A DNA stretch of 64,000 nucleotides, from positions 97,154,001 to 97,218,000 of the forward strand of contig NC_135890.1 of NCBI RefSeq assembly GCF_964194155.1, in the 5' to 3' direction. The position numbers were made by a program, and so were the translations under genes. The DNA comes from Cetorhinus maximus (Eukaryota). The notes beneath the pieces were generated by a model, which did no database searches, was not told the DNA's origin, and worked only from the letters and a program-made list of their open reading frames with translations. Below, piece by piece: positions 1 to 64,000 of the stretch (positions are counted from its first letter, which is position 1; each line of letters begins with the position of its first letter).

Positions 1-689
1 ATAAGCTTTCCTTCTGTAGTCTTCCACCAGGGAATTTTCACGAGATGCACAATGAGTGCAGTTGACGTTCACATTAGTTAAAAATGTTCAACAGATTACT
101 GTTAAATGAATCCTTAGAGAGGGCATGGAGATTAAGGTTTGTAAAAGATTATTCCAGTCCTTAATTGACCTAGGAAAAAGGAGTTAGGAAAGGAAGCGCG
201 TTTGGGTGTATGCTCTTGTAGCAGTTGGTTATGAGCTCTTTGATCTCAGCCACTTTTGGGCTGAATGTACTACTTAGAAATATTTAATTATTCATTCAAA
301 ATTTTATAGAAGCGTGTCAACCTATGGGCTTTTCTTCAGTTCTGGAGTCTGCCGGCCTAACAACGTGACTAGCTGGGAGACACTAGAATCTCACAAGTAA
401 TTATTTTTAACAAAATGAGCTGCCCAGTGTTGAACTTTCTCAAGCAGGATAATATTTTTAGCATTATATGGGTCCCAGGCGGCTACGCCATACTTATAAG
501 TGTGGTCTAACCAATGTTTGGTACAGCATTTCCTTTACTGTACTTGAAGAGTGATGGAAGTTCTGTTTCATGAACCCAAGCATTTTGGATATGTTGGAGG
601 TTGTGTATTGACTTTGTACATTCCACTTTAAATTATTTTGGCTATGGGTTCCAAAGTGACAGCATACTTAGCTGTGGAAGAGTGAAAAG

Positions 690-1240
690 GTTTGGGTGTC
701 AATGTGTGCAAATTGCTGAAAGCTAGTGCATAGGTGTGAAAATCATAAATAACTGCTAATGGAATATAAAATGAGGAAGCGATGCTTCAGTTGTACAGAG
801 CCTTGGCCGGACCCATCTCGGATACTCTTGATTGTGAAGACTGGACATCGGGGAAGATATATAGGCTTTGAGCAGCATAGGTTCACCAGAATGATACTGG
901 GGTTTAAAGGATTAAATTATGATGATGCATAAACACGATTTTGTAGTCCCTCCAGTTTAAAGATTGACCTCTAATAGAAATCTTTAGAATGTTTAAGGGA
1001 TTCAATAGGGCAGGCACTTGATGAGGATTCCAGAATAAGGGGGCAAAATCTTAAAATTAAAGCTTGGCCAATTTAGGAAAGAAGTCAGGAAACACATTTT
1101 CACACAAAGGTTAGTGGAAACCTTCAACTTCCTTTCTTTCCAGAAGAGTGTGGACGCTGGCCCACTTGAAATTAAGACAGAGGTGAATAGATTTTTGTTA
1201 GCTATGGTGTATTAAGGGACATGGAACAATGGTAGATAGA
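690..1240 (+). mobile_element. Degenerate CR1 LINE 3' fragment
   Basis: Decayed similarity to the ORF2 3' ends of other CR1 copies here (FFTQR-V region). Confidence 0.6.
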
Positions 1241-2999
1241 GTTGTGCGTGTGTGTCTTTTAAATATAGGCTAGTGTGGAAAAGAGAAGCTGTGCTGATGA
1301 TTTTGAGAATATTTAATTGCACCTAATGGAAATTTTTCCCCACTGGGGATTCAGTTTTCATTTGTCCTTTATCATTTATCCTTTGCTGCGATAGAACTGT
1401 GCAAGTACTTTGCTTGGTTAGAGGACATTAGGTTATTGGTGTTCAGTATTGCGTATGTGATGAGAATAATATGTAGTTAGTAATTGAAATGTGATGGTGA
1501 GTGGGAGGGGAAGGGAAGAGGGAAAAAAGATACCAAGCTTGAGATTTGAAGGATAATCATGAGCATGAAAATAAATGACTACTTAAATTAGTTAATTAGT
1601 TGCATTTGTTTTATTCTCTTTTCTGCGCCCCATATTATATCTTACATTTTTCAAAATTGATCCGAGCTATAATCCCTGAACTACATAAATCAAAGAATGA
1701 CTTGGCACACAATTATTGAGTTATTTTGAAGAACTGGAAATTTAAACTCTTACCTGGTATCTCAAGTCATTGTCAGCTTGAGAAGGAGCAGCCTGTGTTG
1801 CTGGCATGAATGCTAATGCAGCAGTAGAAAAATATAATCAAAAGAATTGTAACTTTTAGAATAGGAATATCAATTACTCTAAGTGATCACAAATTCAGAG
1901 TAGATATAAATTTAAGTACCTGTCTTTGTGAAGTACTTGAAGAATGTTGAATTGATATTGATAAGCTTCATCTTTAAGGATTTAGATGAATTGAGTCTAA
2001 CCTGCATTTCCTAGTTACTTCAACCTCTTTAAGTATATTGCCCCTTGGATTCCCCTTCCCCATTTTCTCTTCTTTTAGTCTTTCCAAGCTGCCTTTTTGC
2101 GAGGGAGAGACTCTCCCTCTGCTTGGTGCTTCCTATAGTGGTGGTGCTAGCATTGAAGGCTGGGATGAATTAAGCATCAAACTTTCCTCGCTCCACTTTG
2201 TGCCGTTAATGACAAGTAAAACAGGATAAAAAGCAGGAGGCAAACAAAAGTGACAAGCACCAGAGAAACACAAAAAAGCTCAATAAGAGTATGGACCCAA
2301 GGAGACCAACTACCTGTCTGCTCCCTAACCTGCACTTCTAGATAGCGAGCTGTGTAGCTTTTTTTTTCTACTTGAATTTGACTTTCTGGGAATTATCCAA
2401 GTGAACGGCGGTTATGTTTAATAGAGATGGCTGGGTCAAATGTAACCAGACTGCATTATTTTCCAAGTTTATAGCACCACTTGTTAAGATTTTTGTTTCA
2501 CGTCAGCGTTTGAAGCTTTTGACTCCTGGTCCGGTAACAGTGTGTTTAGGCTTGTTTGAACCATTCATTGGTCAGTTATCCTGAGTGAAAGTTTGGCATA
2601 TCATCTGGAGTTAGACCTTGCCCTTTTCCCCTTTGCAACCATTGAATTTTCTTTCAAAGTTGCAGAGGTGAAGCTGTTATATTCCCTCCTTTTCTGTCCT
2701 CCATCTTACCCCATCTGATGGATTTGTGGGAATTGAGTGAAGATTGATGAGCTTATAATTTAAAATCAGCTTCTGTTTTGAGGCACTGTTCAGATGTCAA
2801 AGCTTTGTTGAGCAAGCAAGTAGATTTATATTGCACGTATTCCATTTTGATGTGTTTTTCTTGTGTCCCTCAAGTGATTGATTTGATTAAAGTTTCTACC
2901 CACACGATGTCAGTACAAGTATAACAAAAAGATAAAAGAACTTCAGTCAAGTGTACTTGTTTACCCCGGTGTATAAATACACAAGATAATGTAAAATAT

Positions 3000-3190
3000 A
3001 GCAACTTGCAATTATATAATGTCTTTAACCTAATGAAACGTCGGAAGTTGTTTCACAGGACTGTAATCAAACAAAATTTGACACCAAGCCAGGTAAGATG
3101 TTTGGACAACTGACCAAAAATTTGGCAAGGAGGTAAATTTTGCAGGGCATCTTAGAGAAGAGGTGCAGAGTTTTGGTGATGGAATTCCAG
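3000..3190 (-). mobile_element. L2 LINE 3' end fragment
   Basis: Reverse complement resembles the L2 3' end at about 49380-49545. Confidence 0.55.
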
Positions 3191-3499
3191 ATAGTATTGT
3201 TTCCGCCTGACAGGGCCGTTGGTCTATTTAGCCTGCTCTTTCAAATTCCTCATCTGTCTCCTGGCCTTGATTCTGTACCTAATGTTTCCTTTCCTAATAA
3301 GTGAATTCATTTCTTTTAAAAAAGAAAACTGCCCTGACATTTTGTCCACAAACTCCAATGGTAATCTGTTCTGTACTTCTATCTCCCCATTACTAAAAAT
3401 CAAAATTGCCTAAACTTCCCAGTATTTTTTGGCACTCTTGACTGTACATTGTAGCCCCCACACCCCACCCCTCCCCAACCCTGTCATTTTTTTGTTATT

Positions 3500-3605
3500 C
3501 AACACAGGATGTGGGCGTCGATAACTAGGCCAGCATTTATTGCCCATCCCTAATTGCTCTTGAGAAGGTGGTGGTGAGCTTCCCTGTTGAACCGCTGCAG
3601 TCATT
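3500..3605 (-). mobile_element. 3' tip of the CR1/Zenon-like LINE family
   Basis: ggatgtgggcgtc...cagcatttattgcccatccctaattgc is shared with the copies at 5135, 6665 and 58760. Confidence 0.7.
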
Positions 3606-3799
3606 GCAACTGACTGAACTTTTCTGGATCCAACTTTTTAGTCGTCTTTCAGGTTTATTTTCTTTAGTGAGTGAAATCCTGCCGTGGATGGTTTTTCGTC
3701 AGTGCCAAGCCCTCTAAACTCATTAATTTACTTGCATTGGGTTCCGCAAATAATTCTGTATCTATCCTGTAATAGAGGCCTCACCCAAGTCAAGTCAAG

Positions 3800-4610
3800 A
3801 CTGAAGCAGTCCATGTCCAAATGCAGCAAGACCTGGGCAATATCCAGACTTGGGCTGACAAGTATCAAGTAACATTCGCACCACACAAGTGTCAGGCAAC
3901 GACCATCTCCATCAGAGAATCTAACTATCGCCCCTTGATATTGAATGGCATTACCATCACTGAATCCCCCACTACCAACACCCTGGGGCTTACCATTGAC
4001 CAGAAACTGAACAAGACTAGCCATATAAATACTGTGGCTACAAGAGTAGGTCAGAGGCTAGGAATGATGCGACGAGTAACTCACCTCCTGACTCCCCAAA
4101 GCCTGTCCATTATCTACAAGGCACAAATCAGGGGTGTGATGGAATACTCCCCACCTGCCTGGATGAGTGCAGCTCTCACAACAATCGAGAAGCTCAATGC
4201 CATCCAGGACAAAGCAGCCAGCTTGATTGGCACCACATCCACAAACATTCACTCCCTCCACCACAGACACACAGTAGTAGCAGTGTGTGCCATCTACAGG
4301 ATGCACTGCAGGAATTCACCAAGGCTCCTTCAACACACCTTCCAAACTCACGACCACTACCATCTAGAAGGACAGAGGCAGCAGATACATGGGAACACCA
4401 CCACCTGGAAGTTCCCCTTCAAGTCACTCACCATCCTGACTTGGAAATATATCGCCGTTCTTTCACTGTCGCTGGGTCAAACTCCCTTCCAAACAGCACT
4501 GTGCTGCGGTTACAGAAGGCAGCTTACCATCATTTCAAGGGCAATTAGAGATGGCAATAAATGCTGGCTCAGCCAGTACAGCCCACATCCCAGGAATGAA
4601 TTAAAAAAAG
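3800..4610 (+). mobile_element. 5'-truncated non-LTR retrotransposon (CR1/Jockey group, Zenon-like), RT C-terminus
   Basis: ORF 3821-4630: QQDL..IQ.WADK.QVTFAPHKCQ and YKAQIRGVMEYS; A-rich 3' end. Confidence 0.85.
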
Positions 4611-5124
4611 CACAACTTGAAAAATCTTGAAAGTCAAATGCTATTTTTGCTTTATTCGTTAAAACCACAGTTTGGTGTTCATAGTTAATGACCTATGCAG
4701 TTTTTAAAAAAAAAAATTCAATATTCTATCCTGGTCTGTTGTCTTAAGCATTGCCATGTAATATGTAGTGCACATTCTGGCGGCTTCTACCCAATCTGAC
4801 TTAAAACAATCAGTGCTGAACTCCGTTTGCAACCTCGGCTCTGCCCGTTGACTTAGTTGGTCCAGATCCCTTTTGTATTAATGCCACAAACAGCATTCCT
4901 CATGACTGCAGTCCACGAGAACACTCATCAGGTACAATTTTCATCAAATCTTTTCAAATTCCTTGTATGGTAATAGTAGAGTCGTCTGAGTGCTTATTTA
5001 AGCTCAAACAGCTGTTTCCCTTTTATACATGCTGAAAAAAAAATCCCTCTATAAACAAACATTGCTCTGGCAACTGAACTGCCATCAATAAAGCAACCCA
5101 AACTGGTCAATTAAAATTATCTTT

Positions 5125-6062
5125 TTAATTCATTTATGGGATGTGGGCATCGCTGGTTAGGTAGCACTTATTGCCCATCCCTAATTGCCCTTGAGAAGGT
5201 GATGAGCTTGAACTGCTGTAGTCCGTGTGGTGTGGGTACATATGTTAGGGAGGGAGATCCAGGATTTTGACCCAGCGACAGTGAAGGAACGGTGAGGTAT
5301 TTCCAAGTCAGGATGGTGATTGGCTTGGAGGGGAACTTCCAGTTGGTGGTGTTCCCATGTGTCTGCTGCTCTTGTCCTTCTAGGTGGTAGTAGTCATAGA
5401 TTTGGAAAGTGCTGCCTAAGAAGCCTTGGTGAGTTCCAACAGTGCATCTTGTAGATGGCACTCGCTGCTGCCACTGTGCATTGGTGATGGAAGGAGTGAA
5501 TGTTTGTGCATGGGGTGCCAATCAAGCAGGTTGCTATGTCCTGAATGGTGTCAAGCTTCTTGTGTTGTCAGGCAAGTGGAGAGTGTTCCATCACTCTCCT
5601 GACTTGTGCCCTGTAGATGGTGGACAGGCTTTGGGGAGCGGGGAGGTTGAGTTACTCGCCGCAGGATTCCTAGCCTCTGACCTGCTCTTGTAGCTGCCCA
5701 GTTCAGTTTCTGGTCAATGGTAACCCCCAGGATGTTGATATTGAAGGCTTAAGCGATGGTAATGCCATTGAATGTCATGGGGCAATGGTTAGATTCTCTC
5801 TTGTTGGGGATGGTCATTGTCTGGCACTTGTGTGATGCAAATGTTACTTGCCACTTGGCAGCCCAAGCCTGGATATTGTCCAGGTCTTGCTGAATTTGGA
5901 CATGGGCTGCTTCAGTACTTGAGGATTTTAGAATGGTGCTGACTATTGTGCAATCATTGGTGAACATCCCCATTTCTGACTTTATGATGGAAGGAACGTC
6001 ATTGATGAGGCAGCTGAAGATGGTTGGGTCTGAGACACTACCCTGAGGAATCCCTACAGATG
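5125..6062 (-). mobile_element. 5'-truncated copy of the same LINE family, frameshifted
   Basis: ORF 5749-6069 GIPQGSV..PTIFSCLIND...FTNDCT (RT core); 3' end matches 4300-4610. Confidence 0.85.
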
Positions 6063-6659
6063 TAACCAATTTTTAAAATAATTTTGTACTTTGCCCCTGC
6101 TATGATAAGGACGTTACTATATTATCTCAATTTGGAATAAATCTACCACATCTTTTTTAACTTGTATTTAATAGCTTATTCTAAACTGTTAATATGCCTG
6201 TATTTGTGTTTGTGCCTTGGGCAGACTATAAAGAAAACTGTGAGCCCATTGATGCTGTATTTGTCTGGTGGATTACCTTGGCCTTTGGGCTGACGGTCAA
6301 AAAAAAATAGTTTTTATTAAAAAAATAGTTAGGTCCCTCGTGTTTGATATGCTTCTGTGTCCTTATGGTAGAACTGACTTCACAACATTATAAAGACTTA
6401 CTTTATTTATAAACTGTACAAGAATAATGTGCACTTAAAAGTTTTTCCATTATTAGCACTTATATAAGTGGAAGATCCTGTTTGGAAGGAAGGCAGAACG
6501 GATCCTGCTCTTAAATTTAAATGTATGTATATATCACCACCGCCCCCCACCCCCATGTAATTATGCACTCTTGCTTTGTCTTGGGAAATATCCTTCATTC
6601 CTTTCTCCTGACCTAAATGGCAGATTTAACGTGTGAATCATACAATATTATTTTTCCTG

Positions 6660-8225
6660 TTCTTTCATGGGATGTGGGCATTGCTGGCAAGGCCACTATT
6701 TTGTTGCCCATCCCTAATTGCCCTTAAGGAGGTGGTGGTGAGCTGCTACCTTGAACTGGTGCAGGTACACCCATTGTAACGAGGTGTCAGCTGTGGCTCA
6801 GTTCATAGCACCCTCGCCTTTGAATCAGAAGGTTGTGGGTTCATGTCCCACCCCTGGAAACCAAGAACTGTGAATGTACTCAAAAGAGTTACATGTGATC
6901 TGTTGATAACTCGAAAGAGTTACACCCATTGTGCTGCTAGGAAGGGAGCTGCAGGATTTTGATCCAGTGACAGTGAAGGAATGGCAATATATTTCCAAGT
7001 CAGGTTGGCGAGTGGCTTGGATGGGAACTTCCAGGTGGTGGTGTTCCCACACATCTGCTGCCTTTGTCCTTCTAGGTGGTAGAGGTCATAGGATTGGAAG
7101 GTCTTGTTGAAAGAGCCTTGGTGTGTTGCTGCAGCGCATCTTGTAGATGATACACACTGCTGCCACTGTGTGCCGGTCAGGGAGGGGGTGAATGTTGAAG
7201 GTGGATGGGGTGCCAATCAAGTGGGCTGCTTTGTCCTGGATGGTTTTGAGCTTCTTGATTGTTGTTGGAGCTGCACTCACCCAGGCAAGTGAAGAGTATT
7301 CCATCACACTACTGACTTGTGCCTTGTAAATCGTGGACAGGCTCTGGGGAATCAGGAGGTGAGTTTCTTGTAGCAGAATTCCCAGCCTCTGACCTGCTCT
7401 TGTAGCCACAGTATTTATATGGCTAGCCCAGTTCAGCTCCTGGTCAATGATAGCCCCCAGGATGTTGATAGTGGGGGATTCAATGATGGTAATGCCATTG
7501 ACTGTCAAGGGGAGATGGTTGTATTCTCTCTTGTTGGGGATGGTCATTGACTGGCATTTGTGTGCCATGAATGTTACTTGCCATTTATCAGCCCAAACCT
7601 GAATGTTGTCCAGGTCTTGCTGCAAATGGGCACAGACTGCTTCAGTTTCTGAGGAATCATGGATGGTGCTGAACATTGTGCAATCATCAGTGAACACCCC
7701 CACTTCTGACCTTATGATGGAGGGTAGGTCATTGATGAAGCAGCTGAAGACCCTACCCTGAGGAACTCTTGCAGTGATGTCTGGGGCTAAGATGGTTGAC
7801 CTCCTACAACCCAACCATCTTCCTTTGTGCTGGATATGACTTCAACCAGCGAGAGAGTTTTCCCCCAATTCCCATTGACTTCAGTTTTGCTAGGGTTCTT
7901 TGATGCTACGCTTGGTCAGATGCTGCCTTGATGTCAAGGGCAGTCACTCTTACCTCACCTCTGGAGTTCAGCTCTTTAGTCCATGTTTGGATCAAGGGGT
8001 GAGAAGCTGAGTGACCCTGGCAGAACCCAAATTAAGCATCAGTGAGCAGGTTATTGCTGTGTAGTATCTGCTTGGTAGTACTGCTGATGACCCTTTCCAT
8101 CACTTTGCTGATAATTGAGAGTAGCCTGATCGGGCAGTGATTGGCGAGGTTGGATTTCTCCTGCTTTTTATGGACAGGACATACCTGGGTATTTTCCACA
8201 TTGCCAGGTACATGTCACTGTTGCA
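6660..8225 (-). mobile_element. Third copy of the same LINE family, interrupted by a short insertion
   Basis: ORF 7086-7814 VPQG..FINDLP..FTDDCT..YKAQVSSVMEYS. Confidence 0.85.
6778..6920 (+). mobile_element. 143-bp tRNA-head (SINE-like) insertion with 12-bp TSD
   Basis: A-box-like gtggctcagttcatag and B-box-like ggttcatgtccc; TACACCCATTGT at 6766-6777 and 6921-6932. Confidence 0.7.
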
Positions 8226-9107
8226 AATGGCTCGGGCTGCCCCCCACCCCCCGCAGGATGTTGATGGTGGGAGATTCAGAAATGCTAATACCATTGAGTA
8301 TACACACAAAAGGAGGCCATTTAGCCTAGTGAGCACCAGCTCCTTTGAAGAACAATCCAGTTAGTTCTGCTCCCCTGTTCTTTCCCAATATCCCTGCATT
8401 TTTATCCAAGTATTTATCAGCATTTCTTTTGAAAGCTACTGTTAAATTTAGGGCAGTGAATTCTAAATCCTAACCATTTGTTGCATTGCAAAAGAGATTT
8501 TCATTTTATTTTTGCCTTTTCATGACTTTAATAATGATGTAGGAAAAGGTTTTGAGTATTTTCTGCTGAATTGTAAGGCTTGTAAAATTCCTGTTCCTGC
8601 GCTCTGAGTGGGTTAGGTTGTTTCTAGTCGACACGTATTTTGGTTTTTGGTATTTTCCAGCAGTAGGAACGTTTTGTGTCAGATGTTTCTGATCCTGAAT
8701 GACATAATTAACTATTTTTGCTACCTCTGATATTGAACAACTTCCAAAGCTTTGAAGCTTATTCCAAGAGCTCAATATGGGCATTTTGCCCAACAGTGGT
8801 TCACCTCCCAGATTCTGACAAGTGCAGTATGCTTGAAACGTTTACTGATGTGCACATAAGAGAGAGTCTTGTTGCTCAGAGAAATAAAGTTTCAAGGATT
8901 TACTGGCTGAATAATGTACTTCACCCAACTTGGGTATTTGGAGAGAGGGCATTATATGTTTTGCATGATCTTGGGGCCACTTCCATATTTTTCAAAATTT
9001 GCTATCTTAATCTGTCGAGCTCTGAAGTTGACTGATACTTTGTGAGATGCTGGTACAAGCATCTGGACGACTAACCAACATGAAAGTGGAATTATCAACT
9101 CATGAGC

Positions 9108-10195
9108 ACAGAATCACAGAACTGTTAGGGTGCAGAAGGAGGCCATTCAGTCCACCGTGTCTGGACTGGCTCTCCAAATGAGCATATGACTTAGTGTCAT
9201 TCTCCTGCTTTTTCCCCATACCCTTGCACATTGTTTCCATTCAAGTAATAATCTATTGCCCTCTTGAATGCCTCAAATGAACCTGCCTCCGCCACACTTC
9301 CAGGCAGTGCATTCCAGACTCGAACCACTCGCTGTGTGCAAAGGTTTTTTCTCACATCACATTTGCTTCTTTTGCAAATCACTTTAAATTTGTGCCCTCT
9401 CATTCTCGACCCCTTGACGAGCGGGAACAGTTTCTCCCTATCTACTCTATCCAGCCCCCTCGTGATTTTGAACACCTCTATCAAATCTCCTCTTAGCCTT
9501 CTCTCCAAGGAGAAGAGTCCCAACTTCTTCAACCTATCTCAATAACTCAAGTTTCTCATCCCTGGAACCATTCTTGTAAACCTCTTCTGCACTCTCTCTA
9601 ATGTGATCACATCCTTCTTATAGTGTGGCGCCCAGAACTGTACACAATACTCCAGCTGAGGTCTAACTAGTACAAAAGCCCAGCATAACCTTCCTGCTCC
9701 TGTACTCTTATGCCCCTATTAATAAAGCCCAGGATACTGTATGCTTTATTAACTGCTCTCTCCACCTGTCCTGCCACCTTCAATGATCTATGCACATATA
9801 CACTCAGGTCTTTCTGCTCCTGCACATCTTTAAGAATTGTACCCCTTATTTTATATTGTCTCTCCATGTCTTTCCTACCAAAATGAATCAACTCTCACTT
9901 CTCTGCATTGAACTTTATCTGCCACCCATCTGCCCATTCCACCAACCTGCCCATGTCCTTCTGAAGTTCTACACTGTCCTCCTCTCAGTTTACAATGCTT
10001 CCAAGTTTTGTATCATCCGCAAACTTTGAAATTGCCCCCTGCACACCAAGATCAAGATCATTAATATATATCAGGAAAAGCATGGATCCCAATACCGACC
10101 CCTGGGGAACTCCGCTACAAACCTTCCTCCAACCTGAAAAATATCCATTGACCTTTACCCTCTATTTCCTATTACTCAGCCAATTTTATATTCAG
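9108..10195 (-). mobile_element. 5'-truncated vertebrate-type CR1 LINE
   Basis: [17 protein letters not shown] and LFSLERRLRGDLIEVFKI in broken frames; TTCTGTGATTCTG tail. Confidence 0.88.
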
Positions 10196-11247
10196 ATCCT
10201 GGTAACATTTCCGCATTAGAGCCATTCAAGAATATGATCCCCTGGGCCTTCCCAGCGGAGCTTTGGTCAACATCTGGAATTTATTATCTTCCTCTTCATC
10301 GCAGCAGATCATCCCTCAAGGACCCATGTATCTGGAAACTTCTGAGTGTATTAGCTTCAAGTCTGTGAAGATGCTTGTTGCAACTTTTTGGATCTGAAAC
10401 CTGATTTTAAATTGTGCTGTGGCAGTTTGGTCCAGAAGGTTGGGGCATCAGTATCTCTGTTTGCAATAGATTTCGGCATCTCACTACATAGCCCTCGTCG
10501 GCTTCTGTCCTCCATGTGTTCTGACACAACTGCCCTTGGCCCAATGCTCGTTTAAATCAAGAATGGCTTCAATTCTCCGGTATTGATCCCTGTTCTTCAA
10601 AACTACTGTTTACTTCGCTGTCTGAAAAGTTGATGCTTGATCCATCTGCTCTTTACAATTACAACCACTTCCTGCACCTCCTTTTCCCCTAGCTCTTGAT
10701 TGTTATTGCCACATGGCTTTGCACTGGCCTTTCCCATTATTCCTTATTTTGAATCTCTTTGATCCGGTTAGAGATCTCGCTCCTTCCCTTTTGAGTGCAA
10801 CCCCCACCGGGCACCATGCGGGGAAAAGAAAATCAAGTGTAGTGTAAAATGTGCTGTTTTGGAGAACCATGCAAGATGAAAGAGACCCCGCCCACCAATA
10901 AACTGCTGCCACATGCCACAAAGATGTTCAACTTGGTTCATAGATCATACCAAAACAAGGCATCAATATCCAGCAGCAGTTCCTCTGAAACCGACTGTAG
11001 CGATTCTATTAAATCGAGACCCTGTCAATGGCAGGACATTTAACTTAACTGCCTTAGCCAAAGCCTTCCATCTCCCAAGCACTTTCATTCCTTCCTGCTG
11101 TTTTGGTGTTTATCATGGATTTCTTGTGCTGACGACGACTGCTTTCACCTTGCCATGCAGAGTTTGATGCACCAGATGGCAACGTAGAACCAGCTTCACT
11201 TTATTGTGACCATGTGAGGGACTGAAGACCAATTTGGCTGGTTCATA

Positions 11248-11853
11248 GGGCAGGAATTTGGGTTTGGGTTTGGGACCCTGATGATGGACAAATGGGGGTC
11301 GTGGCCCTGCACGGTGTGGGCAAACAGTCACCTGGCAGTGATTTTTCCTGAATTAGCCAATTAGAAGGTGAGCTCCTCGTCTAAGGATGGAAGGCGGGCT
11401 CTCAAAACTGGAGGGCCAGTTGAAGGAGTAACAGGACTTAGCAGTTCAGGTGAGAGCAAGACAGAGGGTGCCCCCGCTCCACCTTCCTAAACTTTTTAAT
11501 TAAAATAATGAGCAGCAACACTGCCAAAGGGCGACCTGTGGCTGAGGCTCTGCTCAGGCAGGTGGGGAGGGCCTCAAAGCCTACTTGGAATGCTGCCCCC
11601 TCCCTGTGGTCTGCCACCAGGAGGCCTCCTCCAGGCAGCGCACCTCGTCCACGATGCTCTGGGGGAATCCACAGCCTGACTGGAAAGCCCCAGTTAACCT
11701 CTGGCAATAGGCTTTAATTGAGTTTTAACTCTACTTAATTGACTACCTGCCACTTGTGGACAGGTTGCCCTTTTGACCCCCATCCTGCTTCCAGGAAGAT
11801 GGTGCCAGGAAACTGGCACGCTGTCCGGCCCAAGTGAATTTTTGCACCTGCCA
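11248..11853. mobile_element. GC-rich non-autonomous DNA element (Harbinger-like MITE)
   Basis: Ends GGGCAGG / CCTGCCA with ATA on both sides; GC-rich island; termini resemble those of 55291-55945. Confidence 0.5.
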
Positions 11854-13887
11854 ATAGAAATAAGAGTTAAGACATTTCTCCACTCATCTTTTCCAGGCAT
11901 AGATATATTAGCCTGTGTTACTGTGGACCTGTCATCTGACCGTAGTGGTGAAAATGAACATGTACAGCACTTTGTTGCTCCATTGCTTAAGCAGGTGTTA
12001 GTGTGGTGTGACATCCCTTGTCTTAGTGACTGTAGACAGCTTGTCCATGTAGGGAAATGGCATAGCCTAGCAGCAGGGTGCATCTTTGGGTCTGGAATCC
12101 AGGCAGTCATCCAATGACATTTGTGTGTCCTGGTGAATATCTTTGTCACCAGAGACATTGCCGGAAGCATTTGGCTAGTTGGGTCCCTCTGTGTGTCATT
12201 GCAAGTAATTGCAAACTATGTGCTATCTTGGTAATTGACTGACAGAAAAGTGTACAAAAATAGCAGCAGTTTATTGCGTCAATGTAGATAATACGGCATT
12301 TGTGAAGCTGAGATCAAATCAATGAGGAAAAATTGATCAAAAAACCACAAGGGGATTGTATTAAAGTGTTGGGGGATGGGAGGTTGTTAAAAGTATCCTT
12401 GACAAATTAAATTGTGGAGGGATTAAAGATCTCTACAAAAGTAAATCTGAATAACACAGTAGCAACTTTCAGCTTTTGTATGTTTAATTAGATAGATTAA
12501 GGTTTGCCTTGATGAAAGAAGCAGATTTGGAATCTCATTGTTGGGATTCACAGAATACCTGACCTGTTGTTTCAAATAGATCTGATACCTCAGCAGGGAT
12601 TTATTTGTAGCACAGTGAGTGCTAAACAAAATGTCAGGGTACTAAAATACAAAAATACTGCAACAGTGATGCAGAAGACTACATTTTCTTGTACAGTATT
12701 CAAATCTGAAGATGATATGGTGGTGGCAGATCAGCACCGTGTGGAATTGAAAGTTTCAATTTGGAAACATTACTTTTGGAGAATTATTGAGTGAGCAAAG
12801 ACTATCCCCGTGTTCTTTTGAATATTTCCTCAGACATAGAAACAATTTCTTTGTTGGAATGGGTTGGCTGCAATTTATTACCACCAAAAAGATTGGAATA
12901 CAATATTTCGTTGTAAATTAACTGCACTTTTCTTGGATTGATGAGGAATGTGGGTTTCCATTTCCCCATTTTCCTCAGAATTTTGTTCAAATCGATTGTT
13001 GTGCCTTTTATTCATTTGCAGCCACCACCCCCTGCCCCCGCTTTTTCAACTAAAGATCCTGGGACAATTTCTGTGCATTTAATTAGAGCCTTGGTCACAA
13101 GTTATGTGCTAGTGCAGTGTGTCACAATTTGTCACAGACTACTCTCACAGAGCAGTAGTTTGCAAGTTCATGTTTTCCATTCATAATCTATTTCAAGGAC
13201 AGTAAGCTCAGGAAGGGAAAATTAGTGGTTGGAACCTCATAGTTGCCTCAATCATTCAAAGCTGGAGAAACCAGTAAAACCGGTTGTATCCAAGAATTAT
13301 GGCCTTCATCTCTCAAAGTTGTGTTCAGCAGCACTGTTGTTGATGGTGTAAGAACTGCACATCTGTACTTGATGCCCCCACTCCCCCCCTCATCCAGGTT
13401 TTTCAGACTTGGCTGGCTGGATGAGCCTTCATGTAATTTGAAGATGTGGACAGACAACGATCACTTTACAGAGGAGCTGCTCCAGATTGTTTCCCCCATG
13501 TCGCTAATGTTGCCTTATTGGATGCAACTCCTCCTTGAGTGCTTCCATGCCTTTTAAAATGCTTTTACAATTCTTGTATGGCATAACCTACAACTAGCAA
13601 ACATTCTGTTTTCAGATCTTTCCCCTAGGTTCAATTGTGCACTTTAATGATACCCAAATGATAAAATTTCCCCCTTCAGCACAATACTTGAAGTCAATTT
13701 TTATTTTTGTTGGATGCATTTGATTTGTTTGTTCGCTTGCTACTGGACTGCTCTGTACTGTTCCCTTCTCTATTCTCCTTGCAGACATTCGCTGCTCCTC
13801 TCTCCCCCAGACTCTCAGCTGATGCACCACAATGCATCCTTAGTCAGCAACAGCCAGCAGCAGGAACAATAAAGTATGAGCAATGGG

Positions 13888-14148
13888 ACAAAAACAGAAA
13901 ATGCTGGAAAAACTCGGCAGGTTTGGCAGCATCTGTGGAGAGAGAAACAGGGTTAACGTTTCAAGTCCGTATGACCCTTCTTCAGAGCTCTGAAGAAGGG
14001 TCATACGGACCCGAAGAAGGGTCATACGGACCCGAAACGTTAACTCTGCTTCTCGCTCCACAGATGCTGCCAAACCTGCTGAGTTTTTCCAGCATTTTCT
14101 GTTTTTGTTCCAGATTTTCCAGCATCTGCAGTATTTTGCTTTTATCTT
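13888..14148. mobile_element. Penelope-like palindromic (inverted pLTR) insertion with hammerhead-like cores
   Basis: ~100-bp arms centred on GAGCTC (13985-13990); CTGAAGA...GAAAC on both strands; 15-bp TSD AGTATGAGC(A/T)ATGGG at 13873-13887 and 14149-14163. Confidence 0.75.
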
Positions 14149-15778
14149 AGTATGAGCTATGGGTCGGCCAGCCCTTTCCCTAGGTGCTGGATCAAAAGTA
14201 AGATTGACAGAAGCCTGCTGGTGGGTGTTCATCTTGTGCTGATCTTTTGTATATTATTTGCATTTCCATGGCTTTTACAGGCCTTGGCTAACTTTTAATC
14301 AGTTCACAAGTGGATTTGCAGTGCCAGCCCTGTAGTTAAGTCAAAGTTGTTCCCTAAACTGAAAGGTTGAGTTTTTGTCCAGCAGTGCACCTCAGTGGGT
14401 TGATCCTAAAGGCAGCATAGTTGCCACCATTGATTGTCACACAAAGGTCCAATGCTCCGAATCATCATCTGTGAAACAAAGTGCAGTAATGAGACCAAAT
14501 AGAGGGTGAGGGGGAAAAGGAAGATTCACAGTTGAAGGAGTATTTTATTTTGAGCTGTAGCTGGAGCTAGCTTTGAGAAAGTTGGGCGTTTGTGCATAAA
14601 CACTACACCCATGGTAAACTTTTTCCAGAGTTTGAATGTGCTATGGACTTTTGCAACTGGTGAATTTCTGTGATTTGTTCTGAAATATTGCAAAATAAGT
14701 AGTAGAGCGACTATTTAAGTTTTATTCCTGTAAAAGCTTTTACACACAAGTTTAAGGTAACAACTATTAAGTAGAATCAACCAACTTAAATTGCTAACAG
14801 CAACTTTTTCAAAAGGGATTTCTCATTAAATTGTCATGTGTGAGAAGGTTAAAACCTTGGCTAACTTGTCTAATTGTATGTTGCCTCTTTGCTGATAATG
14901 AAATGTTCTGCTGATGATTTGCATTGGATTGATGTGTTGTGGTAACCTTTATCCAGAAGGCTCTTTTTTTGTACTTTTTTGTATGAACAAGGGAGTAATA
15001 TAATTTTTAGGTGATGAGTTTTTCATTTGCAGAATATGAAGAATTTTTTCAATACTTGTTGTTCGATTGACTGTTAACTCGGGGATCAGTGTCAACTAAA
15101 CTGTCTCTTAACTGTCTTTGCCCAGTTAGCATTTGATTTACATGTTGGTTTGGCATCTAAACATATTGCTCTCGTGTGAGATCATCTATGAATGTTGTAG
15201 GTCTTGTGTATTTGTTGTCTGCAATTGTATTGAAACTATTTTGGAAACCTGCTATCCTGTTGTAGAATGCCATCTCATCCACACTGCATATCAGGACCAT
15301 GTGCTTTTCTGTATGATGCATTTTAGCGTCATTAGGGGGGAACAAAGGTCTAGAAACAGAAATGCAAATTAAAATCTTTTAAATGCCTTATGAAAGTATA
15401 TTAACAGTTTGCCTGGGCAGTTCACTCATTGCAATCAAATCTACCTAGGAACTTGATGAGGATGACGGGGTCAGATTTGAAGTGCGTGTATAATGTCAGA
15501 TTTCTTTGTTCTACAAGAAATTCAACCCTGAACTAATGCAAGTTGGAACTGATCCAGATTTTCACTTGTACCTTTTGGCTTTGAGTTCTTTCAATGATAT
15601 GGGTCTCTGGTCTTAGATTGACATCAGCTGAAAAGTCCAAATAGACTGGCTTGTTTTGTTTTGTTTTTTGCATCATTTGGGATTTTACTGTGGCAACAAA
15701 ATCGTCTGTGGTTCTTTCCAGTCCTTTTTTTTTTGACACTTACTCTCTACATCCACTACATTTTAATAACTTTAATAG

Positions 15779-16185
15779 CGTCAGCCATGGCTCATTGGTA
15801 GCACTCTTTCAAGCCCCAATCAGGTTATTTTAGTGCATAATCTAGGCTGATACTTTGGTGCATCACTGTCTGAGGTGCCATCTTTTGGATAGCACATTAA
15901 ACCCAGGCCCCAGCTGCCCCTCACAAGTGGATGGAAAAAGGTTCCATGGCACTGTTCAAATAAGAGCGGGAGAGTATTCCCAATATTTATCTACACTAAC
16001 CAACTTGTTTTAAAAGGAAAATTTTGCCTTTTTTTTCTCATTTGCTAGTTGTGGAACTTGCTGTGTACAACTTGGCTGGTACATCTTTGTGTGTTACAAT
16101 GCTGACTATACTTCGTAAGTACTCAATTGTCTGTGAAGCACTTTGAGACATACTGAGATTGTGAAAGGTACTGCATGAATTCAAT
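15779..16185 (+). mobile_element. tRNA-derived SINE with L2-like tail (DeuSINE/SacSINE1-like), degenerate
   Basis: Head gtcagccatggctcattggtagcactc; tail tgtgaagcactttgagacatactgag..gtgaaagg; related copy on - strand at about 33260-33680. Confidence 0.6.
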
Positions 16186-17564
16186 TTTTTTATATGTTTG
16201 CTAAATCTTAGTTAAATCCCCTCAAGTTATTAAATTAATAATTAATGTTAAATATTTACTGGTATTTTGGGAGAGCAGAAACTGGTGCTTAAGCTGTCCA
16301 TGGCAGCAAGGGTTTCTTCTACGTTTCTTGCACCCATCATTTTTGCAGCCTTTCTGTATAAGAGTGCCACTTCATTTCCTTTCTTAAATGCTGTGAGGCC
16401 AGACCAACTGGGAACTTGTGCAAGACTGCGCAAATTCATTTCACGTGTAATCTTTTGCCGAATAGAGAAGAGAGTGTCATTTCAACAGTCTGGGCTGCAT
16501 TTGAACCATAATCAAGAAATGAAAGCCACTTTCTAACCCCTTGTGCCATCCTGCTGCCTTGTACTTGCACTTGCATAGTACCGTACCCAGTTTGTTGAAA
16601 TGCTTTCAGAGTAAAAAATACTTTGGTTGCACGGCGAGAATTTGCCTTTTGTGTAGGCAAATGCAGTGGCTGTTCTGCACACAATGTTCTGTAAACAACC
16701 AAGGACATGAGTGACTAGTTGATTTCCCCACCCCGGTAGTATTAGTTAAGCAAGTATTGTTGGTTAGGACATTGCAAAATCCTCTCATTTGAATGATATC
16801 GTGGAACCTTTAGCATCCACATCCAAGTTTAAAGTCCACCTAAGAGACAGCACCTGCTGACAGTGTAGGACTACTTTGGCACTGTGGAGCACATTAAGTC
16901 TTGAGTCTCATACTTGATGCATCATAGTTGTTGAGTTCCTAAACCAGCTTTCGGTGAAGAATTTGCAGTGTAAAACTGTGATCCATGTTAACATATTTGT
17001 ATGCAATGTCATGGTGAGCAGAGACTTCCACTAAAAAGAAAAAACTAATGTGGGACTAAGACAGAATTGGTGTGAAAGAGCGCATCAGATGATATTGTCC
17101 TGGTCCAGATAGAACCAGCTGCTGTTCTAATTTTGTTATGGCGAATAACCATTTCCACTTATGGAAGTCTTATTACAAGTATGTTTGCAGCCTTTTATGA
17201 AAAACAATTCAGTCTCATCGAACTGCTCCTGTCTCAATTGTAGGGCACATGTTGGTGCTTTTTCCAGATGCACAGTCCCACTGGTACAGTCCTTGGATAT
17301 CCTGTCATTTGCTTCAAGTAACAAATATTTTTGTGCTGAACAAATTGCTGTAAATATACTCGTTTCAAAATCTGTGGGATCAATTTGAATAGCCCTTTGT
17401 ATGGATTAATTTCCTTTTGAAATTCCATTTTGATACAAGGTGAAGGCAGTACTCAGTTTTCCCCCATATTCTACCCAAAACCTGGTTGGATGCTACAGTA
17501 CAAAAATTTCAAACTGATTTTACAATAAATGGAGTGTAAATTACCTATTGCACATCTTTTGCCT

Positions 17565-17587
17565 TCTCTCTCTCTCTCTCTCTCTCT
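17565..17587 (+). repeat. (TC)n microsatellite
   Basis: About 11 TC units read directly. Confidence 0.9.
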
Positions 17588-20500
17588 GCCCCCCTCCCTC
17601 TCTGACACAAACCAATTGAAATAAGTTATAATAAAGTTAGAGTACACTGGCTTCTGCAGTCTGATTTCCATCTGTATTGAAAGTAGTTACAACAGATTTG
17701 AATTTGTTCACACGATCAAAGGTGTGTTAACTTGGGAATTAAATAAAAATAGGTTAAAAATTATTTCAGATTTTCTCAGTGCATAACTTTTCTCTTATGA
17801 AACTAAATTCTTGCCATTTTTTTCCCCTGCTTCATCCCACCCCTGTGACTAGAACCTTAGTCAATATAGTTTTTACTCCCAGCTTGCTTGAATTGTTATG
17901 GGAGACAAGATTACATCCCATCCAGTAATTCAAATAAAAATTACAGGGAAACAGAATGTATGTGACCTACAACATCATAAGTGCAGTGAGGTGAAGATAA
18001 ATTTGTTTTTAATTAAAATTGGTAACCATCTCACTTTTTCTTCATTCAATTCCCCTCTGTTTGCATGTAAGATGTAGGCTGGAAAATACATTTGGAGCAA
18101 TTGTCACCATGACTTGTGAAACTATGCAGCAAGGTATTATCCCGTTGCTCCTGTGGAATTGTGATCTGCTGGAAACCAGCTGCTATCATATGTCCACATT
18201 TAAAGCTCCTCACGACATCGGGGGAGCACATTCAAATAGTTTTCCCATTTTTGGCCTTGCTCATTGTCTGAGCATTGCTATTTGTTCTCTGCTCAAGGAC
18301 ACAGAAGCTTAGCTTACTTTTCATCTAGTAATTGCCATCAAAGAGAGAAGATGGAAATGTATTTTATACCAAGTTGCATTATCTGCATATGGTTAAAGTT
18401 ATTTTGCACTTAATTGCTCTTTAATTCATTGTAATCTCCTCAGAACTCAAAGAGCTGACATTTTGACTGGAAATTGCTGTGAAATGATGCTTATTTGGTG
18501 GTTTAATAAGAAACCTGCCCTTATTGGGGAAATTCCTTGCAGGATGTAGAGCTGATTGGTGGATAATTTACTTTTGAATCTTGAGTTTTTGTTCATCAGA
18601 TGTTTATAAAGTAATTGCAAATGATCCTCTGATTACATTTTAATAGCAGTCTGTAATGGAAGTTGCTTTGTGGCTTGTGCCTGCTTGTATTGGTAATGAC
18701 ATAATGCAAATGTCATCTCGTATTGCAGATATAGCAGCTGATAGAGCTAATCTTCTAGTGTGACATTAGAATGTTCACTGAACTTTGTCCCTGATGCAGT
18801 TTAAAAGTTTAATCGCTTCAGTAATATTATCCATTCTCTATTTGACAAAATTAAAGTGGCACAAATGTCCATGTGCTGCTATTTAACAAAGCATTGTGCA
18901 TATTGGGTGGGGAATGGGTAGGGGAGCTGGTGGGGGTGGGATAGGATAGGAGAGAAAGAGGACAGAGGAAGATGACAAAGGCTCTCCACATTTTAAGTGT
19001 TTTTAATGGAATATTAAGATGGGAATATGTGCTCATTTTTGCATCCAAGGACTTCAGTCCATCATTTAGTGCTTGGTGGAGTTGGGTATTACAGGGAATT
19101 ACAAAAAGCTTAGTGGTGATTCAGCCACTTCAGAAATGCATTTAATTCTTCCATAGAGTGAGTAGTGTCTGCTTACTTTTTGAGGAGGCGATGAGAGCCA
19201 GATTTTGAAAAGAACTCATTTTCATGCCAGATCCAAGCAAAACCAGTGTCTTCCTGCAGAATGCCAACACTGGTCTAAGTGCACAACCAATGGTTTGATT
19301 CTACTTTGCTCTAGTATAATGTGCTTTAGTTATCAGTGTTTTAGATCCAAGGTTTGTAGGTCAAATTAAAGCAGCATTTGTTGTTTGGTATGCTTGGGTT
19401 AAAATTGCATATTGAAATTGAGTTAACGTTATGGAGCCTGTATCTTTCCATGGGCCTCTTATGATTAGATTCACCATCACTAATGGTGGGTGACTACATT
19501 CAGCACCATGAGTGAACTAAATTATTGCTAGATGTGGCATTGAACAGTTGATGGCACTGTAGAATATCAACTCTCATGTCTACTCATAACTGGCAATGAA
19601 GATCTGTTTTTTTCTACTGGTATTGCTGCTTCCCACGCTGTGCTCAGTAAACATACTTAGCTGGATCATCATGTCAGCATTCTTATGTTAAGCTGCAAAC
19701 TTACATGGTAGTGCCTTCACGTAATATATATTGTACAGACTACATTTCTTTGACCTGTTTATTGTACTTTTTTTTAATGGAGACCCTTTACTACAGGCTT
19801 GTGCCTCCACATCAAAATGTATATCAATTCGTTGAGAGGAAGAGTTTGCGGCTTTTGTGCACTATCCATGGTTCACTTGATCTTGAGGGAGCAGGCATGT
19901 AAACTATTGATGGAATTTTGCTTGCAAGGAAGCAGAAAATACTTTTTGTTGGATTCCATTCTGGCAGCTGCAAAAAGTGATGTATTTTTAGATGAGTGAA
20001 TTTCAGTTGATCAAATTCACACCTGTTAGTCCACCTCCGGGCATATGTTCAGTACAGGTATTGATGTCAGTGATCCACTGTTGGAAAACCAAAGTGTGTT
20101 TATTCAAATTTATCCTTAACATTCAATATTTATAGATATTTTTTATATTTCCCTGGAGTTTAAGTGCTTGAAATTTCTCTCTCGGAGCTATTCATCAGAG
20201 TGATTTCAGAAGTGGGGAGTTGAACCAATGTAAAGTAGTATGCTTAGTGTTGTATTTGAGAAGTGGTTCTGAAACAGTGTCTCGAGTCCAGAGACATATG
20301 TACCACACTGTTAATATGTTGGAGTAGATGCCATGCTAGCTTGAAGAGTCAAAGGGTGTGTGCAATTAACAGCTGCTTCTGACAGCAGTACCTTCCACAA
20401 TAACATGTCAGGGATATGGAGGCTTGTATGAACACAAAATTATTTCCTTGACCTGTGCAGATGTGCTGATTCGCTTAGCACCTTGATAACAGAAAACTCA

Positions 20501-21099
20501 TTATCTCTCAGGCATATTCGTTTGCACCCTGGGATTCACTGCCTCCAGAGGGACTCATAGAATCTATCTTTTGAGTCTCTGGCAGCAATGGTGCTGTTTG
20601 TTTGTTTGTGTTACACGACAAAGTAAAACACTATCAGGACTTTCCCTGCTATTGGTCACATGGTGTAGAATTTTCATCCAGTATTCGAGTTGGCGTTAGT
20701 AGCCAGGATGACTCTGACTCGGGCAGTTTCTCCTTCCCTGCCCAGAGTCAGCAAATTTACTCGTTTTTATTAGAATGCTACATGAGAACCCAAATGTATT
20801 TTGGATGCAAGAAGGATGAAGTAGCTAGAAGGAAAGCAGGAATCTGGCAAACCATCTCTTCTGCTCTCCTGAAGTTTCCTCCAGTTTTTTGTTAATCTGC
20901 AGTTTTTGCCCAATGCCCTTGTTTATTTCTTCGACGTTTCTTTCTACCTTAATCTCTTCCATCCTCCTCTGTTCAGCTCTGGGGCTTGCTGTTAGGTTGC
21001 ATTCCTACCTATATGAAGCCATCACATCTCTGATGACAGCTGTCATCTGGAGTCACCTGCAGATCCACCCTGGATCCTTTTCTGTTCCTCACTTACATG

Positions 21100-21870
21100 G
21101 TACCCCTTGCTGAAATCATCCGCAGGGACATGGTCAATTTCTATACTTATGCTCCCTCCATTGGAACTAAGGATATTGTATTCAGTCGCAACAGTAAGTT
21201 CCACTCAGCAAATTGATTAGCTGAACCAAGCCATGCAAAATCTTGGCAAATTGTTCAACCCAGAGCTAAGCATCAAACTCTACATACCTTCTATTGTGAA
21301 GGTACTTCATTCCACATTTGTAGCATTATTACCTCTATACCTCGGAAACCTTTATCCATGTTTTTGTTACCTCTAGACTTGATTTCTTTAATGTCCTTGT
21401 TGCTGGCCACCCATGCTTCACTTTCCAAAAAAGACTCCAACTTGACCAAAACAATCCTGACCTGTTTAACTCCTGTCCTTGCTGATCTGTACTGCTTACC
21501 TGAGCTCAAACATGTTAAAACTAAAATCTCACCCTTATCTTCAAATTCCTGCATGGCCTCATCTCACCCTATTTTTAAAACTTAATTTTTCCCTAACTTG
21601 TATCCATGCTTGCATACTTTAGTCTTTGATTCTATACTTCTGTGGACTTCCCCATGATTAGTAATAAGTCTTCAGCTGCTTTGACCCCCTTTCTCTGAAA
21701 CTTCTTTCCTAAAGCCCTGTGCCTCTTCAACACAATCTCTCCTTAAAAAATCTTCAAAAACCATTGTTTCCACCAAGCATTTCTTCATCTGTCCTCATCT
21801 CTCCTTCCATGGTTTGACTGTTCCTTGGCCCCATTTTATTGTCATTCATTATAAAAGTACAAGTTTTTAA
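21100..21870 (+). mobile_element. Highly degenerate L2 LINE fragment
   Basis: Weak similarity to the L2 at 48700-49545 (gttacctctagactt, cttcaaattcctgcatggcctc). Confidence 0.5.
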
Positions 21871-22873
21871 TTGCTGATACCAAAACCTGTGTATTACATA
21901 GTATCTTTTTTGAGTAGTACAGGGCATTAAATGTTAAATTGTATTGGACTTGATGTAAAAAAAAACTCTGCTTTGAATTCTAATAATTACATGGCATGAC
22001 TACACTAAAGTAGGATAAGGTAATTACACTGAGTACTTCTGAATAGCTTTTAGATCAAACATAGTGCACAAACTTTGCCTTTAGTTTAGCAACATCAGTA
22101 AACCCAGAACTTGGAACTTATTTTGTACAATTTTTAGTGTGCTGGATGTAATTGTATACATTGGAAATAGGTGGGAACATGTGGGTTAAATTGGAACCTT
22201 TCCCAATTACAAGGGAACACTAAGAAGGTTTTGACTTCTTCAGTTTATTTTGAAACTATAATTTATGAAGATTCAACGTGTCTCTGAACTTGGGGAGGGC
22301 AAATTCCATTGCCTGGGCTGGGCTGATAAAATGTATCATTTCTTTCTACCTTCCCTCCAGTGGAAATTCTAACTGCCATGTTTGTCCATCAGTTGAAATT
22401 AAATCAAAAAACTAGCATACTTAAATTGTTGTGTCCTTTGTTTAAGGACTGGTTGGGGGGTTGGTGCTTGCATATTGTTTGTGTAGAAGAGAATTAGATT
22501 TTAGATGTGTGAGACGAACTTGCATTATAAAAGCTTATTGTATTTCTTTAACATCTCAAGTGCAATAAGTTATGTAGACCACGCAGTAGCCATTATGTAT
22601 ACAGCAGGATCATATAAATGGTAGGAGGCTGAATGATTAGTTAAGCCAATTGCTGATGCTGGTTGAAGGGGCAATGTTGGTCAGGGCACTTGGATGATTT
22701 CCTTTGAATGTTGTTGTGTGATCTTTAACATTGATCATAATTGGAAAATGAAGTTTTGATTTAACCTTGGTGTCAGTCTAGGTTAAATGCTGAAGTCCTG
22801 GTGTCAGGTGTAGGAATGACCCAAAATGCTCTTGATATTGTTGTAAGGCTAATGACACTGATCTGAAATTTAA

Positions 22874-23020
<147 letters not shown>

Positions 23021-23384
23021 TAGCACATTGAAGGCATGCTTACTTTTCAAAGGATTAAGCAGTTTTATTGTATAATGTGACCCCTTGTCTGTAAATTCAA
23101 CTGCTGACAGTAAATTTCCTTTGCTAACAGTTTTTTGTATCAATTTGTTTTCGCCTTTTTATGAAGTTAATTGTCGATGTTCCAGTGAGCAGGGTTTAAT
23201 ACTTAACAGAGCTGTGGGAATAAAAACCCAGTAGTACCAGCACCTGAAATGAATCCCTACCAGTTCCTAATGTTGTGTGTGATGTTCCAGATGGATGTTG
23301 GATCCGTATGCTGAACTGTTATTGTATTTTGCAAACTAAATACCCTGTACTCTGCCAAGACTCAGAACCAACTGAGCATATTTC

Positions 23385-24660
23385 ATAGAATCATATAATG
23401 ATTACAGCACAGATGGAGACCATTCAGTCCATCATGCCCATGCTGACTCTCTGCAAGAGCAGTTTAGCTAGTTCCACTCCCCATCCTTTTCCCCACAGCC
23501 CAGCACATGGCTTTCCCTCAGGTGCTTGGCTCATTCCCTTTTAAAAAGCAACAATTGAATCTATCTCCAATACTTTTTCAGGCAGTGTATTCCAGATTAT
23601 AACTACTCGTTGCATTTTTTTTTTAAAAAAAGGTTTTCCTTAGGTTCTTATGCCAATCATTTTAAGTCTGTTATCTCTGGTTCTCGACCCCTCTGTCAAT
23701 GAGAGCAGTTAGACTCTATCTAGTCAGTGTAGACCCCTCATGATTTTGAACTCCTCTATCATATCTCCCCTCAACCTTTTCTCTATGGAGAACAACCCCA
23801 GCTTCTCCAGTCAATCCATGCCATTGAAGTCCTTCATCTCTGGAGTCATTCTCTTAATTACTTTTCTGCAACCCCTCTAAACGATGACATAAGAAATGGG
23901 AGCCAGTAGTAGGCCATTTGGCCCCTCAAACCTGCTCTGCCGTTCAGTAAGATTGTGGCCTTAAATCCACTTGGCTCCGCTATGTAGATCAAAAATCTTC
24001 ACATCCTTCCTAAAATGTGCTCAGAATTTGGACACTGCTTCAGTTGAGGCCAAACTATTGTTTTATAAAGGTTCATCATAACTTCCTTTCTTTTGTTCTC
24101 TATGCCTCTGTTAATAAAGCCCAGGATATTGTATGCATTATTATTAACACCACCTCTGCATGTCCTGCTACCTTCAATGATTGTGCATGTGCACCTCCAG
24201 GTCTGTCTGTTCCTGTCCCTTTTATTCCATGGGCTTCAACATTGCTGACAAGCCTATCATGTGACACTTTACCAAAAGCTCTTTGACAGTCCATATACAT
24301 CAAATTAACTGCTTTGCCCTCATCAACCCTCTCTGTTACCTCATTAAAAAACTTAAGTTAAATAGGATTTGCCTTTAACAAAGCCATGCTGGCTTTCCTT
24401 AATTAATCTACATTTCTCCAATTTCATTTCTAAAAGCTTTACCACCAATGAAGTTAAACTGACTTGCCTGTAGTTGCTGGCTTATCCTTGCACCTCTTTA
24501 GATAAAGGTTTAACAGTTGTGATTCTCAAGTCCTCTGGAAACACCCCCTTTCCTGTGGCCATTGCCTCTGCAATTTTTACCTTCCCTCAGCTTTCGCTGA
24601 TGCTTCCAATCCCGTCCTGGTGACTTATCAACTTTCAAGTACAGCTAACCTTTTCAGATC
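23385..24660 (-). mobile_element. Degenerate CR1 fragments, with a nested CR1 3' tip near 23888-23990
   Basis: YMDCQRAFGKVSHDRL (ORF 24100-24303); catagaatcata tail. Confidence 0.75.
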
Positions 24661-25738
24661 AACCAGGTTATGCTCAGTGAGCAGTCGTCAAGCTCCACTT
24701 CTGAATCTTTAGCCTTTTTAATAAATAAAAAATGGAAGTTTGTTTCGACTGGGATTTTTTTTAACTCTCTCTCTTGCAACAATGTTGGAGAGCACAAGGC
24801 TTTTTCAACCCCCCCCGGCCCCCCCAATTTCTTGAATCGTAGAACACAGCATAGTCATTCAAGTATTGGGTTCAATTTGATTATATGCTAGATGCTTTTT
24901 TTGCCATTAGAGTTTTATTTTGTAGGAAGCCCAAAACATGTGATGCAAGTAGCTAATGATTACGCTGTATGCACCTCCTTGTTTTAGGATCAAAAGTTTA
25001 AAGGAAATGTTAATGGTGTATCTTATACTCTTTTTCTCCTTAAACATATGTTTAATAGCCTGGAACACTCGAACCTAAGAGCTGAGCTTCCTCCAGATCA
25101 GCTGGGATAATTGATGTATTTTTTTCCTGCAATGCTTACTTGAAATTGAAATGTACAGAAGCTGCAGAATGTTTGGACCTGCAGGTGGAGTAGAAGGGGT
25201 CACATGACTGTTAAAGTTGGAATTTCAAAATTTAGAGCTTTAAGAAAGACATTTTATAGCTGAGGGCATGTGTTACAGTTTTGCCAATCTGCTCTTCATT
25301 TAAAGTCATTTGATTCCAATTTACTGATCGTTTAACTATTTTAGCACTAAATTTTGATTTTATTGAATTTATATTGCCTCATTCAAATCAATTTGAATTC
25401 TTCAACGCAAAATGATAGAATTATGAGTAGATTGTCAGTGATTGTGGCAAGAATAATATTAGTTCAGCGGTGCTGCTCCCATAATGTGTCATTTAATATG
25501 TAAACTGGACAGAGTCTGTTCAAGAATTATTCAAACTTTTCACAAAAAACCCAGCTACATTATGAACAGAAAATAGCCTAGTTGAACAGAGGGATATATG
25601 GCCTGTTAAGCTATGAGGTTTATTTACATTGGTTATGGAAGAAATTTGATATTTTACAGTCTTATACTTAATTGTATGCTTAAGTCAAGACAGCCTCTTG
25701 CAAAAGGTTTCTTTCATCAGGATGATCATGTTAAGTAA

Positions 25739-25891
<153 letters not shown>

Positions 25892-27021
25892 TAGTAAAGT
25901 TAACTTCAGAATAAGCTACGCCTTCAGGCTGACACAATCCGATTAGAACCCTCATCTCCATTTCAATTATGTATATTTTTAAAGCCAGTTTCACCCCACA
26001 ATTATCAAATCAATGGTTAGAATGAAGTTCTCTCATTAGATGGCTAGTGACATTTTATTCCCAGTGCAATGTAATTTTGAATAGAACTTTAACTACCCTC
26101 AACTTCAGATATACTTTTAAAAGACTTGGACAGATCAAATTTGTTTGAAATTCCCTAATAGTATTTTTGACCCCTTCCCTGCCTTGATAGATAGAAATCA
26201 TTGGCACACAGTAGTTCCAATACTGTTGCACTCAATGTTGCCATTTAAACGTACAAAGTGAAAACCACTCAGTAGTAAAGAGGGTAGCTCTTAATTTCTT
26301 GGCATTAGTCCCCATTGTCTTGGCTCAGGGACTTTACTCTGTAGGATTGACCTGCTGCCATAATCTTCTGGACAGTATTCAAATCCAATTGAATATTAAC
26401 ATTTTTAATATTTTGACATTTTTGTTGCATGTATAGTACTGAGATTTGTGTAAGTGCCACTTTTAGAAGGGAGAAGGGGAATGAAAGTTTGGTTTTCTTT
26501 TCAATTACTAACTCTACAACTGAAAAACTTAAAAATTGCTTTCTTAAGCTGTCCTTATAGTATCGCCAGCGACTAATGCATAGGTCTTGCCTAGCCAGTG
26601 GCAACACCAAAATGAAACTGTTGGATTTAGCAACTGGAGAAACCTTTTAATTTTTTGAACAGAGGAGTTTTCCCATTTGCAGCCCTTTTGTTTTATTAAT
26701 TTTGCCAAAGGAAATACTAATTTATGATCCCACTGATTCCTTGCTGATGGATAATACAAATTTTGTTCCTGGTTTTTGATATGGTGGTGTGTTATGTTAT
26801 AACTGTGTGGATTGGGTACAGGTTTGAACCTTCACTTGATTTTGATCTGAGTTTGTTTGCTTTCTTAGTGGACGCCAGTTGAGTGTGAAATGAATGTCCC
26901 TGTCTTTATGCAATATTATACACACAGATTTGTTCAATGTTTTCTATTAAGAGTATAACAGATCTTAAGTAGGTGAAGCCAATAGCATTTTCTTCCTTTA
27001 CAGTAACAGACTGTACATAAT

Positions 27022-27503
27022 GGGCTGGAGTTGCAGTGGGAACCATAGCGGCCGGGCTGACTTAATCATGGGACAAGCCCTGCAGCAGTGNNNNNNNNNN
27101 NNNNNNNNNNNNNNNNNNNNNNNNNNNNNNNNNNNNNNNNNNNNNNNNNNNNNNNNNNNNNNNNNNNNNNNNNNNNNNNNNNNNNNNNNNNNNNNNNNNN
27201 NNNNNNNNNNNNNNNNNNNNNNNNNNNNGATTAAGTCATAGGATGGAAGGGACTGACATGGAATTCCCTGCAGGATGTCAGTTAGGCTCATTGATGAGCC
27301 TCCCATAACTTACTGGCGGCTCAGGGATTAAGTGGAAGTCGTATGGGTCCCTGCGCCCCGGAAGGTCCCACAGCAAAACCTGTGGGATTTGCTAGCAGCC
27401 TTCTGCAGTTGTCAGTGTCGGTGGGGAGTTCTATCAGGCACTCTGTGCCCGTTCAAGGGACCTGGCATGGAGCAGGGGTGTGGCTGCTGAAAGCCCCAGC
27501 CCC
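27022..27503. mobile_element. MITE-like element in intron 7, spanning an assembly gap
   Basis: Ends GGGCTGG / CCAGCCC; same insertion point as the MITE in the retrocopy. Confidence 0.5.
27091..27228. other. Assembly gap (138 N)
   Basis: Run of N. Confidence 0.99.
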
Positions 27504-27908
27504 CTTAAGGCAACATAAAGCTGCAACATTTATAACATTGTTACCATTTATTCCTGGGATTGTTGGCCTTTCTGTGCTTTCCTGCTCACTGGTGACAGAT
27601 CATTCAGTCTACACAGAACTCTACAAGCTGGAAGACTAACGTCTCCATGTCCCCGGGTAAAATCCAAATCTGAGACTGTGTTTTAAGTTTAACCGTAGCT
27701 GTCCAACATTTGCCATACAAAATCAGGCAGACTAAAGGAGAGGCAGAGACAAGTCCATCTGTTTGAGCTTTTAATTGTCGTGCATATTCGCCTTCCTAGC
27801 CTTTTAAATAGTACCTTTACACAATTCTAACTACTAAGTAATTTTATGGTCACATGATGCCTAGCAGTATCAGTCCTTCTGCTCTGAATTCTAAACAGTT
27901 GATACACT

Positions 27909-28665
27909 AGAAATGTGAAGTGATTCATTTTGGTAAGAAGAACATGAGAGACGATATAAAATTCAGGGTCCAACTCTGAAGGGGGTTCAGGAGCAGAAGA
28001 TCCTGGGTGTATATGTGCATAAATCATTGAAGGTGGTAGGGCAGATTGAGAGAGTGGCTAATAAAGCATACAGTATCTCGGGGTTTATTAATAGGACGCT
28101 AGACTACAAGAGCAAGGAGGTTATGTTGAACTTGTATAAGGCACTAGTTCAGCCTCAGCTGGAGCATTGGGTTCAGTTCCAGGCACTGCACTTTAGGAAA
28201 GATGTGAAGGCACTGGTGGGAGCACAGAAAAAAATCATGAGAATGGTTCCAGGGAGCAGGAACTTCGGTTATGAAGATAGATTGGAGAAGTTAGGACTCT
28301 CTTCCTGGGATGAGAGAAGATTTGTTAGAGGTATTCCAAATCATGGACAGAGTAGATGGGGAGAAACTGTTCCCAGTTGTGAAAGGATTGCAAATGAGAG
28401 GGCATGGATTTAAGGTAATTTGCCAAAAGAAGCAAAAGCAACATGAGGAAAAACTTTTTCATGGAGCATGCCTGAGTGTGGTGGAGGCAGGATCAATTGA
28501 GGCATTCAAAAGGAAATTAGACTGTTATCTGAAAAGGAAGAATGTGGAGGGTTATGGGGCGAAGGTGGGGGGAATGGCACTAGGTGAATTGCTCGTTCGG
28601 AGAGCTGGTGCAGACGCGATGGGCCGAATAAGCTCCTCCTGTGGTGTAACAGTTCTATGATTCTG
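27909..28665 (+). mobile_element. 5'-truncated CR1 LINE in intron 7, sense to the gene
   Basis: ORFs 28015-28413 (YKSKEVMLNLYKALVQPQLE) and 28310-28660; TTCTATGATTCT tail. Confidence 0.88.
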
Positions 28666-30012
28666 CAGAGGGTTATTTTGTTGAGCTGCCTGTTCCTGAG
28701 GAAGGCTTTATCTTAATGCTCAGACTCTCATCAGTCCAAACTTGTTGTCTTAGTAGGCCACTTGAGCCACTTTAAAAAAAAAAGGACTGGCTTTTGTTCT
28801 GGATTAGATTCAAAGGCTGGCCTCTGTTTGACCACTTTGCACATTTTCACTTCTCCAGTAACAGAACTGTAGTCCCAGCTTTTTGTTTTGCTGGTTATAC
28901 CACCTGATTTGGTCCTGTAAACATGGAGATCTGCCCCATGGAGGGTGGTCCTGGTAGTCCAATCTAAAAGGCGACCAGTATAAAAATGGTTTGAGCTGTT
29001 TACCCTAGAGCACTGCGGACCACATAAAAGTGATCTTTTGGTTCGCCCCTTTATTTTCCCTCAGGTTGTCAATTTTGTCTGTTCAAAAGCTATTGCTGCT
29101 GACCTCTTAAGTTCAAATGAAATTTGTGCCATTAAGAATATATCCCCAAGCTAAATTACAGATTTCAATTAAAAATTAACTTTGTAAAAAATCTCCTGGC
29201 GAAATTTTAAAGCTGCCTTTGATTTTTGTAGGGTTGCTTAAAACCTTTTGTTTCTGGCTATTTGTATCACACTGGGTTTGAATGTTTCAAGTTTTTAGAT
29301 CCTCCAGTGTGGAAAGTTTATACTCGGCTTCCGCATTGATTTAAGATTTATCCATCAATAAATGGGAGCAGACCTTTCCAAACTGCCAGACCTGCCAAGC
29401 TAAAATAGCCCAGTAGGGGGAAAAATATCAAAGCTTGTCGGAGAATGAATTACCAGGGTTTTGTAGGTCAGGTGGTCTGGGCTTAGTGAGACTGCATTTT
29501 TGATTTTATTTAATATTTTTCTGCTTTGCCTCTTTGATCAAGTAAGTGACAGCCACGACCCAAGGACATTAGATAAAGGGTGAGGGAGAGTCATGAAAAA
29601 TCATTTTAATAGGGCCAACATTCCTTCAGGTCCTCCATTGATCTCCTCGCTTGATTTGAATGAATAACTTTAGGTACTTTATTAATTTTTGAGAGAAATT
29701 ATTGATGCTTTCAGTTATTCTCTATGAATGAACATGGTGAATTGGTATTGTATACACAATCAAATTGCTGGGGACACCTACCTGTGCTTGGTAAATGGTA
29801 GAGAAAAGAGAAAATTCTGAAAACTTGAAACGCGCATCAACAAATCACAGAGTACAAATAAAAAGTAAAACTGTTCTGATGCAGCGTTTTACCTGAAAGA
29901 GAGAGATGAAATTCTCTTTTAATTAAGCTGCTGTGTGTTTTCAGTACTTTGGTTGATCTGTTGTGCGATTAACCGTGTAGGTAAAAGTTGCTGACTCCTT
30001 ATTTTGAGATGA

Positions 30013-30561
<549 letters not shown>

Positions 30562-31481
30562 TGATCAACAAAGAGCAGAAAATTGTCTCAATACTGTTGA
30601 CCTCTTTAATGGCTTGGAGGAGTGAGAGAAAGGGATTGTTCAGCTTGGAGCATGGGAGACTTTTCATTTCTCTGCTGAAGCAGTACTTTCTTTCCTGCGT
30701 AATACTTGCCCCAGTCATCTTGTGGTAATTGACCTCCGATTAGCAGTGTACATGAGAATTGTGTGACAGCCTCTGGAGAATTTAATTTAAATGACATCAC
30801 TCAAATGAGTAAAATCAATGACGAGATCTATTTTAAATGTTTATCAAACTTAATTATCTGTTGTATGATTGAGCTTTTATATTAGAAACAGCTTTAGTTG
30901 GCTTTTATCTACACACTGCAGTGTGCTCGCATATATAGTTTGTATGGATTAATTTATACATATTTGCATGCAAATTGTAGCGCATTGCCAAATTAGTTGG
31001 TGGTGACTAAGAACTTGAATTTTTTTTAAAAGCTATTCTTGCTTCTGTTAGTTAGGCAAGATTTTAGCTTGTGACCCACGTTGAAACCTTTGGAAGAGTT
31101 TAAATGAGTTCTATATATTTGTCCTTCATGTCTTCTTCAGCTTGTAGGATGTGTGCAAGATTTATGTGTGCTGTCAGACATTCAAAATTGGCTGCTAAAA
31201 CAACCTGATTGTTTGCCTCATGGGCTAAAAATGGACTCCTCCGGGAGTACAATTTCTCTACACCAGTGTGGTGTAAAGAATCTCTTGACCTAGACAGTAA
31301 GATTCTCACAGCATTCTCTGATCTCATGAGGCACTTACAAAGTCTGTGTATGTATTAAATTAAATTGAGCTTCATGTGCTGTACCTCAATTTTTTAAAAG
31401 CTATTTCCAGACAAAGACTTTGTGCATGTAGCAACAAACCTAAATTCTGATCTGATATTCTTGCACAATCAGCAGTACCCT

Positions 31482-31535
31482 AAGATGAAAGCAAAATACT
31501 GCGGATGCTGGAAGTCTGAAACAAAAACAGAAAAA
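31482..31535. mobile_element. 54-bp terminal fragment of the Penelope-like family
   Basis: Resembles the reverse complement of 14095-14148; TSD CAGTACCCT at 31473-31481 and 31536-31544. Confidence 0.75.
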
Positions 31536-31695
31536 CAGTACCCTGTTGTGTAATGGAAGCTTTGTTCATGTGTCAGACAATCCCCTTGTCTGAAACATGA
31601 GTTTATATCTTGCTATCCACTTTGATTTGCATTGATCAGCAGCTGATGTGCTATTCTTCACCTAGACTGTCTACTACTTTGTGTCATTTCCATAG

Positions 31696-31785
<90 letters not shown>

Positions 31786-33259
31786 TAAGTACATGTATTC
31801 ATTCTTTTTCAAACCTTTTTCAACCTACATTTGCAGTGCTTCATTTAAAAGTATGGGCCGATTGTCTGTGCACTGTAATCTATATTCCTTTTTTGGGCCA
31901 TGTGTAAAACGCATGTAATATATATCTTACTTCCCAAAAAAATTGCTTCCACTGCAATTCACTTGTCTGATTTACTCTTTTTGCCCCTATACACCAAGAT
32001 CATCAGACATAAAAGCAGCAAAAATTTATTTTTTTTTTTAGAATGTATTGACATCTGGCACTGGGGAAGAATGACCACAATTGCACAATGCAATTACTGC
32101 TAACCTGGTGCCTCATTCTTCAGGGGAGGGTGAAGAGAAGGGAGTGAAAACTATTTTTGCTGTTCCTTCCAAGGTGGGGGACATTGTGGGTGTCTCAGAT
32201 AACCAATAACAACACAATTTGTTAATGCAAATAGAGACCTAAACAAGAATAGAACATCTCCACTGGTGAGCTTTCCAGTGGAAGGTAACAGAAATGGCAG
32301 GATTAGGACATGACCAGATATTTTTGTTATAGTCATACAAATATCTGTGAACTGCTTTCTCCCTGATTTGCTCTCTGTCCTGCCTCCTGACTGTAGAATC
32401 CAAAAGCGCCTCTTTTTGGGCTGTACCTTTCAACAAATTTAAATGTATTCATTGCCCAATCAAAAAGCCAAAGAGAGGAGAGTGTTGTATTTCATCCATC
32501 CATATCCATTGGACCTTGGCTTCAACCAAATTTCATCAGTGCACATGCAGCAATCAAATGCTTTTCAGGCTCGTGTATATGCATCCAGGAATATGAAAAT
32601 GTAGATTCCAAATTTCAGTGTGTCCTTTTTGAAATCTCACACTTCTTGTAGCAGTTAACTTTAATCCAGAAAGATGATTAATTTTGTGCATTTGGCCTCT
32701 AGTCAGTGAATTAAAATTTAGTTATCTTTCTATTGACTCTTGTCATTGATCTGGAAACAACTGTAATTGACATTCATCTTATCAAAGATCTCATGTAAAA
32801 CATTAGCAAAGTATTTGGAGCCACCTCTAGACTTCTGTCAAATTTTGATAGCTATACTCTGGACTATGCTACAATATCAAGATTAAGCCACCCATCTTTG
32901 GAACAGCAACCTTGGATATTTGGAAGGGAACAAATTGCAAATATGTGAAGTCACTAAATTTATAATTCAGGGTATCTTCTTCCTGCATATTTACCTTTTC
33001 ACTTTAATCTTGTCTCATAAGAGTATTTTGTGTTGGATTTTTGCTGGCTTACGCGATTGGAAAATGTTCAAGAATAAACAACAACTTTAATATAAGGTTG
33101 TATGTCAATATTCTTGTCAAGTAAAATCTTACAGCTATCTAAGCAAAGGAAAACGATCATGAAATGAGGATGCTGTAATTTTCACCTCTTTCCCCACTCT
33201 TCTCTTTTCCCCCCCAAACCCCCGTTCCAACCTCCAAGTGAAATATATAAATGAAAGAA

Positions 33260-33680
33260 AGAACTTGCGTTTATACAGTGCATTTCACAACCTCAGGACA
33301 TCCCAAAGCAACCAATGAAGTACTTGGTGTAGCCTTTACTGTTATGCAGGGAAACATAGTGGGTAGTTTGCACCACAGCAAGGTCTCACAGACAGCAAAG
33401 AAATGATGCCAAGATGACTTTTTATTAAAATATGATTTTAGTTCAGAGATACATAGAACACCAGGTGATCATTCTTGCTCAAGTAGTACCGTGCGATCCT
33501 TAACATCCACTGGAGAAGTCAGGCAAGACCTTGGTGTAGTATTGCATCTGGAGGCTGGGACTTCTGTTTGTACAGTCCCTCCATCCTGCGCTGAAATGTT
33601 AGTCTATCTTGTGCTCAAGTCTCTGCAGTGGGGATTGAATCCACAAGCTTCTGACTCAAGACCGTGAATGCCATGGCTGC
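33260..33680 (-). mobile_element. tRNA-derived SINE with L2-like tail, degenerate
   Basis: Reverse complement resembles 15779-16185; tail tttcacaacctcaggacatcccaaagc. Confidence 0.6.
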
Positions 33681-34856
33681 TGATATGGTGCAGGAAGAGG
33701 AAATTGAAAGTAATTTGTGCCCTTGCAATAGAAAAAGTATCCCAAATCGCCTAGCAGCTGCCTGTGGGATTTTATTACCATTGTTATTATTCAGAAGCAG
33801 AATATTTAAGAGCTGACAGGTAGATCTTTCTTTGCATAACTTTTCCAGAATGTCCTAATGTGTTGAGCAATGAGGTGCCCTTATTTTCCTTTTCTGTATT
33901 GTATTAGTGTTTTTTTTAATTAATTGGCCATTTGAAACTTATTTGACTGAACTTTCTATTTCAGTGGTGTTAAATGATATTTTCAAAAATGAAAAATTAA
34001 ATATTGGCTGTGTTCAATCCCTGCTTTCTTAGAATGCCTTGTCATGTTAAAATAAGTTTGAATGAAATAATTCTGGTAATGTGAACTTTATTAGCCATTG
34101 CCAATGCAGATGTTATCTACACTTTACACACCTAGAGCAGTAACTTTTTAGTGGTCAATGAGGGGAACATGGCTAGAAAGGAACATGCATTATTGGTAGT
34201 TGCAGCTTGAAGAGTTTCAGTTTTTAACAGCTGGTGTTACACATTGAGCTTTACTGTGATCAGTGTAATTCTAGCTTTTAAAAATAATATTGTCAGTAAA
34301 AAAAAAAAATTAGTGTTTTGGAATTCAAGTTCCAGGTTTCTGCACGACCTCTGGCTTAAGTGTATGTGCATGTGTTTGAACTCTTGCCATCAATAACATG
34401 AGAGTGGTGCAATCAAGGCAGTGTAACCACAGCTGCCCAGTCACACTGCTGCCAAAAGTGCCTGATGTTGCACCGAATGATCTCGGATAACTGGGGCATA
34501 TATTGCATATCATTGACTAGAGTGGGTGTGACTGCTACCTTCAGCAGCGCTGCAGTTTAAGTACCTATATTGCAGTGCTTGTATTTAATTCCTGTTTCAG
34601 AAGCTGAAATAGAAATGTTAACCCAACTCAGCACACCAGTGAGATCTTATCCAGCTGCATTAGAGGTGATACTGTAACAGAATCCCACAACAGGAATAAT
34701 GGCTTGCAAATCGCAAATAGTTTTTTAAAATTAAATTCAAATTTATGAAACTTGAGCCTGGCCTGAGGCAACTGTCACTAGGACTGCTCTACCCCTCTAC
34801 AAGAAATTCCTCGATTCAATAGAATATTCTGACCTAGAAATTCGAGTTAAGTTTAA

Positions 34857-34976
<120 letters not shown>

Positions 34977-35826
34977 TGAATCAAATATATTATTGCTTAT
35001 CAGTTTCCCATTACTCTGTATATGGGAGCCAAGACCAGGTACATGTCAAACAGGGCTCAAAGATTGGAGCTGGAGGAGGAGGAAAATGGAACTGGGAGAG
35101 AGAGCCAATGCAAGAAGAGGATGGGTTGTGGGGAAGAGGAAAATTAAAAGGAAGAATTCAATGGTGGAGGAGAGGGGACATCAGGACACAGGGAAGGGTG
35201 GGTGGCCATTACTTAATGGCTGGGGGGAGCTGTACTGGGTCAGATTCTGTTTTAGGGAGAGCCGGAGAAAGGTGATTTTTTTTTCTGGGAGGGAATTGCA
35301 GAGAGCAGGTTAGTGTTTTATTTAGAGCAAAAGTTCATATTCTATGCCTAGTTCACAATTTTGAAGCACATATAAGGTAAATGCAAACTGAATGGTGTAT
35401 CTGCTATGACTCAGTGTGTGCAAAGATGATGACATCTCACAAATCTGAAGTAAATTTTAAAATAAAGAAAGAAAATGGATGTGACATAGTGAAGATTTCC
35501 TCCCTTCAAAAGTCTGGCAAAACATTTAAGAGAAGCCTGTTCCCAGTGAATACTTGTGTATTCTAATGTTGTGGTCCGTGTGTGTCTCTTTGATAATTGT
35601 GATTGAGCACTAAATCTCACTTAAATTAAAACATTTCTCCGCTAAATTGGAACACGTTGTGCTGTACTATAATTTAAATTTCTAATACACCTTTGGTTTT
35701 GACCTTCTGAGAACTCGTCGCAACTTGTTACATTAACTATAGGAGAAGTACCCTAGTTGCCATGTGTCGTGATGTCAGAAGTTATTCAAATAATGTGTTT
35801 CTGGTGTCGACGCTAATAAATTTTAA

Positions 35827-35979
<153 letters not shown>

Positions 35980-36006
35980 TAAACTCTGAAGCATTGCTTT
36001 TATTAA

Positions 36007-36474
<468 letters not shown>

Positions 36475-36590
36475 TGAATTGGTTTGCAGAAGCAAATCCA
36501 TTATCAGGGTACAGACTGCCAAAGTACCATAGAAAGTGGTGGGGTCAATGTATAAAGATACTGTAACTATGTTTTGGTTTGTTTCAATAG

Positions 36591-36836
<246 letters not shown>

Positions 36837-38679
36837 TAATACGCTGATGTAAACTTTACACAGGTAACTACTGTTTTAAAAAGTAAATGCTGTCCGGTTT
36901 ATATAATGGCATGGCAGTCAAATGTTTCCTAGTTAGAACATAAGGCAGAGTCATCTTCGTAACACAGACAGATTCTCTCACGTTATTTTCAAGCATTTAA
37001 TAGAGTGTCTGTTCCAGGCATTCCTGAAAGAATTCCAACACCCCTTTTTTTAACAGATGACATTGTGCTATTTGTAGCCTCATCTGAGAATCTAATGTGC
37101 TTCACTAACTAAATGGAATAGTTGGCTAGCCAGTGAGATATGATTGTTGGTGTCTATGGATTTACACAACTCTGGTTTAGATCTCAAAGGTATGATTGGG
37201 AGATGTAATGGACAGCTGTCCTATTTGCATTGAATTGGTACCTGGCAGTTTTGTTGGATGTCAACTTTAGCCTGAACACAAGTCTTTGGAGCCACTCTGG
37301 TAAGGGTCTAGGGCACTTAGCAATTATTGAAGAAAGATGAGAAAAACCAAAGTCCAAAAACAGATTATGCTTGTAAAAGCAATAATGTCCCAGCAATTCT
37401 CCATGGCTCAGATTTCCCAGCCACACAACAGACAAGCTCTTTGGCCCAAGGACCAAACTGTGTGATAAGTTTGCAGCGAGAAAGGGAACTGATATGTGGA
37501 GGAAGGGCTTGGCTGACTGGCCTGTCATTGAGTATCCCAGAGGGGAAGTCAACCTTGCAGTCAGCACAAAACTTCAGTAAAATATTTGGTGATGGGTCCT
37601 TGGGTTTGGATACTTAGAATATCCAGGTGACGTGACATCTTGTTTAAAAAGCAGTCATCCACAACTTTTAAAAGTAGGTGTTGATTATATAACTGATCAG
37701 GAAAGTCTTGAGAATTTATTACAACAAATAGATTGTGTTATCTGGTGGCTGATTATGAAGAAACTTACTTGTGTAGCCAAGGCTTAATGGCTACCATGAT
37801 TGAGTTACAAAGTGAAAAACAGGTACTGCTAAAACTTCATACTTCCACCTAGCGGAACCACCATCCACTATGCCAGGGTGTGTATTTATTGTTGTGGCCA
37901 GGAGGATAATGGTGGTATATGCGTACGTTTTATGGTAAGTTATGTGGCTCACTGTACCACCTCTTTAAGGAACACCTGATGTTTTATGCCGACTTGGCAA
38001 AATCTCATCTACACTTTTCAAATGTCTGATCACAAACTATCCTCCTTGGGTGGATGGAAGGGAAAAGTAAACAGTCCCTTTGAGGTTAAGATGATTCCAT
38101 GGTGATGTGCCGAGCAATAAAGTTGAAACTGAGGTGTGCCCTTCAAGCTAGGCAGACCTGCAATTCTTGATGATTAAAGATCCATCATTTGGGGCTGGGA
38201 CTCTTCCCATTCAGTTGTAGGTAGCAGTACAAAACAATCAGTTAAAACATTTTGAATGGTTGTTGATCTATTTTATGACGTTGACTTCATATGTCCACCA
38301 TTATTTCCTCAAACACTTTTCAAATCATCACATTGATATTAGTATTTGAGTGGTCCTTACTAGATAAGCATTGGACCACTTAACAGTACCCCATTCTTGT
38401 AAATTGTCTAGTCTTGGTTACTTAGATTCCAGGACTACGGCTCACATTTAGGGGTTCCAAATGCTTGGCTTTTGCCAACCTGTCTAAGCTCTCTGGATCT
38501 GCAATAATGTGATATCATGCTATTGAGAAGCAAAGTATAATCCATATTGAGCAATTAGGATTTCTACCTGTATAGCTTTCTTTGTTTGGTTTGAGTATGG
38601 TGATGGGTTTCTATGTATGCCAGATATCTCCCACCAGATAAACATTGGTGGATTTCACCACAGTGATGAGAAGTTTTTT

Positions 38680-38998
38680 TTTTGTTCATGGGATGTGGGT
38701 GTCGCTAGCATTCATTGCCCATCCCTAATTGCCCTTGTTCAGAGGGCATTTAAGAGTCAACCACATTGTTGTGGGTCTGGAGTCACATGTAGGCTAGACC
38801 AGGTAAAGGTGGCAGATTTCTTTCCATTAGTGAACCAGGTGGGTTTTTATGTTTCGTGGTCATCATTAGACTTTTTATTCCAGATTTTTATTGGATTCAA
38901 ATTCCACCATCTGCTGCAGTGCCTGGGTCCCCAGAGCATTACCCTGGGTCTTTGGAATACCAGTCGAGTGACGATACAACTACGCCACTGCCTCCCTC
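38680..38998 (-). mobile_element. tRNA-derived SINE sharing its 3' tail with the Zenon-like LINE
   Basis: Head gggaggcagtggcgtagttgtat (A-box-like); tail gggcaattagggatgggcaat..cccacatcccatgaac-polyA. Confidence 0.65.
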
Positions 38999-39879
38999 CC
39001 TCAAGTATTTGAGCAAAATGGTGTACAGTACATACAGTTTTACCTGTAGTAAATTGCTATCTGCTGATGTGTCTGTCAGGCTGGAACTGTTCCATTGTAA
39101 CTTTTGAACCTTTCTTTGCTCTTGTTACTTTGTAAAACTCATTCAGTGAGACAAATCTTTCAAACAGATTTGAAACGTTTAACTTAGAGGTAATTAAGCC
39201 CATTTGTATCTAATAAATGTATTTCAGTTGATACAAAATTACACCATATTGATCATAGAGTCATAGAATAGTTAGCACAGAAAGAGGCCATGTGGCCTTT
39301 TGTGTTTGCACCTGCTCTCTGTAAGAACTAGTCAGCTGGCCCCACTCCCCCATGTTTTTACCATGTCACAAAATTGATCATTTCATACTTGGCCATATTA
39401 TGTTAACTGATTTTGGCAAAGGAAGTAATTAAAGCAGGGCAACTAATTGGGAACTGTAGTTGCCCTCTGCTTGGCAGGAGAAAATTCATGTACTGCTGAT
39501 TGGTAAGTCCAACTCAAAAAGCCAGCTGACATGCATAAACAGCCAACACTCATCAAACCACATCCTCACAAGACAGGAAGGTAAAAGGGAATAATTATAT
39601 TTACCACTTAAGACCTCTTTGTGATTTTTATTTAATGGTGTAGTGATAGGGTGCTACCCAATAAAGCAAGCCCTGTCAGACAAGTTCACAAAGGCCTCTG
39701 CATTAAGCTAGGATTTTGGGCTAGAAAGAGTTTGGGAATCCAATTGGCCTCAATGTGCCTGCAATAGTAGTTCAAAGTATATTTATAAAAATATCCCCTT
39801 AGTTTGAGCATCATAAAATGCCTAATGTATTAGTATATAGTATTGGTAATTTTTGGAGAATTGTCACAATGTTTTGTAA

Positions 39880-40905
<1,026 letters not shown>

Positions 40906-41288
40906 GGGTTAATGTTTTCCTTGTAGGCAAACAGCTTAAAGGGAACTACCTTCATGGGTAGGAGAATGAATTTTACACAAGTTTCCCTGACTGGCCACAA
41001 TTGACATTTTCCCCATCGAACTACAAGTTGTTATCGTGAAAATGAAGTATTGCTCTTCCTCTATCCCTTAAATAGGCTTTGCCGAACATTTTCATGAAGA
41101 CTGTCCCTTTAACGCAAAGCAGCTTTCATCACAATAATGCATTTGTACACTAAGTTTAATGTATAAGATGTGTTAGCTGTTGCAGATTGATGTATCAATG
41201 TGTTGATATTATTAGATCATGGGCTCCCTGATGATTCAGCTCGTTAGAGTGTGTTTGAACTACAAAGGCCAGGGAGGATCCTTGGTCT

Positions 41289-44200
41289 AAAGAACAAAGA
41301 AAAGTACAGCACAGGAACAGGCCCTTCGGCCCTCCAAGCCTGCACTGATCATATTGCCCATCAACTAAAACATTTTGCACTTCCGGGGTCTGTATCCCTC
41401 TATTCCCATCCTATTCACGTATTTGTCAAGCTGCCTCTTAAACACCACTATCGTACCTGCTTCCACCGCCTCCTCTGGCAGCGAATTCCAGACACTTACT
41501 ACCCTCTGCGTAAAAAACTTGCCCCGCACATTTCCTCTATAGTTTTCTCCTCTCATCTTAAATATATGTCCCCTAGTAATTGACTCTTCCACCCTGGGAA
41601 AAAGCTTCTGACTATCTACTCTGTCCATGCCACTCATAATTTTGTAAACTTCTATCAATTCGCCCTTCAATCTCTGTCGCTCTAGTGAGAACAATCTGAG
41701 TTTCTCCAACCTCTCCTCATAGCTAATAACCTCCAGACCAGGCAGCATCCTGGTAAACCTCCTCTGCACCCTCTCCAACGCCTCCATATCCTTCTGGTAA
41801 TGTGGCGACCAGAATTGCACGCAATATTCCAAGTGTGGCCTAACCAAGGTTCTATACAGCTGCAGCATGATTTCCCAGCTTTTATACTCAATACCCCTGC
41901 CAATGAAGGCAAGCATGCCATATGTCTTCCTGACTACCTTATCCACCTGTGTTGCCACTTTCAGTGACCTGTGGACCTGTACACCCAGATCCCTCTGCCC
42001 TTCAATGCACTTAAGGGTTCTGCCATTTACTGTATAATTCCTGCCTGTATTAGACCTTCCAAAATGCATTACCTTGCATTTGTCCGAATTAAACTCCATC
42101 TGCTATTTCTCCGCCCAAGTCTCCAACCAATCTATATCCCGTTGTATCCTTTGACAATCCTCTTCACTATCTGCAACTCCTCCAACCTTAGTGTCGTCTG
42201 CAAACTTACTAATTAGCCCAGTTACATTTTCCTCCAAATCATTTATGTATACTACAAACAGCAAAGGTCCCAGCACTGATCCCTGCGGAACTCCACTAGT
42301 CACAGCTCTCCATTCAGAAAAGCACCCTTCCACTGCTACCCTCTGTCTTCTATGACCAAGCCAATTCTGTATCCATCTTGCCAGCTCACCTCTGATCCCG
42401 TGCAACTTTACCTTCTGTTCCAGTCTGCCTTGAGGGACCTTGTCAAAGGTCTTACTGAAATCCATGTATATAACATCCACTGCCCTTCCATTGTCGATCA
42501 TCTTTGTCACTTCCTCGAAAAATTCGATCAAGTTAGTGAGATACGACCTCCCCTTCACAAAACCATGCTGCCTCTCACTAATACGCCCATTTGCTTCCAA
42601 ATGGTAGTAAACCCTGTCACGAAGAATCTTCTCCAATAATAACCCTACCACTGACGTAAGGCTCACCGGCCTGTAATTTCCTGGATTATCCCTGCTACCC
42701 TTCTTAAACAATCGAACAACATTGGCCATTCTCCAGTCCTCTGGGACCTCACCTGTAGCCAGTGAGGATACAAAGATTTCTGTCAAGGCCCCAGCAATCT
42801 CCTCCCTTGCCTCCCTCAGTACTCTGGGGTAGATCCCATCTAGCCCTGGGGACTTATCCACCTTAATGTTCTTCAAGACGCCTAGCACCTCTTTTTTGAT
42901 CTCAACATGATCCAGGCTATCTATACACTCTTCCCTAGACAAATCGACTGCTAAGTCCTTCTCTTTGGTGAATACTGATGAGAAGTATTCATTTAGTATC
43001 TCTCCCATTTCTTCTGGCTCCACACACAGATTCCCACCTCTGTCCCTGAATGGGCCTACCCTTTCCCTGGCTACCCTCTTGCTTTTTACATATGTATTAA
43101 AGGCCTTGAGATTTTCCTTAATCCTGGTTGCCAGTGACTTTTCATGACCCCTTTTAGCCCTCCTGACTCCTTGCTTAAGTTTCTTCCTACTTTCTTTATA
43201 TTCTCCACGGGCTTCATCTGTTCCCAGCCTTCTAGCCCTTACGAATGCTTCCCTTTTCTTTTTGACTAATCTCACAATATCCTTCATTATCCAAGGTTCC
43301 TGAAACTTGCCATGCTTATCCTTCATCCTAGCAGGAACATGCCGGTCCTGAATTCTTATCAACTGACGTTTGAAAGCCCCCCACATGTCAGTTGTTGATT
43401 TGCCCTCAAACATCCGCCTCCAGTCTAGATTCCTCAGATCCTGCCTAATATTGTTATAATTAGCCTTCCCCCAATTAAGCACCTTAACCCGAGGACTCCT
43501 GTTATCCTTATCCACCAGTACCTTGAAACTTACTGAATTATGGTCACTTTTCCCAAAATGCTCCCCTACTGAAACTTCGACCACCTGGCTGGGTTCATTC
43601 CCTAATACCAGGTCCAGTATTGCCCCTTCCCTAGTTGGACTATCTACGTATTGTCTCAGGAAGCCCTCCTGCATGCACCTTACAAATTCTGCACCATCCA
43701 AACCCCTAGCACTAAGTGATTCCCAGTCAATATAGGGAAAGTTAAAATCACCCACCACAACAACCCTATTGCTTTTACATCTTTCCAAAATCTGCCTACA
43801 TAACTGTTCTTCAATCTCCCGCCGGCAATTAGGAGGCCTATAGTAAACTCCCAACATTGTGACTGCACCCTTCCTATTCCAGAGCTCTACCCATATTGCC
43901 TCGCTGCATGAGCCCACCGAGGTGTCCTCCTGTCGTACAGCTGTGATATTCCCCTTAACCAGCGGTACAACTCCCCCACCTCTTCTACATCCCTCTCTAT
44001 CCTGCCTGAAACATCTAAATCCTGGAATGTTTATCTGCCAATCCTGTCCATCCTTCAACCAAATCTCTGTAATAGCAATAACATCATGGTCCCAAGTACT
44101 AATCCAAGCTCTAAGCTCATCTGCCTTGCCTGTTATACTTCTCGCATTGAAACAAATGCATTTCAGACCCCCAGTCCCACTGTGTTCAGTAATTTCTCAC

Positions 44201-45510
44201 TGCCTGCCCTTCCTCTTAGTCCTACTGGCCATATTCACTGGTTCCCAGTCATTTATTTCATCTGCTGACCTATTGCTCTGGTTCCCACCCCCCTGCCATA
44301 CTAGTTTAAACCATCCCGAGTGACACTAGCAAACATCGCAGCCAGGATATTGGTGCCCCTCCAGTTTAGATGCAACCCGTCCTTCTTGTACAGGTCCCAC
44401 CTGCCCCAGAAGAGATCCCAATGATCCAGATATCGGAAATCCTCCCTCCTACACCATTGTTCAGCCACGTGTTTAGCTGCATTATCCTCCTATTTCTAGC
44501 CTCACTGGCACGTGGCACAGGGAGTAATCCTGAGATTACAACCTTAGCGGTCTTGTTTTTTAACTTTCTGCCTAACTCCCTGAACTCCCGCTGCAGGACC
44601 TCGTCACTCTTCCTGCCTATGTCGTTAGTACCAATGTGTACCACGACCTCTGGCTGTTCTCCCTCCCCCTTCAGAGTGTCCCGTACCCGATCAGAGACAT
44701 CCTGGACCCTGGCACCAGGGAGGCAACATACCATCCTGGTGTCTCTTTCACGACCACAGAAGCGCCTATCTGAGCCCCTGACTATAGGGTCCCCTATGAC
44801 AATTGCTCTTCTGTGCTTTGACCACCCCTGCTGAACAACAGAGCCAGCCGTGGTGCCACTGCTCTGGCTACTGCTGTTGTTTTCCTCTGATAGGCCATCC
44901 CCCCCAACAGTATCCAAAACGGTATACCTGTCAGAGAGGGGGACAGCCACAGGGGATTTCTGCACTGACTGCCTGCCCCTTCTAGCGGTCACCCATCTAT
45001 CTGTCTCTACCTTGGGTGTGACCACGTCTCCAAAACTCCTGTCAATGACGCTTTCCGCCACCTGAATGCTCCTAAGTGCATCCAACTGCTGCTCCAACCG
45101 ATCCGGTCTGTGAGGAGCTGCAATTGGGTACACTTCCTGCAGAAGTTGTCCAGGACACTTGAAGCGTCACAGATTTCTCACATCCCACAGGTGAAGCACT
45201 TCACCCAGCAACTGCCATTTCTAGAACTATTTAATAAATTAATTTAAATCTAATAAACTGCTTATTGACTCCTTATTAACTATACGTTCCCTAGGGCTAG
45301 ATTTCTACTATAAATGCTAAATTCTAAGAACAGTAATCCTCTGATTCTGGTCTAGATACCCTCTACTTATTAATTAAGTGATTAATTTATTTGGTTTAAT
45401 TAGTTTAACAATGTTTTAGTTTTAAATTCAGTGTAGATTCTCTACCAACGGTCCACGAATCCCCGAGGTAAGGTTTTTATACTCACCTCTCTGGAACTCT
45501 GCCTTCCGAC
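41289..45510 (-). mobile_element. Near full-length CR1 LINE (ORF1 SGNH esterase; ORF2 APE endonuclease + RT), inserted into an older SINE
   Basis: ORF1 IGDPIVRG..LPGARV..HIGTND; ORF2 [39 protein letters not shown]; in-frame TAG at 42103-42105; TSD TGGTCT at 41283-41288 and 45511-45516. Confidence 0.93.
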
Positions 45511-47170
45511 TGGTCTGTGTATGGTGAACATGTCACAGCAAGGGTGCTGCAGTTGGCCTCGGTGCCATGAGATTAGCGAAGGGAAATTTGGCTAAAATCC
45601 CCATTCCTGATCTCTAAGCAGTGATTCCTGATTTTTAGATGTTGGGAGAAGGCAACATTGGGCTCAATTCTGAAGCCCACTTGGTAAAATAACAAGCACT
45701 CGCAATCTAGATTCAAATCTTCAAAAGAAAATTTTTAGGGTGAATTACTTGTTGCATTTCAAGTAATTGTTCTTTTAATGGTATTTCATTATGCTACTTT
45801 TCCATGTTAAAGCCTATCAATTATTTTCATACTTTAGAATTATTTGTCGAGCGCAGTAAATGCCTGTTTTAGAAATTATTTTCTCTGTTCATAAAATCTT
45901 CAGTTGCTATTAGAGGGTTGTGGAAGTTGTAACTGTTGCAACCTGGTAGTGTTTAATTGTGATTGAAATATCAAGTTACTGATGAAAAAGCTGACACCAA
46001 AATTAAAGTACATGAAAAATAGTGCAGCTGGTCACTAAAACAATATCTTGTACCAAATGCTGAAAAATGTAATATATTGCTGCATTAGCTTCCTAGAACA
46101 TTAGTTTTGGGACACTGGTCACAGAAATAACTCCTTACTCAGGCACTAAGGTGTAAATTAGGCATTCCATCGAAAGGAGAGAGAACACTTGAGCACAAGT
46201 TTGACATGCCCATCCCTGTGCCTCCCACACCTTGATTATCGACTGCTTAACTTCTGGCTGCTAGTCTCCTGAGGTTGATTCTAAACTTGCTGCCATGGTG
46301 TTAAACTAGTGTTATAGATTGGTTATCCATTATAAAAACCATCCAATTTTAATTTATATTGTTTTTCAGTATTATCCAGTCTAACAGCAGTAAAATTAAA
46401 TCTGCCTGATGTTTCTTAACATCCTGTTGTATATATCTAATACAAATGGTGAAGAAAGAAACTTGAGAGTTACCTCTGTCCAAATTACTTTCTTGTCCTT
46501 GCCCACCTCCTTTTGTCCTTCTATAAGTTACATGTGCGTTTCCGAAGAGAAGGCGTAAATAATAATACTGGGCAAGTTGGACATTTGAGAGGAAGAGATT
46601 TTTGTAACCATGACACCTATCTTAAAGGGCCAAAGCCACTTCACGCCAAAAGATATTCCTCTAGCGCATATACCCTTCAGAGACACACTAATTACCACTG
46701 ATCAATTTCCAGCCACAATGAATAACATTTGGTCAGGGGCACACTTACAATTGATTGACCTTTGACTGCTGCTGACTTGTGCTTTTTCAAAGAATGTTGT
46801 AATAAAACTAGGTTAAAATTAAGCGATCAGATTTATTATACATTGGTATAAAATGCTTCACTTGTTAGAGAATTGTTTACATTGTCATAAAGAATCTACG
46901 GCCTAACTGATATTAAGGCAATAATGTGTGATTTTTTTTTTCTCCTATATCCTGTTTGCTCAGATATTTAGCCCCATTTTGGCCTTTGAAGTACTTAGAC
47001 CTGATTGGAAGCTGCCTTCAAGTAATCAACCATATATGTCTTTTGGGTGCTTCCTTGAAATTTTCAAACAGTGAACATTGTTTAGTATTGCAAAAAATAA
47101 TTTTCCTGAATTTGACCATTTTCATATACCAAGTATGGTTTTCATCTGGTATGTTTTTTTTTATCTTTAG

Positions 47171-47392
<222 letters not shown>

Positions 47393-48099
47393 TAAGTAAG
47401 AGGTCCTGTTGTATGCAATCATTCCAATTTCTGATTACTCATTTCTTCCATTAAGGAAAAGATTACGTTGAAAAGCAATAATTCAGTCAGTATATCTGGA
47501 TCTTAGAAAATAAAGTTTGGCACAATTTAAATGTTATTAGTATTGTGAAAACAGCTTATGCATTTCCACTGAGGTCACAAAACCAATCCTTTCAATTGGT
47601 GGGTATGTATTTAACTAGTTCTCATACACGGCACTAGATGGAGCATAGAATCTTGAGGCAAAGGCCACTGGGCCCAAGAACCCTAATAACCAATCCCAAC
47701 AAGCTGGCTTCTCAACATACCTTTTATCCTCCTCCATGCAGTCAGTTCACTGTTGAGCTTATTTCTATAATTTGGTTCAGTACTTGACCCATTTGCCACA
47801 TTTTCCCAGGTGAATTTTCAAGGCTTTACAACCCTGAAAACTTTGATTGTGTCACATCAAAAGACTCCCTTTTCCCTTTGAAAACAAGCCAACTTCTTTT
47901 AAATTGTTGAGGTAATCCATATTCTGATACTATTGAATTCTCTTTGGTGTTTGCCCCTTGTTACAAGGGTGATAATAACTTTCCTGTGATGGGTGAGCAG
48001 AACTCCACTCAGTACTGTGACGACCTAAGTTGACAACTGTCTTATACCATGAGAATGCAACCTTTTGTGAGTTGTACAGGTTTCTGATCCCGTCACAAT

Positions 48100-49545
48100 A
48101 GCGAAGCAGCCCTTGTCAAATCACAAATACCATCCTATACGGCTGATGGTGGCAAACTATCCTTCCTACCCTTCTCTGCCTGTCTGTAACTTTAGACATG
48201 ATTGACCACACTATCCTCCACTGACAGCTTTCTACTGTTGCCCAGCTGGATGGGGCTGCACTCACCTGGTTCCATCCTTATTTACCAGTCACAGCCAGAG
48301 AATCACCTTAAATTACTTCTCTTCCCCTCTTCCCCCAATAATTAACATCTCATTGGGGACCCACTTACTTACAATTGATTGACCTTTGACTGCTGCTGAC
48401 TTGTGCTTTTTAAAAAAAAATGTTGTTATAAACCTAGGTTAAAATTCAGTGATCAGGTTTATTATGCATTGGTATAAAACCCTTCACTTGTTAGAGAATT
48501 GTTTATGTTGTCATAAAGAGTCTCTGGTCTAACTGAAATGAAGGCAATAATGCATGATTTATTTTGATATCCTGGCCGCTCAGATATTTTGCCCCATTTT
48601 GGCCTTTGGAACACCATTACCTCTGGTGTTCCCCAAGGTTTTCCCCCCTCATTATTCTTTATCTACCTGTTGCCTCTCAGCAACATCATCTGAAAATGCT
48701 GTCAGTTTTCTATATGTATGCTGATGATACACAGTTAACTTCCACCCTCAACCCCCTTTACTGTCTCTAATTTGTCCAACATCCGGCACTGGATGAGCAA
48801 AATTTTTCTGCAACTAAATATTGGGAAGACTGAAGCCATTATCTTTGATTGATGCCACAAACTCCACTCCCTAGCCACCGTTCCATTCTCCTCCCAGGCA
48901 ACTGTCTGCAGCTGAACCAGACTGTCCACAGCCTTGGTGTTATATGTGACCCTGACTTGGGCTTCCATGCCCGTGCCAATCTTAAGACCATCTGCTTCCA
49001 CCTCCATAACTTCATTAAACTCCACCCCTGCGTCAGCTCATTTGCTACTGAAACTCTTCTTGTCTTTGTTACCTCTAGACTTTACTATTCCAACACATAC
49101 CAAGTTGGCCTCCTATCTTCCGCCATCTCCAATCTTGGGGTCGTGCAAAACTTTTGCTACCCATGTCCTAACTCGCACTGAGTTCCGGTTGCTTGTCACC
49201 CCTGCATTGACCTACCTTGACTCTTGGTTAAAGAATTAAAAGCCTTATCTTTGTTTTCAGATCCCTCTATGACCTCTCCTTCCTATCTTTGTAACTTCCT
49301 CTAGCCCTTCAACCCTCAGATATCTGCAAACCTCCACTTCTGGCCTCAGCATCCCGATTTTAATCACTGCACCCAAGCTCTGGAATTCTTTCCCTAAACC
49401 TCGTCGCATTGCTATTTCTCTTTCTTCCTTTAGGACACTCCTTGAAACCTGACTCTTTGACCAAGCTTTTGGTCATCTGTTCTACTAAATCCTAATGTAA
49501 CTTAGTGTCAAAATTTGTTTGATAACATGCTGTGAAGTGCCTTGT
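48100..49545 (+). mobile_element. Degenerate L2 LINE (RT region to 3' end), interrupted by a 270-bp local duplication
   Basis: TSGVPQG, YADDTQL, LQLNIGKTEAI and VTSRLYYSN remnants. Confidence 0.8.
48340..48610 (+). repeat. Direct copy of intron 14 sequence 46720-46990
   Basis: Long identical runs, e.g. acttacaattgattgacctttgactgctgctgacttgtgcttttt and cagatattt.gccccattttggcctttg. Confidence 0.9.
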
Positions 49546-49959
49546 ATTTACATAGTACTTCTAGCATAATAAATCAAGTTGTTGCTGGTTATTTTGCCTT
49601 ATTGCTGTAGTTTCAAAAAGGGAAGAAATCAGACCCATGTATCCAAGACTTAGCCAAATACCTGTTACTCGGTAAAATAATGGAAACCAACGCAGGAGCT
49701 GCAATAGATTAATAAAACCAGCATTGACGAAAAGAGGAATGTTGCTTAGCAAGCCACTTTAACTTCTTTGAGGGTGTGACAAATAAATTAAATGCCTTTC
49801 TTTAGTCTCATTGACAAGGTTGCACTTGAGAGGCTCTTACTACAACTCAAATGCCTGGTAATATGAGATGAATAGCAGTGATCTACCTAAGGGCAAGCCC
49901 TCTGTTAATTTCTCCACACCTAATGGCCTTGTGCTTTTCTCTTCAGTTGCTCATAGGGG

Positions 49960-52900
49960 CCTCCTGTGAATACTGAGCATTGGTACTCGGGGAACAGTGA
50001 GCTATTCAGTTGGGATGGGCTCTGCTTGAGCTGGACTGGGACCAGTGTCCTGGCCAATTGTATAAATAGGGCTGAGGGTGGGGCGGGTAGGGTAAGGGTG
50101 AAGGAAGATTTAGAATTCCAAAGAGAGAGGCCGAGGCATCAGAACAGTCTAGCGATGTGGGTAAAGACAAGTGGAGTGGAGTGGGATGGGAAGGGACAGA
50201 GTTTAGCAAAAATTGTACATCAGTAATTGCAGGGAATCAAAGTAAAAAAAAAAAAATGAAATCAGGTGTTCTTTATCTGAATGCATAAAGCAGCTGCAAT
50301 AAGATAGATGAGCTAGCGGCATATATAGAGGCAAATAATTTAGATCTAATCACCATTACAGAGACAAGATGATCAAGGCTGGGAAATAAATATTCCAGGG
50401 TGTACACTATTTTGGAAAAACAGACAGAATGGTAAAGGTGAAGGGGTAGCCCTGGTGGTAAAGGATGACATAAGCACGTGAGTGAGAAAGGGTCTGGCCT
50501 CAGAAGATCATTTGTAGAATCAGTATGGGTGGAAATTCGGAATAGCAAAAGTCAGAAAACATTGGTGGGCGTAGTTTATAGAGATGTAATAATTGTGGGG
50601 GACTTTAAGCTGCATATAGACTGGGACAATCAATTTGGCAAGAGTGGTCTAGAAGATGAGTTTATAGAATGTTTTCATGACAGTTTCTTGGAGAAACACA
50701 TTGTGGAACCATCAATGGATAAAGCTATCTTACATCTGGTATTGTTTAATGAAGCAGTGTTAATTAGTAATGTCATATTAAAAGTTCCACTGGGAAATAA
50801 TGATCATAATACCATTGAATTCCATGCTAGGTTTGAAAATGACATACTGCAATCATGAACAAGAATCTTAAACTTAAAGCCAATTACATAGGTATATGGG
50901 GAGAAGTGGCTAAGGTTAATTGGGTAAATAGAGTAAAAGCTATGTAGGTAAATGAACAGTGGGAAGCATTTAAAGAAACAATTCAAATTGTTCAACAAAA
51001 ATGAATTCCATTGAAAAGCAAAAACTGAGCAAAGAAGTTCCATTTGTGGCTCACTCAGGAAGTTAAGGATAGTATTTGATTAAAAGAAGAGGCTTATAAT
51101 GTTGTAAAAAATAGTAGCAAGTCTGGGGATTGGGAGTGTTTTAGAAACCAACAGATGGCCACCAAAAAGTTGATAAAAAGGGAAAAAATTAGAATGAGAG
51201 TAAACTAGCCAGAAATATAAAAACAGATTAAGAGCTTATATAATTATATTAAAAAGAGAGTAGCTAAAGTAAATGTTGGTCCCTTAGAAGCAAAGACTGG
51301 AGAAATTATCATGGGGAATGAGGAAATGGCAGAGCCATTGAACAAATATTTTGTGTCTGTCTTCACAGTAGAAGACACAAGTTTCATACCAGAAATAGAC
51401 TAACCTAGGGGCTAAAAAGAGTGAGGAAATTAAGAAAATTAATATCAGCAGAGAACAAGTATTGGGGAAACTTAAGGGATGAGCATCAACAAATCCCTGG
51501 GAGCTGATGGCCTATACCCTAGCTTCTAAAAGAGTTGCAGAGAGAGTGGATATTCTGGCTATGATTTCCCTAAATTCCTTAGGAACAGTCCCATTAGACT
51601 CGAAGATGGCAAGTGTTACACTGCTTTTCAAGAAAAGAGGGAGAGAGAAAACGATGAACTACAGACCAATTAGCCTTACATCAGTTGTTGGGAAAATGTG
51701 GGACTCTATTATTAAGGAAGCCTTAACAATGCACTTAGAAAAGCATAATATGATTAGAACAAGTCAACATGGTTTTGCTAAAGGGGAACCCTGTTTGACA
51801 AATTTATTAGAGCAATTTGAGGATGTAACTAGTAAGGTAGATAAAGGGGAATCAGTCGACATATTATAACTGGATTTCCAAAAGGCATTCAGTGAGGTGC
51901 CACACACAATGTTAATAGGCAAGACAAGGGCTCATGGAGTTGGAGGTTATACTTTAGCATGGATAGAGGATTGTTGAATGGATAGGAAGCAGGGAGTGGG
52001 TATAAATGGGGCCTTTTCAAGTTGACAGGAAGTGAATAGTGGAGTGCTGCAAGGATCAGTGCTGGGGCCTCAACTGTTTACAATCTATATTAATGACTTA
52101 GGTGAAGAGACAGAGTAATGTATCTAGGTTTGTTGACGACACCAAGCTAGGTGGGAAGGCGAGCTGTGGGGAAGACACAGCGAGGCTGCAAAGAGACATA
52201 GGTTAAATGAGTGGACAACAAAATGGCAGATGGTGTATGATGTAGGGAAGTGTATTCACTTTGGTCTTAAGAATAGAAAAGCAGAATTTTTTAAAGGGAA
52301 TGAAACTTGTATGTGTTGATGCTCAAAGGGTCTTGGGTGTGCTTGTGCAAGGAATGCAGAAAGTTAGAAAATTAGGAAGGCAGATGGCATGTTGGCCTTT
52401 ATTGCAAGAGGATTGGAATATAAGAATAAAGAAGTCTTACTACAATTGTACTGGGTTTTGGTGAGATCACATCTAGAATACTGTGTGCAGTTTTGATCTC
52501 CACATTTAAGAAAGGATATACTTGCATTGGAGGCAGTACAGTGAATGATCACTAAATTGGTCCCTGGGATGAGGGAGGTTGTCTTATGATGAGAGGTTAA
52601 GTATTTTGGGCTTATATTCTCCAGAGTTTAGAAGAATGAGAGGTGATCTCATTGAAACCTACAGAATTCTGAAGGGGCTTCTAGGGTCGATGCTGAGAGA
52701 TTGTTTCTGTTGGTTGGGGAGCCTAAAACACGGGAGCACAGTCTCAGGATAAGGGGCCGTCATTTAGGACTGAGATGAGGAGAAATTACTTCAGTCAAAG
52801 GGTTGTGAATCTTTGGCATTCTCTACTGTGGAGGGTTGTAGATGCTCCATCATTGAATGTATTTAAAGCTGGGATAGACAGATTTTTTGGTCTCAAGGAG

Positions 52901-53028
52901 TTAAGGGGTGTGGAGAGCAGGCGGGAAAATGGGAGTTGAAGCCCAAGATCAACCATGATCATATTGAATGGCAAAGCAGGCTCAACAGCCTATATGGTCT
53001 ACTCCTACTCCTATTTCTTGTGTTCTTA
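49960..53028 (+). mobile_element. Long degenerate CR1 LINE (end of ORF1 + ORF2 with many stops)
   Basis: VGDFKLHIDW, LGNNDHN, NYRPISLTSVVGK, SQHGF, FVDDTK; ttcttgtgttctt tail. Confidence 0.9.
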
Positions 53029-53372
53029 TTCTGAGGGGACTTGATGGAGTGGATGCTGGAAGGATATTTCATCTTGAGGGGAAGCCTCAAATTAGGCGAC
53101 CCAGTTTAAAAAAAATTAGGGGTCTCCCATTTAGGACAGAGAGGAGGAGAATTTTTTTCTGTGAGGGTTGTTAGTCTGTGGAATTCTCTTCCCCAAAGGC
53201 TGGGTTATTGAATATATTCAAGGCTGAGTTAGATTTTTGATCAACAAGGGAGTCAAGTATAGGGGCAGGCAGGCAAGTGAAGTTAGGGCCGCAGTCAGAC
53301 CAGCCATGATCTTACCCAATGATGGAGCAGACTCGAGGGGCTGAATGGCTTACTGCTCCTAGTTCTTGTGTT
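53029..53372 (+). mobile_element. Adjacent CR1 3' fragment
   Basis: LRGLDGVDAGRIF..GLPFRTERRRIFF; 3' UTR and tail related to 52900-53028. Confidence 0.8.
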
Positions 53373-53584
53373 CCAAGCCTGTAGAAGTTATACAGAGGTT
53401 AAAGCATGCACTGGTTAGACCACAATTTTACCATGAGCTATTTTCATTTGAAAAAAACAGAGGGAGCAACATGAATGATCCTAAAATCGATCAGAAAAGC
53501 CTAGAAATGTTTATGCTGCATAATCTGGAGAAGGGTTGAAGAGGAGCCTCATTAATGCGCGATATACTTTTCAATACTCTATTA

Positions 53585-54630
53585 TAATTTATTTTATTTA
53601 GTGTGCGCATAGTCATAGAACCAAGCAGTAGCCTTGTCAGTGACTTGATGGAGTTCTTTAAGCTTGCCTTCAAGTTTAGTCAGTGGACACTCCTCGACAA
53701 TGTAAGTCATTGATTGGATTGCACACAACTGCAGCCTGGATAGTCTTGGCGACCCCACTGATGTTGGGCAGCTGCACAGAGGCATTGGCCAATCCGGAAA
53801 TGGTTTAAAAGAGCCCACCACTGCTCTGGGAGATTGAAGCCAGGTGAACAAGCAGTGGCGTCTATGATGGAGTGCTTTCTGGTGGATGTTTTCTCCTGCC
53901 ATAGGCCCTCCTCATAGTGGGTTTAACCATATCTAGTGACGTGACAGCTGGTGGCTGTGAAAGTTCTTGACTAAGGGCAGGCTTGAGTTGGCCTCAGAGT
54001 TGGACCTTCTCCAGTAGCTTGCCAGTTGCAATTGCTCTCCTGATGTGTGGGGGGCAATGATGCTCAGGACTGGGAGGCGAGTTGGGCGAAGAGTAGCTGT
54101 GTTGATGTACATTGTTGGGTTGAGTTGCGCGTTGCTAAGTTTGGTGTGAGCAGATTGGTGAGTTTGTGATGGTAAGAGCAGAGGTCCTGAGGGGTCTTGG
54201 CCTGTGATACTGAGGAGATTATTGAAGGTTTTAATTTTTTCTGCAGTCCTGGTGAGGTGCTGTCTCCAAGCAGGGGTTTTGTCAAGGATGACACCGAGAT
54301 AAACAGGGTAGGGATCATGCTTCAGTCTCTGACCATCCAGGGTGATGTTCAGTTCCCTCTTAGCACTGGCATTATGAAGGTGGAATGTGCTAGAGACTGT
54401 TTTACTAGTGCTTGAATTTAGGCACCAGATCTTGCGGTAGTTGGCCAGTTTGCAATATTGTCATTTAGCGTATCTTCCAGCTTTGAACAAGGAAGAAGCA
54501 AGTGATCAGGTCCTCGCATTAACCACGTTCACTGAAAATAGTTTTCAAAGGAATCTTAAAACACGGGTGTTTTTCCTTGACCTCACTGCAGCATACGATA
54601 CAGTTTGGCACATTGGCCTGTTTGTCAACT
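53585..54630 (-). mobile_element. Vingi/Ingi-like (I group) LINE fragment with an inverted 5' segment
   Basis: - strand: RELNITLDGQRLKHDPYPVYLGV and zinc-knuckle QSMTYIVEECPLTKLEG; + strand 54480-54630: DQVLALTTF.EN.FQ..LKT..FLDLTAAYDTVWH.GL. Confidence 0.75.
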
Positions 54631-55290
54631 CAGAACCTTACTTCAAAATAAGTTGTCCCAGTAAGACAAGATGTTCATTTAAAATGCACCTTAGAAAAAA
54701 ATCATTGCTCAAAGGATAGTAGATAATTTTAAATGTTGCCTGGGTAAGGTTGTGGGACTAAAAGATATTGGAGCCATTAGAATATGCATTTGGAATACAA
54801 GACTGAGAGAGTTGGAGCACCAGAGTGACTAGCTGGACCATAAATGGCTTTTCTTGACCTATCACCTAGTTTCTCTTTGCTTATTCAGTCCAGATTCACT
54901 TTTGCCTTTTTCTTAGTAACGAAGCACTCTGTTGATGCCTTAATAGATTTTATAATTTATTGATTCATGACCATTGCATCTCACTTGATCGTTACAGTGG
55001 TTTCACTGTTGCATTTAACACATGTCCCTCTTGTAGTGCCTTCTTCCAAAACTTAATTTTCATCATGACACGGGTAAGGAGCAGCTTGGATGTGATGCTC
55101 CCCAATGTCCAAATGCATTCTCATTTGAAGCAGGAGACATTGGAAAGAGGTCAAGAATGGAGCCCTAGCTGATTTAACTGCCCCTGTCCCTGCCACCACC
55201 CCCATTCCAGCAGAGATCAGCTAATTCAATTTGTACCAGGCTGCAAATTGAGGACCAGTAAGCTCAGCTGTGATTTTGGATAAACTTAAT

Positions 55291-55945
55291 GGGCAGAATT
55301 TTGCCTTTGACGGGTGGACGGGCCCCACAGGCTCGGCAGTGGGCGGGCAGCCAATCGCCGCCACCAAAACGGGCCCTGCCGCCATTTTGAGTGGGCGGGC
55401 CACCTGACAGGAAGCGCTATGCGCTTCCTGTGGTGGGCGGGGTGGGGGGGTAGGAATTCTCCAACTGTCAAAGTGCGCTGTTTCACGCATACACACAAAA
55501 GAGCGCACATCTCCCTGAGACTAAGTGCTGTCTCAGTGAGAGCGCTGAAAGTTTTATAAACCTAAAAAAATAGAAAAATAAATAAATTATTCACATGTCC
55601 CCCTCATATGACAATGTCACACGAGATGGGACATGTTGATAAATATCACAAAGCTTATTAAAGTTTTTTAAAACAGACATGAAACCTCATCCCGCCAGTG
55701 GATGAGGTTTCATGTTTTTTCAGAAGCCTTAAGGTTGACGGGCAGGGCCTTTAATTGGCGTAATTATCCTGTCAATGGCCTCAATTGGCCATTGACAGGT
55801 CAGCGGGTGGACAGCTGATTTTGCTGTCCGCCCGCCTTCCTGAATATTTAAATGGGGCGGGATGACGTCAGGGGTTCCCCCCGGCGTCATTTTCACGACG
55901 GCGAGAGGGCTCCGCCCCCAACTCACTGACGGGAAAATTCTGGCC
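55291..55945. mobile_element. Harbinger/PIF-like MITE (655 bp)
   Basis: TIR GGGCAGAATTTT / AAAATTCTGGCC; 3-bp TSD AAT at 55288-55290 and 55946-55948; CpG-rich; internal hairpins. Confidence 0.8.
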
Positions 55946-57459
55946 AATGTGTCATTGGGGAAACATTATTTCACACAACTTTGCGTTGAACTGCATCTGT
56001 CAACCATTGTGTTAATGATCTAAATCTTTCTGAATCCAATTGCGTTGTTGCCTGCTTTTTTAATGAGTCCTGTTTCAAGCCATTAATAAAATAATTCCAG
56101 TGCTCCCTGATGCCTGGCGATTAAAATTCATAACTTCTTTGAAGCTTAAAAATATCTTTAAACTTGTTTTGCTATATTTATAATCAGCCGTATATTATAA
56201 AATAATAACATATGCTACCCAGAACCACAGAGAATCACAGAATTGTTGTACTGCGCAGAAGGAAGCCATTCAGTCTATCGTGTCTACACCAGCTCTCCAA
56301 AGTGAGCTATTCACCTAGTGCCATTCCCCTGCCTTCCCCCTGTAACCCTCCACATTCTTTCTTTACAGATAACAGTCCAATTCCCTTTTGAATGCTTTGA
56401 TTAAACCAGCCTCCACCATACTTTTGGGCATTCCAGACCCCAACCACTCGCTGCATGAAAAGGTTTTTCCTTGGGACATTTTTTGCTGCTTTTGCCAATT
56501 GATTTAAATCTGTGCCCTCTCATTCTCGATCCTTTCATGAACGGCAACAATTTCTCCCTATCTACTTCGTCAGGACCCCTCATGATTTTGAACGCCTCTG
56601 TCAAATCTTTTCTTGACTTTCTTCAAGGAAAACAGTCTCAAGTCCCTCATCCCTGGAACCATTCTTGTGAATTTTTACTGCAATCTTGTCAAGGCCTTCA
56701 CATCTCTCCTAAAATATAGTGCCCAGAACTGTACGCAATACTGCAGCTGAGGCTGAACTAGTGCCTTATACAAGTTCAACATTACCTCCTTGCTCTTGTA
56801 GCCTAGCACCCTAATTAATAAAGCCCAAGATACTGTATGCCTCAACCTGCCGTGCCACCTTAAATAATTTATGCACGTGTACACCCAGGATCCTCTGCTC
56901 CTGAGCCCCTTTCAGAGTTAGACCCTGAATTTTAGATCGTGTCTCACGTTCTTACCAAAATAAATCACTTCACATTTCTAGTGTATCAACTGTTTAGAAT
57001 TCAGAGCAGAAGGGCTGATACTGCTAGGCATCATGTGACCATAAAATTACACAGTAGTTAAGAGTTGTTTAAAGGTACTATTTGAAAGGCTAGGTAAGGT
57101 AAATATGCATGACAATTAAAAGCTCCAAACAGATGGACCCATCTCTGCCTCCTCCTTAGTCTGCCTGATTTTGTATGGCAAATGTTGGACAGCTACGGTT
57201 AAACTCAAAACACAGTCTCAGAGTTTTGGATTTTACCCGTAGATATGAAGACTTTAGTCATCCAGCTTGTAGAGTTCTGTGTAGACTGAATGATCTGTCA
57301 CCAAAATACACTGCCAGTGAGCAGGAAAGCACTGAAAGACCAACAATCCAAGGAATTAATGGTAACAATGTTATAAGTTGCAAGAGATTAAACAATTGTA
57401 AAGGCCACTGAAATAGATTCGAAAGGAACACATTTTAAGGCTTTTCTGTTGCACACATT

Positions 57460-57948
57460 GGCTGGAATTTTGTCAAGCCAACAGGGGTCTCGTCCACTGG
57501 TCAGAGAGCCCTTCAGGCACAATCGGCTGTTGCTGGGCCTTTCCAGCGATTGGGGGCCTTGGCGGCAGAAGACCCACCTGCTGAAAGCTGCCGACTTGTC
57601 ATCGCTACCAGCGCCAGCAGGAGCGGTGGCTCCTGGTGGTACTGCATCCACCCGATGTACAGGATTGTGGAGGCATCCAGGCCACGGGAGTGAAGGCTGG
57701 ATGGGGGTTTTGGGGTTGGCGGGTCAGGGGGGCTGGTGATTAGAGGCAAGCACAGGGGGTGGCTTTCAGTGGCCACCCCCCGAGCCTGATGTCAAGTCTC
57801 TTGGATAACGAGAGCACCACACCCCACACCAGGGTAGGGTTGGAGGGAAGACTCCTGTCACTGGGAGACTGATTCGGGGCTTTTCTCTCAACTAAACCAG
57901 TTTGGCCACCATGACTCCCACCACGAGGCACTGCATAAAATCCAGCTC
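57460..57948. mobile_element. Harbinger-like MITE within the retrocopy
   Basis: TIR GGCTGGAATTTT / AAAATCCAGCTC; TSD ATT at 57457-57459 and 57949-57951. Confidence 0.7.
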
Positions 57949-58751
57949 ATTATGTACAGTCTGTTACTGTAAAGGAAGAAAATGCTATTGGCTTCACCTA
58001 CTTAAAGTCTGTTATACTCTTAATAGAAAACATTGAACAAATCTGTGTGTATAATATTGCATAAAGACAGGGACATTCATTTCACACTCAACTGGCGTCC
58101 ACTAAGAAAGCAAACAAGCTCAGATCAAAATCAAGTGAAGGTTCAAACCTGTACCCAATCCACACAGTTATAACATAACACACCACCATATCAAAAACCA
58201 GGAACAAAATTTGTATTATCCATCAGCAAGGAATCAGTGGGATCATAAATTAGTATTTCCTTTGGCAAAATTAATAAAACAAAAGGGCTGCAAATGGGAA
58301 AACTCCTCTGTTCAAAAAATTAAAAGGTTTCTCAATTTGCCGAATCTGGCACTTTCATTTTGGTGTTGCCACTGGCTGAGCAAGACCTATGCATTAGCAG
58401 TTTGCGATACTATAAGAACAGCTTAAGGAAGCAATTTTAAGTTTTTCAGTTGTAGAGTTAGTAATTGAAAAGAAAACCAAACTTTCATTTTCCTTCTTCC
58501 TTCTCAAAGTGGCACTTACACAAATCTCAGTACTATACATGCAACAAAAATATCAAAATATTAAAGACATGTTAGCTTTCAATTGAATTTGAATACTGTC
58601 CAGAAGATTATGGCAGCAGGTCAATCCAACAGTGTAAAGTCCCTGAGCCAAGACAATGGGGACTAACGCCAAGAAATTAAGAGCTACCCTCTTTACTACT
58701 GAGTGGTTTTCGCTTTGTATGTGTAAATGGCAGCATTGAGTGCAACAGTAC

Positions 58752-59170
58752 CTTTTACCCATTCATGGGATGTGGGCGTCGCTGGCTAGGCCAGCATTTA
58801 TTGCCCATGTGAAATTGGTGGTGAGCTGCCTCCTTGAACCGCTGCAGTCCATGTGGTGTAGATGCATCCACAGTGCTCCAGAAGGGAGCTCCAGGATTTC
58901 GACCCAGAGAAAGTGAAGTCAGGATGGTGAGAGGGGGAACTTCCAAGTAGTAGTGGTCTCATGTGTCTGCTGCCCTTGTCCTTCTAGATGGTAACGGTTG
59001 TGGGTTTCGAAGGTACAGCCTAAGGAGACTTGCAGTGTTCCTGCAGTGCATCTTGTAAATGGTGTACACAGCTGCTACCGTGCATCGGTGGTGGAATGTT
59101 TGTGGATGGGGTGCCAATCAAGCGGGCTGCTTTGCCCTGGATGGTGTCAAGCTTGAGTGTTGTTGGCACT
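58752..59170 (-). mobile_element. Zenon-like LINE 3' fragment inserted into the retrocopy
   Basis: Matches 5130-5560; TSD AGTAC at 58747-58751 and 59171-59175; absent from the parental site near 26220. Confidence 0.85.
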
Positions 59171-59769
59171 AGTACTGGAACTATTGTATGCTGCCATTAA
59201 TTTCTGTCTACCGAGGCAGGGAAGGGGTCAAAATTACTATTAGGGAAGTTCAAATCTGATTTGTCCAAGTCTTGTAAAATTATATCTGAAGTTGAAGGTA
59301 GTTAAAGTTCCATTCGAAATGACATTGCACTGGGAAAAGAATATCGCTAGCTATCTAATGAGAGAATTTCATTCTAACCATTAATTTGATAATTGAGGGG
59401 TGAAAGTGGCTTTAAAAAATATACATTATTGAAATGGAAATGAGGGTTCTAATTCAGATGTCAGTTTGAAGGGGTAGCCTATTCTGAATTTAACTTTATT
59501 ATTCTAAGTTCAATCCAGGTGTAGTCAAGTTTTACAGAGAAAAAGCATGTTATTTTCATCCTGATTCGCAGCATGATGGTCAGGTACTGAGTCGATGTGT
59601 TTGATACAGATTTGCCTGTAAGAATAGATTTCCCTTTTATAATGATGAAGTGTTTCATCTTTTGAACAAAAATTGCACGCACATTTTGAATCATTTCGGA
59701 CAGCAGTCTCAATCCTTGACTTGACCCATCTTCTGCAGAAACACTCCTCCTTGCTTTTTCACTTCCAGC

Positions 59770-60060
59770 TTTGACCATTCCAGTTTTCTCTGGGTTGGCT
59801 TCCCATCCTCCAGTCTTTTTAAACTAGAACTCATCCAAAATTTTGTTGCCCATATCCTAACCCGCACCAAGCCCTGCTCACCCATCACACCTTCAGCTCA
59901 CTGATCCGCATTGCCTCCCAGTCCACCAACACCTCTGATTTAAAATCATTATCGTCTTGTTTTAATGCCTTCAGGGCCTTTCCCTCTCTTAACTCTGTAA
60001 CCTCCTATAGTCCTCCAAAAACCCTGCACTCTGAGAGCTCTGGCCTTTTGAGCATCCCCC
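59770..60060 (+). mobile_element. L2 fragment
   Basis: Similar to 49080-49350 (ctcatccaaaattttgttgcccatatcctaacccgcac). Confidence 0.6.
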
Positions 60061-61082
60061 GCCATTGACTTTTGTACCTTTTTGTTTCATTTTAATTTTA
60101 CCTCTCTTAATCCACAGAAGTCTTAACTTTTGATCTATTTATTTTTCCATTTTCTCTAAGTATATCTATTTTTCATTTTCATTGCTCATTTGAAAGTTTA
60201 CTGTTGCTGAGCAACCACTTTGTTCGTTTACTTTTCTACCAAGTTAATTTTAGCAGTGCTTTTTTGGCCATTTTAGTCCAGTGCCCTTATCTTGCACCCT
60301 TTTCTTTGTTTGTATTCACTTTGAACCTGATCATGTTATGGCCATCATTTCCAAACTATTCTACACTCTCATCAGTTACTTGCCGTGCTTCACTTCCCAG
60401 AACTAAATCAGACAATGCTTCTTTCTTTGGACTAGGAAGCAGGTATTCTAGGAAACAGCCCAGGCTGAATTCTGAGGAGGCATTCTGTACTTAGACTGAA
60501 ATAAATGTATTGTATGTGGTCAATTTTGGGAGTTAAAATGACTTTTTTTTTGTTCTCGTATATCACCTGACTTTTCCTTCTGATCTCACTGTTTGCATGC
60601 TAAGGAATTGTCATTTTCTTAACTGTTCCTCAACTCCATTCATATGGATTTCTCCATTCACATGGATTTTGCACCTAACACAAATCTCCAAAACATCCAT
60701 GTCCTCTAGTTACTAATTTTCCCACAGAATGATTTGAAGGCAAGTTTGCATAATGCTGATTATTTTGCTGGGCTAGATTCCAAATTACAGCATTTAAGAT
60801 GGATAGGGACTGGAACAAATATTCTATTCACCCTTAGAAAGCCCTTACCAACAGCGTGGAAATGCATTTCAGGTGCGGTCGTTCTGCTGAGTTATTCTCT
60901 ATTCCCAGTAAAGGTGAGTCTTCCAGGTGGTCATGTTTGCTGTCCTCCTTCAGGAATGTATCTTTTCTTGAATTGAGAGCAAGGACCTAACGATAACATT
61001 GGACATGGAATTGTAACAGAATTCAGGTACTCTACATATATAGAGTTATGTAGCACTAATAGAAAGTAGAACTGATCTCTGA

Positions 61083-61319
<237 letters not shown>

Positions 61320-62017
61320 TAGAGTTGGCAAAGTTTCACAATTGGCCAGCAAGAGCTTCTAAGATTCATTGGTTGCCTTTGGATTCAACTGTGACAGTGC
61401 AATTGACTGATGAACATTCCTCACCTCAGTATAAGTTTGAATGTGTCAGGTCTGGGGAGCTTTGAATGCTAACTTATTCTTTGTTTCAAAAGAAAGACGA
61501 AGGCGAATGCATACTTCCATTCTGATTTTTTTTTTGGTTAAGCGTCTTGTAGAAAATCTTTCACTTTTTTTTTCCACTCCCCTTCTATATTTTTGTAAAT
61601 CATTTAAATCTATCCATTTGTGAACAAAGTATGATAGTGACTATCTTTCTACAGTAGGAATGATGTCTGGGGTATTATTTTATTAGGTCTTTTCTCCAGA
61701 CATATGCTTTCATTGCTACATTTGTTCTGAAGTGATTTTGGGGGGAATCAGAGTGGATTCATTCAGTGTGGGTTCCCTAGCAATGTAAAAACACTGAACA
61801 TTTTCATTAGGAGTTCAAATAGCTAATGCGATTTCATTAGGGCCTTGAGTTGCCAAGCAACACTGGCTGTATAAAGTCAGACATATTTTATCTATATTTT
61901 TGTGCATTTAGCCTCAGAGTTTTTGTGCAGGCAATTATGAATGATCAAAGGGATGGGATCTAGGTGCCGTAATGTAAATTGGATGTCATGTATCTTTGTT
62001 GGCAGTAAGCAATGTAG

Positions 62018-62221
<204 letters not shown>

Positions 62222-62479
62222 TGAAAGCATTTCAGTCTACTCATTCCCAAAAGGCTAACTTTGGAGATATCTCTATTTATCCTGTAGCACTTAAAATGCA
62301 AATGTGATGCTAGGTAATGAAAACTGCTGCATGTAGAGCTGTTTTTAAAGTCAAGTAATTTATCTTGACTGCATGTATGTACAAAGTTTAGTCTTCTAAA
62401 TCTAAAGCAGGCAAAGGCTTGTCCTACCAAAGACATTGTGTGATTTTAAGATTCAGTTGCTCCTTTATTATGGAAATTG

Positions 62480-62760
62480 GTGAATCATAGGGGTAGCTGT
62501 TCCACAGGCCCAGGTAACCTGCCAGTACCTCAGCCAAATAACTCATTAACATAGAGTTTAGATTGTAAATGCTGACAGGCTTTCATCTGTGGAGTATATC
62601 ACAGTTGAGCCTGATTTTTGTTGTCCAGTTTCCACCTTGTAGAACAGATCACTGGATAATGATCAGGTGAGAAAGCTATGACTGATTTTCCTCCTCCTCC
62701 AAGCCTTAGGACACTGAGGCCAATGTTCCCATTGTTGAAATCAACCAACTCCACCTGTAC
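62480..62760 (-). mobile_element. Old SINE, same family as the one split by the CR1 (41220-41288 plus 45511-45720)
   Basis: cactgaggccaa, gatcactggataatgatcagg and tagattgtaaatgct match the reverse complement of 45550-45715. Confidence 0.5.
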
Positions 62761-62865
62761 TGCAGATTAAATCTGGAATTTGGCTGTCCATTTGGAAAAG
62801 TACCACATGGTATCACACACTCACCCATTGAACTATTGGAAGTATCTAATTTTTTTAAATTGTAA

Positions 62866-63087
<222 letters not shown>

Positions 63088-63817
63088 TAATTATTGCTGT
63101 GTGAACAAGATAAAATAGCTGATGATTGCTTTAAAATGTATGCAACTTGCTAAAGTTTTTAGACAATGGATTTATTGATGATTAGTTTACAGATGCTCAT
63201 TCATCTCCAATGCTCATCCACAAAATGTATTTACATAATTAAAATGCATGAAAAATTATCATTTTCAAGGACATATTAAATTGATACGTTCTATGGGTAA
63301 ACTGCTACAACTAGGTAGAATGTTGTTTCCAATTTCATGTAAGAGGTAATATTAAATCTTACAGTTGGAGCTTGTAAATCTCCTTTTGTGTAGTAGGTGT
63401 TCCTGATGTGTCATAATGCAGAAGTAGGATGCTGATTCATCCGTGACACAATTTTCCACATTTGCTTGCAGTTTATTTGTGAGGGGGCGTGGTAGTGGGG
63501 TGGAAGGATCATGCTATGTTTAGTTGTTTCCAAGGACTGTTCATGACATTTATGGTTAGTCAACTTGTGCATTTCTTCTACACCTGCCAGCAGCTAGCTC
63601 ATGAGTGACACTGGCAAAAGCCTTGGAACAGGTTTTTTTTTTTGCAAAAGCTTAAGGAGGAAGCTGCTTACTTAGTCAGAAAATTGAGTATTAGGCCTAA
63701 TTATTCTTTGATGGAAAATGTTTAAAAATTATGTATAACTAATAGCTCTCATGGCTACCAGAGCTCCATGCCTTCTGCAACATTTTTTTTTCTTTAAATT
63801 AGCTTTGATAGAAATTA

Positions 63818-64000
63818 AAACAAAGTGCTGGAAATACTTATCAGATCAAGCAACAAACATGAGGGATAGAAACTGTTCTGACGAAAAATTATCAGCCTGA
63901 AATATTAACTGTTTTTCTCTCCACACTGCCGCCTGACCCAGCTGTGTGTTTCCAACATTTTCGGTTTTTGTTTCAGATTTCCAGCATCTGCAATATTTTG
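63818..64000. mobile_element. Older Penelope-like palindromic copy, running off the window edge
   Basis: CTGACGA...GAAA core and the cagatttccagcatctgca end shared with 14020-14140. Confidence 0.65.

Follow-up and report, generated by a model that had tools for sequence, protein, structure and literature searches.

The inverted duplication described here raises the question of why, between two arms that are otherwise old and divergent, a single block of 386 bp has remained nearly identical. The locus lies in a 64,000-nucleotide stretch of the Cetorhinus maximus genome (contig NC_135890.1, positions 97,154,001 to 97,218,000; hereafter the window), and an earlier note made from its sequence had reported three mismatches and no indels between the two copies of the block, which it attributed to gene conversion between the arms or to selection for RNA pairing. 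Direct comparison of 26637-27022 (plus strand, arm A) with the reverse complement of 57948-58333 (minus strand, arm B) bears out that count, with 386 aligned columns, 0 gaps and 3 mismatches (0.8%, 95% interval 0.16-2.3%). The mismatches, at 26852, 26963 and 26964, are all transitions and amount to two events; the perfect runs measure 215, 110 and 58 bp, against a longest run of 51 bp elsewhere in the arms. The greater divergence ascribed to the remainder of the duplication also stands: mismatches occupy 20 of 67 columns at the start of the adjoining MITE-like element, the LINE part is 11-19% diverged, and the exon 7 copy carries the 9 substitutions (in 79 aligned columns) and the 1-nt insertion described previously, although its deletion measures 7 nt and not 6.

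The host gene is ATP2A2 (SERCA2). Thirteen exons with AG/GT borders join into 759 codons that are stop-free when spliced, 754 of the 759 amino acids being identical to those of white shark; identity of the spliced product to seven other named sharks and rays is 93-96%, and the frame at 30040-30504 corresponds to SERCA2 residues 211-365. Exons are here numbered 6-18, following the human gene. Exon 6 (81 nt; 22902-22982, plus strand) has AG/GT borders and an open spliced frame, and the peptide of exon 7 (86 nt; 25770-25855, plus strand) is the same in five of the six named fish proteins compared. Positions 1-22900 contain no convincing match to exons 1-5, so that intron 5 appears to exceed 22.9 kb. 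Arm A (25770-28664) begins with exon 7 and extends 2.8 kb into intron 7; arm B (59630-56231) lies antisense in intron 15. The two enclose exons 8-15 (30040-47391, plus strand; 1691 nt exonic, not a multiple of 3), and are approximately 31 kb apart at the block. Other repeats are present in the region: a direct repeat of approximately 245 bp, 86% identical, flanks exon 15 (46743-46988 and 48367-48608), and two inverted pairs in introns 14 and 15 (40364-40901/52479-53373 and 42229-42303/52032-52106; 69-78%) bracket the same exon. Of tandem repeats, the window contains three short arrays and the arms none.

The composition of arm B (56231-59630, minus strand), i.e. the end of exon 6, exon 7 and the 5' part of intron 7 as far as the tail of a LINE, bears on how the duplication arose. 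Immediately upstream of the exon 7 copy (59615-59536), arm B matches the end of exon 6 at 15 of 15 positions, against 6 of 15 for the end of intron 6; the evidence comprises this one junction, with 15 nt of exon 6 overhang (59616-59630, minus strand, a copy of 22968-22982), and the chance of matching the 13 nt that precede the shared AG is approximately 5e-8. The terminal 15-mer of exon 6 occurs exactly twice in the window, in exon 6 and in arm B, and none of the other 12 exon ends recurs there. The copy is truncated at its 5' end 15 nt into exon 6, the rest of which has no match upstream in arm B (1696 of 2000 shuffles score as high); a tblastn hit at 59713-59540, which would have extended the exon 6 match, was discarded on the same grounds, shuffles scoring as high. 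Of intron 6, nothing but LINE sequence recurs near arm B, whilst intron 7 is retained, and the copy contains 101 nt of exon and is 97% intron. As the precise removal of a single intron points to copying from RNA, arm B is very probably a partly spliced retrocopy of its own gene, and the joined exons 6 and 7 rule out a plain DNA duplication. The duplication is indeed old, as the earlier note had it, but the RNA-derived origin of the copy, indicated by the exon 6/7 junction and by the end at a LINE tail, had been missed. An L1-type processed pseudogene was also rejected, since arm B terminates in the LINE tandem tail and has no 3' poly(A) tail. The ends of arm B show no exact target-site duplication, a single AT-rich 8-mer located 5 nt before and 47 nt after the copy being within chance expectation. 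Coding constraint on the exon 7 copy has been lost, with 8 of its 9 substitutions non-synonymous in addition to the 7-nt deletion and the 1-nt insertion.

The LINE at the end of arm A (27910-28664, plus strand) is 5'-truncated and in sense orientation to ATP2A2; we take it to be CR1-like on the basis of tail and domains. Its tail (approximately 28651-28664) forms the end of arm A and is the putative priming site; the counterpart at the end of arm B occupies 56231-56978 (minus strand), and homology between the arms stops at the tail in both. The open reading frame of the intron 7 fragment matches at 47% (E 1e-34) the C-terminal frame of an element in intron 14 (41.3-45.2 kb; 41305-45166, minus strand), in which three stretches (266, 697 and 245 aa) are free of stops, the 697-aa one carrying endonuclease and reverse transcriptase domains (PF00078, PF03372, PF14529). 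The intron 7 fragment itself, being short, gave no Pfam hit, and a protein search with it found no match among longer proteins, the Atlas matches being unnamed eukaryotic clusters. An octamer tandem tail pattern is found at 28651, 56244 and 9123, with a variant at 23399; this tail type is named in PMC5381603 and, for CR1, in PMC2612034. An antisense CR1-like copy with an internal insertion of approximately 113 nt lies in intron 6 (23384-24215, minus strand), inverted with respect to the intron 7 copy, and the pair brackets exon 7.

Because the copy ends at the tail, and because LINEs of this kind are described as stringent (PMC5470649, PMC3747384, PMC4176376), it is likely that reverse transcription of arm B was primed there by the cognate protein: stringent LINE proteins bind their cognate 3' tail, as described in PMC4176376, and recognition by CR1 of its own RNA sequence limits, on the account in PMC5470649, what CR1 can carry. 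Against this, no significant present-day fold was predicted for the tail region in arm A (z -0.33). The arm B tail (56200-56250, minus strand) seemingly holds one or two extra degenerate repeat units relative to arm A, a weak observation of a kind that slippage at priming might leave. Comparison with a third LINE copy places the two arms closer to one another over 27910-28200 (43 versus 20 and 11 shared states) and somewhat closer over 28451-28664 (32 versus 18 and 20), whilst over 28201-28450 they are no closer mutually than to that copy (21 versus 26 versus 30). Alternatively, intron 15 may already have contained a LINE copy onto which the cDNA was guided by homology.

Two further insertions mark the arms. 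Directly to the right of the block, a rearranged relic of a GC-rich MITE-like element in arm A (27023-27510, plus strand) occupies the same site as an element with short terminal inverted repeats in arm B (57459-57947, minus strand). Two pieces of the relic, each scoring above all of 300 shuffles, align with the arm B element at approximately 30% divergence; relative to that element the relic has approximately 300 nt extra and lacks the 3' part, and the near-equality of the two spans (488 and 489) is coincidental, the matching pieces not being collinear in spacing. The relic is interrupted by the only N-gap in the window (27091-27228, 138 N), which starts 68 bp past the block. Both the divergence and the rearrangement of the MITE parts exceed what the LINE clock would lead one to expect, a discrepancy to which CpG decay, rearrangement or misassembly around the gap could each contribute. 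The approximately 220 nt after the gap (27229-27450) match nothing elsewhere in the window and represent either an insertion in the relic or a misjoin. Intron 15 contains another GC-rich MITE-like element, at 55290-55945, which also has short terminal inverted repeats but is only weakly similar to that of arm B (14 of 300 shuffles). The other insertion, a 424-nt repeat with a 5-bp direct repeat at its ends (58752-59175, minus strand), is restricted to arm B and shares 71-77% identity with the three longest of its relatives in the window, which indicates that arm B is old. At least three copies of the family that inserted in arm B, in both orientations, lie at 3487-7750, with stop-free stretches of 284 and 251 aa, the 284-aa one giving no Pfam hit.

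The age of arm B is best read from its LINE and exon 7 parts. Mismatches per column in successive LINE stretches are 15/138, 31/195, 31/166 and 36/201, the distal parts together diverging by 17.4% (98/562; interval 14-21%; K2P approximately 0.2). The non-synonymous differences of the exon 7 copy fall at residues that are invariant in the sharks compared and must therefore have arisen in arm B, amounting to at least 10% on the arm B lineage alone; doubled, this value fits both the 17.4% of the distal LINE and the 18% of one intronic island (below). We place the age of arm B at about 17-21% divergence. Absolute dating with a pedigree rate of 7e-10 per generation gave implausible ages and was abandoned in favour of relative age.

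Against this age, it is the unique intron parts that are anomalous, with divergences of 0.8-12% that change in steps at inserted elements. Proceeding along intron 7 in arm A (plus strand), divergence from arm B is 11.5% at 25856-26219 (41/355), 5.9% at 26220-26560 (20/340) and 18% (14/76) in the island at 26561-26636 that forms the left border of the block; beyond the block and the MITE relic, it is 6.7% at 27522-27909 (26/386). The 5.9% and 6.7% segments, which would be older conversion tracts, together diverge by 6.3% (46/726; interval 4.7-8.4%), whilst the island would be unconverted sequence. Since both these segments and the block lie below the decay of arm B itself, a frozen arm A alone is insufficient to explain them, and the block would be approximately one-twentieth as old as the copy. 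Change points, located within restricted search ranges, fall at 26617 and 26637 on the left and at 27023 on the right, i.e. the block adjoins a mismatch cluster in the 18% island on one side and ends at the first MITE base on the other. Arm-arm identity also rises across the insertion restricted to arm B, where divergence halves (47/361 versus 22/342, P 0.0035; 19/150 versus 8/150 for 150 columns each side, P 0.04). An imprint of A-to-G editing in arm B was rejected, A/G asymmetry being absent in every segment.

Uniform identity along the arms, which the earlier note had held would count against its reading, is rejected over the five unique intron segments (chi-square 51.8, 4 df, P 1.5e-10) and by permutation: spans of 386 columns with 3 or fewer differences arose in 0 of 200,000 permutations (longest 301), and again in 0 of 200,000 when the two best flanks alone supplied the background. 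Simulations at three uniform rates produced a block-like span in 0 of 20,000 cases, whereas those with extreme regional rate variation (gamma shape 0.5-1, 100-nt blocks) did so in 85 to 6,700 of 20,000; very strong variation of this kind can thus yield such a block without conversion. A patchwork with borders at heterology matches the pattern of recurrent interlocus conversion as described in PMC3924837, according to which conversion renders tracts identical, and TE insertions and large indels interfere with pairing, and repeated gene conversion between the arms is probably the best reading of the data. Of what the earlier note proposed, which as a whole is partly supported, conversion is the part best supported, by the non-uniform identity, the borders at heterology and a divergence too low for the age of the copy; it is read from one sequence pair in one genome.

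Taken as a whole, an account in which a LINE primed a half-spliced retrocopy and the block is the youngest of several conversion tracts appears, on balance, probable. A CR1-like LINE would first have inserted, in sense orientation, into intron 7, and its 3' tail would have been carried by a transcript, either nascent or terminated early, from which intron 6 but not intron 7 had been spliced. The cognate LINE protein would have bound this tail and primed at a nick 28 kb downstream, reverse transcription covering 2.9 kb and breaking off once 15 nt of exon 6 had been copied. Later, the inverted arms would repeatedly have templated each other's repair without crossover, tracts stopping at inserted elements, such that the block would be a neutral footprint of conversion without functional role. 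Since a crossover between the arms would invert exons 8-15 and destroy the gene, non-crossover outcomes alone would be expected to persist.

Near-identity beside a gap also invites the explanation that gap filling, bubble merging or polishing placed arm B, or its other allele, into arm A. The only N-gap of the window is 68 bp from the block, its 138 N suggest a scaffolded short-read assembly, and two events in 386 bp are compatible with an allelic difference, nucleotide diversity being given as 0.002 for another shark in PMC10587355. The 68 bp between block and gap are, however, specific to arm A (20/67 mismatches, 3 gaps), so that the path left the block on arm A sequence and real shared sequence is needed at the end of the block. 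Moreover, the neighbouring segments at 6-7% stayed resolved, the GC-rich element within which the gap lies would be sufficient cause for it, and an artefact leaves unexplained the segments at 6%, which are already below the age of the copy and need homogenisation in any case. Among the rival explanations an assembly artefact is the one to be taken seriously, although we regard it as rather unlikely. Later cDNA copies of the same transcript, recombined into arm B by a route that is RNA-templated and always runs from A to B, could also have renewed identity; the locus has already yielded one such cDNA, and conversion by cDNA is described in PMC5470649. Priming at the tail nevertheless predicts the highest identity next to the tail, where identity is in fact lowest (16-19% divergence), the peak lying 1.6 kb upstream, and such renewal is highly improbable.

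Constraint on both copies of the block, for instance as a retrocopy-carried enhancer acting independently of orientation, would also hold identity above neutral expectation, and many ancient conserved elements are retained in sharks. The borders of the block nevertheless coincide with inserted elements and not with any unit that could be recognised, the block contains neither MEF2 nor CArG sites and is not enriched in E-boxes, and the second copy would need near-freezing at all 386 sites. Rfam returned 0 matches at gathering score across the 64 kb and two weak matches in the region (E 0.74 and 1.6), both outside the block, whose own fold is no better than that of shuffled sequences (z +1.08); a known structured ncRNA in the block was rejected on these results. 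None of the stop-to-stop frames that overlap the block exceeds 113 aa, and coding potential was rejected for want of anything but short frames; no further copy of the block occurs within the window, where a dispersed-repeat reading is without support. Purifying selection on a DNA element is accordingly considered very unlikely. A pyrimidine tract ending in AG, resembling a splice acceptor, lies near the right end of the block at 26989-27004 (plus strand).

The other explanation offered by the earlier note, that selection keeps the arms complementary for a functional pre-mRNA duplex (yielding a circRNA of exons 8-15, skipping to decay, or editing), draws on a suggestive arrangement. Inverted complementarity in the introns flanking exons 8-15 is as expected of reverse complementary matches, which promote back-splicing and skipping in the nematode study PMC8330042. 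The predicted block duplex reaches -686 kcal/mol, against -75 and -59 for the single strands, and two of the three block mismatches would form G-U pairs. The substitutions themselves nevertheless show no excess of G-U-compatible over A-C changes (44:35 in unique sequence, P 0.37; 91:80 overall, P 0.44), and selection for pairing would tolerate approximately 24 wobble changes in the block at the age of the copy, or 8 at the flank rate, where 2 are present (P 2e-8 and 0.01); the distance between the arms at the block also stands against it. Selection for pairing is therefore unsupported, and we consider it highly improbable. As a predicted side effect, the two arms would be able to base-pair within the pre-mRNA and so bracket exons 8-15, which may be a mere by-product; removal of intron 7 may precede transcription of arm B. 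Skipping of exons 8-15 would, by computation, shift the frame and lead to a stop approximately 10 codons into exon 16.

Each component of the proposed history is already known: retrocopies may be only partially processed, stringent LINEs carry RNAs by way of their tail, duplicates undergo conversion, and introns may contain complementary matches. Arm-to-arm conversion is known from Y-chromosome palindromes, with which arms A and B may be compared, and mouse Sry provides another case of a circRNA from reverse complementary matches. Like the partially processed retrocopies described in PMC5470649, arm B combines an exon-exon junction with retention of another intron, 5' truncation and coding decay; unlike them, it lacks poly(A), ends in an intronic LINE tail, is 97% intron and lies 28 kb from its source, in antisense orientation within the parent gene itself. 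As with the SINEs and RNAs carried by stringent LINEs (PMC3747384, PMC4176376), the mobilised RNA ends in a LINE 3' tail, but the passenger here would be a host pre-mRNA reading through an intronic LINE and not a polymerase III SINE. Arm B also resembles a 5' transduction, but one with a spliced host junction and with one copy within the window. The tracts share with interlocus conversion in PMC3924837 a length of a few hundred bp, patchwork, borders at TE insertions or indels and proximity of the copies, and differ in that the partner is an RNA-derived intronic copy and in that eight exons of a conserved gene lie between the inverted arms, so that crossovers would be eliminated. The arms likewise share long inverted complementarity around an exon block with the matches of PMC8330042, but the matching sequence is the gene's own unique intron and exon 7 and not a dispersed repeat, and its substitutions carry no pairing signature.

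A search of open-access papers and bioRxiv, by titles and abstract openings and thus weak as evidence of absence, found no report of this locus or of a half-spliced copy ending in a LINE tail and lying antisense in its own gene. The VGP pipeline, as described in PMC13320880, discards alignments shorter than 120 bp as well as any candidate that lies less than 200 kb from its parent; with 101 nt of exon and a location inside its parent, arm B would be excluded from such a screen by design.

If the block is a neutral conversion tract, it is in itself ordinary, and the retrocopy origin of arm B is of greater interest. Arm B would constitute a fossil of co-transcriptional splicing order, with intron 6 out and intron 7 in, and suggests insertion beside the site of transcription. 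The pair of arms may serve as a natural gauge of inverted-repeat conversion in a slowly evolving lineage, and would at the same time be a standing risk of gene-breaking inversion. One could go further and propose a self-made splicing regulator, in which approximately 2.3 kb of complementarity, renewed by conversion, diverts SERCA2 pre-mRNA to a 1691-nt circle or to a frameshifted, degraded exon 7-16 transcript and so tunes pump dosage in mackerel sharks, with intronic CR1 tails as a general, hitherto overlooked route to local self-retrocopies in genomes thought to be poor in retrocopies; as a model this proposal is speculative, and we consider it unlikely. Nevertheless, whilst CR1-type LINEs are thought, on the account in PMC5470649, to be poor carriers of host RNA because their own 3' end is needed, this locus would show a way round, the host pre-mRNA borrowing the tail of an intronic LINE.

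Follow-up and report, generated by a model that had tools for sequence, protein, structure and literature searches.

An old fragment of ATP2A2 lying antisense within intron 15 of this gene is an RNA-derived copy of that gene's transcript in partly spliced form, and its 3' end is set by the tail of a CR1 element located in intron 7. It resembles a 5' transduction or a LINE chimera and is unusual in its CR1 tail and in having landed in its own gene; the insertion into the parent gene itself is its strongest oddity. The fragment was found in a 64,000-nucleotide stretch of the Cetorhinus maximus genome (NC_135890.1, positions 97,154,001 to 97,218,000 of the forward strand), referred to as the window, and all coordinates below count from its first letter. 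For this one event, retrocopy formation without L1 is likely. As for the mechanism, we give about even credence to a single old CR1-primed, 5'-transduction-like event that occurred soon after the intronic CR1 arrived and was later overwritten by gene conversion.

The window contains exons 6–18 of a SERCA gene, mapped by tblastn with Carcharodon carcharias ATP2A2, with small differences in several exons. The exon numbering follows the initial annotation and what we take to be the human numbering. The exon 8 peptide found its best match among solved structures in SERCA2, and was 100% identical to C. carcharias ATP2A2 and 97–98% identical to the proteins of other sharks and rays; judged from these matches, the host gene is shark ATP2A2. 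The exon 7 peptide was identical in all 12 of the chondrichthyan-type homologues checked and showed one V/I difference in three bony-vertebrate homologues. The relevant features of the gene are as follows.

22,900–22,982, plus strand: ATP2A2 exon 6 (source), from tblastn with shark ATP2A2 and splice sites read from the sequence
22,968–22,982, plus strand: last 15 nt of exon 6, found in the copy
25,770–25,855, plus strand: ATP2A2 exon 7 (source), from tblastn and splice sites
25,856–27,897, plus strand: 5' part of intron 7, the stretch present in the retrocopy (pairwise alignment), with a 138-N gap at 27,091–27,228 inside
27,898–28,664, plus strand: 5'-truncated CR1 of intron 7, in the same orientation as the gene, from tblastn with RT-family homologues, alignment of the copies in the window, and the tail motif
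47,171–47,391, plus strand: ATP2A2 exon 15, upstream edge of host intron 15 (tblastn)
61,103–61,305, plus strand: ATP2A2 exon 16, downstream edge of host intron 15 (tblastn, sequence reading)

Self-comparison of the window revealed an inverted pair, 25,787–28,664 against 59,605–56,231. Read from 59,630 on the minus strand, the second member consists of 15 nt of exon 6, exon 7, intron 7, and the CR1 up to its tail, and it lies antisense in the same gene, approximately 30 kb downstream of the source. Its parts are listed below.

56,221–59,630, minus strand: whole retrocopy, antisense within intron 15 of ATP2A2 (self-comparison, pairwise alignment, junction-bridging contigs)
59,616–59,630, minus strand: end of exon 6 (15 nt) joined directly to exon 7, the 5' truncation point of the copy
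59,536–59,615, minus strand: decayed exon 7 copy with eight nonsynonymous changes and one synonymous change, a 7-nt deletion, and a 1-nt insertion
58,752–59,175, minus strand: 424-bp high-copy repeat flanked by a 5-bp direct repeat, a later insertion confined to the copy (families D2, D6, and D10)
57,376–57,939, minus strand: block that does not align with source 27,031–27,530, specific to the copy and also present in organisms B and C
56,221–56,990, minus strand: CR1 part of the copy, ending in approximately three degenerate octamer units without poly(A)
56,218–56,220, no strand assigned: weak candidate 3-bp target-site duplication (TSD), with its partner at 59,632–59,634 and one extra base

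The 15-mer from the end of exon 6 occurs once per strand in the window, with a chance probability of approximately 1e-9 per site, and the 2.8 kb of intron 6 are precisely missing from the copy, as is characteristic of retrocopies. The upstream flank of the copy showed no homology with the rest of exon 6 and intron 5 (p = 0.28) or with the end of intron 6 (p = 0.71). Because exon 6 is joined to exon 7, intron 6 is missing, and the flank is unrelated, the template was an RNA from which intron 6 had been removed and in which intron 7 was retained; the splice junction thus bears out the RNA origin proposed in the initial annotation. The copy does not have the make-up of a functional retrogene, considering its approximately 100 nt of exon sequence, the eight nonsynonymous changes, and the frameshifting indels. 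No other exon-junction copies were found in the window with 13 exon probes. The repeat that interrupts the copy was present at very high depth in sequencing-run contigs. Farther along, source 27,031–27,530 and copy 57,939–57,376 are GC-rich blocks of approximately 0.5 kb that begin at a common point and are mutually unalignable; the block of the copy is bounded by short inverted ends and so resembles a miniature element, and the source has its N gap in this region. One element may have been replaced, or two elements may have been inserted at one site. The inverted twins (25,770–28,664 and 59,615–56,231) enclose exons 8–15, and from their sequences they could pair in the pre-mRNA over >2 kb, a possible setting for back-splicing or A-to-I editing.

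The intron 7 element is composed of a C-terminal remnant of ORF2, a short 3' UTR, and an octamer tail of approximately 1.6 units. Its assignment to the CR1 type rests on the ORF2 remnant matches and the octamer tail motif: tblastn with PF00078-bearing homologues covered both source and copy (the C-terminus of an RT-family ORF2), and a sister CR1 copy matched RVT_1 with E = 1.5e-5, short of the curated threshold. The strict two-unit octamer motif has three matches in the window, in the source, in the copy, and in a further copy at 9.1 kb; the octamer tail AUUCURUG is described in the available part of PMC5729268 as a feature of amniote CR1s. Source and copy share a 51-bp identical run (27,875–27,925) that spans the CR1 5' junction, and similarity to an independent CR1 copy begins only at approximately 27,898–27,909. 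The two therefore share the 5' junction, as the initial annotation had stated, and, as in a 5' transduction, the host sequence upstream passes directly into the source element at that element's own 5' junction. Its statement that the copy stops at the CR1 tail was likewise upheld, since the 1.37 kb of intron 7 beyond the tail, when locally aligned with the flank of the copy, scored at the level of shuffled sequences (p = 0.67; first 300 bp, p = 0.85).

A 3' end at the tail repeats and 5' truncation, both features of CR1-mediated target-primed reverse transcription, are present in the copy, and we estimate the chance of a random end falling within 10 nt of the tail at approximately 0.5%. Poly(A), which marks L1-type processed pseudogenes, is absent at this end, and the octamer units directly abut the flank, consistent with the earlier claim that the CR1 tail, not poly(A), set the 3' end. 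No TSD of the L1 type (approximately 13–15 bp, from the available part of PMC4245944) was seen at the ends of the copy, only the 3-bp candidate, and age could erode a TSD. The probability of this candidate by chance is 0.096, and the TSD lengths of CR1/L2 elements peak at 3–5 bp in the same portion of that source (PMC4245944). The tail of the copy (approximately three units) is longer than that of the source; slippage is noted for UnaL2 in the accessible text of PMC3747384. In none of the four decayed tails did a hairpin fold beat shuffled sequences (z from −0.76 to +1.40), and the consensus fold was weak (−5.8 kcal/mol). The copy retains a CR1 stretch of 18–23 nt that is missing from the intron 7 element, as had been noticed at the outset, and the converse is also true, with stretches of 15 and 27 nt in the source that are missing from the copy. 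Each twin keeps stretches missing in the other; these are therefore later private deletions.

Long ORF2 remnants of other CR1 subfamilies are located at 41,374–43,074 (minus strand) and 51,260–52,921 (plus strand), and the former aligned over 571 residues to an RT homologue. A protein search with CR1 ORF2 returned 15 homologues at 44–60% identity, which are too distant for a subfamily assignment. A DNA motif scan of metagenomes for more shark CR1 DNA gave 0 matches; a protein-led scan of the metagenomes gave 64 mostly distant loci, with the best segments mostly at 30–61% identity, and a protein-led scan of genome and viral contigs gave no CR1 loci. Reverse transcriptases labelled Proteus and Klebsiella on 1.6-kb contigs were 56–60% identical to shark CR1 ORF2; by sequence, these bacterial-labelled proteins are likely vertebrate contamination in the databases.

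At least 20 sequencing runs from seven studies contain part of the stretch, and the best four may derive from the assembly's own sample. The contigs of four runs were aligned to the window, with 48–62% of each run covered; the results refer to the contigs listed, and contigs may merge near-identical twins. In organism A, contigs bridged both the splice-junction end (0 differences) and the tail end of the copy, and source-type and copy-type contigs were separate. In organism C, the splice-junction end was bridged in two studies (68 differences in 2,027 positions) and the tail end in one; the CR1 3' half carried the private deletion of the copy, and contigs of both types were present. In organism B, the copy-specific middle block was present, and none of the contigs listed bridged a junction. 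Because contigs of A and C bridge both junctions, the insertion predates the A–C split. An assembly artefact is ruled out by the same bridging and by the coexistence of source-type and copy-type contigs. At 58,230–58,627, organisms B and C had contigs at approximately 1.5–2 times the single-copy depth, which hints at lineage-specific conversion where the twins of A differ and could also reflect contig merging. At 57,014 and its partner 27,874, a twin-distinguishing base appeared to be swapped in organism C and in one contig of organism A, possibly through conversion, polymorphism, or contig mosaicism.

The identity between source and copy was far from uniform along their length (segment heterogeneity, p = 1e-19). 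It was 88.6% in exon 7, 88.4% in the 5' block of the intron, and 91.8% in the next block, rose to 98.7% in a core, and was 93.1% before the CR1, 91.0% in the CR1 5' part, 76.5% in the CR1 middle, and 82.2% in the CR1 3' part. Two features define this profile.

26,637–27,030, plus strand: recently homogenised core of the source, partner 58,333–57,940, with 5 mismatches in 394 positions and a 215-bp identical run
28,148–28,179, plus strand: identity step within the CR1, from change-point analysis and trees, partner at approximately 56,744

The initial annotation had described similarity as falling toward the tail. Instead, a single step was found at source 28,161 (support 28,148–28,179), approximately 250 bp into the CR1, where divergence rises from 7.7% to 20% (47 mismatches in 613 positions before and 96 in 470 after; dLL 18.8; the largest value among 500 permutations was 8.0); past the step, mismatches were flat or slightly recovering (38, 31, and 27 in successive blocks of 156). 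CpG decay was rejected as the cause of the step, given that the non-CpG divergence still rose from 9.6% to 18.5%. On the 3' side, source and copy were 76.6% identical, compared with 75.0% and 75.8% to an unrelated copy (the pairwise alignment gives 79.6%), and the three-copy site patterns over the 3' 490 bp (57:50:52, p = 0.78) revealed no significant shared history. The informative sites of the 3' half leaned to a sister relationship between source and copy (16:7:10, p = 0.051), a weak lean that may be at the subfamily level. The 3' half contained no unambiguous indel common to source and copy, and at source 28,469, a 5-nt deletion that the two may share is masked by the larger deletion of the source. 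Among invariant residues (10 homologues, compared by eye), three shared changes occurred at the step or immediately 5' of it and two in the 3' half, where parallel mutation predicts about one by a rough hand estimate. In trees of six and seven rows, all of them taken from the window and with five other copies as references, source and copy were sisters at 99/99 5' of the step and fell into a polytomy 3' of it.

Conversion must have been at work between the twins, since divergences of 1.3% in the middle and 11.6% at the 5' end are incompatible with one insertion (5/394 mismatches in the core vs. 41/354; p = 2e-9). At 58,016–58,235, the twins differed at 1 of 220 positions, whereas organisms A and B differed at 9 of 220 (p = 0.02); a like test with organism C was not significant (twins 3/298, A–C 8/289; p = 0.14). 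Read from the sequences, the near-identity of the copy's middle part suggests that the inverted twins later underwent gene conversion; assembly collapse of the core alone (330 bp) has a small probability, with no long core record among the organism A contigs listed. The identity step is likely the end of an older conversion tract. The windowed trees proposed in the initial annotation did yield the breakpoint, from 99/99 to a polytomy, but its reading as a template switch was not supported. Nor is the fall in identity a reliable hint of switching: conversion alone makes such steps, and exon 7 is more decayed than this reading allows. The locus also illustrates how conversion between neighbouring twins can mislead tests for template switching that rely on windowed trees.

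The exon 7 peptide is invariant among the 12 chondrichthyan-type homologues, so the eight amino-acid changes of the copy occurred on the copy's own branch; they amount to approximately 13% of approximately 60 sites. The divergence assignable to the copy alone was alike in exon 7 (8/60) and in the CR1 3' half (50/465; p = 0.51). The eight nonsynonymous changes compare with 2.3 expected at the age of the region before the step (P = 0.003) and 3.5 at the age of the 5' intron block (P = 0.026, a weaker rejection). The synonymous sites, with one change observed and approximately 3.7 expected (P = 0.12), go against a single age. Between A and C, the divergence of CR1-derived sequence was about double that of the unique core (28/556 vs. 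15/585; p = 0.03), and when source–copy divergence was scaled to A–C divergence, the 5' block gave approximately 3.7-fold (0.125/0.034) and the 3' half approximately 4.6-fold (0.24/0.052), so that the scaled ages of both ends are compatible with one event. Taken together, conversion, exon 7 decay, the scaled divergence, and a 3' half that is not consensus-like indicate an event approximately as old as the intron 7 CR1.

In the explanation to which we give even credence, an active CR1 reverse transcriptase would have recognised the tail of the intron 7 CR1, still young at that time, in nascent ATP2A2 pre-mRNA; the CR1 ORF2 would have primed at this tail and copied the pre-mRNA into intron 15 of the same gene, and gene conversion would then have homogenised most of the twin pair. 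The longer tail of the copy would fit slippage during priming. Against it stands the requirement that ORF2 bind in trans in the nucleus, where intron-containing RNA resides, a step that we propose. It is also possible, albeit doubtful, that a CR1 RNA was itself inserting into intron 15 when the enzyme jumped to the homologous CR1 of the nascent, locally abundant pre-mRNA and went on copying as far as exon 6, with conversion afterward. Such an early switch explains the local landing without extra assumptions and fits the unrelated-looking 3' half, the end at the tail, and the candidate TSD; furthermore, the stringent LINEs L2 and RTE make U6 chimeras only by template switching, according to the available text of PMC4476161. 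However, it requires two RNAs and a switch inside the CR1, and with exon 7 so decayed (P = 0.003), the observed step cannot simply be taken as the place of the switch. A switch exactly at the step, with 7.7% as the true age, accounts for the sharp step and the flip of the trees at 28,161, but it is contradicted by the eight nonsynonymous changes against 2.3 expected (P = 0.003), by the 11.6% divergence of the 5' intron block, and by a copy 3' half that is not consensus-like as origin from an active element predicts; it is largely refuted and seems to us most improbable. Because the 3' half of the copy is no younger than that of the source (tip lengths 0.14 and 0.17, with 0.089 for the unrelated copy), only an early switch survives.

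A further reading, beyond those of the initial annotation and in our view unlikely, is that an independent antisense CR1 already residing in intron 15 and nicked or broken annealed to the CR1 of the pre-mRNA and primed synthesis to exon 6 by any reverse transcriptase. It predicts a local insertion that ends at a CR1 tail and whose 3' half matches the source in age but is unrelated to it; other antisense CR1 pieces do sit in ATP2A2 introns, and spliced cDNA is known to be captured at breaks (PMC4516963, available part). Nevertheless, no leftover CR1 5' part was found upstream of the copy by sequence reading and tblastn, the weak candidate TSD encloses the whole unit, and a closely related subfamily would be needed at the site. 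There is only a very slight probability that the pair arose by DNA-level inverted duplication or assembly artefact, or that an L1/poly(A)-type retrocopy ended at the tail by coincidence. The long retained intron, the N gap of the source, and the near-identical core would suit duplication or collapse, but intron 6 is precisely lost, poly(A) is missing, and the junctions are bridged in organisms A and C. A DNA-level inverted duplication is itself ruled out by that precise loss together with the 15-nt exon 6 match. A random landing in the same gene is very unlikely in a genome that we take to be multi-gigabase, so priming on the intron 7 tail, the early switch, and priming by a resident CR1 all involve contact with nascent RNA at the locus. 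The source and the active elements were near-identical at that time, and priming on the tail and an early switch would therefore leave almost the same trace. Both mechanisms offered in the initial annotation are viable candidates, and the breakpoint it proposed as their discriminator fails: the tree test cannot separate either of them, or resident priming, from the others.

Several known systems share parts of this structure. CR1-mobilised SINEs and stringent 3'-tail recognition are reportedly treated in Suh 2015. The comparisons that follow rest on the available portions of the papers cited. Exonic 5' transductions by SVA (LINC02916, UQCRC1; PMC12593883) are like the shark copy in their canonically spliced exons, read-through into the next intron, and end at the 3' end of the intronic element, and SVA is a non-autonomous intronic element mobilised in trans. 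However, SVA transductions are L1-dependent and end in poly(A) (PMC12593883), whereas the shark copy has no poly(A) and ends at a CR1 octamer tail inside a longer intron; its donor was a truncated LINE remnant, and it landed in its own gene. Stringent LINEs carry tail-bearing SINEs, and CR1-mobilised SINEs, like the copy, place foreign 5' sequence on a CR1-derived octamer-repeat tail, but their heads are amplifying tRNA or 5S Pol III units, whereas the copy is a one-off Pol II pre-mRNA of approximately 2.2 kb plus 0.77 kb of CR1 (PMC5729268; PMC3747384). The U6–LINE template-switch chimeras of platypus, anole, and turkey, the last with one unresolved U6–CR1 case, also combine a cellular RNA at the 5' side, a stringent LINE at the 3' side, and short TSDs; they join unrelated RNAs (PMC4476161), whereas in the shark the source intron already contains the CR1 junction, and the cellular RNA is a protein-coding pre-mRNA. 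Break repair mediated by reverse-transcription products likewise leaves partial spliced cDNA without poly(A) in the genome, but with arbitrary ends and microhomology, unlike the LINE tail at the 3' end of the copy (PMC4516963). LTR-mediated retrocopies are also chimeric and L1-independent, but no LTR remnants were recognised at the flanks of the shark copy, whose element is of the non-LTR class and confined to the 3' side (PMC5131818). SINEU (PMC4494074) differs from the shark copy as well.

CR1 has been held too tail-specific to copy host RNAs, and this specificity is cited as limiting retrocopies (PMC5470649, available part). A 2026 preprint (10.64898/2026.06.26.734816) counted 14,081 retrocopies in cartilaginous fishes and, in its available part, attributed non-mammalian retrocopies to CR1/Tx1 on correlative grounds alone. 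The literature searched, which covered few subscription journals, yielded no account of a host retrocopy that is both partly spliced and CR1-tailed. The ATP2A2 locus provides sequence-level evidence for one way in which a stringent LINE can copy host RNA, and it supplies a signature for genome-wide searches: a splice junction plus a retained intron that ends at an intronic CR1 tail. The landing in the same gene hints at action on nascent RNA, and a single non-coding event says nothing yet on frequency or new genes. It is improbable, to our minds, that priming by CR1 enzymes on the internal CR1 tails of locus-tethered nascent pre-mRNA (e.g., on the lampbrush loops of oocytes) is routine in CR1-rich shark genomes, and that it pastes partly spliced copies into the same gene, where conversion keeps them as long inverted repeats that can fold the pre-mRNA. 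If so, a class of local, antisense, intron-retaining retrocopies would be missed by standard pipelines, and folding of the pre-mRNA around SERCA2 exons 8–15 would favour back-splicing or A-to-I editing.

Other repeats were also observed in the window. Approximately 250 bp of intron 14 are copied in direct orientation into intron 15 (46,740–46,989 and 48,365–48,608), with 86% identity and a 52-bp run containing two mismatches. The intron 15 end of this duplication apparently lies inside an L2-like element, as read by eye, and the duplication, which has no splice junction, may be DNA- or RNA-templated. At 3,500–8,300, there is a cluster of direct and inverted copies, 78–86% alike, of the repeat that later entered the retrocopy. 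A short palindromic repeat family occurs at 13,884–14,112, 31,480–31,534, and 63,896–64,000; the palindrome at 13.9–14.1 kb has 100-nt arms that are 93% complementary and a 29-nt spacer.

Follow-up and report, generated by a model that had tools for sequence, protein, structure and literature searches.

A probable old retrocopy of partly spliced SERCA pre-mRNA that ends at an intronic CR1 tail and lies antisense in its own gene

The stretch of DNA analysed here, called the window, is 64 kb long and carries a calcium-pump (SERCA) gene that contains a second, inverted version of part of itself. On the forward strand, the source comprises the final 15 nt of an upstream exon (22968–22982; its translation ends in QSILTG and GTAATG comes next), an intron of 2787 bp (22983–25769), an exon of 86 nt (25770–25855) and a further intron that extends to about 30039. 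The initial ∼2 kb of this second intron (25856–27899) precede a 5′-truncated CR1-like LINE fragment in sense orientation (27900–28664), where homology to the copy ends. The SERCA exon at 30040–30504 was searched singly. The copy occupies the reverse strand from 59630 down to about 56231–56219, in a later intron of the same gene; SERCA exons are found on both sides of it, ending near 47390 and starting near 61100. A preliminary description of this DNA had placed an antisense copy in an intron of its own gene about 30 kb downstream, and this location is borne out here, at a distance of ∼34 kb from the source.

Read in the direction of the source, the copy is a chain of segments of very uneven identity (68% to 99%). 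The reverse complement of 59630–59536 consists of AATCTATTCTTACAG, then an exon copy of 80 nt, then GTAA and collinear intron. The first 15 nt (59616–59630, reverse strand) equal the source exon end at 15/15 positions. The decayed copy of the 86-nt exon (59536–59615, reverse strand) has a frameshifting 7-nt deletion and is 84–88% identical to its source; when aligned globally by force, the two give 67 matches, 13 mismatches and 7 gap columns, while another alignment puts identity at about 88%. Next on the same strand come a copy of the retained intron's first ∼373 nt (59164–59535; source 25856–26229; 86% identical) and a very high-copy short repeat of ∼400 bp (58760–59163, reverse strand), a later insertion lacking a counterpart in the source intron. 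Further copies of this repeat occur at 4178–7268, its word depth reaches 1e5–1e7 in all four sequencing runs, and many loose ends at 58760/58762 continue into a T-rich stretch. Beyond the repeat come a 93% identical copy of source 26221–27018 (57952–58750, reverse strand), a GC-rich stretch with only two collinear source remnants of 68% and 74% identity (57383–57951, reverse strand), and a 93% identical copy of source 27522–27899 (56989–57382, reverse strand) that runs collinearly into a CR1-like fragment (56219–56988, reverse strand). Between the two remnants of the GC-rich stretch, there is a length difference of ∼300 nt in one direction and of ∼350 nt in the other; the source counterpart contains a run of N. 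Later indels aside, source 25856–28664 is thus collinear with copy 59535–56231, and the intron after the 86-nt exon is retained. The earlier claim of a kept, collinear intron holds as far as source 28664; its picture of one block stands as regards collinearity, and has to accommodate the ∼400-bp interruption, the ∼570-bp stretch that aligns in remnants only and the spread of identity.

The copy contains an exon–exon junction at 59616/59615. The intron of 2787 bp that separates the two exons in the source is precisely missing from the copy, with removal exactly at the junction, as in a partially processed retrocopy. The match to the exon end (15/15) and the poor match to the last 15 nt of the missing intron (25755–25769; 6/15, counted by eye), both reported previously, are reproduced. 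Perfect sites for the 15-mer occur at exactly two places in the 64-kb window, 22968–22982 and 59616–59630; an additional site with two mismatches lies at 23005–23019. With up to two mismatches allowed, the three matches in the window compare with 0.28 expected, and none of 100 shuffles reaches three. The probability of finding a given 15-mer at one fixed place by chance is ∼1e-9. On both counts a chance match is rejected.

Neither flank of the copy continues beyond either end of the source block. Comparison of the 5′ flank with the missing 2787-bp intron yields no homology (best E 0.31), and comparison of the flanks with the missing intron, the upstream exons and the source past 28664 yields no similarity (best E 0.038). 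These results agree with the preliminary description, which had the upstream intron of ∼2.8 kb exactly missing and the copy 5′-truncated in the upstream exon: the intron has left no trace in the copy or its flank, and beyond the 15 nt of the exon the sequence shows no similarity to the source.

The other end of the copy coincides exactly with the tail of ATTCTRTG-type octamers that closes the CR1-like fragment of the source intron on its 3′ side. The tail of the source fragment reads GTTCTATG ATTCTG, and that of the copy finishes in the octamer-type repeats ATTCTGTG ATTCTCTGTG GTTCTGG; past this point, the next 16 nt match at 4/16 positions. Units of this type end all three aligned CR1 copies (the source, the copy and an unrelated one at 9110–9902), and their number differs between source and copy. 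The copy lacks poly(A), and its 3′ end carries a LINE-specific tail, as would be expected of a retrocopy made by a LINE enzyme. The 5′ truncation point of the CR1 fragment and the flank upstream of it are common to source and copy, with 95–98% identity across the boundary.

Both ends bear on an explanation at the DNA level, in which an inverted duplication, for example by replication template switching, was followed by exact deletion of the intron through AG/G microhomology. Nearby inverted duplications are indeed typical of DNA-level rearrangement, and AGG at both intron borders (cAG/Gt and tAG/Ga) offers 3 nt of microhomology. Such a path needs three coincidences: one breakpoint would have to fall 15 nt short of a splice site, the deletion would have to be accurate to the base, and the other end would have to hit precisely on the 3′ tail of a LINE. 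It would also have had to leave no remnant of the intron in the copy or flank. Full collinearity between arbitrary endpoints, the mark of an inverted DNA duplication, is not what is found, with an intron lost toward the 5′ end and a LINE terminus as the 3′ end. We regard this explanation as highly improbable, in line with the earlier statement that simple DNA duplication is unfit. A variant, in which the duplication predates the intron and SERCA gained the 2787 bp afterwards, could appeal to the age of the event, given 26–32% divergence in unconverted parts. It still requires one end of the duplication to lie 15 nt ahead of the place where the intron was to be gained, and the other at the CR1 tail. 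Vertebrate SERCA paralogues probably have a common exon layout, in which case the intron would be far older than the copy. This variant is extremely improbable.

An origin of the junction in misassembly or in cDNA contamination of the scaffold deserves virtually no credence. Both junctions are covered by contigs from two runs of organism A, which show 0–1 differences and the same depth as the flanks (19–27): X1 record 8 and X2 record 32 span 59137/59164–59859 with 0 differences, and X1 record 1 spans 56000–56339. Nothing was found that favours an artefact, with the proviso that X1 and X2 represent one sample, which may be the assembly's own source. The related organism B (X19) also has the filled 3′ junction, bridged by record 17, and copy-specific sequence in record 24, which covers 59153–59382 at 97% and fits the copy, not the source that is 86% identical to it. 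Contamination is further at odds with the 12–30% divergence of the copy from its source. The 5′ junction is bridged in the organism A contigs but does not show up in organisms B and C, where depth at this place is 3.0 and 7.4, respectively, versus ∼20–35 elsewhere. Absence from raw reads of the junction between the exons numbered 6 and 7 in the preliminary description had been named in advance as a refutation, and contigs of two organism A runs contain this junction. None of the runs that hold this stretch is an RNA run.

The event is old, because the unconverted parts are only 68–74% identical, that is 26–32% diverged. These values reflect change along two lineages, whereas changes in the exon copy, 84–88% identical to a constrained exon, fall on one lineage, and the two ages are coherent. 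Since identity rises to 93–99% in patches, the inverted arms may have undergone gene conversion with each other. The most extreme patch, copy 58251–57952 against source 26719–27018, is 99% identical (297/300; P ∼3e-7 for three or fewer mismatches in 300) and is probably a gene-conversion tract. A structured RNA as the cause of this tract was discarded, as no Rfam family matched source 25000–29500 at E ≤ 1. Hypermutability of 57383–57951 was likewise rejected: organism C has the stretch at ∼92% (X16 record 11), and since it is stable there, two indels combined with old divergence fit better. Substitutions (60 G>A versus 46 A>G; 46 C>T versus 47 T>C) display no clear strand asymmetry, and an ADAR- or APOBEC-like editing signature of an RNA or cDNA stage was dropped.

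The CR1 fragment of ∼760 bp is 5′-truncated and full of stops, without endonuclease and reverse transcriptase (RT) in one ORF, and consists of a C-terminal ORF2 remnant and the 3′ end. Its copying was therefore possible in trans only. The sister copy at 9110–9902 encodes a 113-aa C-terminal piece of ORF2 that matches bird proteins annotated as reverse transcriptase or RNA-directed DNA polymerase jockey-like (45–50% identity over 88% of the query, E 1e-13 to 1e-17), which we take to be CR1 proteins. With the same piece, Pfam returned no relevant family and the ESM Atlas nothing. PMC8665684 describes for CR1 both the ATTCTRTG octamer and a hairpin that the RT presumably recognizes. When the terminal ∼100 nt of the three CR1 copies are folded, the structures are no better than those of shuffled sequences (z 1.10, 0.08 and −0.60), and a stem is visible solely in the least decayed of them.

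Identity between the CR1 fragments of source and copy is 88% in the 5′ part, 74% in the middle and 82% in the 3′ part, and part of the copy's CR1 may derive from another element. In such a case, the event would still be RNA-mediated, and the 3′ CR1 part would have come either from an active CR1 RNA under reverse transcription, the enzyme switching within CR1 homology to SERCA pre-mRNA, or from a CR1 resident at the site, where a break was repaired with pre-mRNA cDNA. Template switching is reportedly tied, in the title of a preprint (10.1101/081950), to the emergence of SINE retroposons in passerine birds. The middle of the fragment (source 28194–28511) speaks for a second element: source and copy are 73.9% identical there, a value no higher than their identities to the unrelated CR1 at 9110–9902 (75.4% and 76.6%), and site patterns are star-like, with 30 common to source and copy and 30 and 32 private to each. 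Stretches of 23 nt and 9 nt also occur in the copy and the unrelated CR1 and are missing from the source. These gaps can be later deletions in the source, however, and a single switch does not predict that source and copy are closer over the last ∼150 nt (81.6%) than either is to the unrelated copy (71–75%). As the non-CR1 remnants in 57383–57951 are equally low (68–74%), age and patchy gene conversion suffice without a second template. We consider a contribution of another element unlikely.

The locus is best read as the product of an old event in which pre-mRNA of SERCA itself gave rise to a partially processed retrocopy, a reading that we hold to be probable. Taken together, the spliced junction, the 5′ truncation and the end at a LINE tail speak for the reverse transcription of a pre-mRNA that had been spliced in part. 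This had been proposed in the preliminary description, and the junction, the kept intron, the CR1-tail end and the unrelated flanks all agree with it. What is new is the end of the copy at the CR1 tail, which gives a mechanism. The term splicing intermediate used earlier is loose, as the template would have been a partly spliced pre-mRNA and no lariat intermediate. The case for the RNA route is strong but circumstantial, because neither a target-site duplication nor an empty site was found; the flanks have at most a 3-nt GGG in common, and the search for a duplication recommended earlier thus came back negative. The lack of a duplication weakens the case for a retrocopy without excluding it.

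The sequence of events may have been as follows. Being in sense orientation within the intron that follows the 86-nt exon, the CR1 fragment would be transcribed within the pre-mRNA. Reverse transcriptases of the CR1 type recognize their own RNA by its 3′ end, which consists of a hairpin and octamer repeats. An enzyme from an active CR1, acting in trans, would have bound the CR1 tail in a SERCA pre-mRNA that had already lost the 2787-bp intron upstream and still kept the CR1-bearing one. Priming at nicked DNA in an intron farther downstream in SERCA would then have initiated target-primed reverse transcription. The cDNA would have extended across the CR1 fragment, ∼2 kb of preceding intron, the exon and its splice junction, with synthesis halting 15 nt into the upstream exon. 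The closeness of a nuclear, chromatin-bound template may be the reason for landing in the same gene. Later on, the short repeat was inserted, indels arose, and the two inverted arms probably converted each other in patches. Action of the CR1 machinery in trans on the intronic CR1 tail is the most likely source of the activity. CR1 is not known to start copying from a tail that lies deep inside a long pre-mRNA.

Three corollaries had been drawn earlier and fare differently. If insertions fell at random in a genome of at least 2.9 Gb (contig total as a proxy), one would land as near to the source as ∼34 kb with a probability of ∼2e-5. A half-spliced template is nuclear, and with this proximity it hints that the template never left the transcription site. 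Integration in the same gene at ∼34 kb is upheld; that it was cis-local we infer from a single case, in a scan that sees pairs within the window. As for splicing order, the first intron is gone and the second kept, as claimed, and removal of the 2787-bp intron before the next is weakly suggested by this one case: with priming inside the retained intron, only molecules still carrying it could be copied, and the record of order is a weak one. Germline expression of SERCA pre-mRNA, in turn, can be soundly inferred from a heritable copy common to at least two organisms.

Several known systems resemble this locus in part. Partially processed retrocopies number eight in human according to the GENCODE counts in PMC3491395, and semi-processed retrocopies are documented by Soares 1985, Baertsch 2008 and Zhang 2014, as cited in PMC5470649. 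Like them, the SERCA copy lost some introns and kept at least one, is 5′-truncated and was dead on arrival. Those retrocopies are of the L1/poly(A) type, stem from polyadenylated transcripts and are inserted elsewhere in the genome, whereas the SERCA copy ends in an intron at a CR1 tail, comprises one exon plus 15 nt and lies inside its parent gene. In 5′ transduction by non-LTR retrotransposons, known for L1 and, with spliced upstream host exons, for SVA, upstream host sequence is also carried along through the 3′ end of an intragenic element, as is a spliced junction. The elements in that process are active, often full-length, and end in poly(A); here, the carrier is a dead CR1-type fragment of 760 bp, and the product landed in the source gene.

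A closer parallel in the 3′ end is given by SINE/LINE pairs. Stringent 3′-end recognition and tail-mediated mobilization in trans are described in PMC3747384 and PMC5470649, and the former includes CR1-tailed SINEs of sharks and other vertebrates among the RNAs mobilized through the 3′ tail of a stringent LINE. As in these pairs, a non-autonomous RNA would have been copied via the 3′ end of a partner LINE, with a product ending in LINE tail repeats. Unlike Pol III-transcribed SINEs, the carrier is a Pol II pre-mRNA, its tail is internal, and the event is a one-off without a family. Genomes in which CR1 dominates among the LINEs have few retrogenes (Suh 2015, cited in PMC5470649 and PMC8665684), and the same rule would apply at SERCA: CR1 enzymes copy only RNAs that offer a CR1 3′ structure. 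The locus departs from the retrogene-poor picture in that a host transcript meets this requirement by means of an intronic CR1 fragment, and in that the retrocopy bears an intron. Word searches of open-access main text retrieved no report of a retrocopy inserted in its own parent gene or of a pre-mRNA copy primed at a CR1 tail.

As one old, dead copy, the SERCA retrocopy taken by itself amounts to a well-documented curiosity and establishes no new principle. A wider reading, which we put forward as speculative and rather doubtful, would be that nuclear LINE enzymes act on nascent, chromatin-tethered and half-spliced pre-mRNAs that have an intronic LINE tail, integrating cDNA at a nearby nick, and that the 3.4-kb inverted arm produced in this way pairs with the source intron in all pre-mRNAs made since, patches of it having stayed at 93–99% identity through gene conversion and perhaps also through selection for RNA pairing. 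If this were true, genes would now and then ‘retro-duplicate’ their own pieces locally. The inverted arm and the source intron bracket the exons from about 30.0 to 47.4 kb, and their pairing could then drive back-splicing into circular RNA, or RNA editing, of the SERCA gene. Genomes with stringent LINEs such as CR1 are thought to be poor in retrocopies, as host mRNAs are without the LINE 3′ signal. The SERCA locus would represent a way round this limit, in which an intronic LINE fragment lends its tail to a pre-mRNA and the product necessarily keeps an intron. Within one essential gene, the inverted pair would also provide a natural example of concerted evolution over a long time and a potential source of double-stranded RNA.

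A gene for a SERCA-type calcium ATPase lies on the plus strand of the window, with exons from ~22.9 kb to ~61.2 kb. Exon 30040-30504, used in a single-exon search, matches SERCA2 residues 211-365 (E 1.9e-94); the assignment by search comes from this one exon, the others being placed by six-frame motif scans. The upstream exon relevant here (‘exon 6’ of the preliminary description) stops at 22982, just before GTAATG. A 2787-bp intron (22983-25769), skipped in the copy, separates it from an 86-nt exon (25770-25855), after which a retained intron extends to about 30039. The copy itself lies on the minus strand within a later 13.7-kb intron, delimited by an exon end near 47390 and an exon start near 61100. 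Direct repeats of ~248 bp (46743-46988 and 48367-48608, 86% identity) are found on either side of the exon encoding TGDGVNDAP....

Minus-strand positions 59630-59616 read AATCTATTCTTACAG, the same as the end of the upstream exon (22968-22982), and are directly followed by an 80-nt version of the 86-nt exon, then by GTAAAA and intron sequence. The exon junction is as the preliminary description had stated, with 15/15 matches to the exon end, 6/15 (counted by eye) to the 3′-terminal 15 nt of the skipped intron, and the next exon directly abutting. In the 64-kb window, these are the two perfect occurrences of the 15-mer; with up to two mismatches, three matches are found versus 0.28 expected, a number reached in 0/100 shuffles. 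An echo with two mismatches (AACCTATTCTTATAG, 13/15) occurs at 23005-23019, 23 nt into the skipped intron, and could have arisen by a small duplication local to the 5′ splice site. Local alignment gives three collinear blocks with the copy on the minus strand: 59605-59166 with source 25787-26229 (85%), 58750-57868 with 26221-27089 (92%) and 57382-56231 with 27522-28664 (79%). On neither side of the copy (59631-61000 and 55000-56218) is there any likeness to the skipped intron, the upstream exons or the source past 28664 (best E 0.038). From these blocks and flanks, what was duplicated is thus exactly the terminal 15 nt of one exon, the exon after it and the initial 2.8 kb of the following intron. 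A target-site duplication is not seen, the two flanks having just GGG in common.

The final ~760 bp of source (27900-28664) and copy (56988-56219) are a CR1-like repeat, with more copies in the window at 9110-9902, 23387-24222 and 41291-42081. Translations reveal a decayed reading frame (e.g. ...LYKALVQPQLEHWVQF...). An intact 113-residue piece from the 9-kb copy is similar to bird proteins annotated as ‘reverse transcriptase’ or ‘RNA-directed DNA polymerase from mobile element jockey-like’ (45-50% identity, 88% of the query, E 1e-13 to 1e-17), which we take to be CR1 ORF2 fragments; 66 proteins among 83 candidates reach E ≤ 0.001, the majority unnamed. Two proteins labelled as Escherichia coli hypothetical proteins (P0015 and P0022) share 48-51% identity with the CR1-type ORF2 fragment (E about 1e-14 to 1e-15) and are probably animal DNA contamination in bacterial assemblies, since their contigs are very short (555 and 807 bp). 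In the source intron the fragment is in sense orientation and 5′-truncated, and its truncation point and upstream flank are common to source and copy (95-98% identity over the boundary). Homology between source and copy stops at the element end, where 4/16 of the following nucleotides match. ATTCTRTG-type units terminate all three aligned CR1-like copies, namely the source (GTTCTATG ATTCTG), the copy (ATTCTGTG ATTCTCTGTG GTTCTGG) and the third at 9 kb (GTTCTGTG ATTCTGTG). The usual CR1 microsatellite is 5′-ATTCTRTG-3′ and is presumed, together with an upstream hairpin, to be what the CR1 reverse transcriptase recognises (available text of PMC8665684). On folding, the decayed CR1-like copies gave a hairpin no better than shuffles.

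Three features coincide: the 5′ side has an exact splice junction, the copy is 5′-truncated 15 nt past this junction, and its 3′ end is at the terminus that a stringent-type LINE enzyme uses. Stringent LINEs copy any RNA bearing their 3′ end, and SINEs are mobilised in this way (available parts of PMC3747384 and PMC5470649), among them CR1-tailed ones in vertebrates such as sharks (PMC3747384). The simplest reading is that a CR1 enzyme acted on the intronic CR1 tail of a partly spliced SERCA pre-mRNA. The upstream 2787-bp intron would already have been spliced out and the CR1-bearing intron still held; the enzyme would have taken the CR1 tail as its start, and reverse transcription would have run back through intron, exon and splice junction. 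Re-priming on the tail repeat could account for a number of units unlike that of the source. A DNA duplication followed by loss of the intron finds AG/G microhomology at both borders of the skipped intron, but needs three coincidences, with the breakpoint falling 15 nt from a splice site, the intron being deleted to the exact base and the far end coinciding with a LINE terminus. In a variant, the middle part of the CR1 would derive from another template, by a switch from an active CR1 RNA or by repair of a resident CR1; source and copy are 73.9% identical there versus 75.4% and 76.6% to the unrelated 9-kb copy, and site patterns are star-like (30/30/32). Retroposition soon after the intronic CR1 insertion would give the same pattern, and a single template switch does not predict the last 150 nt, where source and copy are closer again (81.6% versus 71-75%). 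No strand-asymmetric substitution pattern was found between source and copy.

The first and second blocks of the copy are separated by a short repeat of ~400 bp (58760-59163) that the source is without, with other copies at 4178-4442, 5131-5568 and 6997-7268. Its word depth is 1e5-1e7 in every run compared (three organisms), and at loose contig ends many copies adjoin a plus-strand run rich in T. This repeat was inserted after the retrocopy formed. Copy 57383-57951 and source 27019-27521, a GC-rich stretch (55-56% GC), are alignable solely in two collinear remnants (68% and 74%), whose spacing differs by ~300 nt one way and ~350 nt the other and therefore points to two indels. The source side holds a 138-base N run, left unfilled in the comparison, with a short inverted repeat at its sides (gacttaatcatgg / gattaagtcat). 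Other inverted repeats are a 693-bp pair (3800-4485 / 6954-7646, 83%) and local near-palindromes at 13884-14112 (230 bp, 86%) and 55677-55799 (about 35-39 bp).

Identity along the pair is uneven. It amounts to 84-88% in the exon copy (67 matches and 13 mismatches in a forced global alignment), 86% in the first intron part (315 and 51), 93% over source 26230-26718 (455 and 33), 99% over 26719-27018 (297 and 3) and 93% over 27522-27899 (350 and 26), and then to 89% (246 and 30), 73% (212 and 77) and 82% (125 and 27) in the 5′, middle and 3′ parts of the CR1. Mismatches in the 99% tract (copy 57952-58251) are far under the pooled rate (P about 3e-7), the rest of the pair being at 68-93%, and these 300 bp have the look of a recent gene conversion. 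A search of the source side of the tract with Rfam gave no RNA family. Because the source exon is constrained, the 12-16% difference of the exon copy represents change of one lineage; doubled, it fits the 26-32% in the 57383-57951 remnants and the CR1 middle. Given this fit, and the 99% tract that stands out from it, we read the copying event as old and gene conversion between the inverted arms as later. Conversion seems to have been blocked near indels and at edges. At 12-16% change per site, retention of 15/15 at the junction has an unremarkable probability of 0.07-0.15.

Presence in sequenced samples was followed in assembled contigs compared with the window. In organism A, whose runs X1 and X2 come from a single sample, perhaps the one used for the assembly itself, the 5′ junction is spanned with 0 differences by X1 record 8 (59137-59859) and X2 record 32 (59164-59859), and the 3′ junction by X1 record 1 (56000-56339). 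X1 depth over the non-repeat parts of the block (19-47) is on par with the flanks (25-27), so the block is low-copy at ≥90% likeness. In both runs, a minority contig differs by T>G at position 57240 and by 2 nt missing at 57223 (depth 7.3 of 25.3 in X1, 56 of 140.5 in X2); it may represent a heterozygous allele or source sequence aligned to the copy. In organism B, where listed X19 pieces are roughly 3-5% different from the window, record 17 (56000-56373; 18 other letters, 10 gaps) spans the 3′ junction. Record 24 (59153-59382; 7 other letters, 3 gaps) is ~97% identical to the copy, the source there being at 86%; organism B therefore has the copy and, as this record begins within the repeat, probably also the later repeat insertion. 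Organism C is represented over copy-specific sequence by X16 record 11 (56983-57772, about 92%). Depth at the 5′ junction is 3.0 in B and 7.4 in C, with no spanning contig and dips that may be filter effects.

Collectively, the nature of the SERCA copy as a partially processed retrocopy is well supported. Such pseudogenes are a known kind, with eight in human (available text of PMC3491395) and further citations in that of PMC5470649, and it is established that stringent LINEs mobilise RNAs in trans through their tails (PMC3747384, likewise); the SERCA copy is a variant that ends at a CR1 tail, inside its parent gene. Open-access literature text, without supplements, yielded no CR1-tail-primed pre-mRNA copy and no retrocopy inside its own parent gene. 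Germline (or pre-germline) expression of the SERCA pre-mRNA, as first proposed, follows from the heritability of the copy. The proposed order of splicing, intron 6 before intron 7, is weakly recorded, because templates were limited to molecules still holding the CR1-bearing intron. The claim of local integration is suggestive: in a genome of at least 2.9 Gb (a proxy size), an insertion placed at random would fall within 35 kb up- or downstream with a probability of about 2e-5, though this is a single case from a scan limited to within-window pairs. As half-spliced RNA is nuclear, nearness of the template would be a reasonable cause of landing in the same gene. The inverted arms share one pre-mRNA and enclose the exons at about 30.0-47.4 kb, and it is tempting to speculate that they might affect back-splicing or editing.
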